Assembly (NCBI GenBank): GCA_015680685.1
Contig: MNCI01001630.1
Coordinates: 1,004,975 to 1,068,974 of the forward strand
Reading direction: 5' to 3'
DNA length: 64,000 bases
Source: Gnetum montanum
Lineage: Eukaryota > Plantae > Gnetophyta
In this document: in pieces, positions 1 to 64,000 of the stretch
Layout of the letters: the number at the start of each line of letters is the position of its first letter
Position numbering within the stretch: the stretch's first letter is position 1
Notes under the pieces: generated by a model
Database searches by the model: none
What the model saw: only the letters and a program-made list of their open reading frames with translations
Told to the model about the DNA's origin: nothing
Program-made: the position numbers and the translations under genes

Positions 1-1997
1 GGATCTTTTACCTAAAGATAGCCTTTGTTGGTGCAAGCACTTGATATTGATATGATTATATCAAATTAGTTTATGGGCATTGTATTAAGGATGTGATTGT
101 TTGTGTGTAATATTTTTCAGTTTGCTAAGATTGTGTTGTTTTGACTATTTTATGAATATTGAATATAAGATATTCAATGAAACATGTGTTGTCTCTATTT
201 CCTTGGTAATGAAATCTACTTTTTTTATGATGTCCAAAAGGGGGAGAAGATGTTAATTCATAAGATATGTGTATTGGATATATGGTGAAAACTATTTGTA
301 AATACTTGGCTTTTATTATGGATATAGTCTTTATAATCATAATTTTTGGCCTATACAATAAGTAATGATTTTGTTACTAATGGCTTATGGTTCATTATTT
401 TAGAGAGAAGATACTTGATCTTCATTGCTCAGCCTTTGGTCCTAAATGAAAATATTATAGATTCTCATTTGAAAGGCTCTGATTATGTCTCCTTGTGTTT
501 AAATGGTTTATGATTTATGAGTTATGTCTCCTTGTGTTTAAATGATTTATGGTTTATGTGATGTGCTTTATAAGTTTGGGTAGCACTTAATAGGATATTT
601 TTTTAGCCCTTTAAAACCTATGTTGAAGGATGTGTATTCATGAATGGCTATTCATCTCTTTGTCATCCTTAGCTAGATATATATTTACAAATGTGTGTGT
701 ATTTAATTGCTTAATCATATGATATTATGAAAAGTGCTAACCCATTTTCTTAAGTTTTGGACATCACTAAAAGGGGGAGAATGTTAACCTTTTGGTATGT
801 CAAATCCTTAGAAAATGGAGAATGTGGAAAATGTATTTGTATATTTTTGCAAGGTGAAGGAAGAACATGACAAGAGAACAATCATGAGCTTCAAAATGAG
901 ATTAGGACAACGAGTGTTAAATTACCAAAATGAGAGCTAAGTTGTTAAGACGAGAGCTAGGATGTCAAAATAAGAGCTGGGATGACAAAATGAGAGCTGG
1001 GATGCCAATCTAAAATGACACAAAGTATCAATTAGAAAACAACATCTACAAGCCAAAAGAAGGTGTTCTAAGATCTACCAAGATGTCCCACAATGTCAAA
1101 AGAATGTCTTAAAGTTCAAAGTGCACTTTGCAGGCCATACATCCCAAATAAATAGCAGATGTCCCAATTACTGCTAGGATGTCCCAATTTTCTATGGGAC
1201 ATCCCAACTAAATGTGAGTTGTTTGCATATAGATGTCCCAAGCATGAATGGGACGTCCCAACTTGTCATTTCTTAGATGTTGCATGAATTATGAAAAGGA
1301 TTTGGAAAGTAAACGGCTATTACACAAAGTGGAATTCTTGGAAAACATGTAATCACTATTCATTGATATATCTATCATTTTCTTTTGACTTTGTTCCTTA
1401 TTGTTTCCATCATTTGTGAATTGTTATGAATTGTTGTATGTGTGCCTAAGTGCAAAGAATTTGTAAAGTGAGTTACATTCTCTCCAAGATTCTTTTTCTC
1501 TCTTTGTAGTCCTATGGGGTTTATGTGCTTCTTACAAAAAGGCATCTTGTATGCTTGTTGGGACCTTTGCAGGGTTGAGTGTGTTTCCATTGTGAAAACA
1601 CTCTGAGTGGAGCTTACATCTTTATAAAGGCTCTAGGATTCTTGAAACTACATTTTGAGCTTGTTGGGACCTTGTGGGGTTGAGTGTATTTGTAGCGACA
1701 AAACACTTCAAGCAAAACTCAAACATTGTAAAGGTTGTGGTGTCCTTTAAACCACTTTTTGAAGGAACAAAGTTTAGAGGTTTGTAAAGATTCTACCCTT
1801 CGAGTGTGGGCATACCCAAGTTGGGGAATCACGTAAATTTGTTTGCAGTTTTGGTTGTCTTGGTTGTTTGATTTGGGGAACTTATTCAACCTCCCTTCTA
1901 AGTTCTCAATCCTCAGTTCCAATTGATGATTTTATCAATTTACTAAAAAAGTAAGTAGTGACCCATGAAGCTTCTCATTAGTGATTTAAGTTCAACA
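1..1997 (+). mobile_element. 3' end of a decayed Ty1/copia (SIRE/Sirevirus-like) LTR retrotransposon: non-coding 3' region plus putative 3' LTR 782-1997
   Basis: Two polypurine tracts AAAAGGGGGAGA (~236-248 and ~769-781); multiple PPTs are typical of Sireviruses. The second is directly followed by TGTTAAC (782), and a matching end TTCAACA lies at 1997. No coding domains are visible, so the lineage is inferred. Confidence 0.5.
880..1265 (+). repeat. Degenerate short tandem motifs inside the putative copia LTR
   Basis: Repeated AAAATGAGAGCT(G/A)GGATG-like units at ~880-1010 and repeated GATGTCCCAA/CATCCCAA at ~1080-1262. Confidence 0.6.
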
Positions 1998-4300
1998 AGT
2001 TTTTACATAGCTTAAATCTAGTTATATGATTTTGTGCAATTAGATCTAAATCTAGCTATTGCAATCTTGTGTGATGAAATCTATTTGTAAATGTGTTCTA
2101 GAATTTGGATTTTGGTACTCATTGTTGTTTTTGTTAAAGATGTATGTAACCAAGAGTTTACAGGCAAAATCAAATTTGTGTATGATTGAGGTTTTGAGGT
2201 GAATGATGATGAATTGAATATTCTTGATTTTATTTTTTTTATTGTCATTTTTATATTTGCATAATATGTGTGAACTCTAGTAGTGAGCACATTAGGTTTG
2301 CATTCCCCAAGGCTATTGTATTAGGCTAATAAAGACCATCACTTTGAGTGATGTTAAGGTGCTTATTTTCAAGTCGTAAGACCTAGACTCAAGCCTAGAT
2401 GCAACCACTTAAAAGAGGTTCAACTTTCACTCAATCACTACCCCCAACCTCACGTTGTTGGAATGAATATTAAGCCTCTAAATGATGATCCTTTATTGTA
2501 CTAGACTAATATATCTTTTCTTATTTTCTTGCCCTGCAAATATTGTTTTCTAAGAAAAAGACATTGTAACTACTTTGGTCTTATAATATTCTTTATCTTG
2601 TACCATCTCGAAATGTTTTAAGGATGCATGTTTTAAAAAAGCCTATTATTCTTTGATTTTTTGAATACCTCTATATAACATCCTTAATTTTAAAGGATAG
2701 AATGTTGGTCTTTCTTTTAAGTGATGCCTTGTCAACTTAAAACAGGTTTAAAGGATATCAAAATATTTAGTGCTCTATCCTAATTGCTTGAATACAGCAA
2801 AATGGGCTTTCGTTTTCAGATGCCTCCACTTCCTCTTGGTCGCTCTTGTGAGAATCCGAGATTTGCCATGAAATCTAGACCAAAATTAGGTGGGATACGT
2901 GTTTTAAATGCTTTGGTCGTAGCCTTCAGAAATTTAAAGCAAGCATGACCTTCACAATAAAGACAGAAGATCCACGGATAGCACTGAACACGTAGGGAAG
3001 GCATAAACCTACAAAGTCATGCCAGGCCACGGCAAGACAAAGCATGCGTAGACAAAGTATGCGTCATAGCATCCGCAAGGGACCTGGAGCTCAATCAAAA
3101 TGCGGCAACACATTTGGAATCCAAATTATTGGATTGTCAGTAAAGATCCCTTCTCAGCAAACATATATTGGTTTTTAAAAACCGAAAGACGCCAAACATC
3201 ACGTCACGAGCATCAGCGACCTTGATCGCCTTCGTAAAAATTAGCATAATAGGGGGAGGGTGTAAATTTGACGGTTCCTATTAGTTTTTAGCAAATGACA
3301 ATGACTGTTATTAGGAGTGATGGTAAGATATTAGATTCTCTGAGTTTTAAACTTGGGCTGCTTGAATGCAGGTACTAGAAGATATTGGGCTTTTATTTAT
3401 TCATCCATTGATTCTCTTGAGATTCCCACCTTAGTGAAATGAACATCATTGTGAGGTGATCCTTTTATTATCTATTAGTATTTTATCTTATAATATGCTT
3501 TTCTTTAAAATTTACTTAAATTTTACCTGTCATTGATTTTAACATATAGGTGATAGTAACTATTAAAAAATATATAACTAATCTGATGTAGATTCTTGAT
3601 GCACTAAGTGTATGATTATCTACATTTCAAACATTATCAAATATATATACAACCATTATCTTGAAAATAATATATAACTTATGCTAAGTATTCATGACGG
3701 ATTGCTAATATTACCTTTTAAAATACTGAAAATTAGTTATTATTGTTGTTTCAGAATTTCTCAACCTGGATGTATCCAATATTTTCAATGTATGCATACT
3801 CTATTCATACGTTTTTACAAACAAAATAAAACAGTTTAACATGTTTTTATACCTGTCAAATTCCTAGTGGGCAAATTCACACACAACATCATTGTCATTT
3901 TGTAAAAATGAAACAAAAGTAAAATTAATCAATACCGAAGCCACTGGCAACTGCACTAAAAGCTGTAATTGAATTCTACACCTTTGAAAAATTGCAATTA
4001 AATACGCTAAAAATGAATTGTTAGCACTGCATGTAGACCCAATTATTACGCAACTAAGCTCAGTCACACGACATGTGTGCCCTCCATGCAACTAAAGTTC
4101 AGTTGACCGACGACTGTGATTGAAAACAGATCACTTCCCACATTTCACAGAAACCACTGTGACTACAAACAACCCACATGCAGATTCCACTTCCGCCTTC
4201 TTGTTTGCATGTGCTAAAAAAGTCATGATCTTGTGTAAAAGTATTTTGCTGCTAATGTTAATCTTAATCTTGATTTTGTTGTCACTAGTCAGTATGAAGC

Positions 4301-4325
4301 GGCCCAGATTCTGGGGCCTATAAAT
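4301..4325 (+). promoter_or_regulatory. Probable core promoter of the INT gene (TATA box with adjacent GGCCCA site-II-like motif)
   Basis: CCTATAAATT at 4317-4326, preceded by near-palindromic GGCCCAGATTCTGGGGCC and followed by a CT-rich leader and a GTAAGT donor at 4441. Confidence 0.55.
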
Positions 4326-4440
4326 TAAGCTTGTCTGTTGCTGCAAAACCTTATCTTTTCAGCTGCTCTGCTCTTCTCTTCAAAGAGGTGAACCCATCAC
4401 AGGACTCTGTTCGTTGACAGTTTCTGACTACCAAGGAGGA

Positions 4441-5512
4441 GTAAGTGGCTTTCATCAGTAGTAGTCAGTGCACACTTTGCCTAAGGAGCTCTTACTCTTG
4501 CAGTTAACTGCAGTGTGAAATCTGCTTAATAAGGTTAACAGCCTGAATTGGGATTGTTTGTGCTTAATATGTGTTTCAACAAGCACATCAGTGTGTTGTT
4601 GGTTTGCCTAAATCTATTGTCAGTTTTGGCTTGTTACTGGAATCTTGAGCAAGTGACTTGAGTCTTGGTTGGGTACTTTTGTTAGTCTTTCTTTTAAAGG
4701 TCTGTTTGTTCAGACTGATTAACTGATCCTTTTTAGTTTATGTTTCAGGTTGTAGGTTTCCTTTCTGGGTATGTATCTTGCTCTGGTTCTTGATTACTTG
4801 GCAAAAATTGTTCTGTGATTTGGAATCTGCTTTGTTATCTCTTATTTTGTTTCAAAACTCCTTACCATACTTTTGTGCAGCAGGTTTTAGCGTTTAAGTA
4901 GTATAATACGATTTGTAGCTTTCAGCATGAAGACTCTGCTAAAAGGGAATAGACGGGGTTTAAAGTAGTTAAACAGGACAAAAGGACAAAAATGATATTA
5001 AGCATAAAATAAACACTGTCAATCTACATTTGTGATTCTTAAATCCATGTAAATGCTAACCGGCACTAGTATGATTTAATTAGGACTTTCCTTAATTTTG
5101 CATGAACTTGCACATGTTTGTGACAACCACCCCTGCTATCTACTGGAAGTAATATAATTTGTTCTTTGATTCGGTTTAAAGATAAAAGTTCACGTGCAAT
5201 CCTTACAAAAAAACTAGTGCTAATTTTGTGTATCATTATTCATAATTTGAATATTTAAAGTGCCGACCGTTTTTTATACCAATTTGTTTGTTGTGCAAAT
5301 TTAAGAATTAAACTGGTACTCTTTTATTATGTATCGCTATACATCTGAACCTTCTAATCACCTGAATAATCAGTTGTAGAAATAGCTCCGGGTTTTGGCT
5401 GCCTTTTGCACTTACTAATCATTTGTTTCTCCCTATTGGATAAGGGTAATAAAATAACATGCTCAACTTGCTTCCGGCTCTGACAGTCTTGCCTTTTTAA
5501 TTTTCTATTCAG
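4441..5512 (+). other. Probable 5'-UTR intron (possibly with small internal UTR exons) of the INT gene
   Basis: Donor GGA|GTAAGT at 4441 and acceptor TTTTCTATTCAG| at 5512, 12 nt before the ATG. Extra acceptor/donor-like sites near 4748, 4769 and 4880. Confidence 0.5.
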
Positions 5513-5524
5513 ATATATTGATTG

Positions 5525-8500
5525 ATGGAAGGGGGTGCTATACATAAAGGTGCTAGCTTTGGAACATGTCTAGCCTTGGTTAGACAAAATCCATTTCTAC
5601 TTAGACTAGCCTTGTCAGCAGGTCTTGGAGGTTTCCTTTTCGGATATGACACAGGTATGTAGATGACATTTAATAAAATAAAGAAAAAGGAAAATTTCTG
5701 TACAGAAGCCTCTCTCAATTTCTGAGATTAAGAGGAATACTAAGACTAAGCAGGCCTTGTTTTGTTGGCTTTCATTTTACCGCAGGTGTGATATCAGGAG
5801 CTCTTCTCTACATCAAAGATGACTTTTCTAGTGTGGATAACTCCACAAGTCTGCAGGTATACACTATACAGTACCCAATTCTAACTGTGCCTAATTTTGT
5901 TTGTTTTTTCGTTTTTTTATTGGGTATCATGTTTTGAACTTTTTGTTGTTGGGATTAGTCTTTGGGGTTTTGGGTGTTTGACAATTTGTTGTGGAGCAGG
6001 AGGTGATTGTGAGCGGAGCCATTGCTGGAGCCATAATAGGAGCTGCATCAGGCGGTTGGATAAATGACAAAATTGGAAGGAAGAAAAGCCTCACCATTGC
6101 AGACATTGTGTTCTTGGTAGGTGCAGTTTTCATGGCTGCATCAAATGGACCAGCCCTGCTTATTATTGGTAGGGTTTGTGTTGGGCTGGGAATTGGCATG
6201 GCATCCATGGCTTCACCACTCTATATTTCAGAGGTGTCTCCAAGGACTGTGAGAGGAGCAATTGTGAGTACCAATGGTCTTCTCATTACTGGAGGTCAGT
6301 TTCTGTCCTACTGCATCAATCTCGCATTCACAAGGGTAGGTAACTGTACCCAATTTGTAACAATGTTCTTGTTTTTTTTTTCTTTGGTTTTTTGTGTTTT
6401 GTTTTCCTACTGGCTACTGGAGGCCTACAAAAATGTCAAAAACATTTTCCACGAAATTTGCTGCAGAGGAAGAAGGAAAAGAATCTCACCTAATTTGATA
6501 GGTTTTACTTTGCAGCTGTTGTATGAAATTACAGTAGTATAAACTCTAAAGTAACTATTTTAGATTAATCAAATTTCTGATTTTACAGCTAAAATGGCAA
6601 CCAACCACAGACAATGTCACAGTTAATCTGGTTCTATTTCACTCTACGACACTGAAATCAACAATTTCATAGATGATGTTTTGATTCATGTTGCAAGCTT
6701 CAAACTTTGTTGGGAAATTTGGCTTTTAAATTGCGCAGGTTTCCGGCACATGGAGATGGATGCTTGGAATTGCAAGCCTTCCTGCAATTCTGCAGCTTAT
6801 GTTGATGTTTTTCCTTCCTGAATCTCCTCGATGGTTGTTCCGCAAGGTAACCAAGATAAAAAAGAGACCAGAAGCAACTTCCTCATGTCATGGCAATTGC
6901 TGCAAGCAAGAGTTACTTATTTGTGTGATGCGATTCTTGTTTATCCTTATCATCATATCTGGTCTTTGGGCAGGGAAAGGAAGAAGAATCTTTTGCTGTA
7001 ATGCAGAAGCTGCACCCCCCTGAAGACTTGGACAATGAAATGGAAGAACTCAGGAATTCTGTCCAACAAGAAATAGATATGAATGGGCCTGAAAAGAAAA
7101 TCCGTTACAGCCAGCTATGGACAGTTAAAGAAGTCAGATATGCTCTGATTGCAGGTTGTGGAATTCAAGTAAGCACCAACACCATTCATTCCAGCACAAA
7201 AACCCTAACTAAGCAATTTTTATTTTTTTGTTGGTTCTTGCGATTATGATAATTTTGTCCGGATCTTCATGTGTGTAGATTTGTCAACAAATGATTGGAA
7301 TCAATACAGTAATGTATTACAGTCCTACGATTGTACAGCAAGCTGGATTTGCATCTAACAGGCTGGCACTGCTGCTATCTTTGATAACATCTGGGTTGAA
7401 CACTGGTGGAACCATTCTGAGCATGTACCTCATAGATAGAACAGGCAGGAGAAAGCTTCTTATTGCAAGTTTGATGGGAGTTATATTTTCTTTGGCCATG
7501 TTAACAGCTGCTTTCCATATTACCAACAACACATCACCATTTGTAAGCCCTGCACAGACAAACAACTTCACTGGCTTACAATGCCCAGGTTATCATTCTT
7601 CTTCCAAACAGGAGGCATCATCATCAAACTGGACATGTGTAACATGCTTGAAGGTAGATCCTGCTTGTGGGTTTTGTGCGTCTGCACAAAATCAGGTAAG
7701 TAGTTCTTGCAGTAAGCAATAACATTTTTTATTTGTGAACTTGATTTTTGCCTTCATTGATGCTTGGTCAATTTACAAAGTTTGTCTTTAATATCTGTCC
7801 AATAGATGATGTTGGTAGATTTTCAGATGAAATATGTCCAATAGATCATGTGGGTAGGTTTTCAGATGAAATATGTCCAATAGATCATGTGGGTAGGTTT
7901 TCAGCAGGAATAAAACTTCAGTTTCACTTTCAGATTTTTGTGAGGATGATGATAATGGAAGGCCAAAACGAGACAACTGACAAGTGTGTGTAATGTTGCT
8001 GTTGTTGTAAAGCTGATGCCAGGTGCATGCTTGCTGAAAAACAGGACGGCTGAAGATGTGTGCAATAACTTATCAAATACATGGTTTTCAGAAGGCTGCC
8101 CAAGTAAATATGGGGCATTGGCTATTGCAGGCTTGGCTCTGTACATCATTTTCTATGCTCCTGGAATTGGAACTCTACCATGGGTCATTAATTCTGAGAT
8201 ATATCCGTTGAGATTCAGAGGCATCTGTGGAGGCCTGGCTGCAACATCCAATTGGATTGCCAATTTGATAGTTTCTCAGACATTTCTCACCATGACCAAA
8301 TCCATTGGAACCTCCAACACATTCATGGTTTTTGGAATCTTTGCAGTTATTTCCCTCTTCTTTGTAATTATTGTTATTCCTGAAACCAAGGGTCTTTCCT
8401 TGGAGGAGGTGGAAGGCATGCTGCAGGAGCAAGTCAGAAGGTTTAGTTTCAAATTTTGGAAAAATCAGGAGAAAGCCTTTGATACCGATACCTTTCCAGA

Positions 8501-8531
8501 CAAAGTTGTTGCCTCCTCCAACAAAAACTAA
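5525..8531 (+). CDS. INT2: Inositol/H+ symporter (MFS sugar porter family, INT2/INT4-type), 7 coding exons, 591 aa
   Basis: Exons 5525-5654, 5786-5856, 6000-6335, 6739-6846, 6974-7168, 7279-7695 and 8013-8531. All introns are GT-AG and the exons join in frame (1776 nt). Motifs: MEGG...[82 protein letters not shown]. The Cys-rich loop (CVTCLK..CGFC..PGAC..C..GCPS) is characteristic of INT2/INT4-type proteins. Orthology to INT2 is by resemblance only. Confidence 0.95.
7791..7904 (+). repeat. 39-bp tandem repeat x3 in INT intron 6
   Basis: GTCCAATAGA recurs at 7797, 7836 and 7875. Unit ATGAAATATGTCCAATAGATCATGTGGGTAGGTTTTCAG. Confidence 0.9.
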
Positions 8532-8689
8532 AATTGAAATTGAGGCGTTTAGAAAGTCACCTAATCATCATCATGGTCATTTTAGCCTTGTTGCTTGGAG
8601 CGGTTCTTTTGAGATGTCATATGATTTTATAAAAATTCTCAAAAAGGTTTTTACCTAGTTGCTTGTGATATTATTAGTCTTCTTAAAAA

Positions 8690-9800
8690 AAGGGTAATTT
8701 CGGTTTCTTAAATTCTTTCAAACAAGAGCTTTGGTGGCAAATTAGTTGTTTTAGCATATGATTTTGCCATTATTGGAACTCTCCTCCAGGTAAGGCTACA
8801 ACAAGGGTTTCCTAAAAAAAACTCATTTTGGAAAGGTATTCACTTGGGTAATTAGATTTTTTCTACTCATATGATTATCATTCCTAGACCTCATGTCTTC
8901 AAAAGTATTTGGAGGGTGTAGCATGTATTACACAATTATATAGATTAAACTAATGTTAAGATTTTTTCTAAGCTTTGTCCATGGTGGTTACCAATTTCAC
9001 ATGCTCCTCTTGCTACTATGAATTCTTGGGTGGCTACTTACTGGTTTCAAAAGGAAGTGATTTCTCTTAGTTGTTTACGTCTTGCCAGCTAATAGATTTT
9101 TTTGGGAAATGTTTGATAATTTGTATAGGGCATCTACAACTATGCATCATTGTTTTGATCCAATTTATAATTTTATTCACCACTATTTATAGTTGGATGC
9201 TTCAGTGCAAAGTACTTTTCATGACCTTTGTTGGACTAATGAATTGAAACTTTTACCTTATAAGCTACATGTTCCATTTCAACATTTGCACAACTCTTTA
9301 ATTTTTAATCACTACAATAGGTTTTGGCACAAATAGGAATTAGAACAATTTTGGATGTCCACATTCAAGTGAATATGGAAGCTTCCTACTCTACCTAAAT
9401 TTAACCATTTCTTTAGTATCTACTTCAGCAAGGTTTACCTATTGGCAAACATCTTGAATATCTTGCAGTTCAAACTCCTGTTTGCCCTCTCTATGGAGCT
9501 ATAGATGATTTTGTTCATGTCTTTTGGTAGTGTTCTTTTGCTTAGCATAGTTGGATGTGGGCATGCAAAGTTATACCAAATTGTCAACTATCTCAAGATG
9601 ATGTTATATATATAGATATAGTTTTTGCCTACTACTTCCATGAATTTTAGATTTCTTTATAAGGTTATCATAATTGGAAGCATAGATGCAACATCATTTT
9701 TTTTTAAAAAAATAGAATATTCAAATATTTATCATTTGACTATTATAAAGAAATCTCATATCTTCTACCTTGTTTATTTTCAAATTATATCCCAAGCTCC
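8690..9800 (+). mobile_element. Decayed L1-clade LINE ORF2 3' fragment (zf-RVT region)
   Basis: Frameshifted translation near 9375-9560 reads IWKLPTLPKFNHF...QGLPIGKHL...CPLYGAIDDFVHVFW*CSFA*HSW, resembling the plant L1 zf-RVT pattern. Boundaries are approximate. Confidence 0.5.
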
Positions 9801-10209
9801 AAAGGTTTAGTTAAAGATTAATTAGTTAATTCATCTTTTGTAGCCTTGGTTCATATTCATGAGCAATAGAAACTCTAGTGTAAGTAACCTTATTTAGCAT
9901 AGTTCTATACAAGGAAGCTCTTCTTTTTAATTTCCATCATCATTTGATTCATTTGATTCTTACTTCATTCTACTTGTACTACTAATTACAGTTGGACTTT
10001 TGAGATAAGTGAATACCCAAAATGGTGCTTCTTTCTTTTGTTATTGGTGTGATTGTGAGGATGAAATCCTAAGTAGGCATTCCCAAATTCATTGAGTCTT
10101 TTCTTTCTTGTTATTTCTATCTATTTTATCAAATGCTACTTGTGTATTTTTACCCTTTCTATCTAGGTATTTAGATACTATATGTATATTTGATGTTCTA
10201 TTTTGATTA

Positions 10210-12897
10210 TGATGAATCATCAGTTGGTTGGGTTATCTACTAAAAAGTCAACTTTTTGGTTGGCTCTGATATCTTAGCCTCAATATCTTGACTTCGATAA
10301 CAAGGCTCCAATAACAAGGCCTCGATGTCGAGTATCCAATGTCAGAGCCTAGATGCAACATTGGGTATTCGACATTGGGGGGTATACGCTGGCTTATAAA
10401 TATAGCACTTGGGAACACAATTTCAAGTCAGTTTTTGCATCAGTTTTTCATAGTTTCGTTAATAGAGTAGTCGAATTCTTGTAGTTTTATTCCGTAATCT
10501 TAGAGAATAGTTAGTGAGTGCCCACAGAGTGGATCTGAGTTAGTTGTACGAAGTCTTATTCGAATAGCAATGTACCTGGACATATTCCATGAGTGGAAAT
10601 AAGATCGAGATTGATTCTTATTCATTGCAACACTTTGACTTAGATTAGATTTACTTTCCATGCAATTTACTTTTCATGTAGGTAATATTTACATTTTCAT
10701 GCATGTTAATGAATTAAGCACATAAGTATGATCGCTTCAAGCATGTGTATGACTCTTTGTAATCCCAGCAACACTTAACGTGTGGTAACCCAACGGTGTT
10801 ATATGTGTTTAGGATGTGCATGGGAAGTGGGATCAGATACTTATGTTAGGGTAGTTTATTATTAATTAGCAATTTGATTAATTTAACTAATTATAAATTG
10901 AGTTTCAACCTATTATTAATTGTAGAACAATAAAGTATAAAATAATAAAAATCATATGCCTCACTTTGGACTAAACCATATGTGACAAAGATACCACTAG
11001 TCCAAATGGGAAGCCAGTGAACTGCGATCAAGGCATAGTGATCTAGGTGCCACAACTAATCCCATCCATGGAATTCAATCGAATCATGTGTGAACATTTG
11101 TGATTCGTATGGTTGGGCATAGGGGTATCTCATCGCTCATCATTGGCACCATTGCCAAGGATGGTGCTAGTCATCTAGATTAGTTATAATATACACGATC
11201 ATTGTAAAGGTATTAATAATCTATCTTTTAAAAAATATAAATATTTTAAGTCACACAGGTTATTAGGTAAAACCATGTCTTCTTCACATAGAACTAATAA
11301 TGCATTGTATGATGAGAACACTTGTAGGAGAAATGACAGGATATATACTAAAGAAAATTAGAGTGAACAACCTCAAGTGGGGGTTTTCTATGCTCGTTTA
11401 AATCCTTACTACACTCAAAGACAATGTTCAACTAAGGTAAATAATCCTAGAGGATATGGAAAAAGTCCTAGATCAAGGAGGCCCTCAAGGCCTGGGACCT
11501 CCTCTAAACTTAGAAAAGATAAATCAAGGGATCATGGGGAGAACTATAGAAGCCATGGCAATTCTCCCAGTTCCTCATCTTTCTCTTCCTCTTCAATGTC
11601 TAGTTCTGATGAAGATGAATGTAGGTATAGAGATAGAGTTCCACTATGGGGTCAAGATAAAGATAGAAATCGAACACACAAGAAAAATCAAAGACATCAC
11701 AATGAGCATAGACAAGATCGTCATAATCAAACAAATAGAAATAGAAATTTTCATCACAACATGTCTAATGATGATGAACCCTTATTGCCCACTAAGAGCC
11801 TAATGCAAGTCACAAAGGTAATTAAGATACTTCATAAGCATCACAAGGAAAGATGTCTACCTAGGCTTAATATTAATAATATCCCTAAGTTTGTGGAAAG
11901 CTATGATTCTAATTCGCAACATCATCTACAAGCTTTCCATGATGCCTATGCCTTATACAACAATGAAAGTGGATGGCAAAAGCTTAAGCTCTTTCCTAAG
12001 ACACTAATTGATGAAGCTAAAAGTTGGTATAAATCGTTGGAACCAAGTTTCATTTACCAGTGGTACATACTGCTGGAACTTTTCAACGAAAAATACCAAA
12101 CCTATGCAAGAGTGTCCAACCTAAGAAAAGAAATCCAAGAGTGGAAGTAAGAAAATCATGAACCCTTGAAAGTGGCCTTGGAAAGATACTATTTGCTACT
12201 ACATAGATGCCTAGGCCATGGTTTCTCTAAGGAAAGGTAACTTTTCCACATCATAGATGGGCTTCGGAATGAAATAAGTGAGACCCTTGGGATGTATGCT
12301 CTAGGTCAATTATACGAGCTACGAACCCATCAGATCAAAGAGTTAACCAAGTGTGTGGCAAAAGAAGAAGGAGAACTATGTAGATGAGAGAATGTAGAGG
12401 AAAATAATTGGGATCCAACTTTGCAAAAGAAAAGCATCCATATCTATGATAAGGAAAAAGAGGTAGCTCTTGATGAGGTGATTTTACAACAGGCTTAGCT
12501 AATACAAAATTCTATCATTGAGATTAAAGAAAAGTTGGATAAGATGTTGGAATCAATGAATGAGAAAGGTAAAACTTGCAAAGAAATCATAGAGGAGAGA
12601 TTAGCACAAAAAAAAAAAAAATCAAGTGATCACAACAAAAGGAGGAAAAAGAACCAAGAAACAGCTAGGAACACTTTTTGGCAAAAAGGGGAAATTTTTG
12701 TAGAAAAAGAGGCTGCAAACTCAACCACTAAAGAGGATGGTGGATGTGACATTTGCCTATATGACCATCCAAAGGGCCATTGCCCAATCTTGTTGCATCT
12801 ACATGAGTATTGGGCAAGGGCATTAAATCTGAAGTTTGTACAAAAGTACATGAGTATTGAGCAGGGGCATTAAAGTCTTGTTGAAAAAATGACCAAC
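10210..12897 (+). mobile_element. Truncated Athila-like Ty3/gypsy element: 5' LTR (10210-11142), PBS and decayed gag (~11275-12873)
   Basis: LTR bounded by TGATGA...TCATCA with TATAAATA at ~10395. Retrotrans_gag-like segment KLKLFPKTLIDEAKSWYKSL, followed by CDICLYDHPKGHC knuckle. Several in-frame stops. Ends abruptly at the INT pseudogene. Confidence 0.85.
11144..11161 (+). other. Primer-binding site, tRNA-Asp type (degenerate)
   Basis: TGGCACCATTGCCAAGGA right after the LTR; decayed form of TGGCGCCGTTGCCGGGGA used by Athila elements. Confidence 0.8.
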
Positions 12898-14930
12898 AAA
12901 ATACAATAGTATAAAATCTAAAGTAACTATTTTTTATTAATCAAATTTCTGATTTCAATGCTAAAATGATAACTACAGGCAATTTCACAGTTAATCTGGT
13001 TACATTTCACTCTATGACACCAAAATGAACAAATTCATAGATGATGTGTTGATTCATGTTGCAAACCTCAAACTTTGCTAGGGAATTTGGCTTTTAAATT
13101 GTGTAGGTGCTCAGCACATGGAGATGGATGCTTGGAATTTCAAGCCTTCTTGCATTTCTATAGCTTGTGTTGGTGTTTTTCCTTCCTGAATCTCCTCGAT
13201 GGATGTTTCGTAAGATAACCATGATAAAAAAGAGACCAGAAGCAACTTCCTCATGTCATGACAATTGTTGCAAGTGAGAGTTACTTATTTGTGTGATGCG
13301 ATGCTTGTTTATCCTTATCATCATATCTATTCTTTGGGAAAGAAAAGGAAGAAGAATCCTTTGCTATAATGTAGAAGTTGCAGCCCCCTAAAGACCTAGA
13401 CAATGAAATAGAGGAACATAGGAATTCTATCCAACAAGAAATAGATATGAATAGGCCTGAAAAGAAAATCTGTTATAGCTAGCTATGGATGGTTAAAGAA
13501 GTTCGATATGCACTGATTGTAGGTTGTGGAATTCAAGTAAGCACCAATACCATTCATTCTAGGCCAAAAACCCTAACTAGGCAATTGTTGTTGTTGTTGT
13601 TTTTAGTTCTTGAGATTATGATGATTTTGTGTAGATCTTCATGTGTGTGTAGATTTGTAAAAAAATGATTGGAATAAATACAATAATGTATTACAGTACG
13701 ATTGTACAAAAATCAGGATTTGTATCTAATAGGTTGGCATTGCTGCTATCTCTAATAACATCTAGGTTGGACATTGTTGGAACCATTCTAAGCATGTACC
13801 TCATAGATAGAACAGGTAGGAGAAAGCTTCTTGTTGCAAGTTTGATGGGAGTTATATTTTCTTTGGCCGTGTTAATAGTTGCTTTTTGTATTACTAGCAA
13901 CAGAGCACCATTTGTAAGCTCTACATAGACAAACAACTTTAAAGGCTTACAATGCCTAGCTTATAATTCTTCTTCCAAACAAGAGGCATCATTATCAACC
14001 TGGACATGTGTAACATGCTTGAAGGAAAATCTTATTTGTGGGTTTTGTGCAATTGCACAAAATCAGGTAAGGAGTTATTGTTGTAAGAAACAAATTTTTT
14101 TATTTTCGAATTTGATTTTTTCCCCAATTGATGCTTGGTCGATTTGATCCACAAAAATTTTTGATTTTTGTTTTTTAAAATTAATTTTTTTCCACTTGAT
14201 ACTTGATCAATTTGCATAGTCTTTCTTTAATATTTGTCCAATAACATGTGGGTAGGCTTTCTCTGAGAATAAAAATTTAGTTTCAATTTCATAGAATGAT
14301 GATGGAAGGCCAAAACGAGATAACTAACAAGTATGTGTAATGTTTGTTGTAAAGCTGATGCCAGGTGCATGCTTGCTGAAAAACAAGATGGTTGAGGAAG
14401 TATGAAAAAGCTCATCAAATACATGGTTTACACAAGGCTACCCAAGTAAATATGGGGCACTGGCTATTGTAGGCTTGGCTGTGTACAACATATTCTATGC
14501 TCCTAGAATTGGAACTCTACCATGGATCATCAATTCTACGATATATCTGTTGAGATTTAGAGGCTTCTATGGAGGCCTGGCTAGCACATGCAATTGGATT
14601 TCCAATTTGATAGTTTCTCAGATATTTCTTACCATTGTCAAATCCATTGGAACCTCCAACACATTCATGGTTTTTGACATCGTTACAGTTATTTCCCTCT
14701 TGTTTGTAAGTATTGTCATTCCTAAAACTAGGGGTCTATCCTTGGAGGAGATTGAAGGCATGTTGCAGGACTGAGTCAGAAGGTTTAGTTTCAAATTTTG
14801 GAAAACTCATGACAAAACCTCTAATACCGATGCCTTTTGTAGATAAAGTTGTTGCCTCCAACGAAAACTAAACTTAAAATTGAGGTGTTTAGGAAGCCCC
14901 CTAATCATCATCATGGTCATCTTAGGCTTG
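12898..14930 (+). pseudogene. 5'-truncated, unprocessed duplicate of the INT gene (part of intron 3, exons 4-7, start of 3' UTR)
   Basis: Collinear with ~6526-8590 including introns. Nonsense changes (e.g. TAG at 13161, 13372, 13926; TGA at 14772). Exons 1-3 are absent. Confidence 0.93.
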
Positions 14931-15719
14931 ATAAAAAGAAGAGGTTGGATAAAAATTAGATGGTTAGCATCAAGTTTGCAATGCCTAAAAAAACTATGTC
15001 AAATCTCATAGATAAGTTCTCTCTAAAGCCACTTAAATATTAATATCAATAATGTGTACTCACATATATATAACCAAGAAGATGATTTCTCGTGCATAGC
15101 TTACCATCAAAGAGTTCTAATATTACTTGTTAAGTTCTTTTACTTTCATCAACATTGAATTCTATTATGTTATACTTGAAACATAATTTTGGTAATCTTA
15201 CTTACTATGGGGTTATTATATTGAAACTGAAACTAAAATTGAAGCTTTATTACATTAGAAGACATAATATCTATTGGACAAATATTACATTTTCATGAAA
15301 AATTGACCAAATAGTGATGACAACAACAAAAACATGTCATAAGTTTTTTGCTACAATATTATAATGTTGTTTTAAATGGATAGTTGTAGTACTAAGAGAA
15401 GAAACATATGTAACTTACCCTCTAGGGAACTTGACTTGCACAACCTATGTGTGTGATCTTTTTGGAGGAGTTGAATCCATCTTCTACTTTCAATTCTAAG
15501 ATGATACAAACTTATGAAAAGCTTGCTATGGCACTTAGATACTTTATTGGAATAGTAGCTATAAGATAGTTGGCTTATGTAGCTAGTTTATTAGATCTAA
15601 TGTGATGTAAGAAATATTCCATTTTCTTAACCATTGCATTCCCTAAAAATACAAATGCAATCTCATGAATTCTCAAGAATTACTTTAGATAATTTGCCTC
15701 GTCTATAGATATTTAAGTT

Positions 15720-16230
15720 ATCATCATCATCATCATCCTAGGTTTATCCCAACAAAATGGGATTAACTACATTAGTTCTTTTTTGCCATTTACTTCTATG
15801 AAGATCTAAATCTTTGTTTATTTGAAATTTCTTTAGATTTTCTTCAATTGTTTTTTTCCATGTCTTTTTTGATCTTCCTTTTGAGAGCATTCATTAGATA
15901 GTCATGTAGCAACCTTTTTTTATAGGCTCATTATTTGATCTTCTATGTACATGTTCAAACCATCTAAGATTCTATTCCTCCAATTTATTTATAATAGAAT
16001 AACTCCAAGTCTTTATCGAATGTTTGTTCTGTGCAATTTATCTCTTCTAGTAACATTCAATATCTATCTAAGCATTCACATTTCTACCAAACTAACTTGT
16101 ACATGCCTCTTTTGTATTTCCCAACATTCAGCACCATATAAGATATCAGGTCTGATTGCTATCCTAGAAAATTATCCCTATAGTTTTACTGGGATTTTTT
16201 ATCACATAGAATATCAGTAGCTTATCTCCT
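15720..16230 (-). mobile_element. 5'-truncated RTE-clade LINE 3' end
   Basis: Minus strand reads RTAIRPDILYGAECW, NLRWFEHVHRR, GRSKKTW and SKWQKRTNVVNP, followed by a (GAT)n microsatellite tail at 15720-15736, typical of plant RTE elements. Confidence 0.85.
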
Positions 16231-16231
16231 T

Positions 16232-17459
16232 GGAGAGCAGGTAGCAGTTGAACTTCAAAGAATAGGCATCAGAGGTCAAAATTCAGCTCAAAATGTGTCA
16301 CTTCCAATTGGTCACAATGAGGTCACGTTGGGGTCACATTGACAGCGTGAGCTATCAAAATGGCCTGAATCCAAGCACAGAAAGGCTCAAATTAAACATA
16401 CAGGATGTCCTCAAGGTCAGGTAATAGTTGCACTTCAAAAACAAGTCTTAAAGGTAGAATTTTGGCACCAAACGCATCATTTTTGTTCATGCACGCTGAG
16501 GTCATGCTAGCGTGAGCCCAGCGTAAGCACTAGTCACGACCAAGCAAAACATGTTAGACACACACCGAGGACACGCTAGGATGAGATCAATGCATGCTGG
16601 TGACCTTGATGAAGCAAAAACATTTCCAGTAGTAGCCAGGTCATAGATCTAGAAACTCTAAGCTAGCTGAAGGCTAGATCTCTTGTTGTACATTATCAAT
16701 CATTGTAAATTTTTCACATTTTCTTTAAGCTTGTCAAGCTCTTACGCTACAAATTGTACATGAGCGTAAGCTAGCTTGCGCAAGCTAGAACCGATTGTAA
16801 GATATAGTGCATTCAGTCTAGAACGTAGTCTGCCCATGTACACCTGTCACACGATCCATTTTCTCGGATCTCACAGCCATTGACCTCATTCACAAATCCT
16901 ACTTCCGAGCCTAAAAAAATGTATAAATACCCTATTCATTGACATAAACGGGGTTGGCAAAAATTTGGAAAATAAAACCAGCAATCTTGAGCCCAGACGC
17001 ACATGATCCCCAGCGCCTACAAACACCACACATCGGAGCTTAACGTCTAACTTGCAATCCAGACTTGCAACTACGTTTTAACCAGTGCACATTTTGTTAA
17101 TTAATACAATACATTCTTACTTTTACCTTTCGTTGTGCTCTTCTGGTTCATTTTCTCTATTATCCCATTTTATTTCACGCTTCTGTATACATTCTTTGTA
17201 CGTTTACACGCTATATTTCACATTTACATTATGTTGCATTACGCTCTCTGTTTTACATTTCGCAACGATAACCCTAGCATAGGCCATAGCGTACGCTCGG
17301 GGAAGTCCTTGGTTGATCTGTGTGTAGACCATCCAAGGCACTCTACCTTCATGTTTTTCCAGCTTTCCCTTGCATGAAGGCAGGGTCATCTATATCTCTT
17401 CAAAGATCTTTCGACATTCGTTTTCCTCTAGCCTTATGCCGATGATTTCAGACAGTACA
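16232..17459 (+). repeat. 5' LTR of the Tat element (5'-truncated)
   Basis: Aligns with ~34472-35937; TATAAATA at ~16923. Confidence 0.9.
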
Positions 17460-17464
17460 GAAAT

Positions 17465-17481
17465 TGGCGCTAGAAGGAGGG
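17465..17481 (+). other. Primer-binding site, tRNA-Asn type
   Basis: TGGCGCTAGAAGGAGGG, complementary to the 3' end of plant tRNA-Asn(GUU) (...CCCUCCUUCUAGCGCCA), 5 nt after the LTR. Confidence 0.85.
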
Positions 17482-17645
17482 CCTGAACTTGTTTTTTCGT
17501 TTAAAAAAAATGTTGATTACATTGCCTATTAAACATCGCATAAATCAAGTACTGAAAACTAAAGCCCAACTTGAGCTACTCACGTTAACCCCTATCAATC
17601 ACGCTCACGCTGTCCACCCAATCACACTACAAGCTAGTTGCATTT

Positions 17646-17870
17646 GCACACGCTGCTAGGTCATGCTGGCTTGCACACGCTGCTAGGTCACGCTGGCTTG
17701 CACACGCTGAGGTTAATTACGCTCCTTGTCAGTCATACTACCTATCATGCTATAGTTGCACATGCTGCATAGTTGCACACACTGCACAGTTGTACACGCT
17801 GCCCAGCTTGCTCAAGCTAGCTTGCATATACCCATCTTGCTCGAGCTAGGCTTGCATACGTTGCTTACAT
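17646..17870 (+). repeat. Short tandem repeats in the Tat 5' UTR
   Basis: 27-bp unit GCACACGCTGCTAGGTCAYGCTGGCTT twice plus a partial copy, followed by ~16-bp GTTGCACAYRCTGCAYA units. Confidence 0.7.
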
Positions 17871-17899
17871 AAATTCAGCTAGTCAAGCTCGTTACACAC

Positions 17900-20800
17900 A
17901 TGGAATATTCTTGGATCAAAGAAACATTGCCCATTTCTAACCTTAATGCCAAAATCTCAAACCCTGTGACCACAACTGAACCCATAGTTACTGTTGGAGA
18001 GATGAACCCTCAAGGGCCAACTCGTTGGTCACTTATGTTACAAGGTAAGGACCTCACCTATACAATTCTCACATCGGAACAATACAACTTTATCTGCATA
18101 AAGATCCAAGCTAACCTACCCATTGATTGCATGGAAATGGAAGCAAAAAGACATTATGAACTCATCTATAAGGGAGGCCATAACTTTACCCCTTTAGCAT
18201 ATGATGTGATTCCCCTCTTTAAATCCCATCATGAACTCATATCCCAACTCCTCATGGAAAGGAATCAAACCTTGCGGCAACCCACCGTAGAGCCTTAAAA
18301 TGGAGATGAGGAAGATGATTTTGTGGCTCAATCCAAACATGGGAATTCGTACCACACTCTCAGTCCTCATACTTATGCAAACCCGTTATTCCATCCTTTC
18401 ATGGGAAAGACTATGTCTCTTCATGCATTTACAGGCACTCAAGCACCTATCTTTCAATAGGAAGTAGCTACCCTCATTCCTACTTTCCCTATGACCAACA
18501 CCCAATTCAATATGCCCATCCCTGATATTCCTTTGATTACCACTTCACCCTCCCTCTCACAAGGACAATCCCAACAACTCCTCTCTCAAGTTAATATAGG
18601 AGCAACCTTCTGACCCCAAGTAATTGGGATGCCATCCGTGATACCTACTTCTACATCTGTCCATTACATACCACGAGTGCAAATCCAAGGAATGCCCTTC
18701 ACTACTTTAACTCAACAGGTTTAGGATGTTTCCTCACAAATTGTAACTAGGCAGTGGCTAGCACCTATCATTCAACAACATCAACTGGCTCATTATAACA
18801 TACCACCTATTACAATCCCATCCATGAATGTCCCCCAAGTACAACCATCAACAACCCTACAATCCTCTTTCCCACAAACCACAAAACAATCTAACTATTA
18901 TCATGATTAATCTAACCAACTAGCCAGTCCACCTAGTGCCCAAGAATAGGTAGAGGCTAGAAAGATGATGCAAGCATTGACCGATGAGGTGAAGCGCCTC
19001 AAAATTGCAAACACTGAAGAGGTCAAGGCGATGGATTTTTATCAGAATGATCCAATTAGCTCTTCAGTGCCACCATTGACTCTACCAAAAGGAATTTCAT
19101 TGCCACAGTTGACTAAGTATAATGGAGAGGGAGATCCAAATGCTCACCTAGTGACATTCTGATTAGAGTATCTATTACTTCAGGCCTAGCCTCATGCAAT
19201 CTTGCGTGTATTTTCCATGTCCTTAACTGGAAGGACCTTAGACTGGTACCAAGCCCTACCGTGTAACTCCATATCCTCTCTAGAGGATTTGTTACATCAA
19301 TTCGTTACCAATTTTAAATATAACCTGAAGCCTAAGGCCAAGCTAGACATTCTAATCCAAATAAAACAAGCGCCACTAGAGCCCATGCAAAAATTCATCC
19401 AAAGATGGAGCACTGCTCTTAACGAACTTCACGAGCCTATCCTAGAAACGTATTTACTTACAATCCTCAAAGGTGCCATGAATGATTTCGTTAAGTCAAA
19501 ACTATATTATTTGAACGCTTGCACTTTGAGTCAGGCATTTTTCCAAATCAAAAACATAGAAGNCGCACTTTGAGTCAGGCATTTTTCCAAATCAAAAACA
19601 TAGAAGAGGTAGCATAGACAAGTCATGACCCAACTTACCTAACTTTCAAAAGCCAACATATGAAGAAAGATAAAGACACGTCTAAAACAATAGTCGTAGA
19701 AGTGGCAGAGACATTTCGACCCAATAATGCAGGGAAGAAAGGGAAACAACCCACTGCCCCCACTAGTCATGAAAGAACCGCTCCTGCACTTACACCTGAA
19801 TCCTCCTTTATCCAAACTACTAACACGAGTCATACTCGTACCTTCAAACGAAAAGACCCTACCCAGTACACACCCTTACCCATGAAGCCTTCACAACTAC
19901 TGGACCAACTTCTAAAGGCTGGGTTGATTCAACATAAGTAGATGTCTCCTGCAGCATCTCAAAAACACGACCGATACTATGAATTGGTTAAAAACCCAAT
20001 GTTGGTAATGTCTAATGAACCCCCTGTTCCAAGAGGTTTTAGGTTAGATAGATTCTGTGAGTATCACCAATGATGTGGACATGGAACCGACTATTTCTTT
20101 ACCCTAAAACAAGACATACAACGTATGATTGATAAGGGTGAGATAGTCTTTGATGAAGCCAACCTAGTGAGACCTCAAAATCAGTCTATGGGGGTCTACA
20201 AAGACCCTCTTAACACCAAAGAATCACCTTATGTGATTAACACCATCCACAATGAACAAGACATCCCATGAAGATGTTTTGTGATTTGTGTGCTTGCTGA
20301 AACTATATCTACACTAACACCTCCACAAGCTCCTTTTGCCACACATACACCTCCTATGCCACGAAAACCATTTATCATCTGAGTACACCCAGCAATTGCA
20401 ATAGCAAACATGCCATTGTAAACCTGACCTATTCGATTTGTAATCCAAGTGCCGAAACACTTCGATGTGCTTCCCCCAACAATTCCCCCATGACTATCGT
20501 GAGAACGCCTCACCAAAATATTGACCAGAGAACGTTTGGCAAAAGAATGTCATGGTCATGAGTTGGGACTGCCAAAACCCACACCATTGAGTGCTATCCC
20601 TATGGTTCTAGTTACTAATCAGCCTAGCACTAGTTGTGAAGACAAGAACTCGGGAGTGTCTAGTGTCCCAAATTCAACAGCTACAACTAATAACACAAAA
20701 ACTCTTCTGTGAGAGATAAAAATGTTAGGTCAAATGGATCAAGTCTCAACAGATAAAAACATGCCAAATAGCAAAGACTTGGCCAGTGCCCTGACCTAGG

Positions 20801-21696
20801 TTACATAGGCCTTAAAACAAAAGAACACCTCTCTAAGTATATATGACCTAGTAATGACCTCCTTGGTACATCAGGAAGCCCTAGTGTGTATGTTGACTTC
20901 AATCCCTGTTAGTGAAAATCTTCCTACGAATGAATCATCTATTTATGCCGTATTGTCTCCACATCAAGAATTGAGGTCCACATCTCTAGGATTTCATGTC
21001 AATGACATTAAACAAGATGAAAAAATGGGAGAGGTCATGACCGCGCCTATGTTTATAATGATACAAGTTAACCAATTTAAGATACATAGGATGCATGTTA
21101 ATGACAGGGCAGAAAAAAATGTAATACCTTTCTTGTTCATTGAACGACTAGGCCTCCCAGAACAAATACGACCAATGACAACATCTTTCTTGAAATCCTT
21201 TAGTGGTTCTTGTGTCGTGGTGAAAGGCATGATTACCTTGGATTTCATAGAATGGGACCGGTTCTCCACATCGGCCGAATTCATAGTCGTTGATGAGATT
21301 CCGAGGTTCAATATAATTTTGGGACGACCTTGGTTAGCTCAATTAAAAGCCGTATCATCACCAATCCATCAAGAAATTCACCTACCCTATGAGGGCGGTG
21401 AAATAGTCACACACAGGGATGCTGCAACATCACTTACTTCCTCTAACATAGGAACGAACCAGGGGTCATAAGTTGAACTCTCTGAACCTAAGCAAGACAC
21501 CACTAGTGAAACCCTAGGCATAAGTCAATCTCCAACCTGTGATCTTCCTAAAATAGAAGAAGCATCGGAGGATGCAAACATAGGGGCCATTCCCACGGAT
21601 GTCTCTTGGTCAGAACTACCCTTTGACGTATCCAATGAGGGGGATGGTGAGTACAAAATCATGCATACACATCCCATCCTTCACAAAAAATTGTGA
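17900..21696 (+). pseudogene. Tat gag-protease, interrupted by stops
   Basis: KYNGEGDPNAHL, FSMSLTGRTLDWY, IKQAPLEPMQKFIQRW (Retrotrans_gag); CEYHQ-CGH knuckle at ~20055; protease region IHRMHVNDRAEKNVI...FNIILGRPWL...SSPIHQEI. The frame continues to TGA at 21694-21696. Confidence 0.85.
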
Positions 21697-21726
21697 AAAC
21701 TAAAGAAACTAAGATGAACCATCATG

Positions 21727-21909
21727 CGTCTGGAATGACGTTAAACTACCAAATGTCCATAATGACGTTAAACTAGCCATGGTCAGAAATGGCCGATTCT
21801 TTTAAGATTCACTAAAACAACTATAGTCTCTTCCCTTTCTTTGACAAAGATGTAATTGTCCATCATGAATTTAAACTAATACACATGGCCCGAAATGGCT
21901 TTAAACTAG
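21727..21909 (+). ncRNA. Cluster of coremin/Box-1-like hairpin-TTAAACTA RNA motifs (candidate XRN-resistant elements)
   Basis: CGTC-TGGAAT-GACG-TTAAACTAC (21727-21749), TGTC-CATAAT-GACG-TTAAACTAG (21754-21776), TGTC-CATCAT-GAAT-TTAAACTAA (21857-21879), GGCC-CGAAAT-GGCT-TTAAACTAG (21887-21909). Function is inferred. Confidence 0.55.
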
Positions 21910-22216
21910 AGCACAGTACACCATTAGTTTACCGAAACTTCGCTACGTCATTATCGTTTACATTTTGCAAGTTACAGTTTTCATTTATTTTATTTTTACC
22001 AGACATGATTCTAGTTTACTTTCATGTTCACAAATAAACTTGAAAAAGTAAGACAAAATATATAAATATATGTAATACAGAATGTTAACATAGTAATACG
22101 ATGATGACATATTGCACCATGATCATGTTGCATCTGTCCTTACACATTCCAAAAACAACGAAACCAGCCAAAAAACACCAAAAAACTGAAAAAAATGACA
22201 AGACTAACAAGCCAAA

Positions 22217-25200
22217 TTATGCATTAGTATTAGGAGGGGGCTGGTCCGCAAACTCCTCTATGTCATCAGCACTCATCCCACTAGGGCCAGCCTCACCACC
22301 ATGTCCCTATAAAAGAAAAACAACAAAATAAGTAAACATAAACAAATAGATTAAAAGTACAAAATACTAAAAAAAAGGGGGGATGATCAAAAGCAATAAA
22401 AAAATGAAAGAATAAAACACTCACAGGTGGGGAGGACCTGAGATTAGTTTCTAGGCACCTTAGAATCTCTTCTTCGGACACGCATGCCCAGTCTTTCTCA
22501 AGTTTGAGGTTGATATTGGCTAAGGTTTTATCCTTGTCCACTGAAGACTAGGAAGGGTGTTCAAGAGAAAACGTACTTGTTGAAGCCTCCCTAGAGGTAG
22601 TGGTAATGGATCTCTTAGGGGACCCCTCCACTTCTATACACTCAAAAAACTTGTCATAGGAAGAGTGCAAGCTTAACCCCTCCACGAACATCTCCGACCG
22701 GCGACTCTCAACTGATTCCTCCTTCAACCATTTTTTGTATTGGTGCTTATGATCTTTCTAATCCTGGTCCCATTTACATACTTTGGATGCAAAGGACTTC
22801 CAATCATGGCACTTCCTATTCAACAAATCCATCTAGGCCCTTTGTTCGTCCAGTTCCCAAATCGCCTACACCTTGCTATTCAAACCTGTCCAATAATGTG
22901 CATAGGTGATCTCGGATGTATGCCAGGTACTATCACCAGCCAATCTAGTAGAGGCAAAATCATAATGGGCTTGCAAGTCATTCCTCTCCTCTATCACCTT
23001 CACCAAATTTTCTTTTAATGTTTGAACTTCAAGCCATAAGTGTTCAATTGAGCACCTGCAGGTCCATAGAGACTTGGCATTAGGAACAACACAACCTGAA
23101 ACTGCATCATAAATCCCTCTTGGGATTTGCTCAATATCTTTGGGTAATTTTGGGAGACCATCAATATGGATAGCCCCGGAAGGACTCCATTGAAGCTTTG
23201 CACCTACAAGTACAAAAAACACATATGAGCTAATAAGAGATCTCTAATAGATGCAAAAGCATAATGAATTTAGGCACTTGATATAAAGTACCCACCTAAT
23301 TCAGGATGCGCTTATTGTAGACACGCAAAAACATCATTGATGATGCCCTTAACAAACTCCACCTTATTGGGCATCTTAGACCACGGCCTCAATTGACCAG
23401 TGGATGTTGAATCTACATGGGAAGGCACCTCGACTGGGGCCTCTAACTCTGACACATCCACCTGAGATGCATCTGCCTCAAGTGCTTCAGCATCCATGTC
23501 TAATGTTAAGAAGAGTCATGAAAATTAAAAAAATGTATAAAGCTAAGAAGTACAAAATGTAGATCAAACTAACAAGACATATCGAGCGGCCCTTTGCTGG
23601 TCAGCTTAGGTGGATCACCAAGCTGTAAAGACCCATTAAAGAAACCATCAAAAACACATTTCTCCTCACTTGAATGCTTAAGGTCATCTAAAGCCTCAGC
23701 AAGTTTCACCCCCATGGTATCCATTTCATCCTCTTCTCGTAAGATGGGAATACCCACAACTACCTCTTCTCTCGTTTCCTCCTCTTCATCACGCCTGATA
23801 ACCGTTTCAGGCTCACCCATCAGAGCTAATTCTTCCCTTTACCTCTCAGGGGTATCCTCTGTTAGCACCAATAAATCTAAGGTTAGCATGACATAATAGG
23901 TATGTGTATTTAAGTAAGCAAATAAATTCAAAAAGTGGTAAAAAACACTTAAAGAAAAAAAAAAATCTTACCCACTCCTAGCAAGATGAATTGAATCTTC
24001 TTTGCCTTCAATAGTCTTGCCTCTGTAGCAGGTTCTCTCAAACGCTCAGCCCTTTTCACCTTAGCCTTGGCCTTCCCGAAAATCTCCTGAATCAAGCGCT
24101 CAGCTCTCCTAACAGTTGTGTGCAGTTTAGGTGGTTCCAACCCCAAGCTATCACGTGAATGGTGGGAACGACTGGCTGCATCCCCTGTTGTGATAGAGAC
24201 TGATTCCTTGATGCCTTCAGGTGGATCTTGGGATCTAGTGGTGTTAAATAGATGATAGATCTAGGGGTGAGAAAACTATGAACAATTCCTTAACACATAA
24301 TGGTTATCTCCATAGACAACTAAGAACTCAGCAAAGCTACGGAGATAGCCCATGAAAAAGGCAAAGGTAAAGTGGTATTTAGCATCAACCTTGGAACATA
24401 GCCTGATAACCTTTTCATGAAGACCTAATACAAGGAACTGTGCCAAATTGTAGTGCATACTAGTCTCCAAGACTGAGCGCATAACACATGCAGACTCAAT
24501 CCCAAGAATTCTTGCTTGAGAAAGAGAATTAGGGAATGCTCGTGCTCTAAAGAGCGGGTAAAGAAAATTTACCTCCATCAAGCGAGTATCAGCTTGCATG
24601 GTGAAGCCCTTAGGACCCCATGGTACACCTAGCCAGTCTTCAAGTTCCTTGATCACACGACCTTCTCTAGTTGCTCTATCCACTACCACCTTAGCACCAT
24701 CCGTTGGTACATCGAAGAGATTGGAAAAGAATTCGGCAGTCAGGTGGAAAGACACCTTAACTCCATGAACTCATGTAGTAAAATAGGAGACATCATTGTT
24801 AAAAGAGTCAACGATGGAAACCATTTCGGTCATGGGAACATTAGGAGTCAAGGTAGTAAATAGGTCCATCAAGCTTGCATTGGTAAGACAACTCATGATT
24901 TTTTCAGGTGCCTTCTTGTGTAGCCATCATTGTGACTCCTCTTTCTCTCCAAACTTCATAAAGAGAGTGGCCTCAGTGCGCCCGGATATGATGGTAACCT
25001 CATCAAGGGGAACAGCTGCTGTAGAAAAGACACAGGAGACATTGAACAAAAATTGAAAATATGATAAGTAATGATGTAACAAAAATGAAAACCAAGCCTA
25101 GAACACAACCATTTACCATTAGCAAATGGAGTAGGCACACTTGCTGCAAGATCAATTGTTTGAGGAAAAACAGGTCCATCAGGAGACCAATCCTCATGTA

Positions 25201-27269
25201 GCCAGCCACAAACTTGACAACGTTCAAAGGCCCTAGAGAATTGCCTAGGATAATTGACAATAGCATCGTTGGTTTGGCCTAGCACCGTGGCACGAAGAGT
25301 GGGGCCCACCATGAATGCCTCCAAGGCTGTGCATGCTAAGGCAAGCCCGCTATCATCCTCATGCAATCCATGCTCAGCAAAATGAGGCCTGCGAAAGAAA
25401 AAGTATTCATAAGTAAACAATGATATAACGTTAAAGGAACCAAGGTTACCACAAGTATAAAAGAGCATACTTGTCTACTTTGTATACTATTTTAGGCAGA
25501 TTTTAGAATAGTGTATGTACACGGCAGGCTAGAAAAAGTGTGCTACTACTGTTGTAGTGGCTCTAAGACGGTAATCCCCACACACGGGTTAAAGGACATG
25601 TAGACCTAGGACCTTCAGGAGCACCTCCTTCGACTATATATGGTCCCTCATCTATGTCAACAACACAAGCTAACATGCCTCATGTTGAACCAGGCAACAT
25701 GGTGTCAACAATATCACGAGTCAGCTGCTCACTCAAATGAGACCATATGACAACGTTGAAATTCTGTAAAATAAATGATAAAAATGCACCAACATTCGGA
25801 CGAAACCATATTACATGCACCCTGATCTGCATGTCATAACTTGGCATTTTTGATTCTAAAGGGCCAAACCAAGATAGCACACCAACAAGTTTGACCACAA
25901 GGAGAAAAGGCTTAGGTCCCCTGCATAGAGCCAGAAAACTTAGGTAAGTAACTTAAAACATATAAACTAAAATAAATAAATAAATAAATAAATAAACCTA
26001 ATAAGTAAATAACATTCAACACACACACAAAACCACCCTATGAGACATGGACATCAATGTTTATTTGATGTATTTAACGCTCGCTGGGGTACATCTAAAT
26101 TTTTTTTTTCACGGTAAACCAACAAACAAGTGCAAATGCAAAACATGTACATTTACTGTCTAACCCAAGAAAATAAAAACAAAAGGGTACAAATAACTAG
26201 CAACACCGAGAAAATAAGTTACTCATGTGCTAGTTCTAGGGAATTCACGTTGTAGTGCACGTTGCAGTAAAAGTGATAGGGGAATTCACTCACGACGCAG
26301 CTCACGTTGCAACCCACAAACACGGCTCACGTTGCAACTCACACAGTGGTATAACTCATGCTGCCAAAGCATCTAATTCTAGAGAATAGCTCACACTGCC
26401 CACACTACAAAAATTGCAAATTTCCCTGGGATGCTCATGCCCACACCGCAAAAATCAGTTTTCTTCGGGCACTCACGCCCAGGAAAAAATCGACAAAAAT
26501 TAGTTTTCTCTGGATGCTCATACCCTACCCCTCCTAGATGCCCACATTCATCCTACACCTTGCACTCTCTGATAGCACACAATGAGCTTGCCTTGCATTC
26601 CCCTGTCCTTCCTCTCTACAGCAGCTCACGCCATGCCTGGCATCTCATCAACATTAACACCAAACTTACCACTTTGCACGTGCTCGATAACGTCGCACAA
26701 AACCCTCAACCACCATGCTATCCAAATCCCCTTAGAACCCCCGTGCACGCTTTACATACTCATGCACCCAACTCACGTCCTCATCACTCATGCCCTCACC
26801 ACTCACGTTGGGCATGCCTTGGTTACTCACGCCAACGAATAAATCACACCAAAAACTAGAAATTTCATAGGTTTGAGCATGCCCTAGCCATCACTCACAT
26901 TGCTCATGCCATTGCCAAAAATGAAAAACAACAACCACAAAAGAATGCCAAACTCCAAAACCCCTAGAATGTCCCTGATGCCAAAAATTCACAGCAACGA
27001 GAAAAACCACAATACAAACCCTAGAATTCAGCAAAATTTTCACTTTGCAAAATGGAAAAAATAGTAGCCCTAATGGCTTATGCTGTGCTTCTACTACAAT
27101 AGAATGCCGTGGAACAAGAATGAAAGAAAAACATACTTGCACGGAGTCCCCGCCCATGATGAGATGTTGGGTTGAGGAAGGAGTTGAAGCAGTTGCTCGC
27201 TCTCCTCTATGAATGATAAGCTAGCTTGCTTCTTCTCCTTGCCTTGGTTTGATTTCTCTTTCCCCTTCA
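22217..27269 (-). pseudogene. Spliced antisense accessory gene inside the Tat element (decayed, unknown function)
   Basis: Minus-strand coding-like blocks separated by short AT-rich GT-AG introns. Approximate exons 25388-25117, 25018-23972, 23877-23574, 23499-23296, 23203-22425 and 22306-22217 (ends ...EEFADQPPPNTNA*). A possible first exon lies at 27269-27137. Confidence 0.7.
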
Positions 27270-27618
27270 TTGTTGCCAACTCTACTCATGCTCTGTACCG
27301 TGGTAGCAACGTCGCACATGCCACTCACGCTATGTACCATGGTCACGCTTCTTCTTACTCATGCTGCTCATGCTATGGAAGTTTACTCACGCTAGCCATG
27401 CCGTCTCTCCAAACAAAGACACAAATGACATTCCTTCACTTTTAAGCTTCTTTTAACCCCCTCCTTATTCATCCATTTCATTTTATTTTATTTTTCATCC
27501 ATGTTATGATTACCTTGTGCCTTATTTTTGTTTTATTTTTCATTATGATTATATTTTGTTGCAGCACTATATACACCTATGTATAACACAAAAAAAAATA
27601 TAAAGAAAGGATATCACT

Positions 27619-27671
27619 AGCCCTATATGGCCTAAAACTGCTATGGATGGCCCAGTATGGCCTAAAACTGC
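27619..27671 (+). ncRNA. Two coremin-like hairpin-TAAAACTG motifs upstream of the RT ORF
   Basis: AGCC-CTATAT-GGCC-TAAAACTGC and GGCC-CAGTAT-GGCC-TAAAACTGC. Confidence 0.45.
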
Positions 27672-27790
27672 CATTACATTCCATAATTTTATTAGGCTAA
27701 TCACGTGAAACTCATCTACGTTTAAAAACCTTCTTCATCAAGAAAATGTTGCTCACTTCGCTCCCAGTTTAAATTGGCAGGAACAAGCAT

Positions 27791-30700
27791 ATGGATAGCA
27801 AGAACCTCTTTTCAACGTTGTTTATCAATGGACCTCATGGGCCCATAAAAAGAGCGATTAATCTAGGATCCTTAGATCTAGAATCATCTACTTACGCTAA
27901 CTTCATGGCATCCACTCAAGAAACATCAGACTGCCCCGAGGGTAGGACTAAAACTTTGGACGTAGAAGCCAACAACATCACTGAAGATCCCCTCGTTGAA
28001 GTCCCCATTACTATGTCTAGTGGCGAAGTTAAAACATTAAAATTGAGTACTCTACTAAATCCACAACTTGCCATTGACATTACACAAGTGCTCAAGAACA
28101 ACATCAAAACATTCGCTTGGTCATATATTGATATGCCAGGATTGGACCCTCAAATCATCCAGCATAACATCATCCTCGATGAAAAACTTAGACTAGTAAA
28201 GCAAAAAGCACGAAAGGTTAAACCTGAGGTAGTGTTGGCAGTTCATAATGAAATCATGAAGCTCTACCAAGCCAGTTTCATCTGAGCTATTGACTATGCT
28301 GATTGGGTATCCAACATTGTTGTAGTCCCCAAGAAGAACGACAGCATTCGCATATGCATTGATTTCCATGACCTCAACATAGCCACTATAAAGGATGACT
28401 TCTCACTACCTAGTATTGATCAAGTCATTAACTCAACTATTGGGCATGCCTTGTTATCCTTTATGGATAGCTTCTCAGGATACAACCAAATCAGGATCAA
28501 CCTAGAACACTAACTCAGGACAACGTTCATGACACCTTGGGGCACGTTCTGTTATACAATGATGCCATTCGGTCTAAAAAATGCAGGTGCTACATATTAG
28601 CAAGTAATGAAATATATATTTAGCTATTATATGCTTGATTCTCTCAATGATTATGTAGAAGACATCGCAATCAAGTCAAAAATAACCGAGCAACACGCAA
28701 AGGACTTAGACCTGATACTCAAACGTTACCTCAAATATGACCTTAGACTTAACCCAAAGAAATGCATCTTTGGAGTCAAAATGGGAAAAATGCTTGGCTT
28801 CATAGTCTCAGAAATAGGGATACGAGTAGACCCCAATAAGGTTATAGCAATAACCAGCATGCAACTACCTAGGAACCTTACCGAATTACGTGGTCTACAA
28901 GGTAGACTACAATTCATCAGATGCTTTATCGCAAAACTCATAGATAAGCTGAAACCCATGCAGCACTTACAACGAAAGAATGCCCATTTTCAATGGACTC
29001 AAAATTGCCAAGAAGCCTTTGAGAACATAAAAATAGAACTGGCTCAACTGCCGATAGTTCATCCCCCACAAAGCAATAAACCTTTTTACATCTACCTCAC
29101 GACATCTGATTTATTTATTGTGTCTATCGTTGTCAAAAATGAGAAGATGGAATCGAGATCCCCGTTTACTATTTAAGCCACGCCTTAGTTGCCTATCAAC
29201 AATGATACAACGACATGGAAAGGTCATGTCTTGCCCTTGTATTTTCCTTGAAAAAGTGGCGACATTACCTCTTCCACAATCAAGTCAATATCATTTGCAA
29301 AGACAACGTGCTTCGAGCTATCGCCAACAACATCTATGAATAAAGTGGGATAGCTAGATGGAAGGTAATGATTGTAGAGTTTGACCTACCCTATGTAGCT
29401 CAATCCTCCACTAAAGGTCAAGTAGTAGTCAACCAATTGATCACTTCATCAACACAAGATCAAGTGATGATCAATCCCGAATTCCCAGATGAGAATATTA
29501 ACAGCATAGACATAGTGCCCAATAACTATGATATAATCCTGTACTTCAATGGAGCATCCACCTCCCGAGGAGGAAGTGCTGTAGTTGTCATAATGTATCC
29601 CTCTAGAGAAATTCACCCTTTGCCTATCGACTCAACTTCCCTTGTACCAACAACATGGAAGAGTACGAAGGTCTTCTTAGAGGTCTTAGAGCAGCACTAA
29701 CTTTGGGAATCACTTATCTTGTAGTTCGAGGCGACTCATAGTTATTACTCAATCAAGTCATAGAGTTTTATGCATGCAAAGCTTCTCATTTGTAACCATA
29801 CTGTGACCTGACTAAACACTTGCTAAAACAATTGATCAACGTAGATGTGGAACATATTCCTAGAAACAAAAATACCATTGCCGACGCACTTGCTACACTA
29901 GCCTTAAATGTGACACCTGAGATGTTCCATGTGTTGCCTAGTTCCATAACAAATTGTGCCAAACCCATAACTGATGCTCCCAAAGAAATACCCATAGCGT
30001 CCATTAGCACTACATAAGTAATAGAATGGTATGATGACATAAAAGAGTACCTTCAACAAGGCGAACCACCACAACACTTGACAAGTGCCCAAAAGGAGGC
30101 GGTGTGAAAACACTCTAAAAATATGCATTAATAGGAGACACATTGTGTCATAGATCCTATGAAGGCATTCTATTGATGTGCATCAGTAGCGTTGATAGCC
30201 AAACAATCGTGGAACAGGTTCACGAAGGACTTTGCGGAGGGCATATAACACCCAAAGCAATGTAAACTAAAATTAGACATTTAGGCTACTACTGGCCACA
30301 CATGGAGTATGATTGCTCCTCTAGGGTCAAGAAATGTAACATTTTCCAAAGGCACAGTAACTTAATACATGTGCCACCTAATGAGTTGCATACGACACAA
30401 ATCACATGGAAGGTGATGATTGCAGAGTTTGACCTACGCTATGTAGCTCAATCCTCCACTAAAGGTCAAGTAGTAGTCAACCAATTGATCACTTCACCAA
30501 CACAAGATCAAGCGATGATCAATCCCGAATTCCCTGATGAGAATATTAACAACATAGACACAGTGCCCGATAACTACGATGCAATCTTGTACTTCGATGG
30601 AGCATCCACCTCCCGAGGAGGAAGTGTTGTAGCTATCATAATGTATCCCTCTAGAGAAATTCACCCTTTGCCTATCAACTCAACTTCCCTTGTACCAACA

Positions 30701-32316
30701 ATGTGGAAGAGCACAAAGGTCTTCTTAGAGGTCTTAGAGCAGCACTAACTTTGGGAATCACATGTCTTGTAGTTTGAGGCAACTTACAGTTAGTACTTAA
30801 TCAAGTCACAAAGGTTTATGCATGCAAAGCTTCTCATTTGCAACCATACTATGACCTAACTAAACACTTGCTAAAATAATTGATCAACATAGATGTGCAA
30901 CATATTCCTAGAAATGACAATACCATTGCTAATGAACTTGCTACACTAGCCTTAAACGTGACACCTGAGATGTTCCATGCATTGCATAGTTCCATAAAAA
31001 ATTGTGCCAAACCCATAACCGATGCTCTCGATGAAATACCCATAGCATCCATTAGCACTACACAAGCAATAGAATGGTATGATGACATAAAAGAGTACCT
31101 TCAATAAGGCAAATCGCCACAACACTTGACATGTGCCCAAAAGGATGCGGTGCAAAAATGCTCTTGGAAATATGCATTAATTGGAGACACATTGTGTCAT
31201 AGATCATATGAAGGCATTCTGTTGATGTGCGTTAGTAGCGTTGACAGCCAAACAATCATGGAACAGGTTCACGAAGGACTTTGTGGAGGGAATATAGCAC
31301 CCAAAGCAATGGCAACGAAAATTAGACATTTAGGCTACTACTGGCAACACATGGAGTACGATTGCTCCTCCAAGGTTAAGAAATGTAATATTTTCCCAAG
31401 GCATAGTAAGCTAATACATGTGCCACCCAATGAGTTGCATATGACAAAAATCACATGGTCATTCTAGAAATGGGGATTAGACATCATTGGGTCGATAACA
31501 TCGCCATCTTCAACTAGACATAGCTTCATGATCACTGCAATTGAATATTTCACAAAATGGGTAGAAGCTATCCCCCTTAGGAAGACCACATCTAAACATG
31601 TTTGCAATTTCATATTAGAAAACATCATGACCCGCTTTGGTATCCCAATGATCATAGTTACCGTTAATGGGCCACAGTTCAGTAGTGCGGATACTAAAAG
31701 CTTCTGTGAAAGCCTAGGTATTAAAAACTCATTTTCATCACCATATTACCCACAGAGAAATGGTTAAGCAAAGTCTATGAATAAAATGACCATCATGGTG
31801 CTCAAAAAGATGTTGAATCAAAGCAAGAGATGATGGCACGAGTAGTTAATCTATGCATTATGGGCATATCGAACAACGCATCGAACGTCCACAGGTAAAA
31901 CACCATATAGCCTTGTATACGAGTTTGAAGTTGTGTTACCTTTGGAGTTACAGGTTCCCTCATTGCAGATAACACTCTCCAGCCTCCTTGATGAAAGCCA
32001 GAACAACGAGCTATGCATTGCTAGCCTTGACTCAGTGGAGGAAGAAAGGGTACGAGTGCTTAACCAAATTGAATGGTACCAGAGACAACAACAGCAACGT
32101 CATCAACACGATCCACATAAGCAGCTGATCAAGGAAGGTGACCTAGTTCTCAAGGTGGTCCGTGAACACTCAGAAAAATTCTCAACTAACTGGGAAGGGC
32201 CTTACCTAGTCATCAAGGCATATGATAATAGGGCATTCAAACTCATCGACATGGATGGAAATGAGTTCGCCAATCCTACAAATCATGTGTACCTGAAACC
32301 ATTCTACGTAGGATGA
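27791..32316 (+). pseudogene. Tat pol: RT, RNase H, archaeal-type RNase H (duplicated) and integrase, with stops and frameshifts
   Basis: FAWSYIDMPGLDP, WVSNIVVVPKK, MPFGLKNAGATY, DYVEDI (decayed YVDD), LNPKKCIFG, ILYF(N/D)GAS...GDS...HIPRNKNTIADALA, VHEGLCGG...C..C, EYFTKWVEAIPL, SSPYYPQRNG, NWEGPY...N..YLKPFY*. Confidence 0.93.
29358..31454 (+). repeat. Tandem duplication (~1048/1049 bp units) of aRH plus integrase zinc finger
   Basis: Unit 1 is 29358-30405 and unit 2 is 30406-31454. ATGG microhomology at 29358, 30406 and 31455. Confidence 0.92.
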
Positions 32317-32333
32317 GCTGAAGGTACATCTCG

Positions 32334-32637
32334 ATCCTAGCATCACGACCTAAAAATGATACCACAGAATAGTCCTGGAGCTATGACTTAAAACTAGCAC
32401 CACAGAATGTCCTGGCGTCATGATAGTAAATTGACACCACAGAGCTTTGTCTGGTATGACACTAAACTGCCATGCTTGTCCACCAGAGTCCACTAAGACT
32501 ATAAACTAGCTTGCCTCTTCATAGTCTACCACAACTATAAACTAGCATTGCACCGTCCGCTATGATGCTAAACTAGCACTGTCCAAACGGTTATGACATA
32601 AAACTAACCCACAATAGTCTACTAAGACTATAAATTG
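32334..32637 (+). ncRNA. Array of about nine coremin-like hairpin-TAAACT motifs at the start of the Tat 3' UTR
   Basis: Consensus GTC-N(6-11)-GAC-NN-(T/A)AAACT(A/G) repeated with variable spacers, starting 18 nt after the integrase stop. Confidence 0.55.
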
Positions 32638-33843
32638 ATGACATCATTGATGACCAGGCACAAATTGAAAAGATGTGTTGCTGCAATTAGTTGTACATGT
32701 TCCAAAAAGACTTGCTACATGATTCATCTCATGGACCTTCATAAAACTGATGTTGTTCAAAGATTTTGTTTGCCTTGAAACTTCACATGATGGCTCCATT
32801 TCATCGGCTACATTCAAGTTTAAAGTGTTTAGCTAACTGAGTCATTTTTAGTTTTCTTGTCTCCTTGGAGTTGTTTTTTCAGGATGACATGCTTGAGGTG
32901 TTCGTGCACAGATACACTTCATCATGACGACAAGGTATCACATTCTTCCTGACGCTTCGCAACTGGGTTAATCAATCTGCTCATAAGTACATTTCCAACT
33001 CCTGATGCATTCCCTATTCCTCATCATGTTCTCCTTAACTTACTTAGTTACAATCCCTGGATACAATATTCATCCCAAAACTCTAAATGCATAGTTGCAC
33101 ATTGTAACTCTCTAAGTAGTTGCAATGCAAAGCATAGAACCCAGTACATGACACAAAATGCCAGTGCTCAAACACAAGCACAGAAAAAAATGAAAGCTTG
33201 TTAAAAAGAAAAAAGAAAAATAAAATAAAAGAAAAGAAAAGGATAAAAGAAAGAAAAACAAAGGAAAAGAAGAAACAAACAACAAAAAGAAAGAAAAAGA
33301 ACAAAAAGGTCAAAGAGCAAAATGCATGGAAAAGGTCTTCATGACCCAGTTGACATCATAGACTAAAGACCATTGGCTCTTCTTAAACAAGCCCTAGGCG
33401 AGAAGGTAATTATCTTGGAAAAACACTTGTGTCTCAAATGATCATGTTGCACATCATCGTGTGGCTTTGGCTGTTTATAACGGGCTCCCTTAAATATGAC
33501 ACGAGGGTCCCGTTTCCCTAAAGAATGCACCTCCTATGCCTTGGTTCCAAGTCTGCTATACATTGGCTGTTGACAACAACCAAAACTAGCTCATTCACAT
33601 GAGAGCATTCCTCTCCCGCAGTTTGAACAACGACACCCTTTGGTCAATCCCTAATCCTCTAGTTACAACCTTCTTTCCTTAAACTAAATTTTCCTCAATC
33701 CAATGTACTTTTGAACATGGTGCGATGACATCCAAATAGGGGCCAAAGGATAATGCTTGGTACTTGGTTGTTCATGGTTTTTTGTGCTTCTTTGTCGATG
33801 CCTCTCGGGTGGCTTCCTCCAAACATCAACAAAGAGGGACCAA

Positions 33844-35937
33844 TGAAATACAACAAAATTTCAGCTCAACACTTTGAGATAAGAATAATTTAGAGCCTCT
33901 TGAGTCTTGGGAGGAAAAAATTTGACTAAGGCATGGAACTCACACTCAACTTGTCAAGCTAGCTTACCCACACTCAGCTTGCTCATGTTGTCAAGCTAAC
34001 TAGACCTCAACATGACCAACCATGACAACTTCCAAACCAAGTCTAAACAGTTTGAATTCGAGCATGTGGACTCCCCTTGAGCTTCACTGATGTTCATTAT
34101 AGTCCTCAACCTCCAAAACCTCGAAGATTAAGCTCAAAATCACATGATTTGTTTACTCATGCCCAGGTCACGCTGGGGTCATGCTAAGGTCACGCTAACA
34201 ACATGAGCATAGCGTGACCAAACGAAAATAGATCAAATTAAGCAATCCCAAGCATAATTTTCAGCATCAACTCAACCCCAAAGGACAGGCAATATTTTTA
34301 CTTGTTCGCAGGCTCCAAAAAATCAAAGGTTGGGTATGAAACACGACATTTTTACTTGGTCACGCTGGGGTAATGCCGAGCTCATGCTGATAGCATGAGC
34401 CTAGCGTGACTTGTCGAAAGTCACTCAAATCAACACAAGAACAGACTCAAATTTAGCGTCTAGGCCACCCTAGAGAGCAGGCAGTAGTTACACTTCAAAG
34501 AACAGGCATCAGAGGTCGAAATTTAGCTCAAAATATGTCATTTCCAGTTGGTCATGCTAAGGTCACGCTGGGGTCACACTGAGCTCATGTTGACAGCATG
34601 AACCTAGCGTGAGCTTCCAAAATGGCCCAAATCCAAGCACAGACAAGCTCAAATTAAATATACAAGACATCCTCAAGAGTAGGCAATAGTTGCACTTCAA
34701 AGAACAGGTGTCAAAGGTTGAAATTCATCTTAAAATGTGTCACTTCTAGTTGGTCATGCTGAGGTCATGCTGAGCTCACGTTGACAATGTGAACCCATCA
34801 TGAGCTGCCAAAATGGCTCAAATCCAAGCACAGATAGGCTAAAATTAAATAAATAGGATGTCCTCAAGGTCAGGTAACAGTTGCACTTCAAACAAAAGTC
34901 TTAAAGGTAGAATTTTTGCACAAAACACATCATTTTTGGTCATGCCCGCTGTGGTCATGCTGGGGTCATGTTGAGGTCACACTGGCAGCATGAGCCCAAC
35001 ATGAGCACTAGTCATGACCAAGCAAAACATGTCAGACACACACCGAGGACATGCCAGGATGAGATCAATGCATGCTGGTGATCTTGATGAAGCAAAAACA
35101 TTTCCAGCAGCAGCCAGGTCATAGATCCTAAAATTATAAGCGAGTTGGAGGCTAGATCTCTTATTGTACATTATCAATCATTGTAAAATTTTCACATTTT
35201 CTTTAAGCTTGTCAAGCTCTTATGCTACAAATTGTACATGAGTGTAAGCCAACTTGCACAAGCTAGAATCGATTATAAGATATAGTGCATCTAGTCTAGA
35301 ACATAGTCTGCCCATGTACACCTGTCACACTATCTGTTTTTCTCGGATCTCATAGTCATTGACCTCATTCGCAAATCCTACTTCCAAGCCTAGAAAAATG
35401 TATAAATACCTTGTTCATTGACATAAAAGGGGTTGGCAAAAATTTGGAAAAGAAAACCAGCAATCCTAAGCCTGGACACATGTGATCCCTAGCACCTACA
35501 AACACCACACATCAGAGCTTAACATCTGACTTGCAATCCAGACTTGCAACTACGTTTTGACCGGTGCACATTTTGTTAATTAATATAATACAGTTTCACT
35601 TTTGCCTTCCATTGTGCTGTTTTGGTTCATTGTCTCTGTTATCCCGTTTTATTGCATGCTTCTACATACATTTTTTGTACGTTTACACACTATATTTCAC
35701 ATTTACATTATGTTGCATTATGCTCTTTGTTTTACATTTCGCGACGATAACCCCAGTGCAGGCCATAGCGTATGCTCAGGGAAGTCCTTGGTTGATCTGC
35801 ATGTAGACCATCCAAGTCACTCTGCCTCCATTTTTTTGTAGCTTGCCCTTGCACAAAGGCAGGGTCATCTGTATCTCTCCAGAGATCTTCAGTGTTCATT
35901 TTCCTCCAGCCTTACGTCGATGATTTCAGACAGTACA
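33844..35937 (+). repeat. 3' LTR of the Tat element (~2.1 kb) with internal ~190-200 bp repeats
   Basis: Follows PPT-like AAAGAGGGACCAA (33831-33843), starts TG and ends GTACA. Internal units recur at ~34481, ~34683 and ~34873. The 5' boundary is inferred from the PPT. Confidence 0.8.
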
Positions 35938-36982
35938 GACACTATTGTGGTGATGGTGATCCACCTTCTCCTCCATCCTCTTCATTTGATTCTGAAAATT
36001 TTTCATCATCTGTTGGTTCTCATAGAAGCCACCATCAAAATCATCGTGATGAAGATAATCAATAGGACAACAATGACCATGAAGGCCACCAAGACTGAAG
36101 GGGTTACTAAAACCATCATCGATGTCATTGATGCAGTGATGATGATGAACCTCTAATGGCAACACGAAGCATGCTCAACATTGTAGAGGTAGTAAAGATC
36201 ACAACCAAGCATGTGAAAGATAGTATGATTAATCACTTAGACATGAATAATATCCCAAGATTTGAGGGGGGATACAACTCTAATCCATAGACACATTTAC
36301 AAGCTTTCCATGATGCCTATGCCTTACAAAACATAGAAAATGAGTGGTAGAAACTCAATCTCTTTCCTAGGACACTTATCAAGGAAGTTGAAAGTTTGTA
36401 CTAGTCCTTGGAGCTAGAATCTATCCATAGATGGAGTACCATGTTGGAGCTATTCAACAAAAAATATTATTCAAGGATGGAGCCAAGGAACACATGAACC
36501 CTTGGATGATGCTATGGATAAATATTATTTACTCTTACATCGATGCCCTAGCCATGGTTATTGTTAGAGGGAACAACTTCGCCACATCATAGATGGGCTT
36601 AGGAAAGAAACTGGAAGAACTCTTGGGATGTATTCCTAAGGGAGACTATCTAAACTAAGATATCATTAGATGAAAAGGTTGATAGAGTAGGTAGCAAAAG
36701 AATAAGGTGAGTTGCGAAAGAGGGAAAGTATAGAAGAATATAATAGGGACCCTTCCATCATGAAATAGGAGGTCCAATTTTGTGATGAGGAGTCACCACT
36801 CGATGAAGTGGTGAATAGGAAAACTTTGCCCATCCAAAAATTTGTGTCTAATATTTTGGAAAAGGTTGTTAAATTATGGGACTCTTTGGATGAAAAATTC
36901 CAAATTACTATCAAGGTTGTTGAAGAATCCAAAGAGAAAAATAGTGATCATCACTGCAAGAGATGAAAAGAAGCTAAACGTG

Positions 36983-39121
36983 TGATGGGTCACAATATCG
37001 CATAGGCCGCGATATCGTGTACGTGATATCACGTCCACCACGATATCGCATCCCCCATATGTGATATCACAATCTACCATAATGTCTATAAATAAGAAGC
37101 AACTCTCCCTTGTTTTCAAAAAATAGGTTAGATTGTAGGAAAACTTTGGTAGTTTGATCCCTTTAGAGATAGATTATTTTCCCGTGTCTACCTGCAGTGT
37201 GGTGAATGTAACTGTACGACATCCTTTATTCAAGTGTGACGTACTTGGACATGCACATGATCAGTAATAAAGATTGAGATTACTTCATCATTGCAACATT
37301 CACTTTGTTATTTATTTATTCATTTAATTGTTATTTACTACTTTCCTAATTAGTTTCTCATGCTTATCTCCTAGTAACATAGAATGAGTACTACTTGATT
37401 ACGAGCATTTAAGTGTGATTACTTGGTAACCCAGTGGCGTACCTAGGATCTGCGCTTGGTAATCCCAGTGGTATTCATGCATGAAGTCCAAGATGTGTAT
37501 GGATAATCAAGAAATAGATGCTCATCGCACTTAGGCTAGATTAGATTCTTTTACCTTTCCTTCCTAGCTTAACTTAGTTAATATTATCTTCCATTGCCTC
37601 AAGAGTAGCATTAGATTAGGAATACATCATACACCTCACTCTGGACTAAACGATACGTGACAAATATAATACTAGTCCAGGTGGGAAGACAGCGAACTGC
37701 GACCTAAGGCTAACTATCTAGGTGCCACACCTAGTCCATCTGCGGAGTTTGACTAGATCATGTGTGAGAACACTCGTATTCATATGGTTGAGTGTAGGGG
37801 TATCTCACCACTCATCATTGGCACCGTTGCCAGGGACGGTGCTAGTTATCTAGATTAGTTATATCATACAAGGTCACTATATAAAAATTAATGATATATC
37901 TCTTAGAAAGAAGTATAAAAAGTCACATAAATTAACACACAACAATGCCTCTCCTACAAGATGATAATAATGCCACACTTAGTGAGGAAGTTCATTGGAG
38001 AACCAATGAACTATATGACAATGAAGATTGGAGTATGCAAACCGAGGTGGGGGTTTCTTATAAACATGAACAAAAACAACGTCATCACAACTCATGAAAG
38101 CATAACTTACCTGATGACAATGAACCCCTACTGGCCACTACAAGCTTAACGTAAATACAAGAGGCTATTCGAATCTCACGTAGGCATTGTCAAGAGAGGC
38201 ATCTACCCAGGCTCGATTTAAACAACTTTCCAAAATTTTTAGGAGGCTATGACTTAGATCCGCATCAACATTTACAAGCCTTCTACGATGCCTGCATAGG
38301 GAACAACATTGATAATAGTTGGAAAAAACTTAAGCTCTTTCCTATGACACTCGTTGACCAAGAAAAATTATGGTATAGATCATTAAAACCAAATTCAATA
38401 TGATGTTGGTCAATAATGGTAGAAGTATTTAATGAAAAATATCAAACCTATGCAAGAGTGTTAGCCTTGAGGAAACAAATCCAAGGATGGAAACAAGCAT
38501 AACATGAACCCTTGGACATGGCCGCTAGGAGAGAAAGGATAAAAGAATCTAATCTAGCCTAAGTGCAATGAGCATCCATTCCTTGATTATTCATACACAT
38601 CTTGGATTTCGTGCATGACTACCATTGGGATTACCAAGCGCAAATCCTAGGTACACCACTGGGTTACCAAGTAATCAAACTTAAATGCTCGTAATCAAGT
38701 CTTACTCATTCCACGTTACTAGGAGATAAGGGTGAGAGACTAATTAGGAAAGTAGTAAATAACAATTAAATGAACAAATAAATAACAAAGTGAATGCTGC
38801 AATGATGAAGTAATCTAGATCTTTATTGCTGATCATGTACGTGTCCAAGTACATCACACTTGAATAAAGGATGCTGTACAATTACATTCACCACACTGCG
38901 GGCAGACAAGGGAAAATAATCTATCACTAGAGGGATCAAACTACCAGAGTTTTGCTACAATCTAACCTATTTGTTAAAAAAGGGAGACCTGCTTCTTATT
39001 TATAGACATTGCGGTGGATTATGATATTGCGTACGCAATATTGCAGGGGATGACGTGATATCACGTATGTGATATTGTAGGGGATGCGATATCACGGTCT
39101 ATGCAATATCAGATCCCATCA
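36983..39121. mobile_element. Composite Athila-like insertion: full LTR (36983-37817), tRNA-Asp PBS (37819-37836), gag start and inverted partial LTR (38524-39121)
   Basis: Ends are TGATGGG...CCCATCA. 38524-39121 is the reverse complement of roughly 36983-37568. Flanks ACGTG (36978-36982) and ACATG (39122-39126) look like a 5-bp TSD. Confidence 0.85.
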
Positions 39122-42100
39122 ACATGCCTACCAAAGAGGTAAGGGCAAAGCTACTGCCATAGAGGAAGTTGTAGAAATCGACTCTAATAATGAAATTGAT
39201 TATGAAATTTGTCAATATGAACATCCAAAGGGATGTTGCGTTTTGATGTCACACTTACAAGATCTTGGGATGTATTCATTGAACCCTCAACTAACGCATA
39301 AGCAAGTACCTAAACAATTACCTTATCCTTAGGGCAATCCATGATAGTTCTATTAGCAACAACAAGCTTATTATCCAAGTGGAGCTCCACCACAACCATA
39401 TGAGTAATACCAATAATGGCATTAACCAAAATCATAGGGAATGCCACTACCAAGGTAGTAGTACCCTTAGAGGAAACTAGATCCATATGAATACTATGTT
39501 TAGCAACCCGTATTTCCAAAGATTTTTGCAAGTCATACCTCATTTCATCATCACTATTACCCTTTAGAGTACCACAAAATACATTCACCATCTACTTGAG
39601 GAGAAAACCCATGTCCATACCACCCTCTATAGTTGTTTGCACACACACCTTCACCTTCAATCCAGTTACCTCCTGCTCCATCCATGTAGGGTGAGAGTCC
39701 TTCACAGCTGCAACAATGAAATGCTACAAGGGCTATACATTCACAACCTAGTACAGCTGATTGCCTTGCATCTTTAGTATCCTCATCCTATACATCAAAT
39801 ACCTTCAAGTTTTCTTCAAACCAAACATCACCTTAGATTTGCTCTCTAATGCTAACTCATGTTGTTTTCGATTGGATCAAGGCTGGAAATCTTCCCATGA
39901 AAAGATATGACTCACGAATTCCTCTCATTTACTTATAGATTGTTGGACATGAGACATGTAAGGCTCTTCTTGATTTTGGTTCCAATGTCAATCTCATTTC
40001 CCATGACATGTACAAGGCATGGAACCTACCACCTCTTAAGAAGCAACATCCATCTAGAATTGGTAGAGCAATCAATCACTATTTCTTTGGGATTAGTGAA
40101 GGACATTGTGACCATAGTTAGTGGGTGGTCCTATCCTGCTAATTTTCTAGTGATCAAGATTGAAAACTGCAAAGGTAACTTTACCATAATTATGCAAAGG
40201 TTAAGCATGGTCAATGCATGTATGGGCATAAGAGGCCTCTCCTTGGAAATCTTCAAGGAAAATGGATTTGAAAAGTTAGAGAAGAAGAATATTCCATGCA
40301 TCACACACAATAATAACAAGTGCAATTATGTGTAAAAGATTTGATCCATCAAAAGGACATACATTAATATATTCAAAGGTGTCTATATATAGTAGCCATA
40401 AAATAGGAGGGAACCTAATGGCTAATAGCTGACTTGAATAGTAGCACATTATGCATGGAACCAACTAAGAACCTAACATGTGATTATGTTAAAAACATGG
40501 ATAAACTTGAGCAATTTCATCACCAACTCTCTGATGATGAAAATGATGACACCTATTAGGAAGAGTTGGAAATCACTGATAACTTAAAGAAACAGATCCT
40601 AGAACTAAAAGCCCTACTAGCTGGCATGGAATATACATTTTTAAATAATGGTAAACTTTTCATAATTAATGCCAAACTTGCTCTTCAAAAAAAAAAAAAA
40701 GAAAAACTATTAAAGGTAGTTAACAAATGGCCAACAAACTTTGCTTGATCATATCTTGAGCTAGTAAGAATATATCCAAGGATATGCTAGCATCACATTT
40801 ACATTGACTTAGCCATGAAGCTAAGAAGGCAATCATAGAGGTGGCTAGACCCAAAATTGAAGAAGATCATCAAGGAGGAAATAGAGCAACTCCTCAAGGT
40901 AGGGTTCATCTACCCCATCACAAATAGTAAGTGGGTTAGCCCACTCATAATTTTGCCAAAGAAATATGGTAAGTGGTAAGTCTATATCAATTGTAGGCTG
41001 TTGAATATGGCCATGTTTAAAAATCATTTTCCATTGCCATTTGTGGATTAAGTGTTGGACACCATATTTTGGCATTGCTATTATAGCTTCTTGGATGGTT
41101 ATAGTGGGTATAACCAAATCCAGATTGTGCCAGAAGATTAGGCCAATACAACATTCACATGTCCTTGGGGGAGTTTTGCATATTGTAAGATGCCATTTGG
41201 TCTATTTAATGCCCTTGTAATATTTCAATGCCTAGTCTTTAGTATTTTCCAACAGCAAATTGATAGTGGTGTGGAAGTGTTCATGGATGACTTATCCACC
41301 TATGGAGCTATGTTTGAGCAAGCCTTAGACTACCTTGAGTAAGTATTGAAGAGATGTGTTCAAACAAACTTATAGGTCAATTGGCAAAAGAGTCATCTCA
41401 TGGTCCAAGAAGGCATTATGTTGGGTCACTGAATTTCACAAGAAGGGATTGAGGTAGACCTAGAAAAAATAAGGGTCATCCATGGAATTACATGTCAACC
41501 AGAGATAGTCAAGGATATTAAATCATTCCTTAGACATACTAGCTACGATTTATAGCGAATTTCTCTAAGATCACAAAGCCATTGGTTGAGCTTACAAAGA
41601 AGGATGCTCTATTCATTTGGACTAAGGAGTGCAAACATGCATTCCAACTACTAAAGGAAAAACTTGTAGAAACTCTAATTCTATAGGCACCAGACTATTC
41701 CAGACCATTTCACATAATGATGAATGCATCTAATTATGCTTTGGGAGTGGTGCTTACATAGTTGGATGATAAAAAATGTCCATATTATATTTATTGCATG
41801 AGCCGAAGCATTGTGGGTGCATAGTTGAATTGTACCACAATTGAAAAAGAACTAATGGTAGTGGTGTATGCTCTTGAAAAGTTCAAGCACTATGTGCTTG
41901 GATATAAGTATTTGTGCACACAGATCATAGTGCCATCTGCTTCCTGATGAATAAGTTGACAGTGAGCCCTCATATCATATGGTGGCTCATGATCTTACAA
42001 GAATTCGATCTCACGATGGTAGAATGAAAAAGGATCGAGAATGTGATCATTGAACATCTCTCTTGATTAAGATGGGATAATAAAGAGGAGGAGAGCCTAC

Positions 42101-45100
42101 TCTTTGATCAGTTTCTAGATAAACTTCTCTTTACAAGAGTATGAAATGACCAAACACCCATAGAAACAACATGGTATAATGGAATCTCACCTATCTTCTT
42201 AGTTAGGAGATGCCATAAGATCTTGACTTTAGAAAGAATCAACAATTTATTCATCGAGCCAAATACTTCATGGAAATCAATAGACACCTTTACAAGGTGT
42301 GTGCCAATGGCTTGATTCGTTGGTGTGTCCCTGATGAAGATCAACTACGCATTCTCTAGGATGCTCATGAAGGGCCTTGAAAAGATCACTATGTAAGGAG
42401 ACACACAATCATAAAAATCATGATGGAAAGATACTATTGGCCTATAATCTTCAGGGATTCCCACTAATTTTTCCAATCTTGTGAATGTTGTCAACAAGAT
42501 GGTGGGATGACCACTTGAATGGAAGGTCCTCAGTAGGGGATTCAACCACTTGAGCCTTTTGACATATGGGGTGTTAAATTCATGTGTCCCATCATACCCA
42601 TGTCCATTTAAAATGTGTATATCATCATAGTAGTCGACTACTACACAAAATGAGTACAAATAGAAACCATTGTTGATTGTACATCATCCACTGCTACTAG
42701 ATTTGTACAAAAAAATGTTGTAAATAGGTTTGGGGTGCCACATGCACTAATTTCTAATAATGGAACTCATTTTACAAGTTCCACTTTTAGAAATTTGATG
42801 CAACACTTGGGGGTTGAACATAAATTGACAACACCCTACAAACGCCAAGCCAATGGTCAAGTAAAGGTAACTAACTAGGAGATCACAAACATCTTAACAA
42901 GAACAATAAGAAAATATAGAAGAGATTGGAGTAGCAAACTCAATGATGCTTTCTAGGCCTATTTCTCAACATGAAAACTTCCTATTGGCTACTCTCCCTA
43001 TGCATTAGTGTATAGAAAAAATCCAATGCTCTTGATTTAGTTTGATCTCCATACACTCTCAATAGTCTATGATCTAGATCTTGACCTAAGTCTAGCATAA
43101 AAAGAAAGATTGATCAACCTAAATGTGCTAGATGAAAATTGATTGGTGGCCCTATCTTTGAATGAGGTACACAAGGCATTCAACAAGTAATGCCATGACC
43201 TCAAAATATGAAAAGTAACATTTCAACTAGGAGATAAGATTCTCTATTGGAACCGCACATACATTTCCTAGAAGACAAAATTCTAAACATTGTGGAAGGG
43301 ACCTTATATAATTGATCAAACCTTTTCCTTTAGGGCCATGATAATATACAAATCTAAAAGCCCAAATAAAAAGTAGTTGGTCAACATCTAGCAAGTGAAA
43401 CCTTTTCTAGAGCCAGGACAAGCTAGTGTAACTACCACCTCAATGAATGGACAACCACATTCCATTTTAAAGATCTCCTCCTTCCAACTCAGTTGTGGGG
43501 TAGATGGCTATCTGTGTTAATGATCCATTTGGTTTCTCTATTTTTCTACTTTTTTTTTCACGTTTTTGATTTTATAAGTTATTTATTTTACAAATTTTTT
43601 ATTTTCAAATTTTTCTTAATTTTGCACCATTGTTAATACCTTTAAATGTTTCTTGATTATTTTACACTTTCTCATATATTTTACTTTGTTTTGTTTAGGT
43701 GTGGCTTTTCATTATTTTTTTTGATAAAATTTTTTTATTGCCATAGGACATAGTGCCATTGTTGTTGTTTACTAATGATGGTTTGTGCTTAATGTTGTGG
43801 TTGTTGATGTCTAGTTTTAATTTTTGAATTCTGATGTCTGATGACTATGACATGGTTTATTTTTCATGGAATAGGTAGTGAGTCCATGTCATCCACCCAT
43901 CCAATAAACTCTATGGTTTTCCTTGTTCTGGGAGTTCGAGGTTCCTTCTATTAAAGAAACTTTTAATCAATTGGTGACCTTAGTAGTTCTAGAATTGGGA
44001 AAGATTCAAAGGTTTGTAGAGGGTATGACTTCAAGGGGACTTAATACTCCTTGTACTCTTTTTCTTACTTAAGTGCTTATGTGTTTTTCATGAACTTCTT
44101 ACCATTTCATTCCATCCATTAATAGGAAGTCAAATAAAATTTTTATATGGTGTGGTTTCCATTCGAAAAAGGAAGAAAAAAGAAAAAAAAAAGATAGAAA
44201 AATAGAAAAAAATGATGGGAATTCAAAGCACACCCCTTAGATAAATAAATGGGCTATAAGCACTAGTTATGGAACTATAAAGACATGCACCCATGCCTGA
44301 AGGTCCCCTCTAACTAAGGCCCTCTATCTCTTCCTTTCTACTTCTATTTTCTTCTCTTTTTGGAATGATGGTTGTTTTATGGGAGCACTCTCATGTCTTG
44401 GGTGAGCAAATCAGTCTTGGAGTGGCAATGCAAAGTCATTGAAAGGGGTTGGTTTTGATTTGGACTAAGTGTGGATCTTCTCAGGTCACTTTAAACACAA
44501 ATTCTACAAGGGACTTTTTATGACCTCAATTCAGAATCCCATTTCACCTTCTCCCCCATCCATCCATGCTACCATAATTCAACTCACTATCGAGTTCTAT
44601 GTTATGTTGTATGTCTTAGTTTGATGTGTTTGAATTCTTGAATAGATTCTTTTTGGTTGATCCTTAACTTTTCGTGACCTTAAATTAACTATGGGGCCCA
44701 TGGACTCCTTAGTTGAGGTTATGCAAGGGCAACAAGGGCATGAGCCTACTATGGGGAGGATCCACTTGCATATCTCTTGGTTTGGTTAGTTTGGTTCCTT
44801 ACCTTAGACATTACTACAATTCTATCTTTTTCATATTCCATTATGTAAATCACTATGTGCTTCTTAATCTCTTAATTTCCACGCTCTTTCTTCATTTTCT
44901 TAATTTTCTCAATTTTTAGGACTTCAACACCCCTTCTCATATTTTCATCATGTTCATGGTAGTTAGGGCTTTCATTTGATCCTAATTTCATTAAAAATCT
45001 CTTTGTAATTTTCAAGTTTTGACCAAGTAAACTAAAGTCAAGTGGTCAATAGTTGTGTTGATGAGGCCCCATCAATGTAGCTGACTGCATCAATGAGATC

Positions 45101-45587
45101 CCATTAATGCATAACAAAAAATCTATATACACTACTACACACTTTGCAATTTTTATCATTTTCTTCATAATGCTAGGGGAGTTTTTGCCATTTTTCAAAG
45201 CCCAAAAAATTCCAGAGCCCTTAACTTCCCAACCATTTGTCCAAATTACTTTATTCTTTGATCTCGTAGTTACCGGAGGTAAGCTCTTTATCATGGGGGC
45301 TACAAACCTTAAGGTTTTTGATGAAATTTTTGAAAATTTTTCTAACTCCCCCAAAGGGTTAATAAATTTAACAATATACAAACATCAATTTTTTCAAGAG
45401 TTAACTCTTCCAACATCCTTTGGGATGATTTATTAACAATAATAGATAAATAAAATAATGATTGAAGTAATCAAATCAACCATAATTACAACTTAGCCAA
45501 GTGCAACTATCCTAAAGAGATATAGGTATCCTAATTATTTCATGTTACACAAAAAATTTCTAATCCATGGTCTTATTGTGATTATAG

Positions 45588-47636
45588 ATGTTACCAAGAC
45601 CAAAATGACTGCAAGAATGAGAATCCTCTGAACTAAGGGAGACATGGCCTAGAGCTAGAAGGGGCCAACAAGAACAAGCCCAAGAACCACTAGAGGCAAC
45701 CCATGCAATGGGACCTCTTCATGAGGAGCCCAAAGTGGAATCTATTCGATAGATTCTAGAAGAAGAAGTGCCAGTAGGGTAATCATAATGATGGGAAGCA
45801 CTAGGACCCATGCCAAGGCTTGAAGTTACATTAACTCAACTTTTCCTTGACATCATTAGACCTTGAGAGATTCAATGCTCAGTTCTCTAAGAACTAAACT
45901 TTGGGCCATTTCTAGAGAAAGCTCCAGCAGAGGTCAAAATACAATTACAAACCTCTCCCATGTGGCCAATTATCACCTCTAGTGGAAAGTGGTACATGGG
46001 AGAGACATATCTCTTCTAGAACAATAGAAGACCAAGGTCCATAGTAAAAATCAAGGATATTTAGATGTGCTACTCAGTTGAGGCTATTGTACAGGCACTA
46101 GGGTTGCAAGATATTGGAATAGTTGGTAGACCTATCAATGCAAGGTGACCTTGAGGCAAAAAAGGAGTGGACTTAGTGTTGTTATAGGATGAACCGTAAG
46201 GAGTTTGGCATGCTCACATTAGTGGAGTGCATCTACTTCAAGATAGTGACTTATCACCTCAATATAATGATGAGGCTTAGCAAGGTTACTACCTTTTCCA
46301 CCCAAGAATGTGCTACTCTAAGTAGGAGATTTCCTGTAAACCTTCCATAATTGATCTATTTAGATATTGGAAAATGCTTCAAGGAAAATGAACGTGGAAG
46401 GAAAACCTTTCTCTTTTCATGCCACGCCTAGAAACTTTGCAAAAGGATAGGAATTATCCACTACACCAATGAGACAATTAGACATGCTCCTTTGTCTCCA
46501 TGGCCTAAAATCATGAAAGAAAAGACTCCTAACACAATTAAAGAAGAGGAGAAACTGCCATCTCCACTGCCTACTCAAGAAATAATGCTGGAGGCCTACA
46601 TAGCCATTCAGTGCTTACGTAAAATTTAAGAGTAGCCCTTGCATGAGTAGGAGTAGCATGTAGGGATGAGTAGTGCAAATGCATCTGTGTATTGACCAAT
46701 GATGAGTCACCTTAATGATGTGGTTTGAAAAATTAGACAAATGGAAAGGGATGGGTGAATATTCTTTGCCCAACAAACATAGTTTCCTGCAAGGTCTGAT
46801 CCCAATGCTTGAGAGGTAATGGTGTCATTATCACAACACCATTTATTCCCAAAAGTCTTTGGGAATGCTACCTCCTTCTTGGTGCATTTGAAGGAAGGTG
46901 AAGGGGCCACTGTATTGGTGATGTAGCACTAAGGATAGGAGACTATGACTGAAGTAGTTGCTGATTGCATTGCCAAAGAACTTAATGCACTTGCAGTGTC
47001 TGTACTAGACACATTTGTACTTCAAGATGTGAAGACATCCATAAGCATAGTTAACAAAAAATTTAATGTAGCCCTAGCATGAAGAATTGCTAGATCGACT
47101 AGTAGGGACTAGGTAACCGATTCCAAATATCTTTGATTTTTTAGATAACATCACCACAACCTAGTTAGAGTTGCTAGAAGCAAGGGGAAAATGTATCATC
47201 TTAAAGGGTTAACTTGAAATGACTCAAGCATAGAATAAACGCTTGGCCACAGAGGTTGCCAATTTATGTTCCCATCTTGCTAATCCTATACTCCTCAGCC
47301 TAAAATAACCAGAGATGAAGCTTTCCAATAGTTTTAAGAATGATTTAGGAAGGTTGATGAGGAAGTGGTGATGACCATCTTTAACTAGTCTGTAGTAGAA
47401 GTGAAGACATATTTAGTTTAAAAGGACTTGGTTCAGATGTGTTAGGAGAATGAAGCAATGACTGTAGAAAATCATTGCCTATGCAATGTCGATGCTCAAA
47501 AAGAAAAAATACAGAAACTCATTCATCAATAGTAGGAGTAGCTAGCCAGGGTGAATATTGAATTAAGGAAATTAGCTGTAGAAAATTGCAATCTATCTAT
47601 GGAAGAAGTTTGTGCCTTACGCTAGAAATCTAATTG
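45588..47636 (+). pseudogene. Athila accessory (env-like position) ORF A, decayed
   Basis: Starts right after acceptor-like GTGATTATAG|ATG. Translates to FGPFLEKAP...SPMWPIITSSGKWY...YSVEAIVQAL and C-terminal LARVNIELRKL...LSMEEV, with many stops. Confidence 0.6.
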
Positions 47637-48426
47637 ATGAAAAATTCTTACATTATAATAATAATTCATGATTAAAAATCCTTTGGACTATCTTTATACC
47701 TTCTAGAATATCAATTTGACTCAATTTTTCCATCAAAAATAACTCAAAATATTGAATTTTTTCATGGTGATATCATACATATGATGTATGATGCCCTACG
47801 ACATTGCATCAATGATGGTGTACCTACCATGTATCCCATATAAACTCCTATATGTACATGAGGAGTTATAAATTTTTCATTTCCTTCATTTCACATAAGG
47901 AGAGTTCATACTATTTTTCTAATCCTTTGACACCCAAAATTGAAAGCCTTATAACTTCCTCATCATAACTTTAATTTGCATGATTCTTGTACCCTTTTGT
48001 TTAGAGAGTGACCAACTTAGTCATGGGGGAGAGTGCTATACATAATTTATGTAATTTGCACCAAATTTTTCTAATGCCTAGAAGAACATATTAAGGGTAA
48101 GAATAATAAGAATTAATTATATTTTAATTAAATAACCAAATAAATGATAATGAGCTTAACAATCCTTTCCAATCAATCATTTAAACACACATTAAACAAA
48201 AGATCAACAATTATGAGAGGTTATAAAGAATAAAAAAATTAATGAATTACAATAATCAAGGGTTTCCTTTTAAAATTTCTCTAACTCTAAATTCCTAATG
48301 AACACTAAAAAGTAATAACAATGATATATTTTGATCAAATCCAAGAACCTAAGAGAAGGTTTTGAACTGTTAGGAACTTATTTGAAATCCTTGGGGTAAT
48401 CACAGAAAAATTCTTTATGATTAGAG

Positions 48427-51188
48427 GTGGCTTCTAAAAGACCTGTAGCTAATGGACCCTCATAATAAATGGGTAATAATCCCAAAGGAAGAAGACATGT
48501 TGGAAAGCAAACTCTGCAAGATGAGCAAGAGGCCTAGTCCTATAGTATCAATTAGTCCACACCTGTGACAAGGAAATCTATGTAAGTCGAAGTTGGTGTA
48601 CCACTAGCTAAAGAGTAAGGACAACACCTCAAGCTATTGGATGAGTGCCTCCAAGCCATCCAAGAGAAATTTATGATGTCCATAGTCATAGTGGAATTAA
48701 ACTTTGGACCATTCATGAAGTTTATCCCTATTGATGTTTAAGAGAAACGCCAAGCTTCTCCTCTTTGGCCCATGCTATCATGCAATGGTAAATGGTATTT
48801 GGAAGAAGTGTATAAATTTTGAAAGAATAAAAAAGATGATGCTATAGTTAAGATTGAAGGAATCATAGTGCCATATTCAATTGAGGCGATACTCAAGGTA
48901 CTAAATATTTCTAATGTCAAAGCCAACATTGCACAAATATCTACAAGGTTTGACATAGATGTAAAGAATTTATGGCTATAAATTTTCTATTGGAAAATTG
49001 AGAAGGAATATAGTGGATTGTCTAGTATAGAGAAAATTTATTTCAAAATTAGGACCTATCATATCTTCCTAACCAAAATATTGAATAGAATTTCCACCTA
49101 TGCCATCAAAGGAAATGTTATCTTAATGGGGAAATTCCAACCTAATATGGATCATTTATTATTTTTGAAAATCCAAAGGAGATTTAAAGAAAAGAAGGTA
49201 GGGAAACTCTCCTTACCATTTCCTTACTTTATTAGAAGATAGTGTAGACAAGCAAGAATTTTGGGCTACACAAATAATATTCTTTGTGAAGCCTAGAATG
49301 CTTCATATGTTGAAATTTCAAAATCAGTGCCACCTAAGAAGGATCAAGTAGAGAAACCAACAAGCACTAAGGGAGTAGTTAAGTCTACACTAGCAAGAAA
49401 TTTTCTAGCCATAGAAATAGCAGAACCAAGTGGATCAACACCAATTGCTGATAGACTAGCATCAAGTGCTCCACTATCATAGCAAGAGTATTGATACTCA
49501 ATGAGCCATTTGCAACAAATTTCTGAAACTATAAGCTATGGAAATAGAGAGATCTACAACATGTATAAAGTGCAAGATAATCCAATTAGACCTACCATAT
49601 CATTAGTACTAACTAGTGATCAAATCTCATTACAAGCAAGAGAAGATGAAGATTGGGTATAATAGATATTTGGGAATGTTTCATCCTTCTAGGTTTTGCT
49701 AGAAATAAGAGAAGGATCCACAGTAGTGGTGATGCAAAACTAATATGCAATAGAAGTAGTAGAGATTATCATAGATCATATTAGAAAATCCTTTAATATT
49801 CCTATTGTGCCATTAGTTGATATGACTAGAGCTAAAGATGTTGAAACCATAGCCAAAACATCCATGATCCCACAAGAACATGAAGATATTCTAGATCAAT
49901 TGCTACAAACTAGACAAGTGATGAAAAATATTTTTGATATCCCAAGTGGTACCACTATAGTGCATTATGAAATGATTTCAATTAAGGGCAAGCTAGTAGT
50001 GATAGAAACTAGAGTAAAGCACACAAAAAATAAAATGCAAAGGTTACAAGTAGAGTTAGTTGTATTAAGAGTAGAGAGGAAAGACCCTACATAATACATT
50101 ACATTTGATTAGCTACGATAATTTAGAACTGAAAAAATAGACCAACTAATGACCAAATATACCTAGATGGAGATGGAAAATGAAAAGGAAACATGAAATG
50201 CCTTAATGGTGGAAGCACAAAACTATGCTCATGCCAAAGCCTTGACTACTCTAAAGAAGAAAATAAAAGAATTATTGCTAAAAATATGAAGTTTAATGAC
50301 ATTGATAAGCAAAAGAATGTGCTATAAGAAAGTGTTTATCAACTAAAGGATTAGTTTGCTAGAGTCAACCTTAACATGAGAAAATTGACTAGAGACAAAA
50401 GGATCCTATCAATGGAAGAAGTTCATGTAATATGAGAGAAGTTAGCTATTGAAATCAGCGCATGGTGGAATGAGGCCATGAAACATGAATGGCTAAAAGA
50501 GTACTTCAAGGATCAAGTGGGCATGTAGAAGAAAATAAATGAAAAAGAGATGATGGCCAAATTCAAGATCAACTTAATCACAATACAAAAACCTAATTAC
50601 TAGCCAATATTGGATAGTCTTTCCCATGTTCACTAAGATAAAATAAAAAATAAAGACTTGTAGATAGAGGATCTAATAGAGTACATGAGATTAGCAAATC
50701 TGAGCTATGCTAATCTAGCCATGTTGATAGTAGGTAGGCCTCGAATATAACTAGAGCAACAAGTGGTTACAATGTATGCACTATATGAAAAGGAGTTTGT
50801 AGATAAAAAATATTCATAAGAAAACTTTCCAATTGCAAAATCCAAACTTCAAGTGGTCAATGCTAGATACCAAGATCAAAAAGATGTAGCAACAAATTTG
50901 GCTAGGAGAATGATAAACTACTAGAACTTGAAAATGATAGCCAAAGTGTTACAAGAAGAATATAGGTGGTTTCTTGTTTGGTATATCAAAGCCAATAAAT
51001 TTTTTTTACAATTTTCATGCCCATGGAAAGTATTGACTCTAGCAAACATTGTTAAATTCACTTGGATAGTACATGATCCAAGATCAAAGGTAGAAAATCT
51101 TTGGGTGCTACTCAACTGATACTAATTCCATAAGCCCAATGACAAAAGAAAAAACCTAATTGAAGAGCCACCACTACCTAAAATATAA
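48427..51188 (+). pseudogene. Athila accessory ORF B, decayed paralog of ORF A with a long coiled-coil-like C-terminus
   Basis: FGPFMKFIP...SPLWPMLSCNGKWY...YSIEAILKVL; FARVNLNMRKL...LSMEEV; ends IEEPPLPKI*. Confidence 0.6.
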
Positions 51189-52499
51189 GACTAGATTAAG
51201 CTTTGATGATTTTTTTTGCTTTATTTTATTTTTTCAAATGTGTCAATCATGCAATGCATGAGAATTTTGTAAATACCACTCAAACAACTTTATGAAATTC
51301 ATAGTAGAGTTAGTCATGTATATAAGTCATAATGTCAAAGTCTATAAATGACTTGAAATTTTGTAAGAAGGGCTATCCTTATTTTGTTTTAACTCAAGGA
51401 TGAGTTTTTAGTCAGTCATGGGGCTATGATAAAACCTTTAAGTCATTTGGCTAAGATATCATATCTACAATATGGTAGCTTTGCATATGTCATCATAGAT
51501 GTGATGTAAGGGGTTATGGTCATGCCTATAAATAGCAATCCACTGTCATGTTGAAAGAAAAAACTTTCACCAACACTTAGTTAGATTCTTGTAGTTTGTT
51601 TCTGTAACTTAGACTTAGCAATAGAGTGAATGCCTATAGTGTGGTGTATAATAATTATATAGAATTTTTGTTCCAGTGGATTATTCTTGAACATAATTCA
51701 TGATAAAAAATAAAGATCAAGATTGTTTCTTACCATTGTAGCATTTCAGTTAGCTCATTTTTAATATTCTTAGAACATCTTAAAGATAAGAAATACAAGG
51801 AAGGTAGGGTGATGTATCATTATCATTTTCCTCAAAAATTTTATTCTTAATGATCTCTCATTAGTTGGAAGGCATCATGTCCATTTGACTCAAGGCCATT
51901 GAACTCAACATCATAATTCTTATGAATGAATGCATCAAAATCCTTACACATATCTTACCTAAGTACAATACTTATAATAGTTTTGGTTTTAAGTTGGACT
52001 TAATCTTGGAGGCTTGTCCTCATGTCCCACCATTCTTTTAATAATTTAATATCACCTCGGAATTCCTTAATTGTATCATCATAATGATTTAAATATACAA
52101 AAAATATTACATACAAATTTGAAATAATATTCATTATTATTAACCAATGGGATAGGGTTCCAAGCCTTGCTAATGCACAATGGAAACCCACCATTTCTAG
52201 ACAATTGAACTTTTTCATTTTCATAGTACCAATTATGCCCAATAATAATTTTATTTTTCAACACCCAAATTAGCATTATCATTTCCAATCACTAATGGTG
52301 ACATCAAGAGTAGTCTAGCACTTGTATCAATGTCAAACATTAATAGCAAACAAAATGAAAAAAATAATTCCAAGATTGTCAAGCATGAAAAATACTCTTT
52401 GTCTCACGCATATAAGACTCAACACAATCAATAGCATTATCTAATTCAAATGCATCACTTTCAACATCATAGAAAATATCATCACCATATTATGCATTC

Positions 52500-55290
52500 T
52501 ATTTAATTTTTGAAAACTTGGAATCATTAATGTAGAATGGAAATCATAATCATCAATCTCATCAAAAGTATACACTAATCTAAACATATGATTACCTTTA
52601 TTCATAGTTTAGCTATTATTTCTTCATTAAAGATAACCTTATTATTATAGTTCCATGGTCTACCAAAAATAAAATTAGCACAATCAATAGGTAACATATC
52701 ACAAAGAATTGTATAACAAAAATCTCCAATGAAATACTCAATAAAACATTGATTCTTAGCTTGCTTGTGATGGTTTTTCATCATCTAATATACTTTGTAT
52801 AGACTAAGATGAGAAAAGATATTTAAATGCAATAGCTTCACAACCATAATAGAGATCATATTTTCTTGTGATCCATCATCAATAAGTACATTTAAGGAAT
52901 AACCGTAAACATGAAAATGAATTCTAAATAAAATATTCCTTATAACATCTTCATTGGTAGTCACATTTGTTATACTCATTTTGGCTTTTTTTGCATAGGT
53001 TAGCATCCTAGGTACACTCTATGGCTTTTCAATTTAAAGCCATCTTTGGTAGTCTAGACTTAGCATCTTGCATCATCTACAATATACTTTCTAGATATTC
53101 ATCTTCAGCTTACTAAAAATGATGTTTCATGTCATTAGCAACATCATTTTGGTTGATCATTTGTGGCTCTTAGCTTTAGTGTTTGGTGTAAACTCTAGTA
53201 TTGATTTTTTCTTTAGTTATTCAATGTCCAATGTCAATCTTATTTTTGATGTCTAATCACAATTTTTGCTTTTGTAGAAATTTAGCTTATTCAACATTAG
53301 CTAGCTTTTCAACATTCGACATCAATCTTAATTTTCATGTCTAATGTCAATTCTCATGGCAATTATTTACATGCCAATTCTTCTATCTAGAGCCTTGTAA
53401 AATCCTTTGGAAGATTTTGTGGACCCCAATGCATTGTTCTTTCATGGTCTACAAGGTATTTAACCTATAAATAGGTGGATACCCCTAAATTGAAATGGTT
53501 TATCCTTAAAAAAATTGATTGTCATTTTTATTTAGTATTTTTACTTTTTAGATCTCAATGCCACTCAACGTAGTTAACTTGCTTTATGATTGATGATTTG
53601 GAAATCTTTCAAAAGGCTCTCTCTCTATAGAACAACATCTCTTCCTCTAGAGATATCAACTTCTCTAATTTCTCTTTCTTTTTTTCCTATTGGTGCATTT
53701 GTATACTCTTTGTGTTATGCTCGTAATACATGAAGAATTAGTTAGAATCAAGTCAATATACCAATAGGTTTCTATTCTCTAATTTTTCTTATACTATAGA
53801 TTTACCTATCGTAGTCATTTCTATTTTTGGCATTGTCCAAATTTGCTTTAGGTTTGTTTTTTGCATTTTCCATCTTGGATTTGATGCATTAATAAATTAT
53901 ATTTGTTTTATCTTGTATACTATTTTCCAAAAATTTTTATTGCCAGCCACACATCATGCTCTACTTTCTTTTAAGCTATGCTATACATATTTTTTAGTCT
54001 ATTTACTAACAACTAGTTCATGGATGCACACTATCTCTTTCTACTTAATATCTGCTAACATTTTTTGAAATTTTTTATCTTAGATTATTTGATTCTTCCA
54101 ACAATTTGCAAGTCCCCTTTCGATTTGAAGGAAATTAGTTGAAAAAGTAGTTTTCATGGACCATTTAAAGGCCACAAGATTGTGTTAGGTCTTAAATTAT
54201 GATGATCCTTACTAAAAAAAACATTATCAACAAAAGTATAGCGTTTCAACTTACTTTGCTTAATATTTTACAAAGGTTCATTCACATATACCTTTCTTTG
54301 CTATTGAAAGTCTTCTACTTTGGCCTAGTATGCTTCCATAGTTTATAGTCATATTCAATCCTTTCTTTAGTGATGTAGACTTCCACTTTTTCTTTTGTTT
54401 ATCTTCACTTTACTTCTTAGATAACTTCTTTGATTTTTGAGTTAGATTATCAAACTTATTCTTTTGATTTGTATATTTTCTTATTTCAAACTTTATTATT
54501 TTCATTTCAACTTTAAGAGTAAGATCATAAGCTTCATCAAGAGTTTTAGGATCATAAAATGTTAAATCTTGATGATAATATATTCTTAAACTACTAATAA
54601 AATTATACACTTATATTTAAGCCAATGAACATAAGCTTTTTGCAAAGTATTATAAAACTCAACATAATAATCTTTTACCTCTTTGTCTCCTTGCCTGAGA
54701 TATTTTAGCTTCTTGATGACCTCATGATGGAAGGATGTCTTCTTAAATTTTTTCTTCAACATGAATTTCATAAGTTGCCAATTCTGAATGGGTATATCAT
54801 GAATTATCTATCCTACCATTTAGTTGCTAATTCTTCATGCTTACTTTCAATAGTATGGATCATAGACTTATTATTAATTTTTTCAACAAGAAAATACTTA
54901 TTTGCAAATCTTAACCAAGAAAGAAAGAAATCTATACAATTAACATATTTGAAAATATAAATATTAACATGAGGAACTTTTAAATAACTTCTCAAAATCT
55001 TAGTAAGTATATCATCATTATTTTCTTCTAAATTTGCATGAATGGAAGGAAATCTTTATTCATACATTTGGATTCTAGTTTCTTCTCTTCTCAAGATCCT
55101 TGGAGAACTTCTTCTTGATCCCTATAAAAGTGTAATTGGATTCTTCTCTTTAATCTTCATTTTAGATCTTCTTGAAACCTCTTTAAAGTCTTGGTGTCTA
55201 CTAGCCAACAACTTGGGGATGGCCTCTTGCATTTTAGCTATAAAATCCTTGAAAGAATTATTAATTTCTTTAAGCTCTTTGTAACATCCT
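52500..55290 (-). mobile_element. Highly decayed gypsy gag-protease fragment, CRM/chromovirus-like
   Basis: Minus-strand LRQGDKEVKDYYVEF (gag), LFRIHFHVYGYSLNVLIDDGSQENMIS (protease) and ILCDMLPIDCANFIFGRPW. No LTRs recognised. Confidence 0.7.
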
Positions 55291-58125
55291 ATTTCTAATT
55301 ATGAAGCGAATTTGTATTACAACATGTAAACTATGTAATTAACCTTTAGATGAAGGGATGCCTCATTTTGAGGAGTTGTAATCATTCATGGTACCCTTTG
55401 GGGGTCTGACTTATGACATTTGTTGATCTCAACATTCTCATGTTTAGTACAAGATCATGACCTGATAGGGATAGGTGTTTTCTATAATTAGGTCCTAGGA
55501 TCATATTTTCCTTGGTTATTAACTCTAAGAAGTACAACTTTCATGTCAACTAAGAGAGGGTGTAGTTGAGAACCAAACATTGAATAGAATTGTTCTCTCT
55601 AATGTCATTGTCATGTTCATCATTTTGAAGAATTAGCTAATATATAGTCATAAATAATGCTTCCCTTTTAAAGTTAATTTTAGGTTAGGTTTTAGGCATA
55701 TAATTGATAAAGTAGTTTATGCATAGTTCATTTGAGAGTATTGTTAAGCTATCTTTTATTCATGCATGTGGTTTTAATTATTTTTATATACAATGATTTA
55801 ACCTTGGAAACTTAAGTAATTAATATGAAGTTAAGAAAATAATAAAGATGGTAAACATTATTATTAGGAGCATGTGTGTCTCCATAGTAGTATTATCCCA
55901 ATGAAAGCAATGACCAACCTATCTAACTATGATTTTGTTTTCTTTTTTAAATGATAAGTATTGAGGCCATTATTAAAAGATCCTAATCATGATGAAATCC
56001 ATTTTTAATTATGTCTAGGAGATGCTATTTAAGAAACATCAAAATTAGTAGGTTACGACTGACTGTTTCTATGCATGTAGGATAGATTTTCATAGAAAAA
56101 GTAGATTGCATGTAAGGCCTACATGCATGATAGATTTCATGGAAAGAGCATATTACAAGCATCGAGTAAAGTGCATATTTCATGGTAGCAGGTAAGTATT
56201 AGGTGTGGAACAAACAAATGAAAATTTCCAAGGAATTCTAATGCTTGGCAAAGGAGTTACTAGTTCACATCGTCTTCTGTAGAGGGCATAGGCAACTTCA
56301 ACATGTAAGCACAACAAGCTACTCTTGTTACTGAGATGCCTCATTAGTTATTATTGCTCTTGAAAATTATTTTCTATCATCTATTAGGAGTAGAAAAATG
56401 AAATACCTTCAAAAGAACATTTGGATCTCTCTCAAAAGGTTGGTTGAGAATAAGTAGCAATAATGGAGACAAGTCTCATGTGTTTCTTATGATCTTCAGA
56501 GCTTCATAACTAGATGTCATAGTAGCATGGACTATATGTGTAAGGGCCAAGGCCAAGTGTTTGAGTTGTAGAGTAGAGCTTAGGGATTTGCATGGATAAA
56601 AATGGGTGGTGGAGGAAAAATGAGTCTATGAGTTTCCATGGATGTGATGCCCCTAGGGAAGACCAATGAAAGAGTATGGAATCAAGCACCTAGTGAAAAA
56701 CATCCTTTACACTAGGCCAACTAAAAAATAGTGATTTAAAAGCATTCTTGTAAAATATCATTGCATTGGATTTCTTAATTTTAGGCCTACTATGTTGATT
56801 CTCCTACTTCTTCTACTTAGTACCATGATGGTCTCATGTGATTTCCTAGGCAACATACATTATGGCTCATGGTGGTTTAATGGGTTTGTGATAACCATCA
56901 TGTTTCTATAGGACATGATAAAAGTGTGGCTCATCACCTCTATTACTATGCTTGGTCTAGCTGTTGTTTCTGAATTTTCCTTTGTAGTCTATGCCACATG
57001 AGTTGCAAAATTGAGACTTGAATTTTACTACAAACTAGCGTTTGATTGGTTAGCTCAAGTTCCAATTGCCAATAATGGAATTGAGCATTTAATTTTGTAA
57101 ACTATCATTGGATTTAAAAGCATCATATCCAAGATGGAGAAATTTGTAGAGATGTTGATATTGATTATAATAACTATCATGTTGACTAGGACTTGGTGTT
57201 GGTATTTCCAAAAAAAACCAAATTAGAAATCTCACTTCAGATGCTTCCTCAAAGAAATCGTTTGTAAAATTATTGATAGTATCTTGATCATAAGTTCAGC
57301 TATAATTTTCTTATTTTCTATAGCTATATGTGTTAACAAGGTTATATATGTTAATCTTGTTGTTATAGATGCTACAAGAATTGTAGCTTTTCTTGCCATC
57401 CTACTTTTCACTATTTCTTGATACACAAAGATTAAACTCTACAATAGGCCATGAGTTTTGTGTTAAGAGGACATGTAATTTAGTATACTTCCAATGCCTT
57501 TTTTTATGTGGTATAATTATAATTTCTAAATACTAAATTTAGGATTTTTTTCTTCTACTCTGTCTTGAGGATCAAACATATTATGGTTATTTATAGGATG
57601 GGAAATTATATCATACTTCTTTTGTTTTGTATGTCATCATTAGCATTGATAATAAGAAAGATATAATAATAATAAAAGGTATTCATCATCATTACCATAT
57701 TTGCATGAAATGATACATTTGAGTTATTTTAGCATTGTGATGCTTTTCGAAAACATTTGTGATTAATTTTTATGAAATTTTAGTAATATTTAATAATACA
57801 TATTGTTTATTTATTGTTATTTTAAAAAATATATTCTAAAACATTTTAGATTTTTGGTAATGATTGACTAGGCTTTTAATTTTCTCTCTTCCCCTTTAAA
57901 TGAGCATTAATACTTAGACAAACTTGTTTGGTTGCATATGTAGGTACAAAAACAAGATGGAGAGAATAAATAGTCAATGAAGATGAATGGGTAGGAAGGA
58001 AAAATCTCCAAAAGATAGAAAGAAAAAGATCAAGAAGGGGAATCAAAAAGTGATGGTGAGAAGGAAAAATCAATGAAAGACTAGGATCTTCCAAAACTTC
58101 TAAAATTCCATTTGTTAAGCCTAAT

Positions 58126-61100
58126 TAATGAGTGGCGAGGTATCCCTACACTCAACCATATGAATATGAGCGTTTCACGCACGATCTGGTCGAACTCCAT
58201 AGATGGACTAGTTATGGTATCTAGATAGTTACTTGTAGGTCGCATTTTGCTATCTTCCCACCTGGACTAGTATCAACTGTGTCACGTATGGTTTAGTCCA
58301 GAGTGAGGTGTATGATGTGTTCCTACACTAATGCTACTCCTGGGTATGATGGGAAATAATATTAACTAAGCTAAGAGAGAGAGGGTGAGAGAGAATCTAA
58401 GCTAGCCTAAGTGCGATGAGCATACATTTCTTAATCATCCGTACACATCTTGGACCTCATGCACAACTATTGCTAGGATTACCAAGCTTATGGCCTTGGT
58501 ACGCTACTAGGCTACCAAGTAGTCACACTTAAATTCTCGTGATTAAGTCGTACTCATTCCATGTTACTAGGAGATAAGGGTAGAGAGATAGTAATTAAGA
58601 AAGTAGTAAATAAAAATAACAATTAAATAAAAAATTAAGCTAAGTGGATGCTGCAATGATGAAGTAATCTCGATTTTTATTGCCGATCATGTGTGTGTCC
58701 AAGTATGTCACACTCAATTAAGGATGTCGTACAATTACAATCATCACATTGTGGGCATGCAGTGGGAAATAATTCTAACTCTAAGAAGGAAAAACTGCAA
58801 GAGTTTGGATAAGGGACTAAGAACTAATTCCAAAACCAAGTGTGCCACCTTTTATTTATAGGCTCACACAGGAATCACGATATTGTGTACGCGATATCGC
58901 ATGCAGGCCACGATATTGCGTACGTGATATCGCATACGCGATATTGCGGCTACGATATCAAGGGTTTGATAATAGGGGTCCGATATCGGGACCTATCAGA
59001 CTTGGTACCTATCAAACTTGGTTTCTTGTATCAAGGTTCCGATAACAAAGGTCTGATAACAGGGGTCTGATAACAGGACCTGACAGACCATGAGTCATCA
59101 TACCCCCATGACTGAATAACAACTCGTCCTTGAGTCAAAGAAAGTGAGGAGCAAGTTCAATTGATTACATAGTGGATAGGTATGGGATTATTGACTAAAT
59201 AGAAATTTATTTATGCTTTAGTGGAGAATTAAACAAAATTTGGACACAGACACAAAAGACAAAACTTGTGGAACTCATGGGGTTCTCGGTAGTGGTGGCT
59301 CCTCTATGGGTGCCTCTGCTTTATCCTGCACAATCAGGCTTCTGAGATTGATATTGTTAACAAAGTTCTTGACGTTTCTCCTCTTCTATCCAAGGATTAT
59401 GAGCCATCCATGCTGATGTTCCAATTTTGATGAAGTTGGCACTTTCCATGAACATGGCAGTTGCGGGAACACTTGATTGGCCTTGACATGTTATGCTACA
59501 AATAGTCATCATTCCGCTTCATAGGATTGGACCCTGACCTCTCCATATTTTTCTTGGATAGATTATGCAATAACAAGAGTTCCATGATGGATGCTGAGTG
59601 ATTGTGCCTCATGCTCTATATGTTTTGCATGAAGTCCTTGGCCTCTACCTCCGCCTAGTCGTTCAGTTACACCTTAAGAAGGTCCTCCTTCTTGTCTTCA
59701 TTTAGGAGCCATCTATAATCACACAAAGATCAATTGTTAGTAAGGTTATTAAAAAATTTTCAATGATTTTATACCTTACTCATTGCCTTTAATAAATGTT
59801 GAATTCTTTTTTTAGTGTAATTTTAGAGTTAGAAATTTTTTTTCAAGGAAGTTGTCCTAAAAGTTTAATGTTGGACCTGGTTTGTTTAGGTGACACATAA
59901 AAGGACCTGGTTTTGAGGAATGTTTGATAAAATGATGGCAAAGGAAAGAATAGATTTGGCAATGAAGTACTTAGAGGGTATAAGATGATGTGGTGGTATG
60001 CAACAAGTAAAAATTGCAAAAGTCACGCAAGTGGATCCTCCCCAAAGCAGGCTCCAACCTATAATGCCCTTGCATAACCACACCTTGAAATGTTTGTAGG
60101 TACTAGAAGGGTTAAATGTAATCCATACCAGTTTCACAAAACACACACATGTAGATACCACTAGAATGAGGTAAGAAGTCTATGCTATATGAGACATGAG
60201 CTACAATTACATGAACAGTGAGATAAGACAGACTATAGAAAGGATTGTAGAGATTGGGACATGAGGTAACTAACCCAAGGCATAGTGAATCCTGCATGTA
60301 AAGCATGAATAATGTGTCATTAACCTATCATTCCAAGATTAGGACCAAGTACATTCCTCTGATCAATGAAACTGCATTGTTTCATCCCATGATGAGCAAC
60401 TATGAGCATACCAGAACAACAAGGCATATGATCACTTGGCATTTTTTCAAGGGAGGGGTGATTTTTGCTTTGTGGCACTTCCTTTTTTTCTCTTTCTTTC
60501 TTTTTCGATTGCTAAATCTAGAGAAGCCGCCAACCTTCAAGCATGAGTGCATGTCTTTCTAGTGGGACCCCCTAGAACAGCATTGGATTTTTAAGTGCCC
60601 TTTGATTACTCTTACTCCCATTTTGCATAGATCTACAAAGATCTTAGTACAACCATATTGCATGATAACTCTCATAGATGTTACCAAAGAGAATCCGCAA
60701 GTCCCCTTGATGTCACACCCTAATTGTTTCCTCTTGATACATCCTTCTTCCTTCTTCATTCTGTGTACAATAAACAAAAAATTAATTTTAAGTTTTAAGA
60801 ATGTTAAGAATATCATTGTACCCTTGAACAGAACCTCTTATTTGTAAAATGGATGAGTGGGTGTAATGGGCTCACTATCCAAATAATTGATCGTTCGAGA
60901 CTTGATAACATAGAACACACCTCAACCAATGAGCCACATGAATTAATTATTCATAGATAAGATTACTTGTAAAAAGATAAAAAGACAAAAAGATAAAACN
61001 CTTATTCATAGATAAGATTACTTGTAAAAAGATAAAAAGACAAAAAGATAAACAAGAAATTAAAAGATGAAAAACTAGAAAACAAAAACTGTAAAATTAA

Positions 61101-63633
61101 AGAAAATGAAAAATATTTATTAATCCCACTTGTTATCAAAATGGGGGATATCCCCCATAACTTAATGGTTGAGCATGGAAAGGATTAATAAATGAAATAT
61201 TAGGATCCCTACATGTTGGAAACATTGAAACTTGGTCATACTTACCCCATTGGGGTTCACACACTTGATTATAGTAAACATAGTGTGGCAATTTATAAGA
61301 TGTGGTTCCTGAATAAAGAGTTGACCCACTATGATACTTGGGACCATAAGATGATATGTAAGGATCAGGATGTCGCTCTCCATGGCTATATTCATTGGGC
61401 CATATGGTTTTTTGAGTGTTAATTGGTGGCCTTGATGAAGTAACATGAGGCGTTGGGTTTGAAGAGAAGGATGCACCACAGTGTTGGGCTTGTGCTGAGT
61501 TGGAGAATGCAGTGGCCTTGGAATTGTGTTTTCCCTTCATACAGTCATGTCTAAAGAAGAGACGCCTTTGATGTTGAGGAGGTCTCTCACTACTATTGGA
61601 AATAGTAGCACAAGTAACATTTGTGGGTTGTTGTTGTGGTGTAAACACTGTAGGAACAGTTGGTGGTGATGTAGAAGGAGGGAAAGGATGAGAATGTTGA
61701 AAGTTAGGAGAGGTGTGAGGTACACAAGGTGGTGGTTGTGTTAAGGACATGGGCTAATAGTACTGATGAGAATCATAATGTGGTATGTTGACCTAGTTGG
61801 GGAGACAACATGTTGGACTAGGTAAGCATTTGGATTTGGATGATATGAAGGATGTCTCCAGTTTAGGGATGGCTTCCCCCACGACTGGGATTGTTGCCAC
61901 TGTCATCGAACACAGTATCTCTGTATGAACTCTGGGTGTAACATGTTTCCACAATGCTCATATAAATGTAACAAGATTTGGCATTGGCCCTTGGGGTGAT
62001 CGTATAGGCAAATGTTGCATTCATACGTATGATCCATAGTTAAGCTCTTATTTTCCTCATCCCTTCTTTTTGAATGTCTAATGATATTTCTTCTTGCTTC
62101 TTGGGTTGTCAAAACTCTATCTTCAATAATATTGATATATTCTTCACACTTTTTATGCATCCATTCTAGAACCTTATTGATCTTTGCCTTAACTTCTTCT
62201 AATGATTGTTGTACTGGAAAAGATGGTTCTTCCTCCTTGAGATAGGTTGATTTTTCTTTTTTATGATTATGGACCTTTGTTAAGTTGAGATTCTGGTCCC
62301 ATTGATATTTTTCAACACTCTCCCATATAGCCATTTCTCCTTCTTCTTTTGCTACTTGCTTAATAAGATCTTGGACTTGATGGGTTCATAGTTCGTACAG
62401 TAGACCTTGGGCATACATTCCTAGGGTCTCTCTTGTTTCATCATGAAGCCCATCAATGATATGGTACATTAGCCTTTCTTTGGAGAACTCATGCAATGCA
62501 TAATATCTTTCTAAGGCCATGTCCAAGGGTTCATGTTGTGCTTGTTTCCATTGTTGGATTTGTTTCCTCAAGGCCAACACTCTTGCGTAGGTTTGATATC
62601 TTTCGTTAAAGAGTTCTACCATTATTGGCCAATGTTGTATTGAATTTGGTTTTAATGATCTATACCATACTTTTGCTTGGCCAACAAGTGTCATACGAAA
62701 GAGCTTGATTTTTTTCCAACTGTTATCAATGTTGTTCCATGCACAAGCATTGTAGAAGTCTTATAAATGTTTTTGCAAGTCTAATTCATAGCCTCCTGAG
62801 AAATTGGAAAAGCTTTTTAAATCGAGNATTGGTTCTTCAATGAATTTCCTCACTAGATGTGGCATTATCGTAGTCTTGTAGGAGAGGCATGATTGTGAAA
62901 TTGTATGTGAATTTGTATGTGACTTTTTGTAATTACTTCTTCCTAAAATATATATCATTAATTCCTATACAATGACCTTGTATGATATAACTAATCTAGA
63001 TAACTAGCACCGTCCCCAGCAACGGCACCAATGATGAGTGGCGAGGTACCCCTACACTCAATCATATGAATATGAGCATTTCACACACGATCTGGTCAAA
63101 CTCCACTGATGGACTAGTTATAATATCCAGATAGTTACTTGTAGGTTGTAGTTCGCTGTCTTCCCACCTGGACTAGTATTAACTGTGTCACATATGGTTT
63201 AGTCCAGAGTGAGGTGTATGATGTGTTCCTACACTAATGCTACTCCTGGGTATGATGGGAAATAATATTAACTAAGCTAAGAGAGAGAGGGTGAGAGAGA
63301 ATATAAGCTAGCCTAAGTATGATGAGCATCCATTCCTTAATCATCCATACACATCTTGGACCTTGTGCATGACTACTGCTGGGATTACCAAGCATATGGC
63401 CTCGGTACACTACTAGGCTACCAAGTAGTCACGCTTAAATGCTTGTGATTAAGTCGTACTCATTCCGTGTTGCTAGGAGATAAGGGTAGAGAGATATTAA
63501 TTAAGAAATTAGTAAATAAAAATAATAATTAAATAAAAAATTAAGCTAAGTGGATGTTGTAATGATGAAGTGATCTCGATCTTTATTGCTGGTCATGTGT
63601 GTGTCCAAGTATGTCACACTCAAATAAGGATGT
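58126..63633 (-). mobile_element. Non-autonomous gag-only Athila-like element: 3' LTR 58126-59100, gag ~62890-61136, PBS 63013-63030, 5' LTR from 63032 (interrupted)
   Basis: The two LTRs are highly similar. PBS TGGTGCCGTTGCTGGGGA on the minus strand; gag with CNICLYDHPKGQC and a Pro-rich tail; PPT-like CATGGGGGTA next to the LTR; no RT or INT motifs between gag and the 3' LTR. Confidence 0.88.
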
Positions 63634-64000
63634 TGATGAGTGGCGAGGTACCCCTACACTCCACCATACGAATACGAGTGTACACGCGCGATCCGGTTGA
63701 ACTCCGCAGACTAAATGCCTTAACTCCACAAGAAACACTTGGGGTTAATCGTTCGTTGTCTTCCCAGGCTTGCTTGTATGTGTCACGGTGTATGGTTAAG
63801 CAAGTATGAGGTATGTGATTTTTTTGGTATTTTCGGCTTATCTTCTATGCTACCAGGAGGAAAGAGTTGAGAAACTAAACTAACTCCAACTAAGATCTAA
63901 GTCTAAATTAACTAGCGTCAGCATCCGTTCCCACTTGCCAGACACACCCTGAACGATGCAACTGTGGCTTACCAAATGCTAGCCGTTACTGGGATCGCCA
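63634..64000 (-). mobile_element. 3' end of a related, younger-looking Athila-type LTR nested in the previous element's 5' LTR (runs off the window)
   Basis: LTR terminus TGATGAGTGGCGAGGTACCCCTACACTC restarts at 63634. The sequence is diverged from the host LTR and retains more CpG. Confidence 0.8.

Follow-up and report, generated by a model that had tools for sequence, protein, structure and literature searches.

A 19.7-kb Tat (Ogre-like) Ty3/gypsy LTR retrotransposon of Gnetum montanum carried three tandem arrays of a short motif that very probably represents the coremin fold. The feature is real and the motif is known; it is the setting that is new. We read the arrays as probable blocks to 5'-3' exoribonucleases at the start of each 3' UTR of the element (probability about 0.6). 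Xrn-resistant RNAs (xrRNAs) have been described as tools of RNA viruses, and with the coremin consensus present behind both stop codons of this element and behind the pol gene of unrelated gypsy elements, a similar defence of retrotransposons against cytoplasmic RNA decay is suggested. The arrays also make an open question testable, namely that of the pol-adjacent tandem repeats of Tat elements, whose 'unknown origin and function' is mentioned in the accessible text of PMC11963269; the units are about 22 nt long, and a standard in vitro assay exists. Natural variants in the outer stem pair, the AAACTG tail and the long loops provide covariation data for a fold that lacks a solved structure in the coremin papers cited below. 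The sequence-only reading, which had first pointed to one of the arrays, knew of no such element among LTR retrotransposons, and in agreement with it the literature searched yielded no report of a coremin or xrRNA in a retrotransposon, although subscription journals or supplements may hide one.

Structure of the host element

The window (the whole 64,000-nt stretch of DNA that was analyzed) contained the following parts of the element.

16234..17461, + strand: 5' LTR, aligned part, with an approximate 5' edge (85% BLAST identity to 34676-35939)
17464..17480, + strand: primer-binding site, with its TGG start directly after the LTR end; presumably for tRNA Asn
19190..19570, + strand: gag fragment of a stop-broken gene (PF03732, E 2.4e-6)
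20809..21696, + strand: protease-region frame with one internal stop, from translation, ending with TGA 21694-21696
21647..21648, + strand: putative splice donor, GT of GATG/GTGAGT, read from the sequence by eye
22306..24770, - strand: remnants of an antisense extra ORF with a Transposase_32/ATHILA-like lead (Atlas first match 0.92)
27773..32316, + strand: broken pol (RT, RNase H, probable archaeal-type RNase H, integrase), with stop TGA 32314-32316
27779..27780, + strand: putative splice acceptor, TTGGCAG/G, read by eye, with another candidate near 27564
34676..35939, + strand: 3' LTR, aligned part (BLAST match to the 5' LTR)

The K2P distance between the LTRs was 0.137 over 1227 aligned nt; this copy of the element is old, with broken genes. 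Pfam identified RVT_1, RT_RNaseH_2, Integrase_H2C2 and rve in pol, and the integrase tail showed 31-48% identity with the 120 matches listed, the named ones among them being plant (flowering-plant) retrotransposon-type proteins. A LYF(D/N)GAS-like candidate for the archaeal-type RNase H (aRH) was recognized by eye between RH and integrase, at 29344-29697 and in the duplicate of that region; Pfam and PDB searches gave no support for it. The protease identity of the frame 20809..21696 was likewise assigned by eye, with no Pfam match to a protease in this frame and no matches in a homologue search with the protease fragment. Among the 40 family variants listed, 9 of the 14 up to 21646 fell on third codon positions. 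Pol contained a 1.05-kb tandem duplication (29358-31458, 91% identity), and a 44-nt exact duplication flanking an N in gag (19521-19606) is probably an assembly artefact. Elsewhere in the window, sugar-transporter (PF00083) gene fragments at 5982-8590 and 12898-14930 formed a duplicated block about 6.4 kb apart.

Gag-protease and RT-RH-INT occupied separate ORFs, with a spacer of about 6 kb between protease and RT; judged by its sequence, the element is Ogre-like in order and in this split. It resembled Ogre, as described in the accessible text of PMC6317226, in its separate gag-protease and RT-RH-INT frames, large size and extra ORF, and further, as judged by eye, in the probable aRH between RH and integrase and the splice-like sites around the spacer. 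Whereas the Ogre spacer, a partly spliced intron, has a mean length of 274 bp according to the same text, that of the present element is about 6 kb long with an antisense extra ORF; moreover, the available parts of PMC6317226 describe no coremin. The Transposase_32/ATHILA-like family of the extra ORF was carried by 25% of the Atlas cluster members. A viral origin of the 6-kb spacer, which we considered, was not supported.

Three arrays of coremin-type units

The units were arranged as follows.

21727..21909, + strand: array 1, four coremin-type hexaloop units and one tail-less hairpin (direct reading, pattern scans, covariance model)
27619..27670, + strand: array 2, two units with GCC/GGC stems at 27620 and 27650 (relaxed scan, covariance model)
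32371..32637, + strand: array 3, eight units (relaxed scan, covariance model)

Array 1 was the one proposed in the sequence-only reading, and its four units and one partial unit were all located where claimed, the first of them 32 nt after the TGA (about 30 nt had been given). Unit 21728 reads GTC TGGAAT GAC GTTAAACTAC, unit 21755 has the loop CATAAT, and unit 21888 reads GCC CGAAAT GGC; the partial unit from 21782 has the hairpin without the AAACTA tail. The description of four hairpin copies with stems of 3-4 bp held for 21728, 21755 and 21888; it failed for unit 21858, whose GTC/GAA stem has one pair broken in this genomic copy and is thus short of a full 3 bp here. In 200 dinucleotide shuffles of the window, searched on both strands, 0.03 strict YGNNAD units were expected per 64-kb window, against two seen, and four TTAAACTA within 200 nt occurred in none of the 200 shuffles.

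The single array of the earlier description was therefore real, and two further arrays (27620-27670 and 32372-32637) had been missed. Array 2 lies about 100 nt upstream of the pol frame, in an intergenic position behind no stop. Array 3 begins 56 nt past the pol stop, with units starting at 32372, 32409, 32449, 32488, 32524, 32555, 32581 and 32617; five of these have 6-nt loops and three have 10-11-nt loops. In total, the element contained 15 units in three arrays, all on the sense strand and none antisense. When a three-pair unit pattern was applied to the element, 12 units were found on the + strand and 0 on the - strand (shuffle mean 0.16, maximum 2 in 300 shuffles), a pattern that was shaped after units had been seen. 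The motif thus has the strand and position bias foreseen for it, with all units in sense orientation, behind both stops here and, in four unrelated gypsy elements, behind that of pol.

A covariance model trained on 78 units from short IMG/VR contigs (viral-database units only) gave 14 matches in the window at E up to 5, of which 13 were inside the three arrays and six had E<0.01; since the training pattern also fits the window, this test is not fully independent. The model detected no motif in another gag-bearing family in the window, and an Rfam search of 19000-25000 returned no match.

Agreement with the coremin rules

According to the accessible text of PMC6546385 and PMC10520033, the coremin (xrRNA-C) begins with a hairpin (hp1) of 3-4 bp, in which pairing counts more than sequence and whose loop is YGAD or YGNNAD; an AACUA spacer, which is essential, follows, and directly after it a second, likewise required hairpin. 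Its hexaloop form (YGNNAD) occurs in beny-, cucumo-, umbra-, enamo-, hypo- and chrysoviruses. The 6-nt loop, which the sequence-only reading had taken for a difference from the viral motif, is no difference, because YGNNAD hexaloop coremins are published as Xrn1-resistant (PMC10520033, in its available parts). The same parts report that the loop CGAAAU is resistant, that UG loops are partly resistant and that CA loops are non-resistant; unit 21888 carries exactly the CGAAAU loop tested there. As they stand, 4 of the 10 hexaloop units (21728, 21888, 32449 and 32555) fitted YGNNAD, and the number rises to 7 of 10 if CA is counted as CG decay; A was at loop position 5 in all 10. The AACUA spacer core stood at a fixed distance from hp1 in all four tailed units of array 1 and in 6 of the 10 hexaloop units overall. 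The remaining hexaloop tails, AAACTG in three units and AAATTG in one, are variants outside the published resistance tests, as are the 10-11-nt loops.

The outer stem pair, which was constrained by no search pattern, was Watson-Crick in 11 of the 15 units and included all four types (4.0 expected, p 0.00025). In the alignment of stems, 90.9% of the cells were paired and 8 cells were changed on both sides, while pairing dropped to 11-50% in slid stem registers; the covariation score of 11 hexaloop units was matched by 1 of 500 shuffles. Because the units share ancestry, these p-values overstate independence. The middle stem pair was U-A or C-G, and the pair next outside the outer one was at chance level without covariation, as in the viral units. 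The claim that structure rather than sequence is conserved, made earlier from a single compensatory stem change, was borne out by the covarying outer pair, with its four Watson-Crick types in 11 of 15 units of shared ancestry. A second hairpin of -2 kcal/mol or lower was predicted for 7 of 15 units, against 21% in shuffles; it was present after 21728 and 21755 and absent after 21888. For the RNA-virus units the number was also 7 of 15, no better than in their own shuffles.

The likeness to viral coremins was thus closer than had been claimed, since the YGNNAD loop, the AACUA spacer with its length and the covarying 4-bp stem match the published rules. The element and the viruses have in common a GTC/GAC stem of 3-4 bp with a covarying outer pair, the YGNNAD loop and an N3-AAACTA tail at equal spacing, and also the sense orientation, the position just past stops, the tandem copies and the GCC/GGC stem variant. 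In contrast to viral coremins, the units of the element belong to an LTR retrotransposon integrated in DNA and form three arrays of up to eight units, with AAACTG tails, 10-11-nt loops, CG decay and an irregular second hairpin. The array motif is, in our judgment, very probably the coremin fold.

Other copies in the host and RNA reads

Contigs of four DNA runs, which belonged to three studies and bore four organism labels, served to compare this copy with other host copies. The other copies had G at 21759 in 59-71% of the depth, where the loop of this copy reads CA, A at 21857 in 99-100%, C at 21869 in 84-87% and C at 21900 in 77-90%, and each of these majority bases is closer to the motif than the base of this copy. 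The present copy being old and broken, several of its units have decayed at their CG. Joints between contigs indicated that the unit number varies among host copies.

The summed contig depth at 21728-21799 was 18,000-108,000, against 150-8,800 in the adjoining flanks. This depth over array 1 is no copy number, and many families and a satellite are not separable by it; the excess over the flanks indicates that the unit is common to far more sequence than this family. The coding stretch 21584-21637, just 5' of the putative donor, also had a DNA depth about 10 times that of its neighbours and is therefore probably conserved across families.

The depth over array 1 bears on a reading at the DNA level, in which the units would be dyad-symmetric protein-binding sites (containing TGAC) or neutral Tat tandem repeats resembling coremin by convergence, and the high depth may reflect a derived satellite. 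Pol-adjacent tandem arrays are indeed common and family-specific in Retand and have no known function according to the accessible text of PMC11963269, and one family described below has its arrays inside probable LTRs, where enhancers lie. Compared by description, the arrays of the present element resemble those of Retand in their short units adjoining pol and in a copy number that varies within the family; in contrast to the family-specific Retand arrays (PMC11963269, as far as its available text goes), the unit found here is covarying and common to viruses and distant retrotransposons. The outer pair changes on both sides among four pair types, which a protein-binding dyad would not need. 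The tail stands on one side only and keeps to one strand, and the loop obeys YGNNAD, a rule established by experiment; RNA viruses, which lack any DNA stage, retain the same unit. We consider this reading quite improbable.

RNA reads were taken from four runs of two studies, with 562-2356 reads on the element that were mostly less than 90% alike. None of these four low-depth runs showed a pile-up of read starts at any array, in libraries unsuited to 5'-P ends; because such libraries cannot show 5'-phosphate ends, this result neither supports nor refutes stalling. RNA depth in the bin 32064-32724 exceeded that of the preceding bin in all four runs; the reads being mostly less than 90% alike and the motif common to many copies, we do not count this depth as evidence of a subgenomic RNA. 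In two poly(A) libraries, 55 (X15) and 34 (X16) reads at 21760-21794 continued on both sides into one other sequence, which holds a further CG-loop unit and is an expressed RNA of another element, a host UTR or an RNA virus. An antisense spliced RNA with the joint 22305-22424 and CT..AC ends was detected in the region of the extra ORF (three reads in X12, one in X13). A gag-pol splice joint was absent among the three joints listed for the four runs.

The splice sites matter for a nuclear role, in which the arrays would block XRN2/XRN3-type nucleases and thereby stabilize an excised 6-kb intron, or allow full-length genomic RNA to be made by preventing torpedo termination where the transcript is cleaved prematurely. 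The putative intron (donor 21647 and acceptor 27780, by eye) has array 1 just inside its 5' end and array 2 just inside its 3' end, array 2 is behind no stop, and LTR-type arrays of other elements lie about 30-40 nt inside the LTR. Against these positions stand array 3 and the chromovirus units, all outside introns, and the RNA runs, in which no splicing of this kind was seen at their low depth. A mainly nuclear role thus appears very unlikely.

Proposed function of the arrays

The stop-proximal position shared with RNA viruses, together with the behaviour of the coremin of BNYVV, leads us to read the arrays as probable exoribonuclease blocks. As described in the accessible text of PMC5869530, the BNYVV coremin, acted on by Xrn1 or XRN4, gives rise to a non-coding RNA that inhibits Xrn1 in vitro; motifs with the present consensus halt Xrn1 in vitro and are also a barrier to scanning ribosomes (PMC10520033, available parts). 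In active ancestors of the element, each array unit would have folded into a small pseudoknot that stalls the host 5'-3' exoribonuclease (XRN4/Xrn1) where each 3' UTR begins. If the protease-RT stretch is a partly spliced intron, as in Ogre, the unspliced (gag-protease) and spliced (pol) mRNAs would each have an array just past their own stop. A decapped or decaying mRNA would then be degraded as far as the array; the uncapped 3' RNAs left over would be stable, extend to the 3' LTR and might in addition sequester the nuclease or the silencing machinery. The tandem units would provide redundancy, and a downstream unit could act as the second hairpin of the preceding one. At the level of sequence, the earlier interpretation as a virus-like xrRNA is supported.

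Flavivirus xrRNAs (as sfRNA) and the tombusvirid xrRNA-LT, frequently as tandem elements past the stop, also leave stable 3' fragments of decaying RNA (PMC6546385, PMC10520033). The fragments proposed here would be similar, whereas the flavivirus and tombusvirid elements are different, larger folds. Loss of xrn4 left the expression, copy number and siRNAs of EVD unchanged according to the accessible text of PMC8892269, so that XRN4 need not limit every plant retrotransposon.

The same fold might instead act mainly on ribosomes and surveillance, by stopping post-termination scanning of 40S subunits, reinitiation or the entry of UPF1 into long 3' UTRs, and thereby shield the mRNA from nonsense-mediated decay. 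Retroviral stability elements just past the gag stop are a precedent for such a role; the 3' UTR behind the gag-protease stop is about 14 kb long, and the arrays stand at the very start of each UTR. Against scanning ribosomes, moreover, hexaloop coremins are at least as effective a block as the tetraloop form (PMC10520033, in the parts available). On the other side, compact chromoviruses such as L214 (see below) also carry the motif, and RNA viruses in which Xrn stalling was demonstrated have it in the same place close to the stop. As the main role we consider this unlikely; blocks to nucleases and effects on ribosomes are compatible and do not exclude each other.

The motif in other retrotransposons and in viruses

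A two-unit pattern matched at least 125 stretches (about 200 estimated) in metagenome contigs, with full flanks for the first 80. A Pfam search with 92 ORFs from the first 79 loci revealed five RNA viruses, two loci with a circovirus-type capsid and six with retrotransposon domains, and tblastn with retrotransposon proteins from the loci gave matches in 9 of 124 loci; most of the remaining pattern loci fell into no class. Since the relatives were found by pattern, these counts are no measure of the share of elements carrying the motif.

Four distinct chromodomain gypsy elements had sense units at or just past the pol stop.

L214 (= L219, the same element), sense: unit 11 nt past the pol stop; frames intact
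L180, sense: unit spanning the pol stop
L247, sense: decayed unit 2 nt past the pol stop, others about 100 nt further
L197, sense: unit 86 nt past the pol stop

YGNNAD was fitted by 6 of the 8 chromovirus units, and those of L214 directly precede a purine-rich tract. The nearest Atlas clusters of L197 were Tf2-like and most often from Basidiomycota, which suggests that the chromodomain elements are probably fungal. The motif thus follows the genes of a plant element and of unrelated, probably fungal ones, and on this comparison these elements likely shield their RNA tail as viruses do.

Eight related, mostly CpG-poor loci (L171, L190, L198, L205, L227, L234, L238 and L243) contained 4-11 units each, the first of them about 30-40 nt downstream of a polypurine tract with TG behind it, so that these arrays probably lie in the U3 of an LTR. 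Their outer pair was Watson-Crick in 83 of 88 cases, against 57.8 expected. A copia element (L182) had three units at 87-188 in the integrase-RT linker of pol, two of them with GCC/GGC stems; like array 2, these units sit just before RT. We took L239, where a copia RT runs antisense to the motif, for a nested insertion and L237/L196 for fold-back contigs, and counted none of them as support.

The units inside the copia pol of L182 and across the stop of L180 would suit a recoding function, in which array 1 drives frameshifting or read-through from gag-protease into pol, and a coremin stimulates -1 frameshifting in vitro (PMC10321173, accessible text). In the Gnetum element, a slippery heptamer was absent within 22 nt upstream of 14 of the 15 units, and the single sequence flagged was the tail of the unit before; array 1 lies 32 nt past the stop with pol 6 kb away, and no ORF of at least 150 aa lies behind array 3. 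With no heptamer at 14 of 15 units and no overlapping downstream ORF, -1 frameshifting by array 1 was rejected, and recoding in general is highly improbable.

A set of Tat contigs was the only gypsy set gathered independently of the pattern. It represents one other Tat family, on short contigs in prokaryote assemblies, and no unit was found in the 53-417 nt that follow the integrase match in any of the six contigs with flank (0/6). These contigs (L293, L295-L299), in named bacterial assemblies and with a plant-type Tat integrase, are probably contamination; they share a common, different predicted stem-loop past the stop. Protein-based locus searches in viral contigs returned two distant loci or none.

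We place at about even odds the broader reading that plant Tat elements, chromodomain gypsy elements and probably other LTR lineages independently position tandem coremins behind stops or in U3, yielding decay-resistant non-coding RNAs that counter host decay or silencing, as a recurrent and overlooked feature. If this is true, some unexplained Tat tandem arrays would have a function, and very many Xrn-resistant motifs would be scattered through host genomes and 3' UTRs.

Two loci had arrays downstream of cellular-looking genes: in L170 the units began about 850 nt past the stop of a dynein heavy chain gene, and in L216 an array lay about 120 nt past the stop of a PHD/SET protein gene. Both may be transposon-derived or host 3' UTR elements. 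In the short viral contigs with a long upstream ORF, the unit was within 100 nt of the stop in 39 of 43 (median 13; 48 examined), and the GCC/GGC stem variant also occurred in viral contigs. The exact hexaloop coremin was common between genes of phage-sized IMG/VR contigs of 20-300 kb (L006, L016, L018, L047, L058, L062 and others), with about 310 stretches estimated in IMG/VR, RNA-virus-sized contigs included; no Rfam family covered the hexaloop motif in the 10 phage loci tested. In L047 and L058, the hexaloop coremin adjoined a tRNA. Finally, L207 and L245 had two units just past a circovirus-type capsid ORF, and the motif is therefore probably also present in ssDNA viruses.
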